From contig DATNEY010000027.1 in the NCBI GenBank assembly GCA_035606665.1, forward strand, positions 133,787 through 197,786: a stretch of DNA of 64,000 bases, read 5' to 3'. The stretch's first letter is position 1. Every line of letters starts with the position of its first letter. The translations under genes were made by a program, and so were the position numbers. The notes below the pieces were generated by a model. It ran no database searches and was not told the origin of the DNA. It saw only the letters and a list, made by a program, of their open reading frames with translations. This document shows positions 1-64,000 of this stretch, piece after piece. The DNA is from Vicinamibacterales bacterium. Its GTDB lineage: Bacteria > Acidobacteriota > Vicinamibacteria > Vicinamibacterales > SCN-69-37.

Positions 1-1110
1 GTAGATCGACGTCGTGGCGACGCCGAGCGCAAAGCCGAACCCGGCGGCAACCGCCAACAGGCTCATCCATGGACCCGCGAGGCTGAACAGCACTGTCCCG
101 GCCATCGAGACGGCCATCATGCCCGGCACCAGCGAACCCGCGGGAACGCGCGCGAGAAGAAACCGCGCAGCCTGATTGCCCGCGGCGCCCGCGCAGGCCG
201 TCGTCGTGAACAGTATGCCTGCGAGAAACGGTACGCGGGCGGAATCGAAACCGATCTCTTCCAGGTACAGCGGGAGGATCGGTCCGAGGCTTCGATCGAC
301 AAGCTGCAGGCCGAACACCGTCGCCATGAAGAGCAGAAAGTGCGGGTACCGCCGGAGCTCCGCGAATGTCGTTCCTGCGGGTCTTCCCGCGACTACCGGG
401 ACTCGCGGGCCGGCCTTCTCTCGATACGCCGCGAGCACGAGTGCAAACGCCGCGAGGTACACACCCGCTGACACGATGAACGATCGCCGCAGGCCGAGCG
501 CCTGTGCCAGTGCTCCTCCGATGACGGGACCGAGCGCGGGTCCGAGGCGCTGCGCGGTCTGCACCCAGCCGATCGCCGTCGCCACTTCATCCGGCGGCGC
601 GGACTCTGCTGCCATCGTCAATGCGATTGGCCCGTACCCGGCGAAGAACCCCTGAATGATGCGCAGCACGAGCACGTGCCAGGGCGCCGTCACGAATGCC
701 ATGAGCGCCATGATCACGAAGAAGCTGAACAGCGAGCGCGCGACCATCATCTTCCGGCCGAAACGATCGGCCAGCCTCGCCCAGACGGGCGCCATCGCTG
801 CCGTGATCGCGGGAGTGACACCGAGGCAGACGCCAGACCAGACGGCCACGGCCGACGTGTCCTTGACGCCGAGCTGGCCGAAATACAGGGGCAGGAAGGG
901 CATCACCAGCGTGAAGCCGGCGAATCCCATGAATGTGGCGGTGGTGACGGCCGCCTGGTTGCGGCGCCAGTCTAGGTTTGGCCGGGGGCCTTCGTCCCGC
1001 CGGACCCCCTCGCGCCGTTCGCTCGCGGGGGCCGCTTCGCCCCGCTCCGCTCCGCCGGCTCGCTCGTGTCCTCGCTCGCCGAGATCAGAACCGGATTCGG
1101 AGATCGTCAT
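1..1110 (-). CDS. MFS transporter (MdtG/YceE-like); C-terminus runs off the left window edge
   Basis: Not in the supplied ORF track because there is no stop inside the window. My own minus-strand translation from ATG 1110-1108 stays open to position 1 (370 codons). It reads ...[36 protein letters not shown]...[10 protein letters not shown]...[10 protein letters not shown]..., typical MFS TM1 and loop motifs. Track ORFs 176..655 and 656..1288 (+) are its antisense shadow. ATG 1110 is the only in-frame start upstream of TM1 and overlaps the glpX stop by 26 nt. Confidence 0.7.
981..1060. repeat. GC-rich repeat element, copy A, inside the predicted 5' coding region of the MFS gene
   Basis: See copy B. 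About 40 nt are nearly identical by eye, followed by weaker similarity. Confidence 0.6.
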
Positions 1111-2104
1111 CCGTGCGGCGGACGTGGATGGTGTCAATGAAACGGATCAGATGCGGATCGCTCTGCATGACGATCGAGCTGGTACTGATGCCATGACCGA
1201 AGAACCTGACACCGCGCATGAGAGTGCCGTCCGTGACGCCCGTGGCGACAAACGTCATCGCGTCGCCGCATGCCAGGTCGCCGGCTGAGTAGATGCGCTT
1301 CGTGTCGGTAATGCCCATCGCGTGGCAGCGGGTTTCGTGCTCAGGCTTCGAAACAACGAGGCGCGCGTAGATTTCGCCGCCGAGACAACGCATCGCCGCT
1401 GCGGTGAGCACGCCCTCCGGGGCGCCGCCGGTGCCCATCACGGCGTGTACTCCCGACCCGTCCACTGCCGCGGCGATGCCGGCGGAGAGATCGCCGTCGC
1501 CGATGAGCCGAATCCTCGCGCCGGCCGCCCGGATGTCGGCGATGAGTTTCTCGTGGCGCGGCCGATCCAGCACCATGATCACGAGATCTTCGATCTTGCG
1601 ATCGAGCGACTTCGCGATCGACTTCAAGTTCTGCTTCACGGGGCGATCGAGACTCACGGCGTGCTTGGCCCTGGGGCCCACGACCAGCTTCTCCATGTAG
1701 AGGTCCGGCGCGTGCAGGAGACCGCCACGATTCGATGCGGCGAGCACCGCCAGTGCGTTTGCGGCGCCGGTGGCGCAGAGATTCGTGCCCTCGAGCGGAT
1801 CGACCGCGATGTCGACCTGCGGCAGCCCCTTTTCTCCCTTGGCGCCGCGACCCACGCGCTCCCCGATGTAGAGCATCGGCGCCTCGTCGCGCTCGCCTTC
1901 CCCGATGACGATAGTGCCGTCAATGCGGACGTCGTCCAGCGTCTTCCGCATCGCTTCAACGGCGGCGCGATCCGATGCCTGCCAATTCCCCTGGCCCATC
2001 GTGTGCGCGCACGCGATGGCCGCCTGTTCGACGACGCGCATGAGCTCGAGTGACAGGTCGGCGTTCCGATCGGGTCTACGGGTAGCCTTGGCCATCGTCT
2101 TCAC
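1085..2104 (-). CDS. glpX: Fructose-1,6-bisphosphatase class II
   Basis: 339-aa ORF with blocks [27 protein letters not shown] and [24 protein letters not shown], characteristic of GlpX. Confidence 0.9.
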
Positions 2105-2114
2105 GGGCGTGAGT

Positions 2115-2933
2115 TCACGCGCGCCTCAACTCGACGAGATCGCCGACCGACACGCCGAGCTCGGCCGCGGCGCTCGACGCGTGCGCCGAGCACTCGAGGT
2201 GGTCCGTGCTCCCGAACAGGGCGCCGATCTCTCCGGCGGCGATGTCGGCGTAGGTCGAGACGATGCGTGGAATCGCCTGGCCGCGGACGGTCAGCTGCAG
2301 CGGGATCTGCCCGCCGGTCATTTTCTCGTAGGACTTCCGGTCGATGTTCGTGATCACGTTGCCGAATCGATCGACGCGGATCACGCGCCCGCTGAGAACG
2401 CCGTTCTCGATCGCGGGCATCGGGAGATCGAGCATGCGGTAGTCGGTGACGGCACGGCCGAATGCGTTGAGGTCCGTTCCCTTCGCTATCCACGCCGCTG
2501 CGGGCGCGAACCGATCGCGTCCCTCAAAAGTGCGGCTCACGGTGGGCCTGGCGAATCGGCGTTCGGTCAGTTCGACCACACGCTTCGGCGGCGTCTCCCT
2601 GAACACTGCCGTCAGGACGCCGTTATCAGGCGCGACGAACCGGCGATCGCCCACCTCGGCGGCGATTCCTCTGCGCGCGGTGCCGACTCCGGGGTCCACG
2701 ACGACCAGAAAAATGCTGCCTGGAGGAAAGTACTTCGACGTCGCCGCGAGCTCATGGGCGGCGAGCGCGATGTCGTGCGGTGGAAGATCGTGGGAGATGT
2801 CCACGAGCGTGACATCCGGGCAGATCCCCAGAATCACACCCTTCATGACGCCCGCATAGTGATCCTGCGAGCCAAAATCCGTGAGAAGCGCGATGACCGG
2901 CCGGGCCATGACCGGGTAGTGTACCCCGGCCAA
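2115..2933 (-). CDS. SAM hydrolase / SAM hydroxide adenosyltransferase family protein (DUF62, chlorinase/fluorinase-like)
   Basis: [37 protein letters not shown]. The start may be the internal [13 protein letters not shown] (about 2909). Confidence 0.85.
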
Positions 2934-2940
2934 TCGCCAG

Positions 2941-3564
2941 TCACCCCTTTCGGAGAAGGATCTCCCGTCGCTGGCTCTTGAGCAGCACCGACTCCATCAC
3001 CTTGGCGCCCGTGAACATCGCCGCCAGGTCACGGGTCGAGAGCACGCAGCGCTTTCGCGGCGCGATCGACTCGTGACGGCATTGAAGGCTCGTTGGACTC
3101 TGGATGACGTAGCGCGTGTACTGGTCTACGGTTCCCGGGGCGGTTGCGAAGTAGCCGTGCACGACGCCTCCCGGGCGGAGGCGGGCCGCCAGGAATTCCG
3201 CCACGGCCTGCGCCGTCGGCCGATCGAGATAGTCGAAGGCATCCCAGCACAGCACCGCGTCGATCTGCCCCGTCACGGTGCGCTCGAGCCGCGCCACAAG
3301 AGACGTCCGCACTCCATCGCCGCCCGCATCCCGCACTTCGTGGAAGAGGTCGCCGATGAGCAGTTTGCACGCGAGCTGCTCGCCCAGGAACGACACGTTG
3401 GCCCCTACCGCCGGACCCAAGTCCAGCAGTACGGGCGCTTGACGTGGCGCAAGGGCCGTGAGGAAACGCTGCAGAACGACAGTGGCGACAGTGGTTTCGA
3501 GCGGACGCTCGGGTGCCGGCGGTTCAACCGGCCGCTTCGCGCCCCACCCAAACAATCCGGCCAC
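2941..3564 (-). CDS. Class I SAM-dependent methyltransferase (substrate unknown)
   Basis: VLLDLGPAVGAN (motif I-like), VLCWDAFDYLD, RLRPGGVVHG. Lies in the same minus-strand gene string as the bactofilin and the SAM hydrolase. Confidence 0.55.
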   Translation of the reverse strand: MAGLFGWGAKRPVEPPAPERPLETTVATVVLQRFLTALAPRQAPVLLDLGPAVGANVSFLGEQLACKLLIGDLFHEVRDAGGDGVRTSLVARLERTVTGQIDAVLCWDAFDYLDRPTAQAVAEFLAARLRPGGVVHGYFATAPGTVDQYTRYVIQSPTSLQCRHESIAPRKRCVLSTRDLAAMFTGAKVMESVLLKSQRREILLRKG

Positions 3565-3588
3565 TGCGCCCCGTCCTTTGCGCGATCG

Positions 3589-4134
3589 CTACCGCGCGAC
3601 GCCGACCGGCGCCGGAGCAGGTGTCGCGGCCGGCGCGGGCGCAGGCGACGCGGCGGCGACGGCTGGCTTCGCCTCGCCCTTCTCGCCACCCTTGGCCTGC
3701 TGCATGTCGATGCTGCCGCGGAAGTGCGCGCCGTCGGCAATCGCCACGCGCGGAGAAGACAGATCGCCTTCGACGGATCCCTTGTCGCGGATCTCGATCT
3801 TCTCGCTCGTCGCGATGTTGCCCTGGACGCTGCCTTCGACCACCACCGCGCGCGCGAGCACCTGCGCCTTGATCTTCGCGTTGGGGCCGATCGTCAGCAC
3901 GTTCTGGCGGAGCTCGATCTTGCCTTCGACCTGACCTTCGATCGTCAGGTCTTCGCTGCCGCTCAACTCACCTTTGATGATCACGCTTTTCCCGATGTTC
4001 ACGTTGCTCTTCTCCTGTTGCACGGGTTCGACGCGAGGGGTGGATGGGACTGGGATTGCCTGAGCAACCACCGGCGACGACGCCGGCGGAGCAACCGGCT
4101 GTGGGGGCCGGGGGGCTTCTTCACGCTTCCACAT
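3589..4134 (-). CDS. Bactofilin (polymer-forming cytoskeletal protein)
   Basis: Repetitive beta-helix core (NIGKSVIIKGELSGSEDLTIEGQVEGKIEL...VVEGSVQGNI...IEIRDKGSVEGDL...AIADGAHFRGSIDM) flanked by Pro/Ala-rich tails. Confidence 0.85.
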   Translation of the reverse strand: MWKREEAPRPPQPVAPPASSPVVAQAIPVPSTPRVEPVQQEKSNVNIGKSVIIKGELSGSEDLTIEGQVEGKIELRQNVLTIGPNAKIKAQVLARAVVVEGSVQGNIATSEKIEIRDKGSVEGDLSSPRVAIADGAHFRGSIDMQQAKGGEKGEAKPAVAAASPAPAPAATPAPAPVGVAR

Positions 4135-4198
4135 GTGACTACTCCAATTGCTGAAACTGAGGGTTCGACGACGTCTGCTCTACCTATCGGCCAAAGAC

Positions 4199-4247
4199 GC
4201 CGGGGCTGAAGCCCCGGCCCACGTCGGCCGGTCCTTTAGGGCCGGCC
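4199..4247. repeat. Twin GC-rich stem-loop (REP-like) element with loops TGAA and TTTA
   Basis: GCCGGGGC-TGAA-GCCCCGGC (4199-4218), then GGCCGGTCC-TTTA-GGGCCGGCC (4226-4247). The same architecture occurs at 44075-44136. Confidence 0.5.
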
Positions 4248-4268
4248 CCTGCTACGATCACCAAGATC

Positions 4269-5432
4269 GTGCGGATTTACCTCGACTATAACGCCACAAC
4301 GCCACCTGCGCCCGAAGTTATCGAAGCAATGGCTGATTCCCTGCGCGACGACTTCGGGAACCCGTCGTCTGTGCACACCTTCGGCCAGCAGGCAAAGGCG
4401 GCGCTGGACCGCGCGCGGACGGCCACAGCGGCCCTGATCGACGCGGCAGGTGCAGAAATTGTGCTCACTTCCGGCGGTACTGAGGCCGACAACCTGGCCC
4501 TCCGGGGGGCCTTCGAGGCCCGGCGCACGTCGGGACGTCGTCGGATCGTGACCACGGGGATCGAGCACGAGGCGATTCTCAAGACGGCCCAGGCCCTCGC
4601 AGCTCAGGGCGCGGAGGTCGTCGTGATCCCGGCGACCAGTCGCGGTGTGATTGACCCCGCCGAGGTCGCCTCAGCCGTCGATGCCAATACCTGCCTGGTC
4701 TCGGTGATGCTCGCGAACAACGAAATTGGAACCGTGCAGCCCGTTGCCGAGCTGGCAGAACATTGCCGGGCTCAGGGTGCGCTGCTCCACACCGACGCGG
4801 TTCAGGCCGCGGGCAAGCTGCCCATCTCCGTCACGGCGCTCGGCATCGACATGCTGTCGTTGTCCGCCCATAAGTTCGCTGGTCCCAAGGGCGCCGGCGC
4901 ACTCTGGATTCGGCGGGGCGTCCGGCTTGCGGCGCAGTCCACCGGTGGCCGGCAGGAGCGCAATCGCCGGGCCGGAACGGAAAACGTCCCGGCACTGGTC
5001 GGCATGGGCGTCGCCGCGTCGCTCGCCAAGTCTCACCTCGATGATGCCCCGGCCGTTCGGAGACTCCGGGACCGCCTCGAGTCAGCAATCCTCGCCAACG
5101 TTCCAGGCACAATCGTGAACGGCGCCGACGCGGATCGCGTGCCGAATACCACCAACATCAGTTTCGACGGCATCGAGGCCGAGTCGTTGTTGATCGCGCT
5201 CGACCTCGAGGGCGTGGCGGTGTCGACGGGCTCGGCCTGCTCGTCGGGCTCGCTCGAGCCATCTCACGTGCTCCGCGCGATGGGACTGCCCAACAACCGG
5301 GCACGGAATTCCCTGCGCTTCAGTCTGGGCACACCGACTACGGAGGCCGAGATTGATTTCGTCGCCGGCGTGCTGCCGGGACTCGTCGCGAAGCTGCGCC
5401 GCCTCGGCCGGCCAATGGAGGCCGTGCGGTAG
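4269..5432 (+). CDS. Cysteine desulfurase (NifS/IscS family)
   Basis: [35 protein letters not shown] (PLP lysine), STGSACSSG (catalytic Cys loop). The GTG start is taken from the track. Its stop lies 2 nt before mnmA. Confidence 0.9.
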
Positions 5433-5434
5433 CC

Positions 5435-6499
5435 ATGCGCGTTGTCGTTGCGATGTCTGGAGGCGTCGACTCGTCGGTCGCGGCCGCGCTCGTGGCCGAG
5501 GCCGGTCACGACGTCATCGGCCTCTCGATGCAGCTCTACGATCAGCGGGCGTCCCCGGAGGCGTTCGGATCCTGTTGCAGCATCGACGACCTCCACGACG
5601 CGAGGCGCGTCGCGGCGGCCGTGGGATTCCCCCACTACATCCTCAATCTGGAACAGGAGTTCCGGCGGACCGTGGTCGAGAATTTCGTCACGGAGTACGC
5701 GTCGGGCCGCACGCCAATCCCGTGCGTCCACTGCAACGCGGACCTGAAGTTCTCCACGCTCGTGAACCGCGCGGCCGGCTTCGAGGCGAACGCGGTCGCG
5801 ACTGGTCACTACGCCCGTGTGACTTTCGACGAGGACGTCCGCCGCTACCGGCTCTGGCGCAGCGTCGATCGCGACAAGGATCAGTCCTACTTCCTGTTCT
5901 CACTGACGCAGGACCAGCTCGCCCACGCGATGTTTCCCGTGGGCCATCTCCGCAAGCCTGAGGTTCGCGAACACGCCCGGCGCCTTGGCCTCGTCGTTGC
6001 CGACAAGCCGGACAGTCACGAAATCTGTTTCGTGCCGGATGGTGACGCGGCGGGCTTCGTCGATCGACAGCTCGACGGGACGGATCGGGCGGGAGAAATC
6101 GTGGATTCGGGCGGCAAGGTCGTCGGGCGCCATCGCGGCATCCACCGGCTCACGGTCGGCCAGAGAAAGGGTCTCGGCCTGGCGACCGGTACGCCGATGT
6201 ACGTGCTCAAGCTCGAGCCCGCCGAGTCGCGCGTCGTCGTTGGTACTCGCGACGAGCTCGGCGGCCGTTCGCTGATCGCACGTGATGTGAACTGGATCTC
6301 AGGCACGCCGCCGGACGGGCCGGTGCGACTGACCGCGCGCATCCGCCACCGTCATCAGGACGCGCCGGCATTGGTCACGCCTACGGACGCCGGGCACGCG
6401 CAGGTGGAATTCGACGACCCGCAGATGGCGATCGCGCCGGGTCAGGCGGTTGTCTTCTATGACGGAGACGAGGTTGTTGGCGGAGGGTGGATCGACTGA
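5435..6499 (+). CDS. mnmA: tRNA 2-thiouridine(34) synthase
   Basis: PP-loop [31 protein letters not shown]. Length is typical at 354 aa. Confidence 0.92.
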
Positions 6500-6504
6500 A
6501 CCTA

Positions 6505-6556
6505 CAACCAACAACCTGCAACCAACAATTCAACGGCAGGTTGCCGGTTGCTGGTT
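6505..6556. terminator. Imperfect hairpin built from heptamer repeats between convergent mnmA and trxB
   Basis: The left arm (CAACCAA CAACCTG CAACCAA) pairs with the right arm (CAGGTTG CCGGTTG CTGGTT). One of the two arm mismatches becomes a G-U pair in the minus-strand (trxB) transcript. Confidence 0.5.
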
Positions 6557-6559
6557 AAG

Positions 6560-7483
6560 TCAATGTGCAAGAAAGCGTTCTGCGTCCAGCGCAGCCATGC
6601 ATCCCGATCCGGCGGCGGTAATGGCCTGTCTGTAGATGTGATCCTGAACGTCGCCGCAGGCAAACACTCCCGGGACGTTCGTCTTCGCGCCATTCGACGT
6701 GATCAGATAGCCCGACTCATCCATCGCGAGCTGGCCGGCGAACAGTGATGTGTTCGGCGTGTGGCCGATCGCCACGAACACGCCATCGACCGGCAGCGTC
6801 TTTTCCTCGCCAGTCCTGAGGTTCCGAAGATGCATGCCCGTGACGGCGCCGGAGCCACCGTCCTCGATCGAGAGAACTTCCGAGTCCCACTCGAAGGAGA
6901 TCTTCGGATTGGCGAAGGCCTTGTCCTGCATGATCTTCGACGCTCGCAGCGTGTCACGGCGATGGACGAGCGTGACGTGCGTCGCGAAGCGGGTCAGAAA
7001 TGTCGCCTCTTCGACCGCCGAATCGCCGCCGCCCACGACCGCGATTGGCTTTCCACGGAAGAAAAAACCGTCGCAGGTCGCGCACGTCGATACGCCATGC
7101 CCCATGAGCTTCCGTTCGGATGGCAGCCCGAGAAGTTTCGCGGATGCGCCTGTCGCGACGATCACCGTCCGCGCCAGCACGACACCGTCGCCGGTCGTGA
7201 TCCTGAAGGGCCTCGCTGACAAATCGACCTCGGAGACGTTGCCCTGCACCATCTCCGCGCCGAACCGGGCGGCCTGCGCCCGCATCGACGCCATCAGATC
7301 CGGCCCCATGACTCCCTCAGTGAAGCCGGGAAAGTTCTCGACGGCAGTGGTGATCATCAGCTGTCCACCCGCCTCGAGTCCCTCGATGACGAGTGGGGAA
7401 AGGTTGGCGCGAGCTGTGTAAAGCGCGGCGGTCAGGCCCGCGGGGCCGGACCCGATGATGACGACGTTACGGGGTGCGGACAC
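6560..7483 (-). CDS. trxB: Thioredoxin-disulfide reductase
   Basis: [14 protein letters not shown] (FAD), CATCDG (redox CxxC), [12 protein letters not shown] (NADPH). Confidence 0.92.
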
Positions 7484-7490
7484 GGCGCGG

Positions 7491-7820
7491 TTAGATATGG
7501 CGGTCGAGCATCTGCTTCAGCGTGCCCTTGTCCACCAGTCCGACGACCTGGTCGACGATCTGGCCTCCCTTGAAGAGCATGACCGTCGGGATGCCGCGAA
7601 CCATGTAGCGCATCGTGATGTTCGGATTGTCGTCAACGTTCAGTTTGCCGACCGCGACCTTACCCACATAGTCGGCCGCGACTGAATTGATGGCCGGTTC
7701 CATCGCGCGGCAGGGGCCGCACCATTCGGCCCAGAAATCCACGAGGACCGGGCTGGACGCTTTGAGCACGTCGGAATCAAAGTTGCCGTCGGTGTAGGTC
7801 TGCACGTTTTCGGAAGCCAT
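7491..7820 (-). CDS. trxA: Thioredoxin
   Basis: WAEWCGPC active site. I place the start at the internal MASENVQTY (ATG 7820-7818); the track ORF extends to 7916. Confidence 0.9.
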
Positions 7821-7860
7821 CTCGTCTCGGGCCTTTCCCCTTTGAACATCGAACCGTTCT

Positions 7861-9312
7861 TCACGTCTCCAGGAGGGCCGCTCGAATCGCGCGCGCCCGC
7901 CGGTACACTTTGACATATTCCCGCGCCGGGTTGGACCACGAATGATCGACGGCCATCCCGTTCAGCATGAGGCGATGCCAGACCGGCTTGTCGTGATACA
8001 GCCGCGCCGCTCGCCGCACCGTTTGGACGAACATCTCCACGGATGGGTGTCGAAACTTGAATCCATTGGCGCTCTGCGCCTTGGGCGTGTAGCCGTGAAC
8101 CGTGTCGTCGAGACCGCCTACGGCCCTGACGATCGGGACCGTTCCATACCTCAGGCTGTACATCTGATTCAGGCCGCAAGGCTCGAACTCTGACGGCATC
8201 AGGAAAATGTCGGCGCCGGCTTCAACGAGATGCGCGAGGCGCTCGTCGAAGCCAACCTTCACCGCCACTCTCGCCGGATGCGCCGCGGCGAGACCCGCCA
8301 GCGCGCGCTCGTATCGGGGCTCACCGGTCCCAAGAAACAGAAACGTGGCGTCCATGGCGGCCAGCTCCTCCGCCCCGCCGATGACGAGGTCCAGTCCCTT
8401 CTGCGCGACAAGACGCGACACCATTCCAATGACCGGACGACCGAGCGCGTCGTCTCCCATCGGCAGTCCGAAGCTGGCGAGCAGCGCGCGCTTGCACTCA
8501 CGCTTGCCGCTGAGATCGCCCGCATTGAAATGGGCAGGCAGAAACGGATCGGTCGCCGGATTCCAGAGATCCGTGTCAATTCCGTTCAGGATGCCCAGGT
8601 AGCGCCGGCCGAGAGCGCGCAGCACGCCGTCCATACCGGCTCCCGCCTCCTTTGTCCGCGTCTCTTCGGCATACGTGGGACTGACCGTCGTGACGTAATC
8701 CGCACTGGTGAGTCCCGCTTTGAGAAAACTGAACTTGCCCCAGAACTCTCCCGAATCCATTGTGAAGACCGACCACGGTAGACCAAGGGCGGGAACCGTT
8801 TCCTTCGGAAACACTCCCTGATAGGCAAGGTTGTGAATCGTCATCACAACTCCAGCGCCGGCGAGCGCTGGCCACCGCGGATCGTGTTCCAAACGGACGG
8901 GAATCAATCCGGTCTGCCAGTCGTGAACGTGCACGACGTCCACCGGCGGCCAGCCCGATTCTGCTTCCGCGAAGTCGAGCGCGGCATTGGAGAACGCAGC
9001 GAAGCGCCTGGCGTTGTCCGGATAGTCGGCGCCACGCTCTCCGTACAGGGCCTCGCGATTGAAGTACGCCGGAGCATCGACAAACACGGATCGACGACGG
9101 GGAGAATGGTCCAGTTGGTGATAGGTGATCCCATTGCGGCCACCGGGGACCACTCGAGCCCCAGGCGGATTGACCGACCGGTACTTTGGGATGACGACGG
9201 TAACGGCATGTCCGAGCGACTCGACCGCGGCCGGAAGCGCGCCGACGACGTCCGCCAGACCACCGGTCTTGGCCCAGGGCGCGGCCTCGGACGCCACCAT
9301 GAGGACGTGCAT
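7861..9312 (-). CDS. glgA: Glycogen synthase
   Basis: MHVLMVASEAAPWAKTGGLADVVGALP (KTGGL motif). C-terminal GT1 blocks are present. The start is set at MHVLMV; the track ORF extends to 9372. Confidence 0.9.
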   Translation of the reverse strand: MHVLMVASEAAPWAKTGGLADVVGALPAAVESLGHAVTVVIPKYRSVNPPGARVVPGGRNGITYHQLDHSPRRRSVFVDAPAYFNREALYGERGADYPDNARRFAAFSNAALDFAEAESGWPPVDVVHVHDWQTGLIPVRLEHDPRWPALAGAGVVMTIHNLAYQGVFPKETVPALGLPWSVFTMDSGEFWGKFSFLKAGLTSADYVTTVSPTYAEETRTKEAGAGMDGVLRALGRRYLGILNGIDTDLWNPATDPFLPAHFNAGDLSGKRECKRALLASFGLPMGDDALGRPVIGMVSRLVAQKGLDLVIGGAEELAAMDATFLFLGTGEPRYERALAGLAAAHPARVAVKVGFDERLAHLVEAGADIFLMPSEFEPCGLNQMYSLRYGTVPIVRAVGGLDDTVHGYTPKAQSANGFKFRHPSVEMFVQTVRRAARLYHDKPVWHRLMLNGMAVDHSWSNPAREYVKVYRRARAIRAALLET

Positions 9313-9377
9313 CCGGGGAGCCGGCCCGGAAATGCTCACGGGCACAACTCGCCGCCGATCGTGAGGTGTCACGCGTC

Positions 9378-9431
9378 AAAGCTTATCGGGGTCAGACCCC
9401 GAACTGCAGGGGTCTGACCCCGATAAGCTTT
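9378..9431 (-). terminator. Perfect 23-bp stem hairpin downstream of the carboxypeptidase gene
   Basis: AAAGCTTATCGGGGTCAGACCCC-GAACTGCA-GGGGTCTGACCCCGATAAGCTTT. Confidence 0.6.
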
Positions 9432-9442
9432 GCCCCGATCAG

Positions 9443-10528
9443 TTACTGGATTTCCAGCGCGGGCCCGGACGGCTGCTCGCCGCCGCTGATGCCGGCCCAG
9501 CGGCCGACGACCCAATTGAAGAGGTGACGCGCTTCCCAGAAGCGGGTCGTGCTGTTCGACGCTCCGAGCACCACCACCGCCACCTGCGGTCCCTGTGGAA
9601 TCCGGAGGAGAGTTGCGAGGCAGTACCCCGCCTTGGAAATGAACCCTGTCTTGCCGCCGACTACATCCATCCCGGTGCCGAGCAGCCTGTTCGTGCTGTG
9701 AATAGGAATGGTGCGCGTCTTGGTGCGGACCTCGTACTCCTGCGTCCGCATGATGGGGCCGAGGACGGGATCGGCGCCGGCGTACGTGATGACGTGCGAG
9801 ATGTCATAGGCCGACGAGACGTTGCGCGCGTCCAGGCCCGACGGATCCGCGTAGCTGGTATTCGCCATGCCGAGATTCACGGCCATCTCGTTCATGCGGC
9901 CAACGAAAGCCGCCGTTCCGCCTTCGGACGTCCGCGCCAACACCCGGGCCGCGGCGTTGTCCGACGCGATCAGCGTCAGATGCAGAAGGTCGCGATAGCT
10001 CAGCCGGTCTCCGGCCTTGAGGTGGGTCACCGAGGCGGCGCGCATGTCCGTCGCGGTCACCGCAACGACCTGCTCGAGGTCCGGCTCGTCGGCGACGAAG
10101 GTCACGGCCGTCATGAGCTTGGTCAGGCTCGCAATTGAGCGCTGGTCATGGGCGTTCTGCTCCCACAGGACGGCGTTCGTCTGGGGATCGAACACGATGG
10201 CCGCCGCCGCCCTGACTTCCGGAATCTGGTTACCGAGCAGGTCGCGCCGGTATTTCGGCGTCATCGCCTCCTGCTCGACGCGGGCCCGTTCCCGCGCTCG
10301 GGCCGCCGCCACCCTCCGCGCCCGTTCCGCCGCGGCCGCCCTCGCCTTCGCCAGGCTCGACCGGGTCGTGGTCGTCGATGCCTTCGGAGCGGGTGTCGGT
10401 GCGCCGGCAGTCGATGCCGGCTTCTTGGTGGAAGTTGACTGGGCCGACGCGCCAATGCCCCCGCCAACGAGGGCGCAGACGGCCGTTACGACAGCCACCA
10501 GTGATGTTTTTGCGGCTTTGACTTGCAC
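9443..10528 (-). CDS. D-alanyl-D-alanine carboxypeptidase/endopeptidase (peptidase S11, PBP5/PbpG-like)
   Basis: Signal peptide, SLTK (SxxK), SDN (SxN), KTG in GGKTGF. Confidence 0.85.
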   Translation of the reverse strand: MQVKAAKTSLVAVVTAVCALVGGGIGASAQSTSTKKPASTAGAPTPAPKASTTTTRSSLAKARAAAAERARRVAAARARERARVEQEAMTPKYRRDLLGNQIPEVRAAAAIVFDPQTNAVLWEQNAHDQRSIASLTKLMTAVTFVADEPDLEQVVAVTATDMRAASVTHLKAGDRLSYRDLLHLTLIASDNAAARVLARTSEGGTAAFVGRMNEMAVNLGMANTSYADPSGLDARNVSSAYDISHVITYAGADPVLGPIMRTQEYEVRTKTRTIPIHSTNRLLGTGMDVVGGKTGFISKAGYCLATLLRIPQGPQVAVVVLGASNSTTRFWEARHLFNWVVGRWAGISGGEQPSGPALEIQ

Positions 10529-11302
10529 TAAATCCCCACTCTTGCTGCTTCTTAGACGCGTCTCAGTCAGAAACGGGCGAAAAGTTGTCGCATCCTAGCA
10601 CAACTCCTTCGTCGTCAATGGGTACCGGCGATCATCGCCGTCGAGGCACATACCTCAATACGACCCAACTGCAAGAGTCGTGTCACTTTTGGAGGCGCCT
10701 GATCTCACTGCCGGCCCGGCATCTGACGCGGGCGGACCTCTCAGCGCCGTGCGCGATTACGTTTGCGTCGCTGAGGCGACGAGGATGTGCGTTCCGCCTC
10801 CCCGCCGGCCATCGTCAAGACGTCGTCGCATCCAAGTGTTTGGGGTCAGGAATCCAGCAGAGGGGCAGAACTGACACAGATCCCCAAAGAAGTTTCAGGA
10901 CGATCGGCTGAGATTCCTCGGATGATCGATTGAACTCACACCACGTTCAAGATCGTCTATTCCGGCATACCGATTGCAATGCCGTTCGCAGAGGGATTCG
11001 ATGAGTCTTGTGCGCTTGCTCGGGTTCACGACGATGGGATGCGGCTGTGTATCAGGCCGATATCGCGACGTCGGGACGAACCGCGAGGTGACGTACATCG
11101 AAGAGAAGGGCACCGGCTGCGCAAACTCCAGCCATCAGCGTAACCAGCCCGTCAGCGCCGACCGTGTCGCCCACGGATTCAGCGCGCCGGGTCTCCGGGC
11201 CTCTTAGGGCGGGGGCTTCGCCTCCACCCCCCGACGCGCACTTCACACTTCTGCCCAGCGGTCCCTGTACCGCTCGTACACTTCGTCCGACATTCTTCCC
11301 GT

Positions 11303-12187
11303 ATGGCTTTGGCATTGGTGTCGCGGCGTGCGCCGCGGCCGCATTCCGAGCTGCGGGTCGGCCGGTCTACCCTGCGCTTTTATCACGGTGACTGCACCGA
11401 GGTCCTTCCCGAGCTCGAGGCTGCAACTATCGGCGTAGTCGTGACTTCCCCGCCTTACAACCTCGGGATCAAGTACCGGACCTACAAGGATGACCTCACC
11501 CGGCGCGAGTACCTGAACTGGACCGATCGATGGATTCGAGCAGTGACCAGGCTCATGGCGCCGAAGGCCTCACTGTTCCTGAACGTCGGCGCCAAACCCA
11601 CGGATCCCTGGGTTGCGCTGGAGGTCGCTCAGGTCGCGCGGCGCCGGCTGAAGCTCCAGAACACGATCCACTGGGTGAAATCGATCGCCATCGACCGTGA
11701 GGCCGCCGGGGCCGGCAGCCCGATTGACCGGGACGTCGCAGTGGGACACTACAAGCCCATCAACAGCGACCGATTCGTGAACGACTGTCACGAGTACATC
11801 TTTCACTTCACGCCCGGGGGGAAGACCCGGCTGGACCGCAAGGCGGTCGGCGTCCCCTACCAGGATCCTTCGAACATCGCGCGATGGGCGGCTGCCGGCG
11901 AGGGCCTGCGGTGCCGCGGCAACACCTGGTTCATTCCGTACGAGACCATCCAGAGCCGCGATCGCGATCGTCCACACCCGGCTTCGTTTCCGCCGAAGAT
12001 TCCCGAGCAGTGCGCACGCCTCCACGGCCTCGACCGCGTCGGCGTGATGCTGGATCCATTCCTCGGATTGGGTTCGAGCGCCGTCGCTGCCCTGCGGTTG
12101 GGCATCGACTTCGTTGGCGTCGAGCTCGACGACTACTACCTGCGCGAAGCCGTCAAGCGCGTGAAGTCAGCGGCGTCCAGTACTTAG
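11303..12187 (+). CDS. Site-specific DNA methyltransferase (N4-C/N6-A, beta class); apparently orphan
   Basis: The catalytic VVTSPPYNL precedes the SAM-binding VMLDPFLGLGSSAVAA. No intact endonuclease gene is adjacent. Confidence 0.85.
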   Translation: MALALVSRRAPRPHSELRVGRSTLRFYHGDCTEVLPELEAATIGVVVTSPPYNLGIKYRTYKDDLTRREYLNWTDRWIRAVTRLMAPKASLFLNVGAKPTDPWVALEVAQVARRRLKLQNTIHWVKSIAIDREAAGAGSPIDRDVAVGHYKPINSDRFVNDCHEYIFHFTPGGKTRLDRKAVGVPYQDPSNIARWAAAGEGLRCRGNTWFIPYETIQSRDRDRPHPASFPPKIPEQCARLHGLDRVGVMLDPFLGLGSSAVAALRLGIDFVGVELDDYYLREAVKRVKSAASST

Positions 12188-12190
12188 CGT

Positions 12191-13459
12191 CTAGCGCTTG
12201 ATGCGGTAGACCGGCGGGTACGACACCTCCAGCCCCGGCCGTTTCACCTTGATTTCCAGCTTCCGAGTGACCTTGAGCGGGTCCGGATTGCTGGAGGTGT
12301 AGCCAAGAATGTAGTAGTCGCTCATCTCGTTGTCGATGACCTGCAGCCGCTTCTTGAACTCATTCGTATTGCAGATGCAGAAGCCGCCAGTCTCGTCGCC
12401 CAGAACCTTGAGCGAACTCACCGACGTCTCGACAAACGAGCGCCACTCCTCAGTGGAGAGATTCACGTTGATGTCGGGCCCGGCGATCAGCCCACGCGGG
12501 TCGATCGTGTAGAACGTGACGTTGGCGCGGCGGGCAGCGCGCGTGAGCTCGGCAAGCGCCGCGATCAGGTCAGACTCCGCGAACTGCTGACCGTTCTTGT
12601 CGAACGGGTTGTCGAAGCGGTTCAGGTCCTCATTGGAGAGTTCCCGCGACGGATTGTTGGGATCCTCGTTCCGCGTGCCGCCCGCCTGGCCGTACATTTC
12701 CTGCATGGCCTTGAACCGGGCATTCTTGAACGGGTTGAAATCGTATCCGCCGCTCACATAGATGAACGCTTTCCGGCGGTTCTTGATCTTCTCAACCTGC
12801 TCGAGCGTGTCGTACGCGGTCGAGAACGCGACCATCGCGTTGTGACGCAGGCCCGCCGGGCCTTCCTGAGTCTGGGCGGCGTTGATGATCTCCGTGACCG
12901 TCATCCCGCTGCCCATCGTCTTCTTAATGGCTTCGTTGAAGCGGGCCTTCTTGTAGTCGTAGGTCAGGGTGGTGGCAATCGACGAAAACCCTGTCGAGAC
13001 CAGGGCAATCAGGTCGTTCTCGTGGATGACCGTGTCCCGGATGTCCTCGAGAACCTTGCGCGCCTTGATCGAGTCCAGCGGCTGCAGGTGCATGTCATCG
13101 ATGAGGATGATGAAGATGCGGCCCGACTGGTCCGTAATCGGTTTCTGCGGTGGGAGGATGAGGCCCTCGCTCACCGGCGCGACAGTCGGCACCATCTCGT
13201 TCATGATGCGGCCGCCGTTCGACAGCACGAAGTAGGACAGGGTCTGGAGCACCCCGTCCTCGTAGATTTCAAAGTCCTTGATTGTCAGGTCCGGGACGAA
13301 CTTCCCGGTCTTGTCGCGAACCCTGACGTCGGTTGTGACCGCGTCAGTCGTCGATCTGAACGTCGGCGGCTTCTGGGCCTGCTGGGCTGACACCAGCGTC
13401 ACCGCCAGTATCGGCAGCGCCAGCCGGACGATCCAGGCTCTGGTCGTGGGGATTCTCAT
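12191..13459 (-). CDS. VWA domain protein (acidobacterial VWFA-related family, TIGR03436-like)
   Basis: Signal peptide, then FRSTTDAVTTDVRVRDKTGKFVPDLTIKDFEIYEDGVLQ, then a VWA core (IFIILIDDMH...). Confidence 0.85.
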   Translation of the reverse strand: MRIPTTRAWIVRLALPILAVTLVSAQQAQKPPTFRSTTDAVTTDVRVRDKTGKFVPDLTIKDFEIYEDGVLQTLSYFVLSNGGRIMNEMVPTVAPVSEGLILPPQKPITDQSGRIFIILIDDMHLQPLDSIKARKVLEDIRDTVIHENDLIALVSTGFSSIATTLTYDYKKARFNEAIKKTMGSGMTVTEIINAAQTQEGPAGLRHNAMVAFSTAYDTLEQVEKIKNRRKAFIYVSGGYDFNPFKNARFKAMQEMYGQAGGTRNEDPNNPSRELSNEDLNRFDNPFDKNGQQFAESDLIAALAELTRAARRANVTFYTIDPRGLIAGPDINVNLSTEEWRSFVETSVSSLKVLGDETGGFCICNTNEFKKRLQVIDNEMSDYYILGYTSSNPDPLKVTRKLEIKVKRPGLEVSYPPVYRIKR

Positions 13460-14138
13460 TACGATCTCCGTCGTCAGCCATTATGCCAGACGCCCCACCT
13501 GGGCCGGTCTCGCGGGCGTGCTCGTGACGATGGCGACCGCCGCGCCTGCCTCGGCGCCGGGACGGCAGCACCGAAGCCAAAGCATCCAGCTCCGCATCGA
13601 TAGACGCCACCCGTTCGCGGATGGCCGCCTCGTCCAACCAGCTGTCCGGGTTGAGGGGTCGCGCCCGCTCCAGCAGGGCCTCGCGCTCTTCGGGTGTCCG
13701 CGAGCGCCTGGCGATCCGCTGACTGACTTCGCCGAACCTCCCGCGCAGTCGAGCCGCGGTTGACGCGCCCAGCGTCCTGCCCAGAATCGAGTGGTCCTCG
13801 GGCAACGCCTGAGGAGTCGGAGGAGCCTGCGGCGCCGGAGGAACTTGCGGCGCCGGCCGAGGCCGCTGGGGCCGCTGCTGCTGTGGCGGTGGATCCGGTC
13901 GACTCACGACTGCGTCGCGCGTGAGTGCGTTCCAGTCAAAGTTGAGGTCTGGATGCGTGTGCTCGAGCGCCTCCCGCACCTCCGCGTCAAGGACCCGGCG
14001 GCCCACTCGCAGATTGCCCGGCGTTCGAAAGACGTACAACACACGCGGGCGCTGGTGCCCGGAACCGGGCCGCCCATTGTGCAGAACGCACGTCTGTTCA
14101 AAACCTCGCTTGTCGCGGGTCTGCCGAATGAAGGGCAC
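13344..14138 (-). CDS. Hypothetical protein (Pro/Gln-rich linker, Arg-rich C-terminal part)
   Basis: 264-aa ORF with no recognised domain. Its 3' end overlaps the VWA gene start by 116 nt. Confidence 0.45.
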   Translation of the reverse strand: MPFIRQTRDKRGFEQTCVLHNGRPGSGHQRPRVLYVFRTPGNLRVGRRVLDAEVREALEHTHPDLNFDWNALTRDAVVSRPDPPPQQQRPQRPRPAPQVPPAPQAPPTPQALPEDHSILGRTLGASTAARLRGRFGEVSQRIARRSRTPEEREALLERARPLNPDSWLDEAAIRERVASIDAELDALASVLPSRRRGRRGGRHRHEHARETGPGGASGIMADDGDRNENPHDQSLDRPAGAADTGGDAGVSPAGPEAADVQIDD

Positions 14139-14141
14139 TAC

Positions 14142-14777
14142 TTACTTCTTCTTCTTTATCTTCGCTGGCTTTGCTGGTTTCTTTGCCACCTTCGCGGGCT
14201 TCGGCGGCTTGGCCTTGGGTGCCGCCTTGGCCTTGGCCGGTTTCGCTTCCTTCGGCGCAGCCACGGCTTTTGCCACGGGCGCGGGTTTCGCTACCGGCGC
14301 GGCCTTCACAGCGGCTGAGACCGCCGAGGTGTCGTGATGGATTCGTACGAGATCGAATCCGTCGTGAGTCGGCCGATAGGTCCAGATTTCCGACGGCCGC
14401 GCCCCGTTAGCCTCGCACAGCCGCCGCGCCGCGTCATAGCCGGGCACCGGTACATAAAGGTGGAACGGCACGCGGGCCTTTGAGAAATGGGTCCACTGTG
14501 CCATCGCCTCGAGATTGTTGACGGACTCACCAGTCTCAACTTCGACCAGACCGGCGAGCTTCTTGCCGGCGGTCAGGACGAGATCGGGAAAGAACGTACC
14601 CTCGCCAATCTTGACGGGGACGACGCGCTCGTCACCGACGTTGATTGCTGCCTCGAGTTTTCGCTTGTACCGTGCCTGCAGGAATCGAATCAGGCGGTCG
14701 TGTTCGAGTTGTTCACGAACCGGCCGCACAAAAATGGGCGACAAACAGCCTCCCGTTGCCCGATATCCTAGCACCAT
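14142..14777 (-). CDS. Hypothetical protein; possible PD-(D/E)xK-like core with a histone H1-like Ala/Lys/Pro tail
   Basis: FFPDLVL...GLVEVETGES resembles a nuclease-fold core but no clear K is present. The C-terminus is AAPVAKPAPVAKAVAAPKEAKPAKAKAAPKAKPPKPAKVAKKPAKPAKIKKKK. Confidence 0.5.
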   Translation of the reverse strand: MVLGYRATGGCLSPIFVRPVREQLEHDRLIRFLQARYKRKLEAAINVGDERVVPVKIGEGTFFPDLVLTAGKKLAGLVEVETGESVNNLEAMAQWTHFSKARVPFHLYVPVPGYDAARRLCEANGARPSEIWTYRPTHDGFDLVRIHHDTSAVSAAVKAAPVAKPAPVAKAVAAPKEAKPAKAKAAPKAKPPKPAKVAKKPAKPAKIKKKK

Positions 14778-14818
14778 TCTTGAAGCCGACCTGCTCCGGG
14801 AGTGCCATAATTCCCACC

Positions 14819-15193
14819 GTGGCGAGGCTGCTGCTGATCGATGACGACCCGGCGGTGAGTCTCACCCTCTCCCGCATGCTCGAATTCCGCGGGCACCGGG
14901 TCACGCGGATTGAATCCGCCGAAACCGGCCTTCTGGTAGCCGTCGATGCGCCCCCGGATGCAATCATCCTGGACATGAAGATGCCGCAGATGGGTGGCCT
15001 GGAGTTCCTCAGGCGTCTTCGGACCTCCCCAGGGCTCGGCCGGTTGCCGGTCGGCGTGATCACCGGCGACTACTTCCTGGGCGAAGCCGTTCTGCAGGAA
15101 TTGGGGCAACTGGGTGCGTCGGTCCGGTACAAACCGATTCGTATGCAGGATCTCGAGGCGCTCACCGCGCAGCTCCTCGCATCAGCGACATAG
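14819..15193 (+). CDS. Single-domain response regulator (CheY-like receiver)
   Basis: LLLIDDDPAVS...DAIILDMKMPQMGG...VITG...KP. I place the start at the in-frame GTG 14819; the track ORF begins at 14645. Confidence 0.8.
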   Translation: MARLLLIDDDPAVSLTLSRMLEFRGHRVTRIESAETGLLVAVDAPPDAIILDMKMPQMGGLEFLRRLRTSPGLGRLPVGVITGDYFLGEAVLQELGQLGASVRYKPIRMQDLEALTAQLLASAT

Positions 15194-15208
15194 CCCGGCA
15201 AGGCTGCC

Positions 15209-16123
15209 GTGACTCCACGCCCGATCCAGATCATCGGCGTTCCACTCGACCTCGGCGGCGCACGCCGCGGCGTCGATATGGGGCCGTCCGCCGTCCGCAT
15301 CGCCGGTCTCGGCGAGCGACTGACGGCAATGGGCTTCAAAGTCGCCGACAAGGGCAATCTTGACGCCCCAATCCCGGAAACCCGCGAAGAGCGGGATCCG
15401 AAGAAGAAATACGTGCGCGAGATCGCGCGCGTCTGTCAGAAGCTTTATCAGCAGACCTACAGGGCCATTGAAGGCGGCGCCATCCCGATCGTGCTGGGCG
15501 GCGATCACTCACTGGCCGCCGGATCAGCCGGCGCCTCCGCCGATCACGCCGCCTCACGCGGGAAGGAGATCGGCCTGCTCTGGGTGGATGCGCACGGCGA
15601 CATGAATACGCCCGCATCGACCTCTACCGGGAACGTGCACGGCATGCCGCTCGCGGCGCTGCTCGGCCCCGAACCAGCCGAGCTCTCGCGCCTCGGCGGG
15701 CGCTCCCCGAAGGTGCGCGCGGACAAGACCGTGCTCATCGGTATCCGGAATCTCGATCCGCCGGAGAAGGCGCGCATCCTCGAGGCTGGGGTCCACGTCT
15801 TCACGATGAAGGACATCGACCGCGACGGTATTGCGAAGGTGATGGAGCGGGCACTCGCGATCGCCGCCACGGACACCGACGGCATCCACGTGTCGTTCGA
15901 CGTCGATGTCTGCGACCCCTCGATTGCGCCCGGCGTCGGCACGCCAGTCAAGGGCGGCCTCAACTATCGCGAGGCCCACATGGTGATGGAAATGGTCGCC
16001 GACTCAGGCTGCCTGAAGGCACTCGACATCGTCGAAATCAACCCGATCCTCGACACGCAGAACCAGACAGCGATTCTTGGCACCGAGCTGGTACTGTCAG
16101 CCTTCGGACAGCGAATCATCTAA
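15209..16123 (+). CDS. rocF: Arginase
   Basis: GGDHSLA, DAHGDMNTP and SFDVDVCDP metal-binding blocks of the ureohydrolase family. Arginase-like N-terminus IGVPLDLG. Confidence 0.9.
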   Translation: MTPRPIQIIGVPLDLGGARRGVDMGPSAVRIAGLGERLTAMGFKVADKGNLDAPIPETREERDPKKKYVREIARVCQKLYQQTYRAIEGGAIPIVLGGDHSLAAGSAGASADHAASRGKEIGLLWVDAHGDMNTPASTSTGNVHGMPLAALLGPEPAELSRLGGRSPKVRADKTVLIGIRNLDPPEKARILEAGVHVFTMKDIDRDGIAKVMERALAIAATDTDGIHVSFDVDVCDPSIAPGVGTPVKGGLNYREAHMVMEMVADSGCLKALDIVEINPILDTQNQTAILGTELVLSAFGQRII

Positions 16124-16140
16124 GATTGAGGGTCTCGGGC

Positions 16141-16215
16141 GGGCCGCTAGCTCAGGGGTAGAGCACCTGGCTTTTAACCAGAGGGTCGCAGGTTCGATTC
16201 CTGCGCGGCCCACCA
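16141..16215 (+). tRNA. tRNA-Lys (anticodon UUU), CCA encoded
   Basis: Hand-folded cloverleaf: acceptor GGGCCGC/GCGGCCC, D arm GCTC/GAGC, anticodon stem CCTGG/CCAGA with loop CUUUUAA, T arm GCAGG-TTCGATT-CCTGC, then ACCA. Confidence 0.9.
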
Positions 16216-16333
16216 ATACGCACGGCCTCATTTGGCACTCGTCTCGACACCGATACCCGCCACCGGCGCCCTGGCCGTCCTCGGCCTGCTGGCCGTGCTG
16301 GCCGTCGAGCGCGAAGGGGTTAACGGAACGAGT

Positions 16334-17377
16334 TCAGCGGCCGTTGGCGCGCAGCATCCGATAGTGCGATCGGAGTGCGGCGCCGAACGTATCGTGCAGG
16401 TGATAGGCCACGCCACGCTCCGCACAGATCCGCTGCACGACCGGCGCGATGCGCGGGTAGTGCACGTGCGAGATCCGCGGAAACAGGTGGTGCTCGATCT
16501 GGAAATTCAGTCCGCCGACGAAGGCGCCCAGCACCCGGGACCGCGGAGCAAAGTTCATCGTCGTCGCAATCTGATGCACGGCCCACTCGTCGGCCGCCGC
16601 GCCCGCGTAGAACGCGGTGTCCTCGACGCAGTGCGCGAGCTGGAACACCACGCTCAGCGTGAGACCGACGACCACTGAGGTGAGCAGGTAGAACGTCAGC
16701 GCGAACGGGACCCCGTGCACGAGCGACGGCACGACGAACGTGGTGATGAAGAACGCCGCCTTGCCGGTCACGAACATCACGAGCTCGAGCCCCCGGGGGC
16801 GCGGCAGCGGCATGTCGCCGATCCGGCCCCGCAGGACATCCCGGAAGTCATCGACGAAGTGCCACTTCAGCGGGAGCAGGGCGTACAGGAACCACAGGTA
16901 GACATGCTGATAGCGATGGACCCAGTGTCTCTGCTGAAACTCCGCGAGGCGGCCGATTGGTGCGATCTCGATGTCACTGTCCACGCCGCCGATGTTCGGA
17001 TAGGTGTGGTGATAGACGTTGTGCTTCCAGCGCCAGACGTACGAACTCCCGCCCAGCAGATCCAGTGAGAACGCCGCCAAGCGGTTGACGAAGCGGACGC
17101 GCGACAGCGACTCGTGGCCACCGTCGTGCTGGACGTTGAAGCCGATGGCCGCCAGCAGGAGGCCGAACGGCAGGGCGAGCACCAGCGCCACCCACCCGGA
17201 CAGGGAGAGGTAGGCGGCATAGAGCGCGATCGTCGCGGCGACAATCACGGCGATCTTGGCGTAGATGGCCGGAGGGTCACGCGGCTCGTCGGCCGCAATC
17301 TCCTGGTGAACGGCCGCACGGAGCGCCGTGTAGAAGCCGCTGTGCGGCGGAAACTGCGGCGCGCGGCGGGCCGTCAC
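16334..17377 (-). CDS. Membrane fatty-acid desaturase, front-end type (QxxHH third His box)
   Basis: His boxes HDGGH, HNVYHH and QIEHH, with multiple TM segments. Confidence 0.85.
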   Translation of the reverse strand: MTARRAPQFPPHSGFYTALRAAVHQEIAADEPRDPPAIYAKIAVIVAATIALYAAYLSLSGWVALVLALPFGLLLAAIGFNVQHDGGHESLSRVRFVNRLAAFSLDLLGGSSYVWRWKHNVYHHTYPNIGGVDSDIEIAPIGRLAEFQQRHWVHRYQHVYLWFLYALLPLKWHFVDDFRDVLRGRIGDMPLPRPRGLELVMFVTGKAAFFITTFVVPSLVHGVPFALTFYLLTSVVVGLTLSVVFQLAHCVEDTAFYAGAAADEWAVHQIATTMNFAPRSRVLGAFVGGLNFQIEHHLFPRISHVHYPRIAPVVQRICAERGVAYHLHDTFGAALRSHYRMLRANGR

Positions 17378-18927
17378 GCGTGCCCCACGGCGCGAACGGG
17401 TTGATAGCGCGCGTCAAGGAGATCGTCCGCCGTGTCCGCGCTCAACTCGCCCCCGATCGTCGTGATGGGCGTCGGCTGGAAGTGATGAACGTACCGGGCG
17501 TCCACCGGAAGCCGTGGCGTGTAGACGCAATCGAGCCGATCGGTCGTGCTGACATGGGTGCGGGCCTGCTTCCGGACCAGGACGTTGCGCGGATCGGCGA
17601 ACGCGCTGGGCGAATACAGGCTCGCCATCGACGCGGACGACACGAGCTTCTGCGTCGCGGTCAGGCAGTGCCGATAGCGCCACAGAAAACGGGCCTGGTG
17701 ACGGACGAGCGCCTGCCGGAAGCCGTGGAAGTACTTCAGGCGTCGGATGGCGGCGCCGACCTCATCGATGCCGTCGAGCGGCTGGAGCGAGAGCGTCGAG
17801 CCCTCGAGATCGCGCGCCTTCGTGTTCGGCAGGATCCTCCGCTCGGCCAGCCGCTCATGGAAGAACGGGGTCCCGGGGAACGGAATGGCGAGGAAGATGA
17901 AGTTCGGCGGCGGAATCTCCGGCGAGTCGCAGATGAGATCGAGCTCGCCCTCGAGATCGGCGATCCGGCGTTCGGTCGGGTCGAAGACGATGCCGTACTG
18001 GAAGAGGATGCCGGCCCTGATGCAGCGCGCGATGAGCTCCACCTGCGAGAACCGCGGCGACGCGTTCTGGGTCTTGTTGACGCGGCGCAGCCAGGCGGTG
18101 TCGAACGACTCGACGCCGATGAAAAGTGAGATGCAGCCGGCTTCCCGGGCCAGGGTCAGGTTCTCCTCGTCCCACAGGAGGGTATTCGTGCAGATGGCGC
18201 TCCAGGGCCCCATCCGTCCGCTGGCCCGCAGCTCGCGGAGCAGCGCCATGCGCTCGACGAAGAACGCGCGGTCCGGACCGTAGAACTGGTTGTCCACGAA
18301 CAGCACGGCGCGCCGCCGGCCAAGCGCGTCGAGTTGCTGGCGGAGCGCCGCCATCGACTGCTTCTGATAGCGCCCGCCCTCGCCGGTCAGCGAGCAGAAG
18401 CTGCAGCGGAAGTTGCAGTTCCGGCTCGATTCGGCGTAGCCGACCGATCCAATCCAGTCGGCGAGATCGTAGCGTGGCGTCATCCGGTCGGCGACCGCGG
18501 CGGCGCCCCACACGTCGCGAACGACACCGCACAGCTCCTCGACATCGCCGACGCAGACGTAGTCGAAGAACTGGCGCGAGTACCGGCGGAACGCGCGGAT
18601 GGCCTGTCCGCCCGCGACCAGCACCACCCTCGGATTCGCGGTGCGGAAGTACGCGGCGAGTTGCTTCAGGCGATCGAACGAGGCAATCAGACCCGTCAGG
18701 ACCACCATATCGGGCCACTGCACCAGGCCCGGCTCGAAGACCTCCAGGAACCCGCTCGACACCTCGTTGTAGATGCGGACCTCGCACGTGCCCGGCGCGA
18801 ACGCGCCGGCGAGCAGGATTGGCGCGAGCGTGTTCGGGATCTCGCGCGTCAGCCGGACAGGCTCGCGCGTCTCGGGCAGGTAACCGTTGACGATGAGGAC
18901 GCGCTTCTTCAGCGCGGACGCGGCCAT
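17374..18927 (-). CDS. B12-binding-domain radical SAM enzyme (class B-like)
   Basis: N-terminal Rossmann-like cobalamin-type domain (VVLTGLIASF...VLVAGGQAI), then SSRNCNFRCSFCS (CxxxCxxC). Its stop overlaps the desaturase start by 4 nt. Confidence 0.85.
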   Translation of the reverse strand: MAASALKKRVLIVNGYLPETREPVRLTREIPNTLAPILLAGAFAPGTCEVRIYNEVSSGFLEVFEPGLVQWPDMVVLTGLIASFDRLKQLAAYFRTANPRVVLVAGGQAIRAFRRYSRQFFDYVCVGDVEELCGVVRDVWGAAAVADRMTPRYDLADWIGSVGYAESSRNCNFRCSFCSLTGEGGRYQKQSMAALRQQLDALGRRRAVLFVDNQFYGPDRAFFVERMALLRELRASGRMGPWSAICTNTLLWDEENLTLAREAGCISLFIGVESFDTAWLRRVNKTQNASPRFSQVELIARCIRAGILFQYGIVFDPTERRIADLEGELDLICDSPEIPPPNFIFLAIPFPGTPFFHERLAERRILPNTKARDLEGSTLSLQPLDGIDEVGAAIRRLKYFHGFRQALVRHQARFLWRYRHCLTATQKLVSSASMASLYSPSAFADPRNVLVRKQARTHVSTTDRLDCVYTPRLPVDARYVHHFQPTPITTIGGELSADTADDLLDARYQPVRAVGHA

Positions 18928-19179
18928 CGCAGACTTCCAGGCCCGCGCAGCGCACTATTCCGGGCTACGCCGCATGTGTGAGAGACGAGACCAGGCTGCT
19001 GGCCGTCACGGAGTTCTCTTGGCGTGGCGGCTGGTTTCTCCGCTCTCAGCTTCGAGTCGTTGAACGCGGTAGTGGTTCGTCGCGGCATGACCCAGGCACA
19101 CTCTAGGCACAAAACCCAGGGATGGCAAGAACGATGACGCCAAGCACTGAAGCGCCATATATCGAGTTCTTAGGCCTAG

Positions 19180-20376
19180 CTACGGCGACCTAGGCCGTTC
19201 AGGCGCGCGGCCCACCACTTCACTTCGAACTTCCAACTTCGAACTTCGAACTTCCGCAAAGCACTTCCCCGCTTCTTCAAGTCCTTTGCGGAAGATGTCC
19301 GGCCGCTGACCCACACCGAGCCGCAGATGACGCTCGTATCCGAACGCGGATCCGGGCGCGAGCATGACGCTGTAGTCAATCGCGAGCTTGTCCGCGAGCG
19401 GAAGCGAATCCATCGGCAGGTCGTACTTGAGCAGCGCGAGCAAGCCACCTCGGGGAGGCGTCCAGGAGAGAAACGATTGCCGATCTCCTATCCACTTCCC
19501 CGCCTCGGCGATGTTGGCTGTGATGATCTCCGTGTTGCGCGCGACGATACGCTCGCGGTGGCGCATGCCGAGCTGCGCCAACGCGTCGTTGAGCTTGCCG
19601 GGACTGAGTGAAATGTAGTCGCGCAGGCTCCAGCACGCCTGAATCAGATCCGGCGGTCCCATGATCCACCCGATGCGGAGACCGGGCAGGCCGAACGGTT
19701 TCGACAAGGTACCAACACTGATGCCGCGCGGCCCAAGATCGAAGGACGGCTCCGCGAATGGCTCGCCGTCCGGCACCGCCAGCCAACGGTAGGCCTCGTC
19801 GCCAATCACCGTCGCGCCAACGGAGTCCGCAAGGTCGTAGACGCGCCGGGCATCCGCGGGTGAGAGCATCGCTCCCGTTGGATTGTGCGGCGTATTGACG
19901 ATGATGACTTTGGTTCTGGGCGTGACGAGACGCTCGAGCGCGTCCACGTCGTAGCGATAGGCGGTCTCAGGACCGACATGCCACAGCGAGACATCGCAAC
20001 CAATCGCCTTGGGGACGCTGTACAGCTGCTGGTACGCCGGATACGGCGCAATCATGTGATCGCCCGCGTCGAGCAACACATTGAACAGTAGGTAATTCGC
20101 TTCGATCGCCCCGGTCGTCACGAGGACATGGTCCGGATCGCCGCGCCGGTACGTCGCCGCCAGCATGCCCCGCAGTTCGGCCGTGCCGCGGGCCTCGCTG
20201 TACCCCAGTGGAAGCCGCAGCAGCTGCTTCAGTGTTTCGTCGCGCCGATCGGGCGGTTCGAACGCCAGCAGGTCGTCAGTGGATAGAGGAAGGATGCCGC
20301 TCTCGGCGATGTCGTAGCGGACGTTCGTCTCGTGACGAGTCATCCACCGCTCAAGAAGGAACGTTTCGATCTTCAT
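19180..20376 (-). CDS. Pyridoxal-phosphate-dependent aminotransferase (class I/II)
   Basis: Start placed at MKIETFLLERWM (ATG 20376). NPHNPTG-type block (VNTPHNPTG) and SKPFGLPGLRIGW (PLP lysine). The track ORF extends spuriously to 20775. Confidence 0.85.
   Translation of the reverse strand: MKIETFLLERWMTRHETNVRYDIAESGILPLSTDDLLAFEPPDRRDETLKQLLRLPLGYSEARGTAELRGMLAATYRRGDPDHVLVTTGAIEANYLLFNVLLDAGDHMIAPYPAYQQLYSVPKAIGCDVSLWHVGPETAYRYDVDALERLVTPRTKVIIVNTPHNPTGAMLSPADARRVYDLADSVGATVIGDEAYRWLAVPDGEPFAEPSFDLGPRGISVGTLSKPFGLPGLRIGWIMGPPDLIQACWSLRDYISLSPGKLNDALAQLGMRHRERIVARNTEIITANIAEAGKWIGDRQSFLSWTPPRGGLLALLKYDLPMDSLPLADKLAIDYSVMLAPGSAFGYERHLRLGVGQRPDIFRKGLEEAGKCFAEVRSSKLEVRSEVVGRAPERPRSP
19223..19257. 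repeat. Heptamer tandem repeat CTTCGAA x5 at the 3' end of the aminotransferase ORF
   Basis: CTTCGAA CTTCCAA CTTCGAA CTTCGAA CTTCCGC. It is followed by the 11-bp inverted repeat CTTCCGCAAAG...CTTTGCGGAAG. Confidence 0.6.
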
Positions 20377-20430
20377 TCGCAATGAAGTGTAACGGCAGGT
20401 GGCGGCCGGGTGCGAACGAGCGGGCAGCGA

Positions 20431-20514
20431 GTGAGGCGCCGGAGCGGCGCGGGGCAAATGGGGTCCCCGCAAGCGACGGCGCAAGGGGGTCCGGCGGGAC
20501 GAAGTCCCCCGGAC
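20431..20514. repeat. GC-rich repeat element, copy B (inverted relative to copy A at 981-1060)
   Basis: The reverse complement GTCCGGGGGACTTCGTCCCGCCGGACCCCCTTGCGCCGT... matches GCCGGGGGCCTTCGTCCCGCCGGACCCCCTCGCGCCGT... at 981 onward. Confidence 0.6.
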
Positions 20515-20966
20515 TAATTGAAGACGGCGAGCAGCTCGATGTCGAAGACGAGGGACGCGTTCGGTGGAATCGCGCCGCCGGCGCCGTTGCGGCCGTAGGC
20601 GAGCGACGCCGGAATGATCAGCCGCCGGATGCCCCCGACCTTCATGCCGACAATGCCCTGATCCCAGCCGGCGATGACCTGCGAAGCGCCCAGAAAGAAA
20701 ACGAAGGGACGGCCGGTCTGGCTCGCGTCGAACTGCTCGCCCTTCTTGTCCGCCTTGGACCCGTCGTAGAGCCACCCGGTGTAATTGACGCTGATGGTGG
20801 AGCCCGTCGAGGCCGCCGCACCGGTCCCGACGCGAACGTCGATCTTGGTGAATTCCACCGGAACGGATGGCTGGGAAGGGCTGGTGCAGGCGGCGCCCAG
20901 CAGGGCCGACGCAACCGCGAAGGCAGTGAGAACCGCCTTCGCGGCGCGGGGAAATCGTTGAAGCAT
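20514..20966 (-). CDS. FKBP-type peptidyl-prolyl isomerase, probable lipoprotein
   Basis: Start placed at MLQRFPRAAKAVLTAFAVASALLGAAC (lipobox). FKBP core VNYTGWLYDGS...FDAS...VIAGWDQGIVGMKVGGIRRLIIPASLAYG. Confidence 0.85.
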   Translation of the reverse strand: MLQRFPRAAKAVLTAFAVASALLGAACTSPSQPSVPVEFTKIDVRVGTGAAASTGSTISVNYTGWLYDGSKADKKGEQFDASQTGRPFVFFLGASQVIAGWDQGIVGMKVGGIRRLIIPASLAYGRNGAGGAIPPNASLVFDIELLAVFN

Positions 20967-20970
20967 GCGG

Positions 20971-21492
20971 TTACTGAATCGGGGCGGCCGGCGCGCCGAA
21001 GGGCTGCGTCGGAGCGGTCGCCGCCGCCAGGTACCAGATTGAGCTCGAAGCATCCGTCGCGAATGACCGTGTGCCCGTCGTCCCAAACGTCATCGGCACG
21101 GCGGTGGCGTAGAAGGACGTGATGCTGGCCGTGCCGTTGCAGTCCGTCGGTCCAGGGTTCGATCCGTTGCCGGCGACCATCGCGAAGTCATAGCCGGTCT
21201 TCTTCGGCGTGGCGCTCAAGCCCAGATCCGGAGAGATGAAGCCCTGGCCAACACCCCCGGGAGGCGCGTAGAGCTGCGGCAGACTCGATGCGTAGCCGCC
21301 GTTGCCGCAGGCCGTCGAATAGGAAACCTGCGACGTGGCGATGGCCTTGAGCGAGCCTATTGCCGACGTCTCGTTGCCCGTCATCCTCGAACGCAACAGG
21401 CCCGGCACGGCAATGGCGGCGATGATGCTGATAATCGCCACAACAATAAGGAGTTCGATGAGTGTGAATCCGCGATCTGAGGTTCTGATCAT
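20971..21492 (-). CDS. Prepilin-type N-terminal cleavage/methylation domain protein (type IV pilin or pseudopilin)
   Basis: Start placed at MIRTSDRGFTLIELLIVVAIISIIAAIAVP (G/FTLIEL class III signal). Confidence 0.8.
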   Translation of the reverse strand: MIRTSDRGFTLIELLIVVAIISIIAAIAVPGLLRSRMTGNETSAIGSLKAIATSQVSYSTACGNGGYASSLPQLYAPPGGVGQGFISPDLGLSATPKKTGYDFAMVAGNGSNPGPTDCNGTASITSFYATAVPMTFGTTGTRSFATDASSSIWYLAAATAPTQPFGAPAAPIQ

Positions 21493-21593
21493 AGGTGACG
21501 TCCCCTTCAAGACTACCTCAGCTTTGGACTGCCGGACGGGCGAATTGGTTGCGCCGCGGGACCCGATTGGCGTCAACGGCCGTATTGGAGAGT

Positions 21594-21785
21594 ATGACTA
21601 AGTTCTTCCTCTGGGTGCTCTTACTGGTCATCTGCTGGCCGGTGGCCCTGTTAGCGCTGGTCCTGTATCCCATCGTCTGGGTGATCCTCCTGCCCTTCCG
21701 CCTTATTGGCATTGCCGTTGAGGGGGTCTTCGCCTTTCTCAGGGCCGTTCTTTTCCTGCCCTCAAGGGTCCTCGGCGGCAGGTAG
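21594..21785 (+). CDS. Small hydrophobic membrane protein (63 aa)
   Basis: MTKFFLWVLLLVICWPVALLALVLYPIVWVILLPFRLIGIAVEGVFAFL gives two predicted TM helices. The internal ATG was chosen. Confidence 0.4.
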   Translation: MTKFFLWVLLLVICWPVALLALVLYPIVWVILLPFRLIGIAVEGVFAFLRAVLFLPSRVLGGR

Positions 21786-23204
21786 AGCGGGCGTCGTGCC
21801 GGGCTCCGGCATCCTGAGCACGTCCCGGCGAAAGTCGGTCCGGAAGGCGTCGATCTCACGGATGAGCCGCGCGCGCGTGCGCACGAGATTCCGGCGCGTG
21901 AGCGGCAGGCGCATCAGGATCCCCATCGCTCTGACGCGGCCGGCGTAACGCCGCAGGAACCTGGCATAGTGGTGCGCGAAGACTCCAGTGACCGGCAGCG
22001 ACGACAGATAGAGCCCAGCAAGCAGCCCGCCCGCGAAGTACCACATCAGTCCCGCCGCGAGCGCGTACAGCACGCCGAATCCAATGAAGCCGGCGATGAT
22101 CGACGCGTGCGCCACCTGTGCGCGCTTGTTCTCAGGCGGTGAGAACCTGTCCACGGCCCATTCGATCAGCCACACCGGTGCGATGCGGTGTACCCAGCCA
22201 TAAAGCGCGAAAGGCGACCCGGCCACGAGTCCGATCGTCGCGATGAGACCCGGTGTGCGGACAGCACCACCCTCCCCGGCAAGTTCCTCGACGCTGTCGT
22301 CGGACAGTCCCACCAGCCCGAGTCGTTTCTCGTAGCGGATGAGATCGTTCACGAACGTTGCGAGTCTGTCCGGTGCCTCCGACTCGAAGTGCACCAGCGC
22401 CTGTGCGATCGCCTGGCTCAGGACGAGCTCCTCCGCGCGCGGGGGCACGGGCTCTCTGACGAGCCGGTTGCCTGCGCGTAGACGGTCCAGATAAAGACGC
22501 TTCACGGACGCCACGATCCGCTGATGATCGAGGGTCGGGAGGCTGACGATGAGCTCACGAATCCGCTGCTCAATTTCGGCGGACAGGCTCCGGACGGCTG
22601 CGTGACGGTCGCGGCCGTACTCTGCGAGGCTCTCGCCGACGCCGAACGGCTCGCCGAAGTTGACGAGCACGTCGGCGCGGTAGCGGCCCTTCGCGGCATA
22701 CGAGATCCCGACGGGCTGGATCCGCAGGCCGAGGGCGCCACGGTGGCGATCCTCGATCTCCAGCGCCATTCGAGCCGCACCGGTCTTCACCGGCCGGAGT
22801 TGCTCGTCGTTGTAGCTCACGCCTTCGGGAAAGATCCCAATCGCCCCGCCGGTCTCGAGCACTCCGAAGCAGTGCTCGAACGTGTCCGCCACGGTCTTCA
22901 TCGCCGCGGGGTCGTCCTGCCGGCGGTTGATGGGGACAATACCGCAGCGCCTCAGAATCGCGGCGACGAGCCTCACTTTGAACAGCTTCACGGTCGCGAC
23001 AAAGTGGACCGCGCGTGGCACGACCGAACCGATCAGGAACGCGTCGGTCACCGAGCCGGGATGATTCGACACAACCAGGAGCGCTCCGGTCCGGGGCACG
23101 CGCTCGTCATGAAACGACTCGATTCGCCGGAAGTAGACCGTGAGCCCCGCGCGCACAAACCCGCCGACGAGTGCGCGCACCCACCCGGGCTGGACGCCCG
23201 CCAT
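21762..23204 (-). CDS. Lysophospholipid/glycerol-3-phosphate acyltransferase family protein (PlsC-like) with C-terminal membrane domain
   Basis: VSNHPGSVTDAF (HxxxxD), GIFPEGVS (motif III-like). Hydrophobic C-terminal third. Confidence 0.75.
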   Translation of the reverse strand: MAGVQPGWVRALVGGFVRAGLTVYFRRIESFHDERVPRTGALLVVSNHPGSVTDAFLIGSVVPRAVHFVATVKLFKVRLVAAILRRCGIVPINRRQDDPAAMKTVADTFEHCFGVLETGGAIGIFPEGVSYNDEQLRPVKTGAARMALEIEDRHRGALGLRIQPVGISYAAKGRYRADVLVNFGEPFGVGESLAEYGRDRHAAVRSLSAEIEQRIRELIVSLPTLDHQRIVASVKRLYLDRLRAGNRLVREPVPPRAEELVLSQAIAQALVHFESEAPDRLATFVNDLIRYEKRLGLVGLSDDSVEELAGEGGAVRTPGLIATIGLVAGSPFALYGWVHRIAPVWLIEWAVDRFSPPENKRAQVAHASIIAGFIGFGVLYALAAGLMWYFAGGLLAGLYLSSLPVTGVFAHHYARFLRRYAGRVRAMGILMRLPLTRRNLVRTRARLIREIDAFRTDFRRDVLRMPEPGTTPALPAAEDP

Positions 23205-23876
23205 CTAGTCGCCTCCGGCGCCCTTGAATTGATCGTCTTCGTCCGCGAAAAGAACGTTGAACGTCGTGAGAGTGCCGTAGCAGCCGCTGATGTACGACTG
23301 CAGTCTGACCTTCGCGTCGTCTGGAAGATCCGACGCGTTGACCTGCTGTTCGAGGGTACGAAGGCGATTCCGAAGCATCACGATCTTGTGGAAGAACGTT
23401 TCGATCGGAACCGACTTCTCCTGCAGATTCGGTGAGCCCGGCTTCAGGACCAGCGTCCCGCCCCGCCACTTCTCAGCCGGGACGACGGAGGTCACGCCGG
23501 CCTCTTCGCGAATGATGCGGCGCAGCAACGACTCGAGATCGGTGGACGAATTCTCGGGCAGCATGACGGGTGCGCTGGTCCTTTCTCGATCGCTCACGAG
23601 GGGAAACGCGTCTCCCGCGTCCCTGCGTGGCGCTGAGGGACGCGGTGCTGATACTGGTGCGGTGCGCGCCGGCGACCCAGCCGGCGCCGGTGAACCATCG
23701 GTGTCGGTCCTGGGACCTCCGCGATAGTTGTGTTCGCTGCGGCAGTAGCCACAGGTCACACGCAGCGGCCGGCCCGCCGCGTCCGCGGCGATCACCGTGT
23801 GCATGCGATCCACCTTGCAGGCGCGGCAATAGTCCTCGATTGCCGAGCCCGCCCGGGCAGTCCTGATCACTGACAC
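23205..23876 (-). CDS. Hypothetical protein with N-terminal zinc-ribbon (CxxC...CxxC)
   Basis: YCRACK...CGYCRSEH. Its stop directly abuts the acyltransferase start. The GTG start at 23876 is preferred; the track ORF extends to 23960. Confidence 0.5.
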   Translation of the reverse strand: MSVIRTARAGSAIEDYCRACKVDRMHTVIAADAAGRPLRVTCGYCRSEHNYRGGPRTDTDGSPAPAGSPARTAPVSAPRPSAPRRDAGDAFPLVSDRERTSAPVMLPENSSTDLESLLRRIIREEAGVTSVVPAEKWRGGTLVLKPGSPNLQEKSVPIETFFHKIVMLRNRLRTLEQQVNASDLPDDAKVRLQSYISGCYGTLTTFNVLFADEDDQFKGAGGD

Positions 23877-23922
23877 GAGTGGAAGTATTTCACGATGCGC
23901 CGACGCCGTCTGGAGCCGAAGA

Positions 23923-24120
23923 TCAGTCCGCCGCTGCCGGCGGGTGCCGGCGCGCCCCACCCATTCCCAGCCAGACCAGGCCGATTGAGACGGGACCGAT
24001 GAGCAGTTCAGCGTCCGACATGGTTGACCCCGTCGCCACGAGCTTGATCAGGAGGAAGCCCCCCGCGGTAATGAGCAGCGTCTGGCAAAGAAGAATGGGC
24101 AACTGATGCCGGCGTCTCAT
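23923..24120 (-). CDS. Possible small membrane protein (65 aa)
   Basis: MRRRHQLPILLCQTLLITAGGFLLIKLVATG...LLIGPVSIGLVWLGMGG gives two hydrophobic segments. Support is weak. Confidence 0.25.
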   Translation of the reverse strand: MRRRHQLPILLCQTLLITAGGFLLIKLVATGSTMSDAELLIGPVSIGLVWLGMGGARRHPPAAAD

Positions 24121-24277
24121 GGGAATCTGCGCGGCACTCAAGCAACACTTGTGCCTATGCTGTGAGTACTCCTGTCGAGTAACGGCCCGGCAGCAGGCGA
24201 ACACGAGCGGACGCACCCAGTGAAACTCTGCTTCGTCGCCAGGTAATTCCGGGACAAGGATAACGGCCGTCGACAAA

Positions 24278-25378
24278 TCACGGCGCCGACGGTTCCGGCC
24301 GAGACTGAACGCGCGTGAATCGCTGTTTGAGGCGCAAGAATGGGAACTCGAGCCACCGATAACTCAGCGCGGCGATAGCCATCGTCATTGCCAGGGCGAC
24401 GAAAGGCCTGAGCCAGCCATATGGGAAGCCCCTGCCCACCGCGATGCGGCTGAGATCCAACGCAAGGCGATGGAAGACGTAAAGTCCGTAAGAAATGCGG
24501 CCCAGATACTGAAGCGCCGGCAGCCGCAGCATGGGTAATGCCGCACCGCCGCCAAGCGTTGCCAGGATCAGGCCGAGACTCGTCAACGCGACCAGCGGGT
24601 AGGTGACGAGCGACGTCCACCCATCGAGACCGAAGACAAGGGCAACGACAATCAGCGCGACGGGTGCGAGCCCGAGAAGTCCCAGCCGAGTGGATCGTGA
24701 GAGCTGCGGAGACTCACCGCGCAGCGTCAGTGCGATGAGGGCGCCAATGGCGATGGGATCGAGACGTGCCAGGGTGTCAGTCCAGACAGCCGGATGGCGG
24801 ACATTGAGGGCCGCCAGCGCCAGTCGCGTCAACGTTGCCGTCACGAGTAGCCCGACCGCCACAGTCTTCAAACGCCTTTCGTCGAGACGGGACACGACCA
24901 GGGGCCAGACCAGATAGAACTGCTCTTCAATGGAGACGCTCCAGAGCGGCGTCACCCAGGACGAGGGATACCCCCAGGCCGCGACGGACCAGTTGCCCGC
25001 CAGGAGCGCGAACGCGCCCGCATACTTCGCCGGCAGTCCCGGCGATGGAATGAACACCGCGACGACCAGCGCCCCATAGTAGAGCGGCCAGATCCGCAGG
25101 ATGCGCCGCAGGTAGAACGCGCGCACGTCAATCTGCCGGAGTTTCTCTTTCTCGCGCAGCAGGAGTTCGGTAATCAAGTATGCGGAGAGGCAAAAGAACA
25201 GGTCGACACCGAACGCCCCGGCTCTGACGGCGGCAAGCCCCCACGGCGCCAGCCATCCTAGCGACGCGAAGGCAGAGAGTCGGTCCGGAATCGCGTGATG
25301 GACGAAGACCAAAAGAAATGCAAAGAACCGGAGCGAGTCGAGCTCCGGGTGATGAAAAGCTGCCACGCGCCGTGACAC
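24278..25378 (-). CDS. Acyltransferase family 3 (OafA-like) membrane protein
   Basis: LDSLRFFAFLLVFVHH start, and about 10 TM segments. Confidence 0.85.
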   Translation of the reverse strand: MSRRVAAFHHPELDSLRFFAFLLVFVHHAIPDRLSAFASLGWLAPWGLAAVRAGAFGVDLFFCLSAYLITELLLREKEKLRQIDVRAFYLRRILRIWPLYYGALVVAVFIPSPGLPAKYAGAFALLAGNWSVAAWGYPSSWVTPLWSVSIEEQFYLVWPLVVSRLDERRLKTVAVGLLVTATLTRLALAALNVRHPAVWTDTLARLDPIAIGALIALTLRGESPQLSRSTRLGLLGLAPVALIVVALVFGLDGWTSLVTYPLVALTSLGLILATLGGGAALPMLRLPALQYLGRISYGLYVFHRLALDLSRIAVGRGFPYGWLRPFVALAMTMAIAALSYRWLEFPFLRLKQRFTRVQSRPEPSAP

Positions 25379-25428
25379 GGTGCCGAACAGCCTAGTCGGA
25401 TGTCAGCAGGGTGTCCATGTCGGGCCCC

Positions 25429-26310
25429 TTACCGGCGCTTCGAGAACAGCGCATCGATCACCGCCCCAATCCCGGCTCCGATCAGCGCAGACGCGGGAAT
25501 CGTGCGCGGCTCGTCGTAGGTAGCGAGATACAGGCCGAAACCGCCGCCCGCCGCCGCGCCGATGATCAATCCGTTCAGGATCGTGTCACGCGCGGTCTTT
25601 AACTGCGATCCCCGCCGTTCGCGATCGGGGATGATCGCCGCGCGCAGACCGACGGTCACCGCCGCTTCTTCGCCGGCGTTACTGCCGCCGATGCGTCCGT
25701 GCACGAACGCATCGAGCCGAGGTGCGACACGGGCGCTGACCTCTCCAACCACAATGAGTGTGGAACCCCTGTTGGTGGACACGAACACTTCGTTCGGAGT
25801 TGCGCAATACGGAAGATAGCGACCTGCGCAGCCGCTGTGCGTGCGAGTCGACTCCCGGAAGGCGTCAAACTTTCCGATGCCGCCTCCGGCGAGGTAGGTG
25901 AAGCGGCCCTCCTGGGCTTTCGCGAGCACTGTCACGCTGCGCATGCCAAGCCGAAACCGATCGTCGTACGCGTGGCGGCCGTAGACACCGGTTTGTCCAT
26001 TGAGCATCGACGGCGTGTAGTCCTCCACCACATCGAAAGTCCGAGCCGTGATTGGCTGCATCCAATCCACGTCAACCACGAGCCAGCGCGTGAGCTCCAC
26101 TCGCATCGACGCCGTCAGCGGCATCGTCCACGGCGTGCCTTCGGTACCGACCGATGCCGCCCCGGCACCGACCGCGATGCCGGGAATTCGATCGGACGAT
26201 GGCCGCGGTCCCGTGTTCTGCGGCGTTTCGGCCGCCGCGAGAACTGGCGCTGCCAGAGCGGCACTGGCAAGAATGGCGCGGGCGATCGATGCAGGCAGGT
26301 AGCGTCTCAT
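25429..26310 (-). CDS. Secreted hypothetical protein with C-terminal glycine-zipper segment
   Basis: Signal peptide. C-terminal GLIIGAAAGGGFGLY...LIGAGIGAVIDALF. Confidence 0.5.
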   Translation of the reverse strand: MRRYLPASIARAILASAALAAPVLAAAETPQNTGPRPSSDRIPGIAVGAGAASVGTEGTPWTMPLTASMRVELTRWLVVDVDWMQPITARTFDVVEDYTPSMLNGQTGVYGRHAYDDRFRLGMRSVTVLAKAQEGRFTYLAGGGIGKFDAFRESTRTHSGCAGRYLPYCATPNEVFVSTNRGSTLIVVGEVSARVAPRLDAFVHGRIGGSNAGEEAAVTVGLRAAIIPDRERRGSQLKTARDTILNGLIIGAAAGGGFGLYLATYDEPRTIPASALIGAGIGAVIDALFSKRR

Positions 26311-26400
26311 TCGTGGCTCCTGCCGGGGTAATGCGTCTGAAAGGGTGTCAGGGGCTCAGTCAGGCTGTATCATTTGCACCGCCAGCGCGTCGGAGGTCCT

Positions 26401-27042
26401 ATGCCGCATAGACCCAAGTCGACGTGTCTCGTCCTTCTGGTCGCGATCGCTCTTGCCGCCCCGCTCCGGGCACAGAACCGGGCCAACTTTGCTGGAAAGT
26501 GGGTTCTGGTTCTTGAGAAGAGCACGCCAGCGATTCCCGAGCGCCACCAGCGGGAAATCACGATTACGCAGGAAGCGCAGTCGATCACGATGACGCAGAT
26601 CGCGTACACCGTCAGCGGAGTCTTCAGCCCGGGTTCGCGTGGCGGTGTCACGAACACCCCGCCTCGCGAAGAGTTTCAGTACTCAATTACCTATGAGTTC
26701 GACGGCGCCGATCACCCGACCCCAAAGGTGGAGGCGCCGAATCCACGACCCACGCCCTCCATGCCACCCACCGCAATAATTCAGGTGAGTCAGCGCCTCG
26801 ATTCGATCTATCGCGCAACCTGGACGCGCGACCAGCTCGTCATCATGACGCGCGAATCCACGACGACGGCCACGCCCTCTTCCGAGACTCACGCGCCTCG
26901 CGCGGTTTCGCGGAAGGCGTTGTCACTCGATCCCGATGGCCTGCTGGTCATCGACAGCATCAGGGTCGCGGACCCGACGCCCAATGGTCCAACGCAACCC
27001 GCACCCATGCCGGTGCATAGCGTGTATCGAAAGGCGTCGTGA
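26401..27042 (+). CDS. Secreted hypothetical protein
   Basis: MPHRPKSTCLVLLVAIALAAPLRAQ signal peptide. No recognised domain. Confidence 0.5.
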   Translation: MPHRPKSTCLVLLVAIALAAPLRAQNRANFAGKWVLVLEKSTPAIPERHQREITITQEAQSITMTQIAYTVSGVFSPGSRGGVTNTPPREEFQYSITYEFDGADHPTPKVEAPNPRPTPSMPPTAIIQVSQRLDSIYRATWTRDQLVIMTRESTTTATPSSETHAPRAVSRKALSLDPDGLLVIDSIRVADPTPNGPTQPAPMPVHSVYRKAS

Positions 27043-27178
27043 TGACAGCAGCGCGAGCGACCGGTCAGGTCGCGAGCCTCGCGACCGAAGCGAGACTTGG
27101 CTAAGAGCCTTTCATTGGAGCCGAGTCGAGCGAGAGAGCGAGTAGGGGGTCTGGGGGCAAAGCCCCCAGATCAGGAAA

Positions 27179-27358
27179 CGTCCCCGGCGGGATTGGCAGA
27201 CTTGCCAGAGGGGCGCCGCAACAGCGTAGAAGTATTGGCGTCCCCGAAGGGACTGAAAGACTTCTCGACGGCGAAGCGGTCCGGCGTAGAAGTGATGGCG
27301 TCCCCACGCGGAGTCGAAGACTTGTACACGTTGGTCGGGTCGGCGGTCATGGCTGCCT
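27179..27358. repeat. Three tandem ~60-nt units, each starting with a copy of the tRNA-Glu 3' end (CGTCCCC...)
   Basis: The units begin at 27179, 27239 and 27299. Unit 1 shares CGTCCCCGGCGGGA with the tRNA gene. Units 2 and 3 are preceded by (T/G)ATGG, matching TGGCGTCCCC, the antisense of GGGGACGCCA. Confidence 0.7.
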
Positions 27359-27474
27359 AGCGCACACGCCCATCCAGGTCGCTATTAGGCCCTCTTGCCT
27401 CGCGTTCTGTGCGGCTCTCGGTGTTGGCGCATATCTCCGACGCTTACACAGCGGGCTGATAGACAATATCCGGC

Positions 27475-28533
27475 ATGGCCTTCAGCGATGAGGATCTCGG
27501 CAGGTTGTGGGGCGTTCTCCGAGCCCAATTGGCAACTCTGTCGATCCAGAACATTCGCACCACTGCGGGTTCCGCCGGCTTTGATGTATCCAAGATCCCT
27601 GCGACATCTGAGGCGAGGACCGGCCTCGGAAGTCGGGCAGAGGTCCTGCCTGCGCTAGACGGCCTCGTGAATCGCCTCTCCGTCGAGACCAAAGCACAGA
27701 TCCTTAAAATGCTGGCCCGCCGACTCTTGGAGAACCCCGCGACGGCGGACGGGACCCTCGCGAGGCTGACCGAGCAAGGACTGTTACCCGACATTGCCGC
27801 CAAGCCAGCCGACAACGACCACCTAACTGACCTCGGATCCCGAAAGGCATACGAGTCGTCCTTGGGCGAATGCGTCGAAGCCGCTAAGGCGACCGGTGAA
27901 CCGATGGCGCTCCTCTGGTTCGACATTGACAAGTTCAAGAGCGTTAACGATGACAATGGCGGTCACGCGATAGGCGACGAGGCCTTGCGTTCGGTTGCAG
28001 CGATAGCAAGTTCCGCCGCAAGAGGCAAAGGGACTGCCTATCGGGTTGGCGGCGACGAGTTCGCGATTCTGCTTCCAAATCACTCGGCCCAAGAAGGCCT
28101 CGCGGTTGCGGAACGAATCAGGAAGACGGTAAACGAAGTGCCGCATACGTCCCGTCACTTGACGCTGAGCGTCAGCATCGGCGTTGCCGCATTTCCATCC
28201 CACGGACAAGATGGCCCGAGTCTTCAACATGCGGCCGACCAGGCGGCGTACGATGCCAAGAATCGAGGTCGGAATCTCGTTCGAGTCTCCGGGGAACCTG
28301 AGCCATCCAAGCCGTCTCAAGATCGGCAGCCGGAACGACGGGAACCGCCATCCGCTGCGCTGAGTGATGAACAGGGCCGACAGATCAAGCTCACCTACTT
28401 TCGAACGCGCACGGCTCGCTGTCCGCACGATGACGCAGTCATGAGCGTGACTGAGACGAACGGCCTTGGTGCAACCAACAACTCAATATTCGTGGTGTGC
28501 CCATACTGCGGACTCTCGGAAATGATCGAATAG
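27475..28533 (+). CDS. GGDEF-domain diguanylate cyclase with uncharacterised N-terminal domain and C-terminal Cys/His cluster
   Basis: DIDKFKSVNDDNGGHAIGDEAL and RVGGDEFAILL are intact. There is RGKG where the RxxD I-site would be. C-terminal RCPHDD...VVCPYCG. Confidence 0.85.
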   Translation: MAFSDEDLGRLWGVLRAQLATLSIQNIRTTAGSAGFDVSKIPATSEARTGLGSRAEVLPALDGLVNRLSVETKAQILKMLARRLLENPATADGTLARLTEQGLLPDIAAKPADNDHLTDLGSRKAYESSLGECVEAAKATGEPMALLWFDIDKFKSVNDDNGGHAIGDEALRSVAAIASSAARGKGTAYRVGGDEFAILLPNHSAQEGLAVAERIRKTVNEVPHTSRHLTLSVSIGVAAFPSHGQDGPSLQHAADQAAYDAKNRGRNLVRVSGEPEPSKPSQDRQPERREPPSAALSDEQGRQIKLTYFRTRTARCPHDDAVMSVTETNGLGATNNSIFVVCPYCGLSEMIE

Positions 28534-28700
28534 CGGCGGAGGCCCAGCCTGCAGCAGCCGGGTGGCGGGCCGGAAGGCCGGGACGTATTAGCACCTACCC
28601 CCGAGCCTGAAGTGCCCTCCTGCAGAGCGTGGCAGGCTGGAGCCAAGCAGTTGAGCGCCTGCCCTTGCGAACCTCGCCGATTCTGCCAAGATGACGGCTA

Positions 28701-29429
28701 ATGTCGGGTCCAGCACTCTCCACGTACATCGACGAGGACCGCGACCGCATTCTTGCGTGGGCTCGATACGTTTTCTATGCAGAGATCGAGTGCGAGCAGT
28801 ACAACGCGCACGAGATGGCGGAGGACGAATCGCCAATCGGTCGCACTCTCGTCCTCATGATGCAGTTCTATGCGGCCCTTTGGGTGGTTGCTGAGGGCTG
28901 GCAAGACTGCCCATTGACGGATGAAACGATCGACGAGCTGCTAACCGATCCTGCCTTTGAACAGAACGTTACACTGCTGCGGCGATTCCGAAACGGCGTC
29001 TATCACTACCAGCCCCAACAGATAAACGAAAAGGTACTCGCGTTTCTGCGCGACGGCTCAGAGCATGCCATCGCGTGGGCGTTCTTGCTGCATGACGAAT
29101 TCAAGCGGGTCGTGTGGGAACTCGCGCACCCGCGCGGTGTCAGCCCTTCACAGCAAATCGAGATCGCAGATTCACTTCGCGGCATCATCGGATGGCTGCC
29201 AAGTGATCTTCCCGAGGCGCAACCGCTTCGTGCTGCCGAGCAGTATCGCGAAGTCGCGGCTATGGTTCTGAAGGACGGAAGCCGGAATACCCCGCACGCT
29301 CGCGAACTGTTGGATGCCGTGAATCATGTTCGAGCGACCGCCCATGACGCTGCAGCCGGCTGGACCGCGCACAAGCGAGCGATGATTGAAGCGCTGAAGA
29401 AGCAGAAACGAATGGGCTTGGATACATGA
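28701..29429 (+). CDS. Hypothetical protein with HEPN-like RNxxxH motif (island ORF1)
   Basis: LLRRFRNGVYHYQ lies in a predicted helical context that aligns by eye with the motif region of ORF3/ORF4. The rest of the protein is not recognised. Confidence 0.5.
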   Translation: MSGPALSTYIDEDRDRILAWARYVFYAEIECEQYNAHEMAEDESPIGRTLVLMMQFYAALWVVAEGWQDCPLTDETIDELLTDPAFEQNVTLLRRFRNGVYHYQPQQINEKVLAFLRDGSEHAIAWAFLLHDEFKRVVWELAHPRGVSPSQQIEIADSLRGIIGWLPSDLPEAQPLRAAEQYREVAAMVLKDGSRNTPHARELLDAVNHVRATAHDAAAGWTAHKRAMIEALKKQKRMGLDT

Positions 29430-30358
29430 CAATGGGCGACGTCTTCTCGAAGATTCGATCTCTTGCGGTCAGCCACGTCGAGGCTGAGTCCGAACTTCGC
29501 ACCTCATTGCTGGCATTTGCGACCCGTCTGGTGGAGTCCACGTCCGGCGCGGACGTTTCGGTTTCCAGCGACAACACCACATTCGAAGAGGACGGCAGCG
29601 GCGACGCGGTTTATGGCCACCTGTTCTATTCACGCGGCACCGTTGCTGTAGCGTATCGGCACAGCGAAGAAGACACGATGCAATACCTGCATCAAGAGGA
29701 TCTTGACGAACCTACGTTTCACATCAAGAAGCTTGAGGACTGCTCCGAGAAGTGGCTGAGGGCGATCTCGCAACCGCGTGTCATTGATTCGCTCCTTCAG
29801 AAAATGGTTGCGGAGCTTGAGGCGCAACACACGTCAGTCAGCGCCAGCATTCGAAACATCGGACAAACGCTGAACGTGCCCGTGAGAAATGCTGAGGACG
29901 CTCTCGAAGCCGCAGCACGCGAGTTGGGCTATGACGATGTCATCAGCGAGTGGCAGAGTGCCCAAGCTGCCGTGTACCGCGATCCGCGCGATGCAATTAC
30001 GCGGGCTTCCAGCCTTGTCGAGACGGTCTGCAAGCATGTGCTGACCGCGAGGGGCGTCCAGTTTCCGTCAGACCTGACCATTCAGGGGTTGCTGAAGAGC
30101 GTGCTGAAGGTTCTCGGCTGGAGTCCTGAGTCGCAGGCCAACGAGGATCTTCGGAAAACAGCTGGCGGGATCATGACCGTCATTTTCAGTCTTGGCGCGT
30201 GGCGGACTCATGAAGGAACTGCGCACGGTCGCGCGCCTGGAGACCGCATGCCGACGCACGTCGAAGCGCGTCTCGCCGTCAACTTGGCAGGCGTGGCCTC
30301 GACGTTCCTGATGGAAGCGGCAAATCGGTCAAGAGACGGATCGCCATTAGGTTCTTGA
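29426..30358 (+). CDS. Abi_C (abortive infection C-terminus, HEPN-type) domain protein (island ORF2)
   Basis: The C-terminal RDAITRASSLVETVCKHVL...LLKSVLKVLGW...SLGAWRTHEGTAHGRAPGD...ARLAVNLAGVASTFL follows the Abi_C pattern as I recall it. There is a 4-nt ATGA overlap with ORF1. Confidence 0.75.
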   Translation: MTMGDVFSKIRSLAVSHVEAESELRTSLLAFATRLVESTSGADVSVSSDNTTFEEDGSGDAVYGHLFYSRGTVAVAYRHSEEDTMQYLHQEDLDEPTFHIKKLEDCSEKWLRAISQPRVIDSLLQKMVAELEAQHTSVSASIRNIGQTLNVPVRNAEDALEAAARELGYDDVISEWQSAQAAVYRDPRDAITRASSLVETVCKHVLTARGVQFPSDLTIQGLLKSVLKVLGWSPESQANEDLRKTAGGIMTVIFSLGAWRTHEGTAHGRAPGDRMPTHVEARLAVNLAGVASTFLMEAANRSRDGSPLGS

Positions 30359-30359
30359 C

Positions 30360-30830
30360 ATGGATCGAGACGAAATGGTTCGTGAGACGTACGCGCACTT
30401 TGGGCTGGCTATCTTCCGGGCCCAAGGCCTTGAACACGCCATCGTGAACGCAATGGTAGTTGCCCGAATGCCGGATCGTGCGCGAATTACCCGGAACGAC
30501 ATCGACGCCTTCATGGATCGGCACTTCAAGCAAACACTTGGTCAGCTCATGCGAGCTCTGAACAAGTTCGTCACAGTGCCTTCGGATGTGACAGACGTTC
30601 TCGACCGAGCGCTGACAAGACGCAATTGGCTGGCGCACGACTACTTCCGCGAGCGCGCCGCTGAGTTCATGACCAACAGTGGCTGCCTTCAGATGATCAG
30701 CGAACTACAGGCGGCGCAACAACTCTTTGCTGACGCCTCCGGGGCGCTTGATGACCTCGTTCGGCCCATCCGTGAGCAGTTCGGAATCACGGACGCAGCG
30801 ATTGCATCCGAAGTCGAGGCCAGCACGTGA
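30360..30830 (+). CDS. HEPN-like protein, RNxxxH motif (island ORF3)
   Basis: ALTRRNWLAHDYF. Paralogue of ORF4. Starts 1 nt after the ORF2 stop. Confidence 0.6.
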   Translation: MDRDEMVRETYAHFGLAIFRAQGLEHAIVNAMVVARMPDRARITRNDIDAFMDRHFKQTLGQLMRALNKFVTVPSDVTDVLDRALTRRNWLAHDYFRERAAEFMTNSGCLQMISELQAAQQLFADASGALDDLVRPIREQFGITDAAIASEVEAST

Positions 30831-31291
30831 CGTCACTCGACGATGTCTACCGCAAGTTCGGTGAGGTGGCAGAAGCGGCGCAGCTTCTGGAAACTGAGCT
30901 GGGAAACCACCTACTCGAGCGTCGCGGGCGTGAACACGGTTGGTATGAACAACCAAATCCCGTAGCCGCTCGGGCGGCGCTGGACCAAATTGACCGCAGC
31001 ACTCTAGGTCAGCTTCTCCGACAACTGCCAGGGCTCAAGGAGAACAGCGACGATGCGACTGACCTGCTCGTGCGCGCATTGGACGAACGGAACCGGCTGT
31101 TTCATTCCTTCTATCGCCAGCACAACTTCAGAAGGAATTCGACGGACGGCTGTCAGGTGATGCTCGATGATCTAGAGTCGATCCACGAGATCATCATCAC
31201 CGCGTATAAGTTCGTGCTGCGGACTGTAGGCATTGATTTGGACGCGATTGTCTTGGACAAGCTGCCATCCAAGCACCTCGACCTCGACTGA
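30827..31291 (+). CDS. HEPN-like protein, RNxxxH motif (island ORF4)
   Basis: ALDERNRLFHSFY. Shares TLGQL(M/L)R, D(V/L)L.RAL and GC(L/Q)(Q/V)M blocks with ORF3. 4-nt GTGA overlap with ORF3. Confidence 0.6.
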   Translation: MTSLDDVYRKFGEVAEAAQLLETELGNHLLERRGREHGWYEQPNPVAARAALDQIDRSTLGQLLRQLPGLKENSDDATDLLVRALDERNRLFHSFYRQHNFRRNSTDGCQVMLDDLESIHEIIITAYKFVLRTVGIDLDAIVLDKLPSKHLDLD

Positions 31292-31411
31292 CAGATCGCC
31301 TGTCAGGTTTCTTGTTGGCGGGCGGCGTACGGCTTTGGTATCATGCCCACTGGATCGAAATAGGCGCGCACCGCTCTCCCAAGGGCTAACGCGTGATCCC
31401 CGTCGATTACG

Positions 31412-31969
31412 GTGAATCGACGCGAGTTGACCATTTTCACCAAGATGGAGGGTAGTGGTGTGGCTGAAATCTCCTCGCCGTCGGAACGTCTTGCCGACGC
31501 CTACAAACGCCTCGTCGTCGCGGCTGCAAGTCATCGATCGGCATCCCACGAATTCACGAAGCCGTTTGCGGAAATCGAGCGTGCAATAAAGGACCTAAAC
31601 CTACCTGTCGCCACGTGGCAAAAGATTGCGGGCGGCGAGGACAACTACGGCGGCTATTGGAGCCGTGATGTTGGCTACGCCAGAACCAAGGGCATTTGGG
31701 GACTCGCGCTTCGGTCTGTGCGTGGTCACGAGTCTTGGGAGGAAGACGACAGTGAACAATGGCCTTTCGACGAAGCTCCGAGTTCGCTGCGCTTGGAAGC
31801 GTTAGAAAAGCTGCCCGACCTGCTCGAACAGATCATCAAGAACGCGGAAAAGACAACGCGGAAGCTCGAAGAGAAAACGCCTGAAGCGCAAGATCTGGCA
31901 CGTGCCATCAAGGATGCCTCCGCTGAACTACGTGAAGAGGCGAAGCGGCTTAAGGGGCGTGCGCGATGA
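31412..31969 (+). CDS. Hypothetical protein (island ORF5)
   Basis: 185-aa ORF with a Glu/Lys-rich helical C-terminus. An alternative start is MEGSGVAEI at 31445. No recognised domain. Confidence 0.45.
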   Translation: MNRRELTIFTKMEGSGVAEISSPSERLADAYKRLVVAAASHRSASHEFTKPFAEIERAIKDLNLPVATWQKIAGGEDNYGGYWSRDVGYARTKGIWGLALRSVRGHESWEEDDSEQWPFDEAPSSLRLEALEKLPDLLEQIIKNAEKTTRKLEEKTPEAQDLARAIKDASAELREEAKRLKGRAR

Positions 31970-32100
31970 CGACGATCAGCGAACTCGGCGGATTGTTTGT
32001 CCTTCTGTCGGCGCTCATGACTCCGCTGCTCTATGCGATCTACAAGGGACACGACGTCAGCTTTCATCTCCACTTGCGCCGTAGAAACAGGCGGCGATGA
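31966..32100 (+). CDS. Possible 44-aa single-pass membrane peptide (island ORF6)
   Basis: My translation is MTTISELGGLFVLLSALMTPLLYAIYKGHDVSFHLHLRRRNRRR. ATGA overlap with the ORF5 stop. It falls below the ORF-track size cutoff. Confidence 0.35.
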   Translation: MTTISELGGLFVLLSALMTPLLYAIYKGHDVSFHLHLRRRNRRR

Positions 32101-32155
32101 CATCATGAACGCGGTTCCAGTGTCGACTCCGTCGAAATTGTGGTCGGCGTGAGCG

Positions 32156-32420
32156 ATGGCATTACAGTGGTTTGACGGCGCCAGCTGGCAGGACTACATC
32201 ACGACGGTCATCTGCTCGGACTTCCGACAGTTTGGTGACGTGGTGAAGACGCGAATCCTGCCAGTCTTCGATGGCATAAAGGACGAGGCCGACGATGTTG
32301 CGATCCGCAGCTATCAGGACGGTTTGGCCCAAGCGTCGATACACCTTTGGGATGAACGGAGTCTCATCCACTCCGCTGAAATGACTGGCTTCCAGCATCA
32401 CGAGATGCTGACGTCGATGA
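32156..32420 (+). pseudogene. 5' fragment of an unknown gene abutting the recombinase remnant
   Basis: Track ORF 32156..32737 starts with ordinary-looking sequence (MALQWFDGASWQDYITTVICSDF...). After about 32420 it runs out of frame through recombinase-coding DNA. Confidence 0.3.
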
Positions 32421-33467
32421 AGTGGGCCACGATTCGTCCGACGCGAGATCTACCGCGGCGTCATCGTCTGGAACAAATCACGCAAGCGCGACGACACGCG
32501 CCAAGTGAATCAGCGGCCGCGCCCCGAGTCGGAGTGGCTGCGCTACGACGCACCCGATCTCCGCATCATCGACGAAGCGCTGTGGCGGCGCGTCCAGCAG
32601 AGACTGGAGGAAGGCGCGACGCTCGCCGCGCGGCTGACGAATGGCCGCTTGCAGGGCCGACCGCCGAAGACGCCAACCAACAACCTGCTGGCGGGCTTGG
32701 CGAACTGCGGCCTCTGCGGCGGCAGCTTGGTCGTTGAGAAAAGCCCCAGAAAGCACGGCCGGGTGCCGGAATACATCTGCTACCGCCACCGCGCGACCGG
32801 CGCATGCGAGAACGCGCTCCGCATGCCGGTCGCGGAGTTGAACGAGGCGGTCCTTCAGGCGATCGAAGCCCACGCCCTCACGCCCGAGGCGATCGAACAG
32901 GTGATCCACCTCTCAGAGCGGAGCGACACGGCTGAACACCAAGCGCGGCTGGCCCGAGAGCGGAAGGATGTCGAGAAGAAAGTCGGGCGGCTGGTCGCGG
33001 CCGTCGCCGAGGCCGGTGACGTGGCCTCGCTGGTCGAGAAGCTGCGTGAGTTGGAAGCGCGACTCAAGGCCATCGACCATGAGGTCAGAACCCTTCAGCC
33101 CGTCCCACACTTGCCCCCGAATGTGATCGAGAACCGGCTGGCCGAGTGGCGGCGGATTCTTCGAGGTTCGACCACTCAGGGCCGCACGGTGCTTCAGAAG
33201 ATTCTCAAAGGTCGGCTGACCTTCATGCCACGCGCGGACGGGCTCGGATACGACTTCTCAGGTCCGACGCGCTTCGACAAGCTCTTTACAGGCGTCTCCT
33301 GCCCGCCAGCGCCCGCGTGGATCGCGAACGATCGGCGGGGGCTGGAGAACACGAGCCCGGACGATACGTTCGATGGCGACTATGGGCGGCTGCTGGAACG
33401 CGCTTACGAGAAGAGCGTAAAAGTATTGGCGTCCCCGGCGGGAATCGAACCCGCGTCTCGGCCTTGA
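32421..33467 (+). pseudogene. Large serine recombinase lacking its N-terminal resolvase catalytic domain
   Basis: The frame opens right after the stop at 32418-32420 and reads ...EIYRGVIVWNKSRKRDD...LRIIDEALWRRVQ... (recombinase domain), NCGLCGGSL...YICYRHR..GAC (zinc-ribbon domain), then a coiled coil. No Ser-catalytic domain lies upstream. The 3' end runs about 40 nt into the tRNA-Glu gene. Confidence 0.75.
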
Positions 33468-33501
33468 AAGGGCCGCGTCCTAGCCGCTGGACGACGGGGA
33501 C
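33427..33501 (-). tRNA. tRNA-Glu (anticodon UUC), CCA encoded
   Basis: Hand-folded: GTCCCCG/CGGGGAC acceptor, GTCC/GGAC D stem, CGGCC-CUUUCAA-GGCCG anticodon arm, GCGGG-TTCGATT-CCCGC T arm, then GCCA. Confidence 0.9.
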
Positions 33502-33595
33502 ACACGAACCTGAGAATCCGCAGCACCCGTTCGTCCCGTCGAACCCGTAGGACCCGCAGTACCCGCGCTCTCGCAGCCGTTAAGATTAACACGCC

Positions 33596-35182
33596 ATGCG
33601 GCCACGCCCTCTGACCTCCGTCCTCGTACTTACCCTTGCCCTCTGCCCCCTGCCCTCTGCCCTCGAGGCTGTGCAGGCCCAGCGTTCATTCAATGTCGTC
33701 GAAGCGACCATCGCGGACATCCATGCGGCGTTCAAGGCAAAGCGGCTGACGTGCGCGGCGCTCGTGGATGCGTACCTCGCGCGAATTGCGGCGTACGACA
33801 AACAGGGGCCATCGCTGAACGCAGTCGTCGTTACGAACCCTGAAGCGCCGAAGCGCGCGGCCGAGTTGGACCGCGAGTACGCGCGACGTGGATTGACCGG
33901 CCCGCTCCATTGCATCCCAATGGTCGTGAAGGACAACTACGAGACGATCGGACTGCAAAGCGCCAACGGATCGAAATCGATGGAGGGCTTCGTCTCGGAC
34001 AAGGATGCCTTCCAGGTTGCCCGCATCAAAGCCGCCGGCGCCATCGTCATCGCCAAGACCAACATGGCTGAGTTCGCGTTCAGCCCTCAGGAATCGCTGA
34101 GTTCCATCCAGGGACACACGAAGAACCCGTACGGTCTCGATCGCGTGCCGGCCGGATCGAGCGGCGGCACCGCCGCATCCGTTGCCGCGAGCTTCGCGGC
34201 AGTCGGACTCGGCAGCGACACTGGCAACTCAATCCGCGGGCCGTCTGCGCACAACGCCCTCGTAGGGATTCGTTCAACGATGGGCCTCACGAGCCGCGCG
34301 GGCGTGGTCCCGCTGAGCTACCTGGCCGATATTGCCGGCCCGATGGCGAGGACGGTTGAGGACGCGGTTCGTGTCTTCCAGGTCGTCGTCGGCGAAGACC
34401 CGGAGGATCCAGTCACGGCAAGAAGTCACGGCCGGAAGATTCCGAACTACAGCGCATCGCTTGTCCGCACAGGACTCAAGGGCGCGCGGATCGGCATTCT
34501 GCGACAGGCCTACGAGCGGCCGAATCAAACCGTCGACGATGAAGTCGTCAAAGTGTTCACGCGCGCGCTCGAAGACCTGAAGAAGGCGGGCGCGACGGTT
34601 GTTGACGGCGTCACGATCGAACGCGTGCAACGGCAGCAGGTCCAGGGCGGCGGTTCGTGCCGCGGCTTCAAGTACGACATCAATGACTATCTGGCCACGC
34701 GGGGCCAGAAAGCGCCCGTTCACTCCCTTGAAGAGATCGTGGCATCGGGCAAGTTCGACCCCTCGGTCGCCAACCGCTTGAAGCAAGCACAGTCTGGCAA
34801 TCTTGGCGCGGGCCCGGACAGCGAGGCGTGCAAGGCAGACGCCGGGTATCGCGAAGCATTCGGCGCCGCAATCATCAAGGTGATGGACGAACAAAAACTG
34901 GACGCGCTCGTGTACCCGACCTGGAGTCACCCGCCGCGGCCCATCGTCGCTGACGCTCAGACACCCACCGGCGACAACAGCCAGGTGTATTCGCCGACGT
35001 CGGGCTTCCCCGCCATCACCGTGCCGATGGGCTACACGCGCGAGACGCTGCCGGCCGGCATGACGTTCCTCGGCCGGGCGTGGGACGAGCCGCGTCTCAT
35101 CAAGCTTGCGTACGGATACGAGCAGGCGACGAAGCATCGACACGCTCCCGCCTCGACGCCGCCGCTCGGCGCCGTGAAGTAG
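33596..35182 (+). CDS. Amidase (amidase-signature family), secreted
   Basis: Signal peptide. GGSSGG-type block PAGSSGGTAASVAA...GSDTGNSIRGPSA. Confidence 0.88.
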   Translation: MRPRPLTSVLVLTLALCPLPSALEAVQAQRSFNVVEATIADIHAAFKAKRLTCAALVDAYLARIAAYDKQGPSLNAVVVTNPEAPKRAAELDREYARRGLTGPLHCIPMVVKDNYETIGLQSANGSKSMEGFVSDKDAFQVARIKAAGAIVIAKTNMAEFAFSPQESLSSIQGHTKNPYGLDRVPAGSSGGTAASVAASFAAVGLGSDTGNSIRGPSAHNALVGIRSTMGLTSRAGVVPLSYLADIAGPMARTVEDAVRVFQVVVGEDPEDPVTARSHGRKIPNYSASLVRTGLKGARIGILRQAYERPNQTVDDEVVKVFTRALEDLKKAGATVVDGVTIERVQRQQVQGGGSCRGFKYDINDYLATRGQKAPVHSLEEIVASGKFDPSVANRLKQAQSGNLGAGPDSEACKADAGYREAFGAAIIKVMDEQKLDALVYPTWSHPPRPIVADAQTPTGDNSQVYSPTSGFPAITVPMGYTRETLPAGMTFLGRAWDEPRLIKLAYGYEQATKHRHAPASTPPLGAVK

Positions 35183-36009
35183 TGCAAACCACGCTTTTCA
35201 CACTCGCGGCACTTGCCTGCTTCGCCGCGAACAGTCTGCTCACCCGCGGCGCGCTCGGGCCCGGGTGGCTGGACGCGCCAGGATTCACGATCGTCAGACT
35301 CACAACCGGCGCTGCGATGCTGGCTGTCCTGTTGCGGCTTCGAGGGACTGCCGCCGGAGAACGTGGCTCCTGGCGATCGGCGTTCGCTCTCGCAGGTTAC
35401 GCCGTCGCGTTCACGATCGCGTACACGCGCATCGGCGCCGGCGTAGGGGCGTTGCTCCTCTTCGGCGCAGTTCAAGTGACGATGATCGGAACGGGACTCG
35501 TGAAGGGTGAACGCCCACTCGCTCGCGACTGGCTCGGACTGATCCTGGCCGCCGGCGGTCTCGCCTGGCTCACGTTGCCGGGGGCAAGCGCGCCGGATCT
35601 CACCGGCGCGCTGCTCATGGTGATCGCCGGCGCGGCGTGGGGCGCGTATTCCATCATCGGCCGGCGCAGCCGCGATCCGCTCGCCGCGACCGCGGGTAAT
35701 TTCTGGCGCGCGGCCATATTGGGCGCGATCGCGCTTGGCTGGTTTCACGCCCCCGGCTCGCTGACGTGGCCGGGCGTGCTCCTCGCCGCCACCTCCGGGG
35801 CCATCGCCTCCGGCGTTGGATACACCTTTTGGTACAGCGCACTCCCGCATCTCACCGCCTGGCGCGCGGCGCTGGTGCAGCTCTCAGTGCCGGTGATCAC
35901 CGCGCTCGCGGCCATCGCGCTGCTCAATGAGACCTTCTCGTCGCGCCTGGCCATCGCGACGGTGCTGGTCGCGGCGGGGGTGGGTGTCACGTTGGCCCGC
36001 CGGACGTGA
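35182..36009 (+). CDS. EamA/DMT-family transporter
   Basis: About ten hydrophobic segments and duplicated EamA-like halves. The in-frame GTG at 35182 overlaps the amidase stop by 1 nt; the track ORF starts at 35080. Confidence 0.8.
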   Translation: MQTTLFTLAALACFAANSLLTRGALGPGWLDAPGFTIVRLTTGAAMLAVLLRLRGTAAGERGSWRSAFALAGYAVAFTIAYTRIGAGVGALLLFGAVQVTMIGTGLVKGERPLARDWLGLILAAGGLAWLTLPGASAPDLTGALLMVIAGAAWGAYSIIGRRSRDPLAATAGNFWRAAILGAIALGWFHAPGSLTWPGVLLAATSGAIASGVGYTFWYSALPHLTAWRAALVQLSVPVITALAAIALLNETFSSRLAIATVLVAAGVGVTLARRT

Positions 36010-36063
36010 TTGGCCCGGCTGGGTCTTAAGACCCGGCCTCCATTTGAGCTATCTTGTTGGGCG

Positions 36064-36357
36064 ATGTCCGAACGAACGGCCCCTTCACTGGTGAAGCTCG
36101 ATGAACTCCTGGCGGCGATAAAGACGCTGCCGGCCAGCTCTGCGAAAGACGAGATCCTCGAGACCACTGAGGCGCTGAGGCGCGCCGTCGCCGCGTTTCA
36201 CATGGAGGCCATCCGCTTCCGCATGTACTCCGTAGAGCGTCAGTTGCGGAAGGACGGCAACGCGAAGTGCCAGGAAGCCTTCGAGAGCGTGCGGCACGAG
36301 CTCGAGACGGCGGGTTTCCACACGAGATCGCACGCCGCGCCGGGACAAACCACGTAG
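36064..36357 (+). CDS. Hypothetical helical protein (97 aa)
   Basis: Internal ATG MSERTAPSLVKLDELL... No recognised domain. Confidence 0.35.
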   Translation: MSERTAPSLVKLDELLAAIKTLPASSAKDEILETTEALRRAVAAFHMEAIRFRMYSVERQLRKDGNAKCQEAFESVRHELETAGFHTRSHAAPGQTT

Positions 36358-36360
36358 ATT

Positions 36361-36396
36361 GGTGATTTGGCGATCTGGCGATTTGGCGATCTGGCT
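36361..36396. repeat. Octamer tandem repeat GG(C/T)GAT(C/T)T x4.5
   Basis: GGTGATTT GGCGATCT GGCGATTT GGCGATCT GGCT. Same repeat family as the left arm of 38172-38262. Confidence 0.6.
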
Positions 36397-37112
36397 CACG
36401 CCAACAGAGCCGCCAGCGCTGAATCTACCGGAGTAAGGGAAGAGATCTCGGCGACCTTCACGTCCCGCGCGGGCAGGCGGCGCCAGTTGAACCAGATCGG
36501 TCTGATGCCCGCCGCCAGTGCGCCGGCGATGTCGGTGTCCCAGGCGTCGCCAACCATCACTGTCTCCTCAGCCTGCAGACCGAGTGCATCGAGAGCCGCC
36601 TGGTAGATCCCAGTCGCCGGCTTCGCGATGCCTACGGCTTCCGACGTGATGAGCGCATCGACATGCGCTTCGAGCGCGCAGCCTTTCATCTTCTGTTGCT
36701 GTTCAGCGGTGAGGTTGTTCGTAACGATGGCGATGGAGAGATCGCGAGCTCTGAGTACTGTGAGGAGTTCGACGGCGCCTGCGACCGCGCGCCAGTTGGA
36801 TTGATAGGCGGCGCGATACCGCATCGCCAGGTCCCATGCACGTGACTGACCTGTTTCGTCCGCACCAGCGTCCGCGAGCAGCCGCCGGAATCGCTCGCGT
36901 CGCGCGTCGTCGATCGATATGCGGCCCGCAACTACTTCACGATGAATGCTTTCCAGCACGTCGCTGTGGCGGCGCCGGAGCTCGGCGAGACTCCAGACCG
37001 AGAACGTCGCGTCCTCGCCGCGCAGCACCGCCGTGGCGCATTCGGTCGCGTGGTTGTGATCGAAAAGCGTGTCGTCCAGATCGAACAACACGCCCCGCAA
37101 GGCGTGCGTCAT
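36396..37112 (-). CDS. HAD-superfamily hydrolase
   Basis: VLFDLDDTLFD (motif I), VTNN (motif II-like), GDAWDTDI (motif IV). Confidence 0.8.
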   Translation of the reverse strand: MTHALRGVLFDLDDTLFDHNHATECATAVLRGEDATFSVWSLAELRRRHSDVLESIHREVVAGRISIDDARRERFRRLLADAGADETGQSRAWDLAMRYRAAYQSNWRAVAGAVELLTVLRARDLSIAIVTNNLTAEQQQKMKGCALEAHVDALITSEAVGIAKPATGIYQAALDALGLQAEETVMVGDAWDTDIAGALAAGIRPIWFNWRRLPARDVKVAEISSLTPVDSALAALLA

Positions 37113-37696
37113 GCGTCGAGCAGGAAATCGAAGCCGTAGGCGTTCTCTGCGCCTGCAACCTTCTTCATTACAAGCGCCGGCTTGAACTGTGAATCACGCG
37201 CCGCAACCGAGTCATCCGGAAAGAACAGCACTGTCGCGAGCGGCTTCTTCCCTGCCGGCGCGATGCGAACACCGATGCGACGAGCCCGTCCCGCGAGTGC
37301 TCCCGGCACGACCGTCGTCAGCGAATAGCGGCCCTCGGCATCCGTCAGCACGGCTCCGCGAAGCCGAAAGCCTGTAGCCTGCAACTTGCCGTCTGGGCCG
37401 GCCTGCCAAAAGTCGACCCGGGCGCCCTTGATTCGGCCGCAGGTCAGCCCGGTCACGTAACCAGCAAGGGTCATGCGCGTCCCAGTCTCACCAGGGTCGA
37501 TGAGGCTGGAACGCACCGGTGCGCCCGGACGGTAGTCGGTGCCCAGTACGGCCGGCGTCAGGTCGTCCTTGCAGGGCGGCGCCGGCAACAGAAACTTGTC
37601 GAGCCCGTTCTGGGCCGTCTCGCCCCGCGCCGTACCGGCCGCAACCGGCACCGTGGCAGCGAGTACGGCGAGGAACTCCCGGCGGGTCGGCGGCAT
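37109..37696 (-). CDS. Intradiol ring-cleavage dioxygenase-like protein with Tat-type signal
   Basis: Start placed at MPPTRREFLAVLAATVPVAAG. Core is TRMTLAGYVTGLTCGRIKGARVDFWQAGPDGK. The track ORF extends spuriously to 38173. Confidence 0.65.
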   Translation of the reverse strand: MPPTRREFLAVLAATVPVAAGTARGETAQNGLDKFLLPAPPCKDDLTPAVLGTDYRPGAPVRSSLIDPGETGTRMTLAGYVTGLTCGRIKGARVDFWQAGPDGKLQATGFRLRGAVLTDAEGRYSLTTVVPGALAGRARRIGVRIAPAGKKPLATVLFFPDDSVAARDSQFKPALVMKKVAGAENAYGFDFLLDA

Positions 37697-37750
37697 ATAT
37701 AATCTGATGTTAGTCGATCGAACGTTTTCCCAGCCTTTGAAGGAGTTCAC

Positions 37751-38167
37751 GTGCCCTACCCTGAATATCTCGTCGCACCCATGCGCCAGGAATTGGTGGC
37801 CGTCGGAGCGCGCGAGTGCCGCACGCCCGCGGATGTTGATGACGTCTTGAAGCAGCCCGGCACCACGATGATGGTGGTCAATTCCGTGTGCGGCTGCGCA
37901 GCCGGCAAGGCGCGTCCCGGCATCGCGATGGCGCTGCAGCACGAAGTGCGGCCGAAAAACATCGCCACGGTTTTTGCCGGAGCCGACATCGACGCCACCG
38001 ACCGCGCGCGTCAACTCATGACCGGCTTTGCGCCATCGTCGCCGTCGATCGCCCTCTTCCGTGACGGCAAGCTCGTGTACATGGTCGAACGGCGCGACAT
38101 CGAACAGCGCACGGCGGAAGGCATCGCGGACCTGCTGACGCTCGCCTTCGACAAGCACTGCGCTTAG
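37751..38167 (+). CDS. Bacilliredoxin BrxA/BrxB family (YphP/YqiW, DUF1094)
   Basis: VVNSVCGCAAG (CGC redox motif), FAPSSPSIAL and AFDKHC align closely with B. subtilis YphP as I recall it. Confidence 0.88.
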   Translation: MPYPEYLVAPMRQELVAVGARECRTPADVDDVLKQPGTTMMVVNSVCGCAAGKARPGIAMALQHEVRPKNIATVFAGADIDATDRARQLMTGFAPSSPSIALFRDGKLVYMVERRDIEQRTAEGIADLLTLAFDKHCA

Positions 38168-38171
38168 TCTC

Positions 38172-38260
38172 AATTTGGCGATTTGGGGATTTGGCGATCT
38201 GGCGATCTGGCGATTTCAAATCACCAGATCACCAGATCACCAAATCACAAATCACCAAAT

Positions 38261-38262
<2 letters not shown>
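38172..38262. terminator. Long (~42 bp) hairpin made of inverted octamer-repeat arrays between convergent brx-like and purA genes
   Basis: Left arm is GGCGATTT GGGGATTT GGCGATCT GGCGATCT GGCGATTT. Right arm is TCACCAGA TCACCAGA TCACCAAA TCACAAA TCACCAAA. The recurrent C/A mismatches on the plus strand become G-U pairs in the minus-strand (purA) RNA. Confidence 0.7.
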
Positions 38263-41087
<2,825 letters not shown>

Positions 41088-41167
41088 CGGAAACTGTGTT
41101 GACACTGTCGGGAGCGTTCTTTAGAGTGGCAACTTCCCTGTCTCGCATCTGAACTTGTAGTTCGTTC

Positions 41168-42928
41168 ATGTCCACCGCCGACACCCGCACCGTTCGCGCG
41201 CCACGAGGCACGTCACTCAGCTGCAAAGGCTGGCCTCAGGAAGCGGCGATGCGAATGCTCATGAACAACCTCGATCCGGACGTCGCGGAACGCCCGGACG
41301 ATCTCGTCGTCTACGGCGGCTCCGGGCGCGCCGCGCGCAGCTGGCCCGCCTTCGACGCGATCGTGCGCTCGCTGAAGTCACTCGAGCATGACGAAACGCT
41401 GCTCGTGCAGTCCGGCAAGCCGGTCGGCATCTTCCGCACCAGCCCGTGGGCGCCGCGGGTCCTCATCGCCAATTCCCTGCTGGTGCCGGCCTGGGCCAAC
41501 TGGAAGACCTTCCGCGACCTCGAGGACCGCGGCCTGACGATGTACGGGCAGATGACGGCGGGCTCGTGGATTTACATCGGCACGCAGGGAATCCTGCAGG
41601 GTACGTACGAAACGCTGGCGGCCGTGGCGCGGCGGCATTTCGCGGGCTCCTTGAAGGGCACACTCACCGTGACGGCCGGCCTCGGCGGCATGGGCGGCGC
41701 CCAGCCGCTGGCCGTGACCATGAACGAAGGCGTCGCGCTGGTGATGGAAGTAGACCCCTCGCGCATCGCCCGGCGGCTCGCGACGCGGTACCTCGACGAA
41801 TCGACAGAGTCGCTGGACGAAGCGCTGGCGCGGGCCGACGACTATCGGCGCCGGGGCGTCGCGCGCTCGATCGGCCTCGTCGGCAACGCCGCGGACGTTC
41901 TGCCGGCCATGATCGCGCGCGGGATCATCCCTGAAGTCCTGACGGACCAGACCTCGGCACACGATGCGCTGCAGGGCTACGTGCCGAACGGCATGAGCCT
42001 GGCTGATGCGGTGCGCCTGCGCGCGTCCTCGCCGGACGAGTACATCCGCCGCTCGATGCAGGCCATGGCCGTGCACGTGCAGGCGATGCTCGACATGAAG
42101 GCGCGCGGCGCCGTGACGTTCGACTACGGCAACAACATTCGCGCACAGGCACAACAGGCCGGCGTCTCGGCGGCATTCGACATTCCCGGCTTCGTGCCCG
42201 AGTACGTGCGGCCGCTCTTCTGCGAAGGCAAGGGACCGTTCCGCTGGGCGGCGCTCTCGGGCGATCCGGCGGACATCCATGCCACAGACGAGCTCGCGCT
42301 CAGGATGTTCTCCAGCAACGAACCGCTCTGCCGGTGGATACGCATGGCCCGCGAGCGGGTTGCGTTCCAGGGTTTGCCGGCACGCATCTTCTGGCTCGGC
42401 CAGGGCGAGCGCGCGGAATTCGGACGCGCGCTGAACGACCTCGTCCGCACCGGCCAAGTCAGCGCGCCGATCGTGATCGGGCGCGATCACCTCGACACAG
42501 GATCGGTCGCGTCACCCAATCGCGAGACCGAGGGCATGCGCGACGGCAGCGACGCGATTGCCGACTGGCCCGTCCTCAATGCCCTGCTCAACACGTCGTC
42601 GGGCGCGACGTGGGTGTCGGTGCACCACGGCGGCGGCGTCGGGATCGGCTATTCGCTCCACGCCGGCATGGTGATCGTCGCCGACGGCACGCACGAAGCC
42701 GACGAGAAATTGCAGCGGGTGCTCACGAACGATCCGGGTACCGGTGTGATGCGCCACGCGGACGCGGGTTATCCGGATGCCATCGCGACCGCGCACCGCC
42801 ACGGCCTGCGGCTGCCGATGATCGCAAGCGCCCGCGGCCGTCGGGAGGATAGCGAGTCCGCGAGCGCCGGAGCGACGCGAGTGGGGGTGGGGCCCCACGA
42901 GCAGCCAAAAGAGGATGGCGGGCGATGA
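41168..42928 (+). CDS. hutU: Urocanate hydratase
   Basis: Typical blocks [20 protein letters not shown] and GRDHLD. Has a short non-conserved C-terminal tail. Confidence 0.93.
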
Positions 42929-44073
42929 TCGTCGAGCGTCCCGGAGTCGAGCGGCGCATCCTGGAGTCACTCCAGGCCGGCCGCATCCCGGTACTGCTTG
43001 GCGGCTGCGCGATCGGACGGACCTCACTGCTGCTGCGCGTGCAGCAACAGCTCGGCGCGGATCGCGCGCAATACGTCGATTTCGGCGCAGCCGCGACGAC
43101 ACCGGAACGCTGCCTCGCGGCCGTCCTTGCCAGTACGTCGGTGCGCTCGTCTCAAGGCGCTCCGCCTTCCTCGACGACACCCAGAGCAGCGTTCGACAGC
43201 ATGCTGGCGTACTTCGATCTCGCAGCCGGGCCTGGCGGCGCGACGGCGACGTTCGTCATCGACGAATTCCTCGACGTGCGCACGTTCGAGAACTTTCCGG
43301 GACTGAGGCAGGTCGTGCGCGATCTTGTGGCGCGCCTGGCGGCCAGTCCGACCGGGTTCGTCCTCGCCTCGCGCTTCACCTTCCGAACCCACCGGTTGCT
43401 CCGGGACGCGCCCGCGCGTTTTGAAGTCGTGCACATCCCGCCGATGACAACGTCGGAAGTGCAGGCCTTCGCGCTTCGCTTCGACGGCGGTCGCGCGGAG
43501 GGTCCCGCGGCCCAGGCTCCGCTGATCGCCGCACTCACCGGCGGCCGCGCCGGGTACGCGCATCTCTTGCTCGAAGGCCTTACGGCAATGGGACCGGCGA
43601 CGGATCCCATTGCGGCGCTCGCGAGTCTCTTTGCCCCTGAAGGCCGGATGACCGCGCGCTGCCGCGAAAGCTACGAATTCCGGCTGCATCGTGCCAGGGG
43701 CTACGGCGCGCTCAAGGCCATCCTCGGCATCCTGGCCGACGACGAGCCCCAGAACCTGACCGAGATAGCGCATCACCTGCAGCGCACGCCTGGGTCGACG
43801 AAGGACTATCTCTCGTGGCTCGAGGATGTGGACGTCATTTCGATGCATGGGAAGCGCTACTCGTACGACGACCCGCTCGTGCGGCTCTACGTGCGCCTGT
43901 ACGCGAGGCCGGTCCCGCCCACCGATGCCGATATCGTGCGAGAGGTGCGCGCGTACGCGCAGGCCAGGCTTCCGCAGATGACGCCCACGCCGGTCGCCGT
44001 GACCGCCGCGTCCGCGGTTTCCGACCGGACAGCCGACGCCGAACGCGCGTCGGGGATTATCGAAATCGATTGA
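42925..44073 (+). CDS. AAA/Arch_ATPase-like protein with degenerate Walker A and C-terminal winged-helix-like region
   Basis: [15 protein letters not shown] (GxxxxGRT, Arg in place of Lys), FVIDEF (Walker B). 4-nt overlap with hutU. Confidence 0.55.
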
Positions 44074-44074
44074 T

Positions 44075-44136
44075 CCGGCGGGCTGAAGCCCGCCGGCTAC
44101 AGCAGTCACACGTGGTCGGCGGGCTTTAGCCCGCCG
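44075..44136. repeat. Twin GC-rich stem-loop (REP-like) element between convergent genes
   Basis: CCGGCGGGC-TGAA-GCCCGCCGG (44075-44096) and CGGCGGGC-TTTA-GCCCGCCG (44117-44136). The second loop contains the rnc stop codon. Confidence 0.55.
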
Positions 44137-45091
44137 ATTCGCCCAGCGCCGCCTTGGCCGCCTGCTGCTCGGCTTCCTTCTTCGATCGTCCGGACGCCCG
44201 CCCGATTGACTGGCCTCCGACGATGACTTCCACGTCGAAGCGCTTGCGGTGTTCGGGGCCGTCGGCGCCGACCAGACGATAGTGCGGCAGGCCACGCCCC
44301 GCCGCCTGCATCTGCTCCTGCAGCGCTGACTTCCAGTCCTCGGTGAAACTTGCTTCGGCGGCACGGTCTCCAGCCGCCTTCACCAGCGGCTCGAAACGCG
44401 AAAAGATGAACTCGCGCGCGGCGTCGATGCCGCCGTCGAGATAGATCGCCGCGATGACGGCCTCGAAGCTGTCCGCAAGGATCGCGTGCTTGTGACGGCC
44501 GCCGGTCTTCTCTTCTCCGCGCCCGAGCAGCACGAAGTGACCAAGGTCCATGGCTTCGGCGAGACGCGCGAGCGCCGCCGCCGAAACAATGCCGGCCTTG
44601 ACCTTCGATTTGTACCCTTCGCTGTGCGTCGGAAACTGGTGGAACAGCAGATCCGCGATCACGAAACCGAGGACGGCGTCACCGAGGAACTCGAGCGATT
44701 CGTTGTCGATCACGCCGCCCGACGCGTCCTCGTGCGCGCGCGATCGGTGCGTCAGCGCGTGTTCCAGCAGACCGAGATCCTCGAACTTGTGGCCGATGCG
44801 CTCCTCGAGCGGTCCAAGGTGTTCGCTGAGCCTGCGGATCTCAGTCGCCGCGGCCTCGTCGAGGTGGCCGGCGATGATCTCGCGCGCGCGACCCGAATAC
44901 TCGGCGCTGACGGCGATCGCAAACTCCGCCTGGCCGAACCTCATCGAGAAGATCGCCTGCGGCAGCGCAGACGCCACGGTCGCGTCGATGCCGTGCGCGT
45001 CGAGCAGGCCGCGCACGACTTCCGCCTCGATCGATGAATGCGTCCGGAACACCTCGACTGGAGGACGGACGTCCTGCTGCTCGGCCATCAC
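44126..45091 (-). CDS. rnc: Ribonuclease III with ~95-aa N-terminal extension (DUF2007-like)
   Basis: NESLEFLGDAVLG (RNase III signature), a C-terminal dsRBD (GPEHRKRF...GRSKKEAEQQAAKAAL), and the N-terminal VEVFRTHSSIEAEVVRGLLDAHGIDATV. Confidence 0.9.
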   Translation of the reverse strand: MMAEQQDVRPPVEVFRTHSSIEAEVVRGLLDAHGIDATVASALPQAIFSMRFGQAEFAIAVSAEYSGRAREIIAGHLDEAAATEIRRLSEHLGPLEERIGHKFEDLGLLEHALTHRSRAHEDASGGVIDNESLEFLGDAVLGFVIADLLFHQFPTHSEGYKSKVKAGIVSAAALARLAEAMDLGHFVLLGRGEEKTGGRHKHAILADSFEAVIAAIYLDGGIDAAREFIFSRFEPLVKAAGDRAAEASFTEDWKSALQEQMQAAGRGLPHYRLVGADGPEHRKRFDVEVIVGGQSIGRASGRSKKEAEQQAAKAALGESAG

Positions 45092-47199
45092 TACGCCGCC
45101 TCCGGCTCCTCGAACTTCACGACGATCATCGTCATGTCATCGTGGGGCTCGGCGTCGCCAACGAACGAGCGCACTTCGCGGACGACGCGCTCGCGGATTC
45201 CCGGCGCGTCGAGCGCGTGATGGCTCGCCACGACGCGCGCGAGAGCGGCGTCGCCGAAGAGCTCTCCGTTGATGTCCGTCGCCTCCGAGATGCCGTCCGT
45301 GTACAGAACGAACACGTCGCCAGGCCGGATCGCGCGGGTGTGCTCCTCGAGCACCTGACTGAAGCGCTCAGCCGCGCCGGGCAGGCGCAGCCCGAGCACC
45401 ATGCCGGACGGAATCACCACTTCACTCTGGCCACCGGACACGATCAGGAGCGGGGTGTGCCCTGCCCGCGCGCACGTCATCGTGCGCGCATCGAGATCGA
45501 TGACCATGTAGGTCATCGTGATGAAGCTGCGGTTGTCGAGGTGGGCCGACAGCAGCCGGTTCGCCTCGATCATCAGGTCTCTCGGCGACTGCTCGCGCGC
45601 GCTCAGGGAGAGCATCAGCCCCTTCAACTCCGCCATGTAGAGCGCGGCCGATGTGCCCTTGCCTGACACGTCCGCGATCATGACGCCGAACTGCCGGGGG
45701 CCGAGCGTGAAAAAGTCGTAATAGTCCCCGCCCACTTCACGCGCGGGCTCGCAGAGATCGGCGATGGAGACGAACGGAAACACCGGCGGACTGGCCGGCA
45801 GGAGCGACTGCTGAATCTCGCGCGCAATGCGCAGCTCGTCGTCGAGCCGCTGTTTCTCGCGCTGGACATGCAGCGCGTGCTCCATGGCCGCGCTCATGCG
45901 ATTGAACGACCGCGCGAGCTCGCCCAGTTGATCGCCGCTGTTCACCTTGATGCGATGCGCGAAGTCACCCACCTGCACGCGTTCCGTGCCCGTGAAGAGC
46001 TCGTGAATGGCAAAGGTGATCGTGCGCGCCAGCAACGCGCCGAAGAACACCGCGGCACCCTGAATCACCAGGAACAGCAAGGCCAGGGCCACGAGCAGAA
46101 TGACCAGGCGATTCGCGTCGTCTTTACCGAAGGAATTATTCGCCGCGACCTTCGACCACAAGCGACCCAGCGGCGCGTCCAGGCTGAACGCGGCCCGGCC
46201 GCTGTCACCGGTACGCCAGTCGCGGCACTCGACCATGGCCACGGTGTACTGGAAGGCGCTGAACATGCCGACCTGTGGCGACGCGCTCTGCGTATCCGAA
46301 GACCCGCCGCATTCCTTGTCGAGCGAGGCGGGGCCGATTCGTTCCTTCGTGCGCGCCTCGATGACCGCCGCTATGTCGGCATCGACCGGCAGATCGACAA
46401 CGATAAGTCTGGATTCGTCGCGGGTCTGCACTGCCGAACGAATCACGACCGTCCACTCAGTTGCCCCCGCCTGCTGGACTCCTATGACGGCGCGAAAGCC
46501 CGATGGCGCGCTCCGCAGCCAGCCAGGCACCTCTGAAGGCGCCGCCAGATGCCTCCAGGGCCCGGCTGTGACGAGCGGCACGGGTGGCGGTTTGACCTCC
46601 GGCTTCGCGGGGGCGGACGGGCGCAGTGTGACCGGAGCCGCAGGCACCGGAGAAAGTTCCGGCTTCGCGGGCGGCGGCAACGGAACCACCGCCACTGACA
46701 ACATCGGGTACCGCGTCGCGTAGGTCAGATACTTGCGGTTGATGGTTTCCAGCGCTCCCGCGGGCGTCCGCCCGATCTCAGACGCCGATGTTTCCGCGAT
46801 CTGCTGGACGTCGTCGGCAATATCCGTGAAGCCCTCATGGAACATGTAGCCGGCGACGTTCTGATACGCGACGAGCCCGCTCACGAATGTGAGCGACACG
46901 ACGAGCAGCACCGGCACGAAACCCAAAAAGACGTACGACAGGATCAGCTTCTCGCGCACTCGCCAGAGAAGGCGGCCGCTGTTCCTCGAGACGAAGATCA
47001 CGGCCAGCCAGACGGCGGACACGAACCACGCGAGGCTGACGACCTTGCGAAAGACCTCGCCGATCTCCGGGAGCTCGACGATCTGCTTGATTGCGAAGAG
47101 GGCGAGAAGGATTCCCGTCGAGAGGACGAACAACCGTCCCGGCAGCGTGCGCACGATCGAGCGTGCATCGCGAGCGAAGCTGCTGCCGGAAGTCTCCAC
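45091..47199 (-). CDS. Membrane-bound HAMP-domain PP2C/SpoIIE-family serine phosphatase
   Basis: A HAMP region (ARSFNRMSAAMEHAL) is followed by EPAREVGGDYYDFF, ADVSGKG and LYTDGISEA. The start is uncertain: GTG 47199 is proposed, and the track ORF extends to ATG 47325, overlapping the divergent neighbour. Confidence 0.8.
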   Translation of the reverse strand: METSGSSFARDARSIVRTLPGRLFVLSTGILLALFAIKQIVELPEIGEVFRKVVSLAWFVSAVWLAVIFVSRNSGRLLWRVREKLILSYVFLGFVPVLLVVSLTFVSGLVAYQNVAGYMFHEGFTDIADDVQQIAETSASEIGRTPAGALETINRKYLTYATRYPMLSVAVVPLPPPAKPELSPVPAAPVTLRPSAPAKPEVKPPPVPLVTAGPWRHLAAPSEVPGWLRSAPSGFRAVIGVQQAGATEWTVVIRSAVQTRDESRLIVVDLPVDADIAAVIEARTKERIGPASLDKECGGSSDTQSASPQVGMFSAFQYTVAMVECRDWRTGDSGRAAFSLDAPLGRLWSKVAANNSFGKDDANRLVILLVALALLFLVIQGAAVFFGALLARTITFAIHELFTGTERVQVGDFAHRIKVNSGDQLGELARSFNRMSAAMEHALHVQREKQRLDDELRIAREIQQSLLPASPPVFPFVSIADLCEPAREVGGDYYDFFTLGPRQFGVMIADVSGKGTSAALYMAELKGLMLSLSAREQSPRDLMIEANRLLSAHLDNRSFITMTYMVIDLDARTMTCARAGHTPLLIVSGGQSEVVIPSGMVLGLRLPGAAERFSQVLEEHTRAIRPGDVFVLYTDGISEATDINGELFGDAALARVVASHHALDAPGIRERVVREVRSFVGDAEPHDDMTMIVVKFEEPEAA

Positions 47200-47255
47200 T
47201 GGGCGCGTCAAATTGCAAAGCGAATCATAACAGACTAAGGTACCGCGTCGACGCC

Positions 47256-48416
47256 ATGAAATTGCCTGAACACGCGCGTTTTTCCACGGTTTGCATTCAC
47301 GCTGGTCAGGATCCGGATCCGTCAACCGGCGCCATCATCACGCCGATCTTCCAGACGTCGACGTACGTGCAGGAGGAGCTCGGCAAGCACAAGGGATACG
47401 AGTACGCGCGGACGCAGAATCCGACGCGCGCGACGCTCGAAGCGAACCTCGCGGCCATCGAAGGCGGCCGCGGCGCATACGCGTACGCGTCCGGGCTCTC
47501 GGCGATCAGCGCGATCATGGCCCGCCTCTCACAAGGCGACCACGTGGTCGTGACGGACAACACCTACGGCGGCACGTTTCGCCTCGCGGACAAAGTGCTG
47601 AGGCGGTACGGCATCCAGTTCACGTTTGTCGACACCTCGGATACCGCGGCGACCGAGCAGGCGCTCACGGACAAGACGAAGCTCGTGTTCGTCGAGACGC
47701 CTACCAATCCGGTGCTCCGGCTCACGGACATCGCGGCTGTCGCGGACGTCGCGCATCGCCGGGGCGCGCTGCTCGCCGTCGACAACACGTTCTCGAGCCC
47801 GTGCCTGCAAAGGCCCCTCGAGCTCGGCGCCGACCTGGTCATGCACAGCACCACCAAGTACTTGAACGGCCACAGCGATGGCATCGGCGGCGTGGTCGTG
47901 GCCAAGAGCCAGGAAGACCTGGACTGGCTCAAGTTCATCCAGAACTCGGCCGGGGCGATTCTCAGTCCATTCGATTCGTGGCTCGTGCTCCGAGGCACCA
48001 AGACGCTGCCCCTTCGCATGGCGCAGCACACGAAGAATGGGCAGGCTCTCGCGGAGTTCCTGGAGAGGCATCCCAACGTGAAGCGGACGATTTACCCGGG
48101 GCTCTCCAGCCATCCCCAACATGCGCTGGCGAAGAAGCAAATGCCGAACGGGTGCGGCGGCATGCTGTCGTTCGAGGTCCAGGACTTCGAGGCGGCGCGC
48201 CGGGTCTTGAATGCTTTCAAGCTGATGGCGCTCGCCGAGAGCCTCGGCGGCGTCGAAACGCTCGTCTGCCATCCGGCCACGATGACGCATGCGTCCGTGC
48301 CGGCGGAACGACGGGCGGCCATCGGCCTCAGTGACAGCCTGATCCGGATATCCGCGGGCATCGAAGACATCGAGGACCTGAAGGAAGACCTCAATCAGGC
48401 CCTTTCCGCCGCGTAG
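47256..48416 (+). CDS. Cystathionine gamma-synthase/lyase family PLP enzyme (Cys/Met metabolism)
   Basis: Start placed at MKLPEHARFSTVCIHAG. HSTTKYLNGHSD (PLP lysine). Confidence 0.88.
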   Translation: MKLPEHARFSTVCIHAGQDPDPSTGAIITPIFQTSTYVQEELGKHKGYEYARTQNPTRATLEANLAAIEGGRGAYAYASGLSAISAIMARLSQGDHVVVTDNTYGGTFRLADKVLRRYGIQFTFVDTSDTAATEQALTDKTKLVFVETPTNPVLRLTDIAAVADVAHRRGALLAVDNTFSSPCLQRPLELGADLVMHSTTKYLNGHSDGIGGVVVAKSQEDLDWLKFIQNSAGAILSPFDSWLVLRGTKTLPLRMAQHTKNGQALAEFLERHPNVKRTIYPGLSSHPQHALAKKQMPNGCGGMLSFEVQDFEAARRVLNAFKLMALAESLGGVETLVCHPATMTHASVPAERRAAIGLSDSLIRISAGIEDIEDLKEDLNQALSAA

Positions 48417-48427
48417 CCGGACCTGCC

Positions 48428-49075
48428 GTGACTGAGTTTTTTGATTTCCTCCTCCACAGCGACACGCACCTTCTGGAGTTCGTCCAGGCGCACGGGCCGT
48501 GGATCTATGCGCTGATCTTCGCGATCGTCTTCGCCGAAACGGGCTTCGTCGTGACACCGTTCCTGCCCGGCGATTCGCTGCTCTTCGCAGTCGGCACGCT
48601 GGCGGCCGCCGGATCGCTCAATCCGTACTATTCGATTGCCCTGCTGTTCGCGGCAGCCTTCAGCGGCAACGCCGTCAACTACTCGATCGGCCGGCGGGTG
48701 GGGCCGAAGATCTTTCAGGCCACGGATACCAGCGGCCTCAGCCACAAGCTCCTCAACCGTGAGCACCTCAAGCGCGCGCACGAATTCTTCGAGCAGTACG
48801 GCGGCAAGGCCGTCGTGCTCGGGCGCTTCGTCCCGATCGTGCGCACGTTCGTCCCGTTCGTCGCCGGCGCGGCCCAGATGACGGCTGCGTCGTTTGTCTT
48901 CTACAACGCCATCGGTGCCGCCGCCTGGGTCGGCCTCTGCGTGGGCGCCGGCCTCGCCTTCGGCAATGTGCCCATCGTCAAGAACAACTTCTCGCTGGTG
49001 ACGATTGGCATCGTGATCGTTTCATTGCTGCCCGCAGTCATCGAGATCGTCCGCCACCGCGGCTCCAAGCACTAG
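48428..49075 (+). CDS. DedA-family membrane protein
   Basis: FAETGFVVTPFLPGDSLLF, GRFVPIVRTFVPFVAG. Confidence 0.85.
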   Translation: MTEFFDFLLHSDTHLLEFVQAHGPWIYALIFAIVFAETGFVVTPFLPGDSLLFAVGTLAAAGSLNPYYSIALLFAAAFSGNAVNYSIGRRVGPKIFQATDTSGLSHKLLNREHLKRAHEFFEQYGGKAVVLGRFVPIVRTFVPFVAGAAQMTAASFVFYNAIGAAAWVGLCVGAGLAFGNVPIVKNNFSLVTIGIVIVSLLPAVIEIVRHRGSKH

Positions 49076-49158
49076 CCTCTCCTCAAAACACACACTAAGA
49101 CCACCAAGCTCTGCGCTCTCTAGGTGACCTTAGTGGTCTCTCTGTGTGTCTGAGGCGG

Positions 49159-49491
49159 TCAGCTCTCTCGTCTCGGCGCCACGCTCTTCTCGACCCAGAG
49201 CAGATATTCCTCGCTGCCGTTGACGATCGGCAGGACGATGAACTCCGGAACGTCGTAGGGGTGGCGGGCCTTCAACACTTCGAGGAGGGCGTCGATGGCA
49301 TCGGCTGAGGTCTTGATCACCAGCTGCTGCTCACGATCGACCTGGGGAACACCGTCCCAGGTGTAGACCGAGGTCACGCCCGGGAGAATCGTCACGCACG
49401 CGGCAAGGCCGGCCGTGACGAGGTCCTGGGCAAGTGCAGGCGCATCGAAGTCGGCCGGCAGGGTCGTCAACGCCACAACGAGGTCGCTCAT
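49159..49491 (-). CDS. cutA: Divalent-cation tolerance protein CutA
   Basis: Start placed at MSDLVVALTT. SVYTWDG...E..L..KT...HPYDVPE. Confidence 0.85.
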   Translation of the reverse strand: MSDLVVALTTLPADFDAPALAQDLVTAGLAACVTILPGVTSVYTWDGVPQVDREQQLVIKTSADAIDALLEVLKARHPYDVPEFIVLPIVNGSEEYLLWVEKSVAPRRES

Positions 49492-49535
49492 GCGTGCATT
49501 TTCTCCTGTACGGCCGATAAAGAATCTGATACAAC

Positions 49536-49934
49536 ATGTCGGCAATGCGCCCGGTTCAGCCTCAGGCCACGCCAGCGAACGCGCCCGCCGCCGAACGGCG
49601 TCCGCGCGTCCGTCACCGGCTGCGCACGCCGCAGGAAGCGCGCGCCTGGCGCCGGCGCATGACCGCGTATGCGCTTTTCGCCTTTGTGTTCGCGATGATG
49701 GTCAACGCGCTCGTCGGCGAGAACGGCTATCTTGCCACGCTCCAGGCCCGCAGCGAGCAGGCCCGGCTGGCCGGCCAGGTGGCGCGCGTTCGACTCAAGA
49801 ACCAGGAAACCAGGGACGAGATTGAACGTCTACGCACCGACCCCAAGGCCCTCGAAGAGGCCGCCCGCCGCGAACTGAACATGATCAAGAAGGGCGAGAC
49901 GGTCGTGATCGTCAAGGACAAGAAGAAGCAGTAG
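49536..49934 (+). CDS. ftsB: Septum formation initiator (FtsB/DivIC family)
   Basis: Single TM, then a coiled coil, then EEAARRELNMIKKGETVV. Confidence 0.75.
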   Translation: MSAMRPVQPQATPANAPAAERRPRVRHRLRTPQEARAWRRRMTAYALFAFVFAMMVNALVGENGYLATLQARSEQARLAGQVARVRLKNQETRDEIERLRTDPKALEEAARRELNMIKKGETVVIVKDKKKQ

Positions 49935-49961
49935 CTGCCCTGCCCCCCGGGGCGAGCCGAA

Positions 49962-50008
49962 CGGTGCGGCTTCAGGAACGCCGCAGTTCTCGAATCAATT
50001 CCCGCAAT
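49962..50008. repeat. Left copy of a 47-nt imperfect direct repeat flanking the STAND gene
   Basis: CGGTGCGGCTTCAGGAACGCCGCAGTTCTCGAATCAATTCCCGCAAT versus CGGTGCGGCTTCAGGAAAGCCGCAATTCCCGAATCAATTCACGAAGA at 52570-52616 (42/47 by hand count). Confidence 0.7.
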
Positions 50009-50052
50009 CCGCTCGGGGCTCATTGTCGGACCGAAGGCATTAGCATAGCGCC

Positions 50053-52539
50053 ATGGTCCTGCCGCCTCCCGTTCGAGTGTTCATTTCGTATTCATGGGAC
50101 GCGCCCGCACACCAAACGCGCGTTCTTGAACTGGCTCAGCGGCTTCGTCGCGACGGCATCGACGCGTGGCTCGATCGCTTCACGGTGTTTCCGCAAGACG
50201 GTTGGCCGAGATGGATGGAACGCGAGGTGAGGCAATCAACGTTCACACTGGTCGTCGCTACGGAGAACTACGCGGAACGCTATCGCGGCGATGCCCCGAA
50301 GGAAGTTGGCCGCGGCGCAACCTGGGAGGGCGCGATCGTTACAAGCGCCCTGTACAGGGCTGGGGCGCGCAACGACAAGTTCCTGCCCGTCGTGTTTTCC
50401 AAGACAGACATCGGTCACATCCCGGAGCCTCTTCAGTCGTCGACCTATTTTCAGGTCGACACGGAAGAAGGCTACGATGCTCTCTACCGTCTGATTACCG
50501 GGCAGCCGAGCATCGTTCCAGCCAGTGTTGGGCGCGTTCGACACAGGCCGATCGCTCAAGAAGTCGCCCCCAAGGGCGCGCCGCGTGTCGAGTTGCCCAT
50601 TCATGACCACGCGATCGTTCACTCGAATCTTCCGCGAATGCCCTACGGATTCTTCGGCCGCGAAGACGAGCTTCGTCGCATCGCGGACGTCCTGGCACCC
50701 GAAGCGCGTGCATGGGGCGTGCTAATCGATGGTCCTGGTGGAATCGGGAAGACGGCCCTTGCGATTCGGGCTGCGGAACTGACGCCCGTCGGACAATTCA
50801 GGCGAGTTGTGTTTCTGTCTTCAAAAACCCGCGAGTTGACACCAGATGGCGAGCGTGCGCTGGAGAACTTCGTCGTTCCCGCGTACCTCGACATGCTCAA
50901 CAATCTGGCGAGGCAAATCGGCAAGCCCGAACTGACCAACCACAGCGACATTGAGCGTTCAGCGTTGTTGCAAGAAGCGCTGCAAACCGAGAACGCGCTG
51001 CTGATTTTTGACAACCTCGAGAGCCTCACAATGGGCGACCGGGAGCGCCTCTTCGAGTTTCTCTCGCGATTGCCCCGGGGCTGCAAAGCGATTGTCACGA
51101 GCCGGCGTCGCACGGACATAGATGCTCGCGTCATTCGTCTCGAGAGATTGGCCCAGCCGGCCGCCCTGGAATTTATTGCCAAGCTGGCGGAGGATCGTCC
51201 GTTGCTCTTCAAGGCAACCGACGCCGAGCGAGTCGAACTCTACGCGGGCACTGGGGGTAATCCCCTCCTCATTCGCTGGGTCGCCGGACAACTCGGCCAG
51301 GGCCACTGCCGGACAGTCAAAGATGCGCTGTCGTTCATTGCCAAGGCCCCGAAAGGTAACGACCCGCTTGAGTTCATTTTCGGCGATCTCGCCGCCTCCT
51401 TTACGGCGGCAGAAAGTCGAGCGCTCGCAGCCCTCAGTCATTTCACGCTGGCCGCGGAGGTGCGTTTCGTCGCGGAAGTAGCGGAACTGTCGCAGAGCGC
51501 TGCTCAAACCGCCCTCGACGATCTGGCTGGGCGCGCGTTGGTGACAGCCGCGGACTCCGAAGGGAGAACCTTCACCCTGATGCCTCAGGTGGCCCATGTT
51601 TTGCGGACGTCGAGGCCCAACGACGTGGATGCAGCAAAGGAACGTCTGGACAACTATGCCTACACACTGATCATGGAGAACACCGTCCGGGCGGACCAGT
51701 TTCATCAACTAGAAGGCCAATGGCCCGTTGTGGCTGCGGCATTGCCCGTCTTCCTTGAAGGACCGAATCAACGACTCCAGAGCGTTTGCGCTGCCCTGGT
51801 CAGTTTCTTTCACTACTACGGGCACCTTGATGAGTGGCTGTCGCTCGAGCGCCAGGCCGAGGAACGGGCGGTGCAGGCTCAGGATTGGCTTCAGGCAGGG
51901 TGGCGGGCCTACCGCGCTGGATACGCGCTCCGGCTGCTCGGGTTTTCACCGGACATCTTTGCGCACGCAGATCGCGCAGAGACCCACTGGAGGAGCGCAA
52001 AAGCCGGAGCACGAGAACACGCTGCCGCGCTTCAACTGCGCGGACTGGCCTACGCGCTCGCCGGAGATCATAGCAAGGCGATCGGGGCATTTCGCGGTGC
52101 CGTAGAACTCGATCGGGGTGTTGCTCCAGACAGCGCTGATGTGGCGAATGATCTGAACACCTTGGCAGGCGCGGAATTGTCGGCTGACGACCTGGTCAGC
52201 GCCGAGGATCATCTTCGAGAAGCCTTGCGAATCGCGAACGCCGCCGGATACGACGAAGGGGTTGCATATATCACGACCAACCTGACCGAGCTTGCCCTCC
52301 AGCGGAAGGACTGGGCCGCTGCCGAGGGGCTGGCCAGGACTGCTATGGACCTGTCTCGCAGGCTCGGCAGGAAGGCCCTGATCGCTCAGGACCACGTCCA
52401 TCTGGCCAAGGCTCTCATCGGTCAGGGACTAGGCCATGAGGCTCGTTCGCATGCCAGTCGAGCTGTCGAGATCCTTAGCGTCCTGCCCTTTGTCCAGGAA
52501 CTCGATCGAGCCCGCGCCGTTCTCGCGGACTGCCCCTAG
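50053..52539 (+). CDS. TIR-superfamily (SEFIR/TIR_2-like) NB-ARC TPR STAND protein; probable antiviral (Avs-like) NTPase
   Basis: N-terminal VFISYSWDAPAHQTRVLELAQRLRRDGIDAWLD. P-loop GPGGIGKT, Walker B LLIFDNLE, IVTSRR, GGNPLLI. C-terminal TPR-like helices. Confidence 0.85.
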   Translation: MVLPPPVRVFISYSWDAPAHQTRVLELAQRLRRDGIDAWLDRFTVFPQDGWPRWMEREVRQSTFTLVVATENYAERYRGDAPKEVGRGATWEGAIVTSALYRAGARNDKFLPVVFSKTDIGHIPEPLQSSTYFQVDTEEGYDALYRLITGQPSIVPASVGRVRHRPIAQEVAPKGAPRVELPIHDHAIVHSNLPRMPYGFFGREDELRRIADVLAPEARAWGVLIDGPGGIGKTALAIRAAELTPVGQFRRVVFLSSKTRELTPDGERALENFVVPAYLDMLNNLARQIGKPELTNHSDIERSALLQEALQTENALLIFDNLESLTMGDRERLFEFLSRLPRGCKAIVTSRRRTDIDARVIRLERLAQPAALEFIAKLAEDRPLLFKATDAERVELYAGTGGNPLLIRWVAGQLGQGHCRTVKDALSFIAKAPKGNDPLEFIFGDLAASFTAAESRALAALSHFTLAAEVRFVAEVAELSQSAAQTALDDLAGRALVTAADSEGRTFTLMPQVAHVLRTSRPNDVDAAKERLDNYAYTLIMENTVRADQFHQLEGQWPVVAAALPVFLEGPNQRLQSVCAALVSFFHYYGHLDEWLSLERQAEERAVQAQDWLQAGWRAYRAGYALRLLGFSPDIFAHADRAETHWRSAKAGAREHAAALQLRGLAYALAGDHSKAIGAFRGAVELDRGVAPDSADVANDLNTLAGAELSADDLVSAEDHLREALRIANAAGYDEGVAYITTNLTELALQRKDWAAAEGLARTAMDLSRRLGRKALIAQDHVHLAKALIGQGLGHEARSHASRAVEILSVLPFVQELDRARAVLADCP

Positions 52540-52569
52540 CCAGAGGGCGCGCGCGGAAGCACGCCTCGA

Positions 52570-52616
52570 CGGTGCGGCTTCAGGAAAGCCGCAATTCCCG
52601 AATCAATTCACGAAGA
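52570..52616. repeat. Right copy of the 47-nt direct repeat; overlaps the 3' end of ORF 52580..52861
   Basis: See the left copy. On the minus strand it encodes ...LRELIRELRLS-stop. The left copy would encode LRELIRELRRS-stop in the equivalent frame. Confidence 0.7.
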
Positions 52617-52861
52617 TCGACCGACCGCAGTCTGGTGATCGCCACCGACATGTGGTGTCTCATCTGCGCAATCAGTGAGGCCGGCTTGGGCTGGGGAGGC
52701 GGTGTCTGAGGTACCACGACGGGCGCAGGTCGCCGGTGCAGGACGACGCGGAACATGGAGGTGCGCATCGGCACCGCTGATTCGTCCACGAACTCCCTGA
52801 AGGCGTCATGGTCGAAGCTCCTCGTCCTTTCGCGCGCGTTCCTCTCAATACCCACCAGCAT
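52580..52861 (-). CDS. Hypothetical protein (93 aa)
   Basis: ORF only, with no recognised domain. Its 3' end is duplicated on the other side of the STAND gene. Confidence 0.35.
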   Translation of the reverse strand: MLVGIERNARERTRSFDHDAFREFVDESAVPMRTSMFRVVLHRRPAPVVVPQTPPPQPKPASLIAQMRHHMSVAITRLRSVDLRELIRELRLS

Positions 52862-53006
52862 AGCGCCTCTCCCCGTCGCTCCCCATTAGCAACAATGAGA
52901 CCAGATTCCGCCGCGCAGAAACAGAGCCACTGCGCAGGGACCAATGGACCGCGATACTCAATGTGAGGCGGCGGCGATGTACTCACCGCCTTTGGGGCAC
53001 GGCACT

Positions 53007-54200
53007 TCAACGCAACCACTTATTGTCGAACACGGGCGAATACCGGTAGTTCTTCCCGCAGAACATCGCCTCGTCGACGACGGTCCGGAACGAGGGGTCA
53101 GTGGTTCGCCGGACCTTCATGATGAAATCGACGTCAATGAACGCCGGATCATCGCGTCGTGATCGGCAAATGTTCTGGATACGGTTGAAGTACACGATGG
53201 GATCACAAATCGTTCGCGGCGGTAGCGTAGGCATCCGCAGGTCGATTTCGGTCGGCGGCCGGTCTCTCCAATGAACTATTCCTGTGATCTCGCAGATCTG
53301 TCGAGCCTGAAACATGTGGAGGGCCAGGGCGCGGCCTTGCCCGGTAAGGGCTGGATCCCCCCGGTATAGATGCGGTGCGAGTTGAAAAGCTGCAAATGTG
53401 CCCATCACCGCGTAGCCCGCCAAGGGCGCCCGGCCCGTAAATAGTCTCTTGATGCTGACATCACTCGGATTCCCGTCCAGCTCGGGGAGCAAGAACCAAT
53501 ACAGCATCGTGCCCATGAGCGCGGGATAGAACCAGTGAATCTGACTGAGCGACTGGACGTGGAATAACGCGAACTGCGCCAGCGCGCCAAGGCGGATTGA
53601 GCGTCGCCGCGCGAGAAGGCCCCAGCTCATCACCATTTCCAGTACGACAACGTACACGCACGCGGCCGCAGTCAGGCCGCTCGGGATCAACCATAAGGGG
53701 TGATAGAGAACCGCACCGGACATCCACTCGCGATTCAGTTTGAGCGTGCCGGCCCACACGTAGAAGGAAACAAGAACCAACGGCACGGACCACCGCTTTG
53801 CCGGAGAAAAGAGGAAAACCAGATTCAGCCAAAAGAGCATGTAGAACTCGTTCGCTCGGTAGCGGTAGTCGAGCGACACAAGGCCGAAGAGGTAGAGGTT
53901 TGCACAAAGCAGCAGCCACCACCATGAGCGCCATTTGGCGCGTCCCAGCTGAACTCCCGCGAAGACGATCAATACGCCGTACCCGGCAAGAAGGAATCTA
54001 ATGGGTTCGATGCTGTCAAATCGGATCTGCCAGCAGTCGGCAAAATGCGGCCAGCAGATGGGCTCGTTTCGTGCCAGCAGCAGCGAAAGGGTGTTCGTAT
54101 TCAGGAAATAGAGCGCAACGATGACGTGGCCGCCGAGGATCGCCCAAGCGTACCGTTGGAGACGGGGATCGCTGGCGATCTCTGCGAATGGGTCGCGCAT
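53007..54200 (-). CDS. Polytopic membrane protein, HTTM-like (vitamin K gamma-carboxylase / SdpB-related fold)
   Basis: Start placed at MRDPFAEI. SLDYRYRANEFYMLFWLNLVFLFSPAKRWSV and YVWAGTLKLNREWMSGAVL resemble the HTTM core motifs as I recall them. The C-terminal ~120 aa are soluble and Cys-containing. Confidence 0.55.
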   Translation of the reverse strand: MRDPFAEIASDPRLQRYAWAILGGHVIVALYFLNTNTLSLLLARNEPICWPHFADCWQIRFDSIEPIRFLLAGYGVLIVFAGVQLGRAKWRSWWWLLLCANLYLFGLVSLDYRYRANEFYMLFWLNLVFLFSPAKRWSVPLVLVSFYVWAGTLKLNREWMSGAVLYHPLWLIPSGLTAAACVYVVVLEMVMSWGLLARRRSIRLGALAQFALFHVQSLSQIHWFYPALMGTMLYWFLLPELDGNPSDVSIKRLFTGRAPLAGYAVMGTFAAFQLAPHLYRGDPALTGQGRALALHMFQARQICEITGIVHWRDRPPTEIDLRMPTLPPRTICDPIVYFNRIQNICRSRRDDPAFIDVDFIMKVRRTTDPSFRTVVDEAMFCGKNYRYSPVFDNKWLR

Positions 54201-54214
54201 GCGGAACGGCCGAA

Positions 54215-56605
54215 CTACTTGACCAACTTCAGCGTCACCGACCGCGTCTCCCCGTCGGCCAGGTTGAACGGCGTGGCCTTGAAGGCCAGAGCACGCAACA
54301 ACTCCGGATCGCGCCACGCGCCGCTCGGCATCTGAGGGACTGCGATTGCGAGGTAGAGCCCCGGCACCAGCCCGGCAATTCGGAACGCGCCCGCCTGATT
54401 GGGTCGACCGAGCTTGACGAAGCGCGACGGAACCGCCCACCGATTGGGGTCGGCGGAAAACAGGATGGCGTCGTAGGCAGTGGCGGGCTTGTCGCCATCG
54501 CTCACAGTTCCTGTGACTGAAGCACCGGTCTTCTTGAACGTAATCTCGACCGCGTCGATGTCGCCGCGCCCGAACTCGATCGGCGAATCGGTCACGTCCT
54601 TACCGCCTACCGTCACGTGCGCCATGACCCACGAGGCTGGCCTGGCGGAGGCGCGAATTACCGCCCGCCCAATGAGGCCCCGGATCACGAACGCGCCGTC
54701 GTCCGTCCACTCCGGTCCTTTGGCGAGCGTCTCGTATGGCGAAGAAATGAAATCCGTCGGTACCTGTTCAATCGAGATGTCGCGACCCGACGGATACGGG
54801 TCTGGTCCTTCGAATATCACTCGACCGCGAAGGGTCGACGGCGGCCGGGCCTCGACTCGCACTCCGGTGGTGGTGGGTGCTGTCACCTCGACGGCCGTGA
54901 ACCCATACACGTTGTCCGCGGGCACTCCGGCTGCGTTCGGTCGGGCCCAGCTGGGGACTTCGGCTTGAATTGCGTACGAGCCCTCGGGCACGTTTCGAAA
55001 GACAAATGACCCGTCCGCGGCGCTCGTCGCAGAAGCCCTCGTGAGCATGATGCGGACGTCGCCGCCGGGCGCAGGCAGTAGGGCCAACGTGGCGGATGGC
55101 ACGGGCATCCCAGCGGGAGTGACGACCGTGCCACGAACCTCGGTGGTCCGCGCCGGCACGAGCGGAAAGTCCACACCCAGAACGTCCGCGTCGGAGCCGA
55201 CCTGGACGAGCGTTGCGCCCATCCCTAGCCGCGTACCGGGATACAGGGTCAGCGCAAACCCACTTCGGTCCGAGCCGGCCACGAACGGCCCCGATAGCGC
55301 CATGACGTAGTAGCTTCCAGGCGACACGTCGGGGATCCGAAACGCGCCCGTGTCGTCCGTTGGCTGCGACTCAATCCGCGAGGTGACCGGCACCAGCCGC
55401 GTGGAATTGACGCCGAACTCGGTGGTGGCCAGACCCACCAGGATCCCCGGGGCGGGATCGCCGAACTCGTCGAGCACGCGGCCCGCGACCGCCCGCGGTC
55501 TCGGCATCGCAACATCGGCGCGATCAAACTCAGCGCCGTCGGTCAGATCGATGCGAGAACCGATTGGAGATGCTTTGGTCCATCCGTAGGTGCGGTCGAC
55601 GAAACCCGGAGCAGCCACGCGGACGATGTATCGGCCGCTGGGCAGTTCGGTGACCGTAAAACGGCCTTGCGCATCGGTGTAGAACACACCGCGCGATTCG
55701 AACACAGGGCCGTCTTCGCGCGTGATCGTGACGCGTGCCCCTTCAATGGGCCGGGACGAATCGAGGCCGGTGATCTTTCCCGCCAGTCTGCCCGTTCCGC
55801 GAGCCGCCGATCGCACGGGGGCCACACCTGCCGGACCGATTGATGCCCCCGACTGGGCGGTCGTTGCGGCAAGCGTGATGTCGATGCCCGCGAGCACGCT
55901 GGTCGACTTGACACTCACGGACTGAGCATCCTCAATCCGGAGGACGCCGGGGTAGTACGTCGCCGACGCTCGAGAGGCCGCGCGTGCAGTTGCGGCTGGC
56001 GCGAGGCGCGAGAGCGGCGCTGACTCGATGACGTAGTCGCCCGGCGGGAGCGAGTGCAGGCGGTAGTTTCCTCGGTCGTCGGTTCGCACCGGCTGAATGC
56101 CAGTGGCGAGCGGCGCGTTCGGACGACCGGTCACCCGAACCTGAACCACCATATTCGCAACCGCTTGGCCGCTCGCGTCCACGACACGGCCTTCAATGGC
56201 GGCGGCGCTCTCGACCACGATATCCCTGGTTGCGGCGCCGAGTGCGCGAATCTCGACACTGGTCGCCGCGACAGCAACGCCTCGCTCAGAGTTCGCCGGA
56301 ACAAAGAACCCAGGCTTGACGGCATCCAGTCGGTACAGCCCTGGGGTGAGATGCTCAAAAAGGAAGCGGCCCTCAGTGTCGCTATCGGAGGTAATGACAG
56401 CGCCCGTAGGTGACGTGAGCGTCACGCGGGCTCGGCGAATCGGCGATGCGACCCCAGCGTTGTTGAGCACAACGACTCGCCCGCGAAGCGACGCCGACGT
56501 CGTCTGCGCGCGTACCTCCACGTGCCGCACTACGGCGAGCGACGCAACGGTCATCACGCTAGCCCAGAACAGTCCACTGATCAGGACCCTGGATCGCAGA
56601 CTCAT
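54215..56605 (-). CDS. Secreted protein with multiple carboxypeptidase-regulatory-like (CarboxypepD_reg) repeats
   Basis: Start placed at MSLRSRVLISGLFWASVMTVASLAV. Repeated G(R/K)V.D..G.P...A.V......TD..G.F....L.PG.Y units. Confidence 0.8.
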   Translation of the reverse strand: MSLRSRVLISGLFWASVMTVASLAVVRHVEVRAQTTSASLRGRVVVLNNAGVASPIRRARVTLTSPTGAVITSDSDTEGRFLFEHLTPGLYRLDAVKPGFFVPANSERGVAVAATSVEIRALGAATRDIVVESAAAIEGRVVDASGQAVANMVVQVRVTGRPNAPLATGIQPVRTDDRGNYRLHSLPPGDYVIESAPLSRLAPAATARAASRASATYYPGVLRIEDAQSVSVKSTSVLAGIDITLAATTAQSGASIGPAGVAPVRSAARGTGRLAGKITGLDSSRPIEGARVTITREDGPVFESRGVFYTDAQGRFTVTELPSGRYIVRVAAPGFVDRTYGWTKASPIGSRIDLTDGAEFDRADVAMPRPRAVAGRVLDEFGDPAPGILVGLATTEFGVNSTRLVPVTSRIESQPTDDTGAFRIPDVSPGSYYVMALSGPFVAGSDRSGFALTLYPGTRLGMGATLVQVGSDADVLGVDFPLVPARTTEVRGTVVTPAGMPVPSATLALLPAPGGDVRIMLTRASATSAADGSFVFRNVPEGSYAIQAEVPSWARPNAAGVPADNVYGFTAVEVTAPTTTGVRVEARPPSTLRGRVIFEGPDPYPSGRDISIEQVPTDFISSPYETLAKGPEWTDDGAFVIRGLIGRAVIRASARPASWVMAHVTVGGKDVTDSPIEFGRGDIDAVEITFKKTGASVTGTVSDGDKPATAYDAILFSADPNRWAVPSRFVKLGRPNQAGAFRIAGLVPGLYLAIAVPQMPSGAWRDPELLRALAFKATPFNLADGETRSVTLKLVK

Positions 56606-56631
56606 GGTCGCCTCGAACTTGGATGGCCGGC

Positions 56632-57234
56632 TTACGAACGACCCCATGCCAGAACGACGGCGGCTATCGACGCCGCCGTGCGCAACACCCACATCATGCG
56701 GCTGCCGGCAATGGAGTGCAAGATCTTCCGCCGGAAGACGGCCCTCCCCGCGTTGTCGAGGCCAGGCGTCGGCGCAAAAATCTCTCTGGATAACAAGAGG
56801 ACCGGTACGGTCCTCGCGATTCCGAAGGCGGTCATCGTGACCACGGCCAATGTGCTATCGCCGATGATCAGCAGCAACGCGATCATCAGGTAGTAGCTCG
56901 CAAACGGCACGACAGTGAGCCAGCCGATGCCGAGGATCGTTCCGAAGATCATCGGATACGCCGGCCACGACCACCGAGTCCATTGACGAGGAACCAGCCA
57001 GTGACCTGTGGGCACTCTTGCGCCGACCAGATCCAGCAGGAATGCGCCGACGCAGACTGCCACAAGCACAGGCTGCCGCACGCCGCTGGGAAGAGCTCGG
57101 CACAAGACGCCCACCTGCCCCACCAACAGGCCATTGATCGCGCCACCGAAGACCATGGACACGGCCATCAGTGGCACGAGTAGCGCGGATTGCCATCGCC
57201 GAAATAAGCCCACGTCGACCGACGTGGCGATCAC
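56632..57234 (-). CDS. Hypothetical integral membrane protein (about 6 TM)
   Basis: Hydrophobic 200-aa ORF with no recognised family. Confidence 0.5.
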   Translation of the reverse strand: MIATSVDVGLFRRWQSALLVPLMAVSMVFGGAINGLLVGQVGVLCRALPSGVRQPVLVAVCVGAFLLDLVGARVPTGHWLVPRQWTRWSWPAYPMIFGTILGIGWLTVVPFASYYLMIALLLIIGDSTLAVVTMTAFGIARTVPVLLLSREIFAPTPGLDNAGRAVFRRKILHSIAGSRMMWVLRTAASIAAVVLAWGRS

Positions 57235-57354
57235 ATTGATCGAATTCAGCCCTCAAGGGGACTTCGCGCTCGACACACCGGTAATGGCCGCGAGGCCAAT
57301 AAGCACGGTCAGCGACGCGTAGTCATCCATGGCCTGACAACCCCACTTCTTTGG

Positions 57355-57717
57355 CTAGTCGCACGAACCCCCTTCGTGAACCGAGCAACACCATGGCAGG
57401 CCAAACATCTCGCCGCCCCCAACCTCCATCTCGCCATCGCATCTGTAGTCGCAACACAGGCCGTCGGGGCTTCCTTCCCAGCACTGCACACCATCGCACG
57501 AGTTGCATGGGATGCTTGAGCCGGGACACACGTCGCCGCACAGGGAAGTGCAGCCGCTGGCCTGCACCGTGCTCGAGAACCCGGCAAACGCCACCGTGCC
57601 CGCAAGGATTCCCAAGGCCCGGCGAGAGAAGCGATCGATGCCAGGCACGCGCTCTTCCGCGACTGCTAGTTGCGCGAGTTTACGGTCGAGAAAGTCAAGA
57701 ATCACGATTACCTCCAT
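57355..57717 (-). CDS. Tat-signal cysteine-rich mini-protein (12 Cys and 2 Trp in a 67-aa predicted mature part)
   Basis: FSRRALGILAGTVAFAGFSSTVQA-SG, then CTSLCGDVCPGSSIPCNSCDGVQCWEGSPDGLCCDYRCDGEMEVGGGEMFGLPWCCSVHEGGSCD. GGAGG lies 5 nt before an in-frame GTG at codon 5. Confidence 0.6.
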   Translation of the reverse strand: MEVIVILDFLDRKLAQLAVAEERVPGIDRFSRRALGILAGTVAFAGFSSTVQASGCTSLCGDVCPGSSIPCNSCDGVQCWEGSPDGLCCDYRCDGEMEVGGGEMFGLPWCCSVHEGGSCD

Positions 57718-57752
57718 TAGAGAGAAGCGAGTCTATCCATTCGCTCGATGCG

Positions 57753-58304
57753 TCACTTGACGCCGAGCGCGCTGATGAGTGAATCAAAACCTTCCCGCTT
57801 GTGAGTGACCATGCCGTCTCGCACGCGTCCGGAAGCATCGATGCCCATCGCGTACGGGTATGTGACAAGGCCCAGGTCGCGCCGAGTCGCATTCGCCGGG
57901 TCATAAACCACTGTGATGCCACTGGGCACGTCTCCAATGTGGTCAAACAGTTCATCTCGAGTGCCGGGGTACACAAAGAGATACCTGAGTGACGAGCCAG
58001 TCTCGGCTGCCACCTGGCCAAGGACGAGCAGGGCCTTTCGGCACAGCGCGCATTGCTTGGCGCCAACGAGGATGACTTGCGCCGCATTGGGCTCGGGTAG
58101 CTGCTTTGTCGCGCCACTGGCGGTCACCACCTCGACACCAGACCACAACGAACCAGCAGCCAACCCCTGCCGCTTACGACCGTCCGCCGACACCAGCCGC
58201 CGCCGCGCCAAGTCCCTGAGCAGAAGGACCGTCGTGAAACTCAACAGCAGTGTGAGCGCCCACAGGAGCGCGTAGGACAGGGTGAAAGCCGTGCTACCGG
58301 TCAT
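57753..58304 (-). CDS. Membrane-anchored thioredoxin-fold protein (MauD/TlpA-like)
   Basis: N-terminal TM helix, CALC (CxxC) in VGAKQCALCRKAL. Overlaps the mauE-like gene by 11 nt. Confidence 0.7.
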   Translation of the reverse strand: MTGSTAFTLSYALLWALTLLLSFTTVLLLRDLARRRLVSADGRKRQGLAAGSLWSGVEVVTASGATKQLPEPNAAQVILVGAKQCALCRKALLVLGQVAAETGSSLRYLFVYPGTRDELFDHIGDVPSGITVVYDPANATRRDLGLVTYPYAMGIDASGRVRDGMVTHKREGFDSLISALGVK

Positions 58305-58878
58305 GATTCGCCTTTGGCGCCACTTGCAGAGACACTACGCCAGCGATAAGTACCCAGAACAACCAAGCGGTGACCGCGAGCAGCGCTCCGACGGCAAGTT
58401 CATCGACAGCCAAGGCCCACACCGGACGACTCGCGCATGATGCCGGTCCCATCACTGCCTGGCTCGCGATCGCGCCCGCGCCGGCCGCGATCGTCACGTT
58501 GCGAACGATGGCGCTGGTTCCCGAGCGCCCCTCCGCCCCATCGCCGCCAAAACATCCGCAGTCGATTTTGCTGCCGCGCACTCGAAGCACGAACAGGACA
58601 ACGGCGAATCCGATCATCATCGCGGCTACAAGTGCTGAGATGAGACCAACTTGAACGCCAGCCAATATGGCGATGCCTGCGAACAACTCCCCGACTACGA
58701 GCAGCCCTGCGATTTGCGCAGATCGGCCGGTTGCCTTCGCGCCGAGCACTTCCGAAATGAAGGCGATCACGCCACTTGGTGCTCTCGCCTTTCCCACGGC
58801 TGCTCGAAGCAAGATGCCGGCGACCAGCAAGCGCAGACCGATCACCGACACATCGACAGCGCCACACTCCGCTGCCAC
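58294..58878 (-). CDS. MauE/DoxX-family membrane protein
   Basis: Four TM segments and the family-typical DCGCFGG motif. Confidence 0.75.
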   Translation of the reverse strand: MAAECGAVDVSVIGLRLLVAGILLRAAVGKARAPSGVIAFISEVLGAKATGRSAQIAGLLVVGELFAGIAILAGVQVGLISALVAAMMIGFAVVLFVLRVRGSKIDCGCFGGDGAEGRSGTSAIVRNVTIAAGAGAIASQAVMGPASCASRPVWALAVDELAVGALLAVTAWLFWVLIAGVVSLQVAPKANHDR

Positions 58879-58886
58879 GCGGTGGC

Positions 58887-59537
58887 CTACGAGATCTGCG
58901 CTGCCACACGCTCCAGGTCAGTGCGGGTCAGTCGATTCTTATGGAACGAACTGACGACTACACCGAATCCGTTTCGATGGAACGCCAGGCAGTGCGCGGC
59001 AGCGAATGCCGCCCGGTTCTCATGACTCTCGTAATAGTGCGCCTCCACGCGCTCACCGTCGCCCACCGTGATGACCAGTGGAACGGTTTGCTGGGCCTTG
59101 CCACGCACCTGGGGCATCGTTGCCAATGGCGCGACGAAAACGCTGAGCCCCGAATTGATAAACTCGCCGTGACTACGCGCAGAGGCGCGGACGGCGGAAA
59201 AACAAAGCTGCTTACTGTCCTCGACGTTGAGGAACGCCCCACGTTGCCCAACGGCCTCCGAACAGGCCGTCGTCGACTGAAGCTTGAAATCCGCCGGCAG
59301 CCACCTTGGCTGCGGATATGTGGCCAGGAGTTTCTGCCCGCGGCTTTTAGCGTCGGCCACGGTGAGTTGCTGGTCGTGCCGGTCTAACGCATTAGCCGGT
59401 TCCGGTCGGCGACCATTTCTCTTGTCGCGCCGGCCCCACAACATGCTGCCCGCCACGAACGGCAGCGCAAGAAGGGAGACGACGAGGCCCCGACGACTGG
59501 GCTGCAGGGGTTTGGAGTCAGAAGTCTGTTCGGCCAT
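58887..59537 (-). CDS. Membrane-anchored hypothetical protein
   Basis: Start placed at MAEQTSDSKPLQPSRRGLVVSLLALPFVAGS. The periplasmic domain is unrecognised. The track ORF extends to 59600. Confidence 0.45.
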   Translation of the reverse strand: MAEQTSDSKPLQPSRRGLVVSLLALPFVAGSMLWGRRDKRNGRRPEPANALDRHDQQLTVADAKSRGQKLLATYPQPRWLPADFKLQSTTACSEAVGQRGAFLNVEDSKQLCFSAVRASARSHGEFINSGLSVFVAPLATMPQVRGKAQQTVPLVITVGDGERVEAHYYESHENRAAFAAAHCLAFHRNGFGVVVSSFHKNRLTRTDLERVAAQIS

Positions 59538-59599
59538 GCGTGCCTCCGCTGGATAAAACGTTACACCGAGCCCGAATCGAGTGGACGCGTGGTAGCACA

Positions 59600-60043
59600 C
59601 TATGTTCGTGGGATCGTGGTCGCAAGCGGTATTGCTTGCCGTGTAGTCCTTTTTGTTGCCGGCGCGTCCAATTCAGCAGCCGTGCGGAAGTCAGCAGCCA
59701 CCGCTGCTATCGTTTGCGAGCCACTGCACGCTGCGCGGTACTCCGTCGGCGTGAGCCTGACGTAGTCCCGAAACAAAGCGGTCAGACGAGGCGGCGTGAG
59801 ACCGACGGCAGACGCCACCTCCTTCTGTAGGAGCGAAGGATCTCGCAGCAGCTCCTGAGCTCTCCTCAAGCGGCGCTCGCGACGCCAGGAGGCAAATGTG
59901 CAGCCGGCTTGTCGGACAATAATTGATTCAAGCGTGTGACGATGAGTGCCCAGCTGGCTGGACAACTCGGTCAGCGACAGCCGTAAATTGCCATCCAGCA
60001 ACTCGTCGGCACGCCGAAACAGACCGACGGCGTCGTATCCCAC
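59600..60043 (-). CDS. AraC-family HTH transcription regulator (DNA-binding domain only)
   Basis: LSLTELSSQLGTHRHTLESI...LLQKEVASAVGLTPPRLTALFRDYVRLTPTEYR gives the two HTH units. Confidence 0.8.
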   Translation of the reverse strand: MGYDAVGLFRRADELLDGNLRLSLTELSSQLGTHRHTLESIIVRQAGCTFASWRRERRLRRAQELLRDPSLLQKEVASAVGLTPPRLTALFRDYVRLTPTEYRAACSGSQTIAAVAADFRTAAELDAPATKRTTRQAIPLATTIPRT

Positions 60044-60325
60044 GTAGAGCCTCCAACGAACAAATGTGTGACTCAGGCAGATACTGGCCTAGTTCTCTCG
60101 CCAACGCAATAGTGTCCCGTCGACTTCAGTCAGGAGACGAGCTGGCGGAAGACCGATCTGGGGACGTTCGAGACTACCGTATTAATAAAGGTGGCAGTGA
60201 ACGTGACAGGGACGCGCTAGTCAATTGCTAACACATAGATAGTCACGGCCGGCGATCGTGTCCACGGGATGCAGGACTCGCTGATTGAACCTGAGCCGTT
60301 CGTCGTGAAGCACGAAGGCGTCTGT

Positions 60326-62377
60326 TCACTTCGGGAATAGCTGAAGGGTGTCGGTCAGCCGCAGAAGCGTCCCCGCCCTCACGTCTTTCAGAATCCGGGT
60401 CTCGTCATACTCCTCGAGCGCCAAACTGAGATCGGTCTGGGCGATTGGGAACTGCGAGGCAATCCAGCCACGCTGCCTCCCGAATTCGCGCAGGGCGACC
60501 AGCCCCATGAACTCCAACACTTCCGCGAGCTTCTCAGCTACCGCTTTTCCTGACGCTGGTCCAACCGGTACGAAACCCGCGAGCTCTTGAGCTGAACGGG
60601 AGATCGCCTGCGTGAGGTGACCGCGCAGAGGGTCAAAGGCCAGCCGCAGCCGCTGGACGGTATCCAGCTCGTGACGGGAAGCGTCAAGAGCCGCAAACGT
60701 GAGGCCGAAAGGGACGAGCGCGAAGAGGGTCAGTGCCTCTTGGATCTGTCCTGCCCTCGGCGCGGCGAAATCGAGATCGTAAAGCGGGTCATCCTCAAGC
60801 CAGTACACTGACACCGGACAAGCATTTCGGAAGACCAAGTACTGACGCGTGAAGCGCAGCGCTGTGATGCATTGCTCGAGAGAGAAACCGGCGTCGCGAA
60901 GCGACACGGTCGCCTCGAAGCCGACCGCCTTCATGTGATCGGCAAGACTTGACCACACGCCCGCCTCGTCTCCGTGCTGTAGCTTCAGGTGCATCAGCCG
61001 TTTGCGCGTCGAGTAGTCGGTGGGTTCGACCTCAAGCCGTGTCTGCCAGAAAGCTTCCGCTCTCGCCGCCCTTTCAGGATCGCCTGTGGACATGGCCCGC
61101 AGAAGGTCCGACTTCAGACGCCACATGGCGCGATGGCCAGGCTGATGCGCAAGTCCCTCGTCGAGCGCCGTCAGCGCGCCCACGTCATTTCCGGAACCAC
61201 GACGCGCCACCGCCAGCCAGTACCAGACGTGCGGCCAGTGGACGGCCTGTTGGGGGTGGAACTTGAGGGCCTGTTCGAGCAGACCAGCTGCGTCCGGCGC
61301 CCGATCGAAATCGACGATGAGACTTACGGCCTTCGACACGAGGGCTTCCCATTTCAGGGGCTCGAGTTCGAGCGCACGGTCAAAGCAGTCAATCTCGAGA
61401 CTGTGCTTTCCAACACGGTGGTACGCGCTTCCGAGATTCTTGAGCGTCTCGATTTGGTTTGGCTTTTCCTTGAGGACCGCCTCATACGAAGCGATGGCTC
61501 CGTGCTGATCGCCAAGCGCGGTTTGCGCATTGCCCAGATTGAAGAGCTGACACCACAGGGGCTCTACTCGCTCCTCCACGAGTTGCTCAAACAGCTTCTT
61601 GCCCTCAACGAGCGATACCCGGTCGCGCGTCGCAATACCCTTCTCGACGAGGATGCTGGCCCTGATTGCCCGCCCCTGATTGGAGTTCTTCAGCGCAAGA
61701 GCCCGATTGATGCTGGCCAGCGCCTCGTCGTACCGGTGGATTTGGTACTCGCACCACGCCAAGACGGCGTAGGCCCTGCTATCCGGTTCAGGATACTCGT
61801 CGAATGCATCTTTGACGATGATTGCGACGTGCTCATACTTGCCGGCCTCGAAGAGCCGCCACGCTTCCGCGAAACGCTCGCCATCGGGCGGGTCCAGATG
61901 GCCCACCTTCATCGCTGGCGCCAACCCCACGGGAACGTCAACGTCGAGGTACTTCTTCGCGAGGTCCGGCTGCGCCTCTTCGAGCTGGAGCCGCAGCCAC
62001 TCCCGCGAAAAGACGATCAGCCTCCATCCGTAGGTCGTCCAGATTTCTTCGGCAAGCTCGTCGCGATCGACACCGCGGACCTTCGAGGACGTCACGAAAA
62101 CAAGTGTTTGAAACGAGAAGCCACCCTCCGAGAGCTTCGTCGCATCGCGGCGAAGTTTCGCCCTCCAGTTCCCTTCCAGGCTGAACTGGAAAAAGGCCGC
62201 CTCACCATCCCGCCCGCGCCCGCGGCGCGGGTGCTCCTCGGCATCGCGTCCGCCATCCTGCGGTTCAACCGGCACGATCTCCTTGAAGCCGTTCCGGTAC
62301 AGAAGGTCCGTGCACAGGCGCTCGAACGCCCTCGAGTCAATCTCGTTGTCGATGGCCCAGAGAATCTGGCTCTTCAT
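60326..62377 (-). CDS. Restriction-endonuclease-like (Mrr_cat-type) N-terminal domain fused to TPR repeats and an unknown C-terminal domain
   Basis: FERLCTDLLYRNGFKEIVPVEPQDGGRDAEE...AAFFQFSLEG follows the Mrr-type FE..v..ll...G......DGG.D...vQ.K layout, but Ser replaces the usual Lys. At least 6 TPR-like units follow. Confidence 0.65.
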   Translation of the reverse strand: MKSQILWAIDNEIDSRAFERLCTDLLYRNGFKEIVPVEPQDGGRDAEEHPRRGRGRDGEAAFFQFSLEGNWRAKLRRDATKLSEGGFSFQTLVFVTSSKVRGVDRDELAEEIWTTYGWRLIVFSREWLRLQLEEAQPDLAKKYLDVDVPVGLAPAMKVGHLDPPDGERFAEAWRLFEAGKYEHVAIIVKDAFDEYPEPDSRAYAVLAWCEYQIHRYDEALASINRALALKNSNQGRAIRASILVEKGIATRDRVSLVEGKKLFEQLVEERVEPLWCQLFNLGNAQTALGDQHGAIASYEAVLKEKPNQIETLKNLGSAYHRVGKHSLEIDCFDRALELEPLKWEALVSKAVSLIVDFDRAPDAAGLLEQALKFHPQQAVHWPHVWYWLAVARRGSGNDVGALTALDEGLAHQPGHRAMWRLKSDLLRAMSTGDPERAARAEAFWQTRLEVEPTDYSTRKRLMHLKLQHGDEAGVWSSLADHMKAVGFEATVSLRDAGFSLEQCITALRFTRQYLVFRNACPVSVYWLEDDPLYDLDFAAPRAGQIQEALTLFALVPFGLTFAALDASRHELDTVQRLRLAFDPLRGHLTQAISRSAQELAGFVPVGPASGKAVAEKLAEVLEFMGLVALREFGRQRGWIASQFPIAQTDLSLALEEYDETRILKDVRAGTLLRLTDTLQLFPK

Positions 62378-62706
62378 CGCGTTTCAGAACCCCTCAGCAG
62401 CCGATGAAACGTCACGGCGGCTCGTTCCAATAATGGATCACACGCGCGGCGCAAAGACCTAGAGACTCGGCACCAGGCAGCACGTCTGCCATCGACTTGG
62501 AGCAGCCTATGAACTCTGCCGTACCGGCCGGCGGACACGGCAAGGCTAGGAGGACCTCCTGCGCACCGCTTTGGTCATATTGTCTCTGGCGACGGTGACT
62601 GGAGTGACCGACGCGAGATTAAGGTTGTCAAACTGCGCCACTACTCTCTTAGAATTGCCACTTCGTCATCAGCCACGTCCGTCGTTACATCTGCAGGAGC
62701 GCCGTC

Positions 62707-64000
62707 ATGCCGTTGCCCCAGGCCAAAGAGAAGGCAGTAGAACTTCTGAAGCGGAAGCGACAGTCCACGCCGGGCGCTCTCGAGCCCATGGGGCCGGCTC
62801 CTCAAGCGCGGCGATTCTCTGTCTTCATCGGATCCGATCTCGAGAAGGCCATCGCACTGGCAGAGCGCTGGATGGGCATGACGGCGGCCCAGGGCACTGA
62901 CGCCTTGGACGCGGTACTCGCGGACGCGGACGCCGCGATGAACACTACGGACTCTGATCTCGTGAAACATGCCCTGATGATGTTCATCACACACGATCCA
63001 GTCGGCCGCCAATTGCCTATTCCGCCGTTGCTCGAGCGCGAACCCGACCTGGTGCGGCCGTCGTCTCGAAGCGCGACAGCAACGCCGGCCGGCCTCGAGG
63101 CCATGGGAGGTACCGGCAAGGAGGCGGCAGTCGATTATTTCCGCGAAGACACTTGGATCAACGAGCATCACGGCAAATGGCACGTGGTCTACCCAGCCGG
63201 TGGCATTCAGAAGAAACTTCGAAATCGACAAGGTGAGTTGTTCTGGTACATGCACCAGCAAATGCTGGCGCGTTACGACGCTGAGCGGCGTTCCCTCGGA
63301 CTGGCCCCCGTTGTGTCGCTCGACACCTTCAATCAACCAATCGGCGAGGGCTACGATCCTGAGATTCCAGGCGGATGGGCCGCGCGCCCTGACGACTCGC
63401 AATGGCCATTGCTCCCGTTGGGACCTGGTCAGAATTATGGCCCCACGCAACACGCCTCGCGCCGGGATCGATTGCGCGCCGCCGCCACGTCTGGAGAGCT
63501 GCAGCATCCCGACGGGAAGAAACATCCAATCGCCGGAGTCGAACAACTCTCCGATACCCTGGAAGCGAACATCGGATCGGTTGAAGGATCGCAATGGAAT
63601 CCGACGTCTTTTTACGGTTCGTACCACAATATCGGTCATGTCCTCATTGCGAATGCCGGGGATCCAGGTGACGGAGTCATGACGAGTACGACGACGGCTG
63701 TTCGTGATCCGGTGTTTTACCGCTGGCATCGCGGCATCGACGACATCATCGATGCTTGGTGGATCAAGAGACCGTCTCACGATCTCGCCGCCTCGGATCC
63801 GAAGGTCCTGGCTAAAGAGATCGGGGCGATCGCTCTCACGGCGGTTCCAGCAGGCGATCCGCAAGCCTGGGCAGGGTCGGAGTTCGGAGGGGCCAACTGG
63901 GAGAAGGCTCCGGCCGGAGTCAGCCTTGACAGGTTGACCACGACGATGGGAACACACGACATCCCCAATCCTGGTGGCGCGCCCATCAAGAAGCCGCACC
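62707..64000 (+). CDS. Type-3 copper protein of the arthropod hemocyanin/phenoloxidase type (partial; runs off the right edge)
   Basis: Not in the ORF track because there is no stop in the window. My translation from ATG 62707 gives CuA region DYFREDTWINEHHGKWHVVYP...RQGELFWYMHQQMLARYDAER and CuB region YHNIGHVLIA...VRDPVFYRWHRGIDDI. Track ORF 62641..63999 (-) is its antisense shadow. Confidence 0.85.
   Translation, partial: MPLPQAKEKAVELLKRKRQSTPGALEPMGPAPQARRFSVFIGSDLEKAIALAERWMGMTAAQGTDALDAVLADADAAMNTTDSDLVKHALMMFITHDPVGRQLPIPPLLEREPDLVRPSSRSATATPAGLEAMGGTGKEAAVDYFREDTWINEHHGKWHVVYPAGGIQKKLRNRQGELFWYMHQQMLARYDAERRSLGLAPVVSLDTFNQPIGEGYDPEIPGGWAARPDDSQWPLLPLGPGQNYGPTQHASRRDRLRAAATSGELQHPDGKKHPIAGVEQLSDTLEANIGSVEGSQWNPTSFYGSYHNIGHVLIANAGDPGDGVMTSTTTAVRDPVFYRWHRGIDDIIDAWWIKRPSHDLAASDPKVLAKEIGAIALTAVPAGDPQAWAGSEFGGANWEKAPAGVSLDRLTTTMGTHDIPNPGGAPIKKPH

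What the first reader, a model, noticed from the sequence alone, without database searches (positions are those of the whole stretch)
57355..57717. Tat-leader mini-protein with 12 Cys and 2 Trp: a miniature MauA-like (tryptophan-quinone?) subunit or a knottin-like secreted peptide
The predicted precursor has a 53-aa leader (LDFLDRKLAQLAVAEERVPGIDRFSRRALGILAGTVAFAGFSSTVQA) with a twin-arginine motif and an AxA-type cleavage site. A 67-aa mature part follows, containing exactly 12 cysteines (three adjacent CC pairs: LCC, WCC and so on) and two tryptophans. From established knowledge, the methylamine dehydrogenase light chain (MauA) has an unusually long Tat leader and 12 Cys forming six disulfides. 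MauA also has two Trp that become the TTQ cofactor, and it depends on MauE/MauD. The N-terminal leader segment here (LDFLDRKLA) also recalls the FDD(L/M)(F/V)EK(L/M)S start of MauA leaders as I remember them. However, the mature part is about half the length of MauA, and I cannot align it confidently. It could therefore be a new small quinoprotein-like subunit, a metal-binding peptide or a toxin/bacteriocin-like knottin.
Basis: partly seen in the sequence, partly recalled or inferred. Interest (0 to 1): 0.7.

Follow-up and report, generated by a model that had tools for sequence, protein, structure and literature searches.

The report
Cysteine-rich peptide with Mau-type folding genes

Summary
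The ORF is real and under purifying selection (dN/dS 0.11-0.24). It has a twin-arginine type leader and a 67-aa acidic mature part with 12 Cys. Two details need correcting: the start is probably the GTG at 57705, giving a 49-aa leader, and there are two CC pairs, not three.

It belongs to a tiny orphan family: about 8 distinct members among roughly 15 billion proteins, none in 185,579 reference genomes, and no Pfam, NCBIfam or PDB match. In every contig long enough to show them, the gene sits in the same cassette: MauE (CGC-FG active site), a MauD-like membrane-anchored CxxC thioredoxin-fold protein (hhalign 93%), the peptide, then a MauF-like membrane protein (hhalign 92.5%). This repeats the mauE-mauD-mauA order.

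The mature peptide shows no detectable homology to MauA. The second Trp is not conserved, and no MauB, MauG or amicyanin lies in the window. A TTQ subunit is therefore effectively excluded.

Best reading: a Tat-targeted, disulfide-rich periplasmic mini-protein folded by its own MauE/MauD/MauF-type module. An invariant Cys-Trp pair and an odd Cys count in half of the family (4 of 8 members) leave a cross-link or metal site possible but unsupported. This is a new variant of a known kind, of moderate interest.

The parts
57355..57705 (-). Precursor gene, 116 aa from the GTG start (stop codon included). The ATG-start version extends to 57717.
   Evidence: dN/dS is 0.11-0.24 against L002, L003, L004 and L006 where dS could be estimated. 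The gene has no NCBI locus tag in the source MAG; it is called only by JGI/ENA/Logan.
57711..57715 (-). GGAGG Shine-Dalgarno sequence, 5 nt upstream of the GTG start and overlapping the alternative ATG.
   Evidence: Read directly from the sequence.
57628..57705 (-). N-terminal leader extension, aa 1-26 (MILDFLDRKLAQLAVAEERVPGIDRF). It is modelled as a helix in a low-confidence model and lies ahead of the twin arginines.
   Evidence: Family alignment. Mean pairwise identity is 47% here against 33% for non-Cys mature positions. The AF2 model shows a helix at residues 3-16, at low confidence.
57559..57627 (-). Twin-arginine motif SRRALG, h-region and the (V/L)-x-A cleavage site (aa 27-49).
   Evidence: SRRALG-LAG is invariant in 6 of 8 members. 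This is the most conserved segment, at 60% mean identity. It rests on the pattern only: the Pfam and NCBIfam Tat-signal models gave no hit.
57358..57558 (-). Predicted mature peptide: 67 aa, 12 Cys, 2 Trp, 11 acidic and 1 basic residue, pI about 4.05. Reduced average mass is 6849.5 Da, or 6837.4 Da with six disulfides.
   Evidence: Invariant positions, numbered on the 116-aa form: C52, C56, C60, C70, C75-W76, C84, C85, D86, Y87, C89, C107.
57753..58304 (-). MauD-like protein, 183 aa: one N-terminal membrane anchor and a thioredoxin-fold domain with a single CxxC (C85-A-L-C88).
   Evidence: hhalign against MauD of Paracoccus and Novosphingobium: 93%, E 3.8e-7, 163 columns. TIGR02661 MauD is the only NCBIfam hit, but far below its cut-off (E 0.038). 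Cys positions.
58294..58878 (-). MauE, 194 aa: a DsbB-like membrane thiol oxidase with a C107-G-C109-F-G loop after the third membrane helix, Lys30 and Glu63.
   Evidence: PF07291, 9.7e-15. BLASTP to P. denitrificans MauE, 1e-5. The motif features match those defined experimentally in bioRxiv 10.64898/2026.03.05.709764.
58887..59537 (-). 216-aa protein of unknown fold with its own SRRGLV twin-arginine type signal or anchor. It occupies the position that mauB has in mau operons.
   Evidence: Homologues precede MauE in L004 and L006. The family is tiny. No Pfam, NCBIfam or PADLOC hit. AF2 pLDDT is 46 and there is no fold match.
59600..60043 (-). AraC-type HTH regulator at the head of the gene string.
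   Evidence: PF12833, 8.7e-14. An AraC-type regulator is also upstream in L004.
56632..57234 (-). MauF-like integral membrane protein, 200 aa, with no conserved Cys.
   Evidence: hhalign against two MauF sequences: 92.5%, E 4.9e-7, 120 columns. Five unrelated membrane proteins scored below 0.5%. It always follows the peptide. Only 6 homologues were found in 5.8 billion clusters.
54215..56605 (-). 796-aa protein made of CarboxypepD_reg (transthyretin-like) repeats. It is often, but not always, the next gene.
   Evidence: PF13620, 7.9e-48. Present downstream in L002, L005 and two JGI contigs; replaced by a sulfotransferase in L004.

Best explanation
The gene encodes a small precursor with a twin-arginine type leader. 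The leader directs a 67-aa, very acidic, Cys-rich domain to the periplasm of a Vicinamibacterales (Acidobacteriota) bacterium.

There its 5-6 disulfides are made by a private oxidative-folding module encoded around it:
- MauE is a quinone-linked, DsbB-like thiol oxidase with a CGC active site.
- MauE re-oxidises a membrane-anchored MauD-like CxxC thioredoxin-fold protein.
- The MauD-like protein passes disulfides to the peptide.
- A MauF-like membrane protein without conserved Cys assists in an unknown, non-redox way, as MauF does for methylamine dehydrogenase.

The product is a disulfide-knotted periplasmic mini-protein. It may work together with the co-encoded 216-aa Tat-type protein and/or the CarboxypepD_reg repeat protein. 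It is not a MauA homologue and does not carry TTQ.

Shown here: the gene is real and conserved; the cassette is conserved; MauE, the MauD-like protein and the MauF-like protein are identified; MauA-family signals are absent.

Inferred: Tat export, disulfide formation by this module, and periplasmic location.

Unknown: the biological role of the folded peptide.
For: - Real coding gene: dN/dS 0.11-0.24 where dS could be estimated.
- Ten invariant Cys with variable loop lengths between them, as expected of disulfide loops rather than a fixed metal-cluster motif.
- P0010 has lost C67 and C106 together, which fits a disulfide pair.
- MauE (PF07291, 9.7e-15) carries the CGC-FG loop, Lys and Glu that are needed for DsbB-like activity.
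- MauD-like protein: hhalign 93% with a single CxxC.
- MauF-like protein: hhalign 92.5% with clean negative controls.
- The order MauE, MauD-like, peptide, MauF-like recurs in every contig long enough to show it: window/L001, L004, L006/L005, and a JGI contig of 10.8 kb. L002 and L003 show the fragments they can hold. This mirrors mauE-mauD-mauA in Paracoccus, Methylobacterium and Novosphingobium.
- The accessory proteins whose families were searched (the MauF-like and 216-aa proteins) are as rare as the peptide, and the MauD-like protein is alone in its 90%-identity cluster. This argues for a dedicated module rather than the cell's general Dsb system.
- The leader is better conserved than the non-Cys mature residues, which suggests it is recognised.
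- The literature reports MauE complementing dsbB, and MauD acting as the DsbA-like partner for the six disulfides of MauA.
Against: - Nothing experimental exists for this family.
- The Tat assignment rests on the motif alone; the Tat-signal HMMs gave no hit.
- Tat normally carries folded proteins, which sits awkwardly with folding by periplasmic disulfide formation. The same paradox applies to MauA.
- Half of the members have an odd number of mature-part Cys: 11 in three members and 9 in P0010. Pure disulfide bonding therefore leaves one Cys unexplained.
- MauE is now considered a generalist enzyme, so adjacency alone does not prove dedication.
- Structure prediction failed (pLDDT 43), so a knotted fold is not demonstrated.
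Confidence: 0.6

Rival explanations
1. A miniature quinoprotein subunit. The invariant Cys75-Trp76 (or another Cys plus Trp76) is converted into a CTQ/TTQ-like quinone. The peptide would then be the catalytic or redox small subunit of a new periplasmic enzyme, with the 216-aa Tat-type protein as its large partner.
For: - Mau-type accessory genes flank it in mau-like order, and the 216-aa gene sits where mauB sits.
- One Trp next to a Cys is invariant.
- Half of the members have an odd Cys count, leaving one Cys free for a cross-link.
- The operon has two Tat-type signals.
Against: - The second Trp is missing in P0002, P0003 and P0007, so TTQ is excluded as a family feature.
- No similarity to MauA, including the short Thermomicrobium forms.
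- No MauG, MauB or amicyanin in the 64 kb.
- No radical-SAM or flavoprotein gene (QhpD/QhpG/LodB type) among the conserved cassette genes, none of which has such a domain.
- The 216-aa partner has no recognisable fold.
Confidence: 0.07
2. A periplasmic metal-binding or metal-buffering peptide (Cu, Zn or a metal-sulfur cluster). It would be comparable in role to the copper storage protein Csp1 or to bufferin-type peptides. MauE, the MauD-like protein and the MauF-like protein would keep its thiols in the right redox state.
For: - 18% Cys, strongly acidic, CxxxCxxxC at the N-terminus.
- Tat export is typical of cofactor-loaded proteins (own knowledge).
- A weak local match to the Fe-S region of hydrogenase subunit MvhG (E 3.9).
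- The MauE/DoxX clan also occurs in Cu-peptide operons, with a weak HvfX hit at E 0.092.
- Odd Cys counts in half of the members.
Against: - Cys spacings vary between members: x3-x7, x5-x6 and x2-x3. That is unusual for a metal-cluster site.
- The MvhG match is not significant, and its CP and IPC residues are not conserved in the family.
- There are no metal-resistance or metal-transport genes in the cassette.
- A disulfide-generating MauE with a CxxC partner fits oxidised rather than free thiols.
Confidence: 0.15
3. A ribosomal natural product (bacteriocin, toxin or signal). The conserved leader would be a recognition sequence, and the peptide would be released outside the cell. This would be analogous to the MauE-associated Cys-rich candidate RiPP families proposed in Streptomyces.
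For: - The leader is more conserved than the core.
- decRiPPter reported Streptomyces clusters with mauE (and in one case mauD) next to precursors with at least 8 Cys.
- The cassette lies in a variable, defence-rich, lower-GC region.
Against: - No sequence similarity to the Streptomyces precursors in either leader or core.
- No exporter, protease or immunity gene is recognisable.
- Tat delivers only to the periplasm of a diderm (own knowledge).
- A 67-aa core is large for a RiPP.
Confidence: 0.1
4. The ORF is not a real gene but a chance ORF in GC-rich DNA.
For: - NCBI's annotation of the source MAG skips it.
- Many overlapping spurious ORFs exist in this 64% GC window.
Against: - dN/dS of 0.11-0.24.
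- Homologues down to 29% identity keep the Cys framework and the gene's position.
- A Shine-Dalgarno sequence sits before the GTG start.
Confidence: 0.02

Closest known systems
MauA, the methylamine dehydrogenase small subunit, with its maturation genes mauF/E/D (TIGR02659, PF02975)
   Same: - A small Cys-rich protein with a long leader that carries an extension ahead of SRR.
- Encoded directly after mauE and mauD.
- A MauF-type membrane protein is in the same operon.
- The window copy has 12 Cys, as MauA does.
   Different: - No detectable sequence homology in the mature part.
- Half the size (67 vs about 131 aa).
- Only one conserved Trp.
- No MauB, MauG, amicyanin or MauJ nearby.
- The Cys count varies from 9 to 12 in the family.
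- The MauF-like protein lacks the WSPCGY segment of true MauF.
MauE-associated Cys-rich candidate RiPP precursors of Streptomyces (decRiPPter, PMC7794033)
   Same: A short Cys-rich precursor (at least 8 Cys, with CW motifs) lies next to mauE, and in one family also mauD, in genomes without other mau genes. The proposed role of MauE and MauD there is modification or disulfide formation on the peptide.
   Different: - No sequence similarity in leader or core.
- The Streptomyces leaders have no twin-arginine signal.
- No MauF-like gene is reported there.
- Different phylum.
- Those families are also uncharacterised.
Short MauA-like genes of Thermomicrobium roseum (L009)
   Same: Smaller-than-usual Cys-rich Tat-type proteins lie beside a MauE fusion protein and a MauF-like 197-aa protein. 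That protein scores hhalign 77% to the family found here.
   Different: They are still clearly MauA homologues (35% identity, with both Trp and the DCC motif kept). The window peptide is not.
QhpC, the CTQ-bearing gamma subunit of quinohemoprotein amine dehydrogenase
   Same: A small cross-linked Cys/Trp peptide subunit that needs dedicated maturation genes (own knowledge).
   Different: QhpC has 4 Cys in thioether links made by the radical-SAM enzyme QhpD, a leader cut by QhpE and a flavoprotein, QhpG. None of these is in the cassette, and there is no sequence match.
Periplasmic Cys-rich metal peptides and proteins (bufferins with DoxX-type partners; Tat-exported Csp1)
   Same: A periplasm-targeted Cys-rich product encoded beside a DoxX/MauE-clan membrane protein (own knowledge; weak HvfX hit).
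   Different: - No MNIO/DUF692 enzyme.
- No helical CxxxC bundle.
- Variable Cys spacing.
- No metal-related genes.

Membership tests
MauA / TTQ methylamine dehydrogenase light chain (TIGR02659, PF02975) | Sequence match to the family models or to MauA structures | tested here: not met
   - No Pfam or NCBIfam hit at E<=0.1, nor at E<=10 for all 8 members.
- The positive control, P. denitrificans MauA, scores 2.8e-120.
- No MauA chain appears in the PDB profile search.
- hhalign against a 6-sequence MauA alignment aligns only the signal region, at 4.6%.
- Shuffle tests give p>0.1.
MauA / TTQ methylamine dehydrogenase light chain (TIGR02659, PF02975) | Two conserved Trp that form TTQ | tested here: not met
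   W76 is invariant. The second Trp (W105) is Leu or Tyr in P0002, P0003 and P0007, each of which has a single Trp in the whole protein.
MauA / TTQ methylamine dehydrogenase light chain (TIGR02659, PF02975) | Twelve Cys forming six disulfides | tested here: inconclusive
   The window copy and three others have 12 Cys. Three members have 11, and P0010 has 9 in the mature part. Ten positions are invariant. Connectivity is not testable here.
MauA / TTQ methylamine dehydrogenase light chain (TIGR02659, PF02975) | Partner genes mauB (heavy subunit) and mauG (TTQ synthesis) | tested here: not met
   tblastn of P. denitrificans MauB, MauG, MauJ, amicyanin, MauM and MauN against the 64 kb found nothing better than E 0.085. 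The rest of the genome was not available.
MauA / TTQ methylamine dehydrogenase light chain (TIGR02659, PF02975) | Encoded after mauE-mauD, with mauF in the operon | tested here: met
MauE (PF07291) disulfide-forming membrane protein (the neighbour, not the peptide) | Pfam match, plus a CXC active site followed by F-G, and conserved Lys and Glu in the first two helices | tested here: met
   PF07291 at 9.7e-15. C107-G-C109-F-G, K30 and E63 were read from the sequence. The criteria come from bioRxiv 10.64898/2026.03.05.709764.
Tat (twin-arginine) substrates | Z-R-R-x-hydrophobic motif, a weakly hydrophobic h-region and an A-x-A type site | tested here: inconclusive
   S-R-R-A-L-G is conserved, followed by (V/L)-x-A. 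The h-region falls below a Kyte-Doolittle score of 1.6. The TAT_signal models gave no hit, and no dedicated Tat predictor was available.
Streptomyces MauE-associated Cys-rich candidate RiPPs (decRiPPter) | Sequence relatedness of the precursor | tested here: not met
   Leader and core comparisons with the three published precursors are no better than shuffles, whereas controls within each family give p<=0.001.
QhpC / CTQ peptides | Radical-SAM QhpD, protease QhpE and flavoprotein QhpG in the cluster | tested here: not met
   None of the conserved cassette genes has such a domain.
Knottin / inhibitor cystine knot | Three-disulfide knot topology | not testable with these tools
   The AlphaFold2 model has mean pLDDT 43 and there is no usable structure. 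No Pfam knottin-type family hit.
Bacterial lipoproteins | Lipobox [LVI][ASTVI][GAS]C at the cleavage site | tested here: not met
   The window has QASGC. Other members have ADGC, QGQC and ASPC. The pattern is not kept (read from the sequence).

The most novel reading that the evidence does not exclude
The peptide is the cofactor-bearing small subunit of a previously unseen periplasmic redox protein. The invariant Cys-Trp pair, together with the unpaired Cys seen in half of the family, would form a cross-linked (CTQ-like) quinone or a metal site. It would be matured by MauE, MauD-like and MauF-like proteins without MauG, and would work with the co-encoded 216-aa Tat-type protein that sits at the mauB position.
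Probability: 0.08. Interest if true: 0.85.

Novelty: new variant of a known kind. Interest (0 to 1): 0.5.

Why it matters
MauE has only just been shown to be a DsbB-like disulfide generator. What MauD and especially MauF do is still unclear, because they have only been studied alongside methylamine dehydrogenase.

This is a compact, self-contained cassette in which MauE, MauD-like and MauF-like proteins serve a different, much smaller Cys-rich substrate. It has no heavy subunit, no MauG and no quinone chemistry to complicate things. It would therefore be a clean natural system for dissecting that folding pathway, and for asking why such substrates carry Tat-type leaders.

It also adds a new orphan family of bacterial disulfide-rich mini-proteins from uncultivated soil Acidobacteriota. 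The gene is missing from the GenBank annotation of its own genome. If the peptide turned out to carry a cross-link or a metal, it would be a new cofactor peptide.

Tried and rejected
- Pfam, NCBIfam, PADLOC and PDB sequence searches with the peptide alone and with the family profile found nothing. The only PDB hit (MvhG, E 3.9) is not significant, and its matching residues are not conserved in the family.
- The profile search of 1.84 billion representatives gave 5 true relatives. Three further hits (P0008, P0009, P0011) are Cys-free repeat proteins matched through composition.
- hhalign and shuffle tests against MauA, including two short Thermomicrobium MauA-like proteins, showed no homology.
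- Leader similarity to MauA leaders and to Streptomyces MauE-associated leaders was not significant after many tests.
- AlphaFold2 gave unusable models of the peptide (pLDDT 43) and of the 216-aa neighbour (pLDDT 46). Foldseek against PDB with the latter gave no hit at E<=0.001.
- Scans of GTDB representative genomes (two) and JGI metagenome contigs (two), using peptide and MauF-like patterns, found no further loci.
- L012, a distant MauF-like/MauE/redoxin locus, shows no Cys-rich ORF within the contig.
- No terminator or unusual RNA structure lies in the 120-nt gap after the peptide gene, and there is no Rfam family near it.
- A lipoprotein reading was rejected because there is no lipobox.
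- A link to the nearby hemocyanin/tyrosinase gene was considered, but it is not supported by any other locus.
- Literature searches for MauF function and for MauA Tat export returned nothing usable.

Full report
**Observation**

The minus strand between 57355 and 57717 holds an ORF of 120 aa from an ATG. The ATG overlaps a GGAGG (57711-57715) that lies 5 nt upstream of an in-frame GTG at 57703-57705. One gene caller (the Logan record) and all homologues begin at this GTG, reading MI(L/K/R)D...; the JGI/ENA records call the 120-aa ATG form. The precursor is therefore most likely 116 aa with a 49-aa leader:

MILDFLDRKLAQLAVAEERVPGIDRFSRRALGILAGTVAFAGFSSTVQA | SGC...

The 67-aa mature part has exactly 12 Cys and 2 Trp. 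It has 11 acidic residues against 1 basic one, 13 Gly and a pI near 4.

The gene is real. Against four homologous loci, dN/dS is 0.11-0.24 with near-saturated synonymous change, wherever dS could be estimated (8 of 10 pairs).

**Source and rarity**

Neighbouring proteins are identical to proteins of a Vicinamibacterales (Acidobacteriota) MAG. In that GenBank record the MauF-like gene is VN700_09415 and the MauD-like gene is VN700_09420. The peptide between them therefore has no locus tag, and only JGI, ENA and Logan gene calls contain it.

The family is very small.
- A word-indexed search of 5.8 billion clusters found three sequences.
- A full HMM search of 1.84 billion representatives added five true relatives of 80-114 aa. 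Three further hits are Cys-free repeat proteins matched by composition.
- Nothing was found in 185,579 species-representative genomes or in the JGI contig scans.

**Family features**

- Invariant positions: C52, C56, C60, C70, C75-W76, C84, C85, D86, Y87, C89 and C107. C67 and C106 are present in all members but P0010, which has lost both together; this fits a C67-C106 disulfide.
- The last Cys (C115) exists only in the three closest members.
- The second Trp is Leu or Tyr in three members.
- Half of the members have an odd mature-part Cys count: 11 in three members and 9 in P0010.
- Loop lengths between Cys vary.
- The leader is better conserved than the non-Cys mature positions: 47% identity in the N-terminal extension and 60% around SRRALG-LAG, against 33%.

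**Context**

The gene order is the same in every contig long enough to show it: MauE, a roughly 185-aa protein, the peptide, then a 200-aa membrane protein. The cassette is often preceded by a roughly 215-aa protein and an AraC-type regulator. It is often followed by a large CarboxypepD_reg repeat protein.

- **MauE** is a clear Pfam match (9.7e-15). It carries C-G-C-F-G after the third helix, plus Lys30 and Glu63. A 2026 preprint tied these features to DsbB-like activity.
- **The 183-aa protein** has one membrane anchor and a single CxxC. It aligns end to end with MauD: hhalign 93%, E 3.8e-7, 163 columns.
- **The 200-aa protein** is MauF-like: hhalign 92.5%, E 4.9e-7, 120 columns against two MauF sequences. 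Five unrelated membrane proteins scored below 0.5%, and a Thermomicrobium protein from a MauA-like cluster scored 77%.

Genuine mau operons read mauF-B-E-D-A or B-E-D-A. The peptide therefore sits exactly where mauA sits, and the 216-aa protein, which has its own SRRGLV signal, sits where mauB sits.

**Is it a MauA?**

I retrieved authentic MauA sequences from Paracoccus, Novosphingobium, Burkholderia and Thermomicrobium. The set includes two short forms, one of them unannotated.

- Profile-profile comparison with the family aligns only the signal region, at 4.6% probability.
- BLASTP, Pfam, NCBIfam and PDB searches are all negative. The MauA control scores 2.8e-120.
- Composition-preserving shuffles give p>0.1, whereas within-family controls give p<=0.001.
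- No MauB, MauG, MauJ or amicyanin is encoded in the 64 kb.

With the second Trp not conserved, TTQ is excluded as a family property. A CTQ-like Cys-Trp cofactor is not formally excluded, but no candidate enzyme for it is present.

**Mechanism proposed**

The precursor is exported, probably by Tat. MauE takes electrons to quinone and re-oxidises the MauD-like CxxC protein. That protein introduces the five or six disulfides into the peptide. The MauF-like protein, which has no conserved Cys, helps in an unknown way.

Two points argue for a private folding module rather than the cell's general Dsb system, even though MauE is now seen as a generalist:
- the accessory proteins that could be checked are as rare as the peptide (the MauF-like and 216-aa families; the MauD-like protein is alone in its cluster);
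- they always travel with it.

The role of the folded product is unknown. The candidates are a partner of the 216-aa or CarboxypepD_reg proteins, a metal buffer, or an antagonistic or signalling peptide.

Structure prediction failed for both the peptide (pLDDT 43) and the 216-aa protein (pLDDT 46, no fold match). This closes off fold-based inference.

**Comparison with what is known**

The nearest described idea is the decRiPPter report of Streptomyces clusters with mauE (plus mauD in one family) next to precursors with at least 8 Cys. These share the concept but not the sequence, and they have neither a Tat-type leader nor a MauF-like gene. The finding is therefore a new variant of a known kind: a Mau-type small-protein maturation module serving a non-MauA substrate.

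**Verdict**

The quinoprotein interpretation is not supported, while the Mau-maturation link is well supported. Interest is moderate (0.5). This is a rare, unannotated, conserved cassette that could serve as a minimal model for MauE/MauD/MauF function, with a small chance (about 0.08) of hiding a new cross-linked or metal cofactor.

Noticed in passing
window 50053-52539 (+): An 828-aa protein with an N-terminal bSEFIR/TIR domain (PADLOC bSEFIR 1.2e-46; Pfam TIR_2, SEFIR), a STAND ATPase (AAA_16/NACHT/NB-ARC) and TPR repeats. This is an anti-phage-defence type gene next to the cassette (about 470 bp from the 397-aa gene at 53007-54200), in a stretch of lower GC (0.60-0.62 vs 0.64-0.69).
   Followed up: partly
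window 60326-62377 (-): A 683-aa protein with a restriction-endonuclease-like N-terminus (PADLOC Aga_REase-TIR model 1e-7; Pfam Mrr_cat 0.047) followed by many TPR repeats. It lies just upstream of the cassette's AraC-type regulator.
   Followed up: partly
window 62707-64000 (+), continuing in L001 3161-4999: A bacterial hemocyanin/tyrosinase-type (type-3 copper) protein (Hemocyanin_M 9.7e-36), 612 aa on the longer contig. It is followed there by a metacaspase (Peptidase_C14) and a Y4kD_C protein. No link to the Cys-rich peptide could be shown.
   Followed up: partly
window about 27500-33500: A low-GC (0.58) stretch next to tRNA-Glu (33427-33501). It holds a GGDEF protein, an AbiJ-like abortive-infection protein (Abi_C 1.3e-12; PADLOC AbiJ 2.4e-11) and a recombinase zinc-ribbon remnant (32505-33467). 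It looks like a small integrated island.
   Followed up: partly
window 57355-57705 (-): The peptide gene has no locus tag in the GenBank annotation of the source MAG: VN700_09415 and VN700_09420 are its two neighbours. It is an unannotated gene in the public record.
   Followed up: yes
L009 (Thermomicrobium roseum plasmid NC_011961) about 5990-6378 and 780-1232, 6407-9412: Two short MauA-like genes, one of them not annotated. They lie beside a 596-aa MauE fusion protein and a 197-aa hypothetical protein that is MauF-like (hhalign 77% to the family here). This is a reduced mau-like cluster in a Thermomicrobiota genome.
   Followed up: partly
window 53007-54200 (-): A 397-aa polytopic membrane protein after the CarboxypepD_reg gene, with no Pfam, NCBIfam or PADLOC match. 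It was not found in the one related locus (L005) that extends past the CarboxypepD_reg gene.
   Followed up: partly
L012 844-3334: A distant variant locus with the order MauF-like (182 aa), a 225-aa relative of the 216-aa protein, MauE, then an AhpC/Redoxin-type protein. No Cys-rich ORF lies within the 3.4-kb contig. The accessory set may therefore exist with a different or off-contig substrate.
   Followed up: partly
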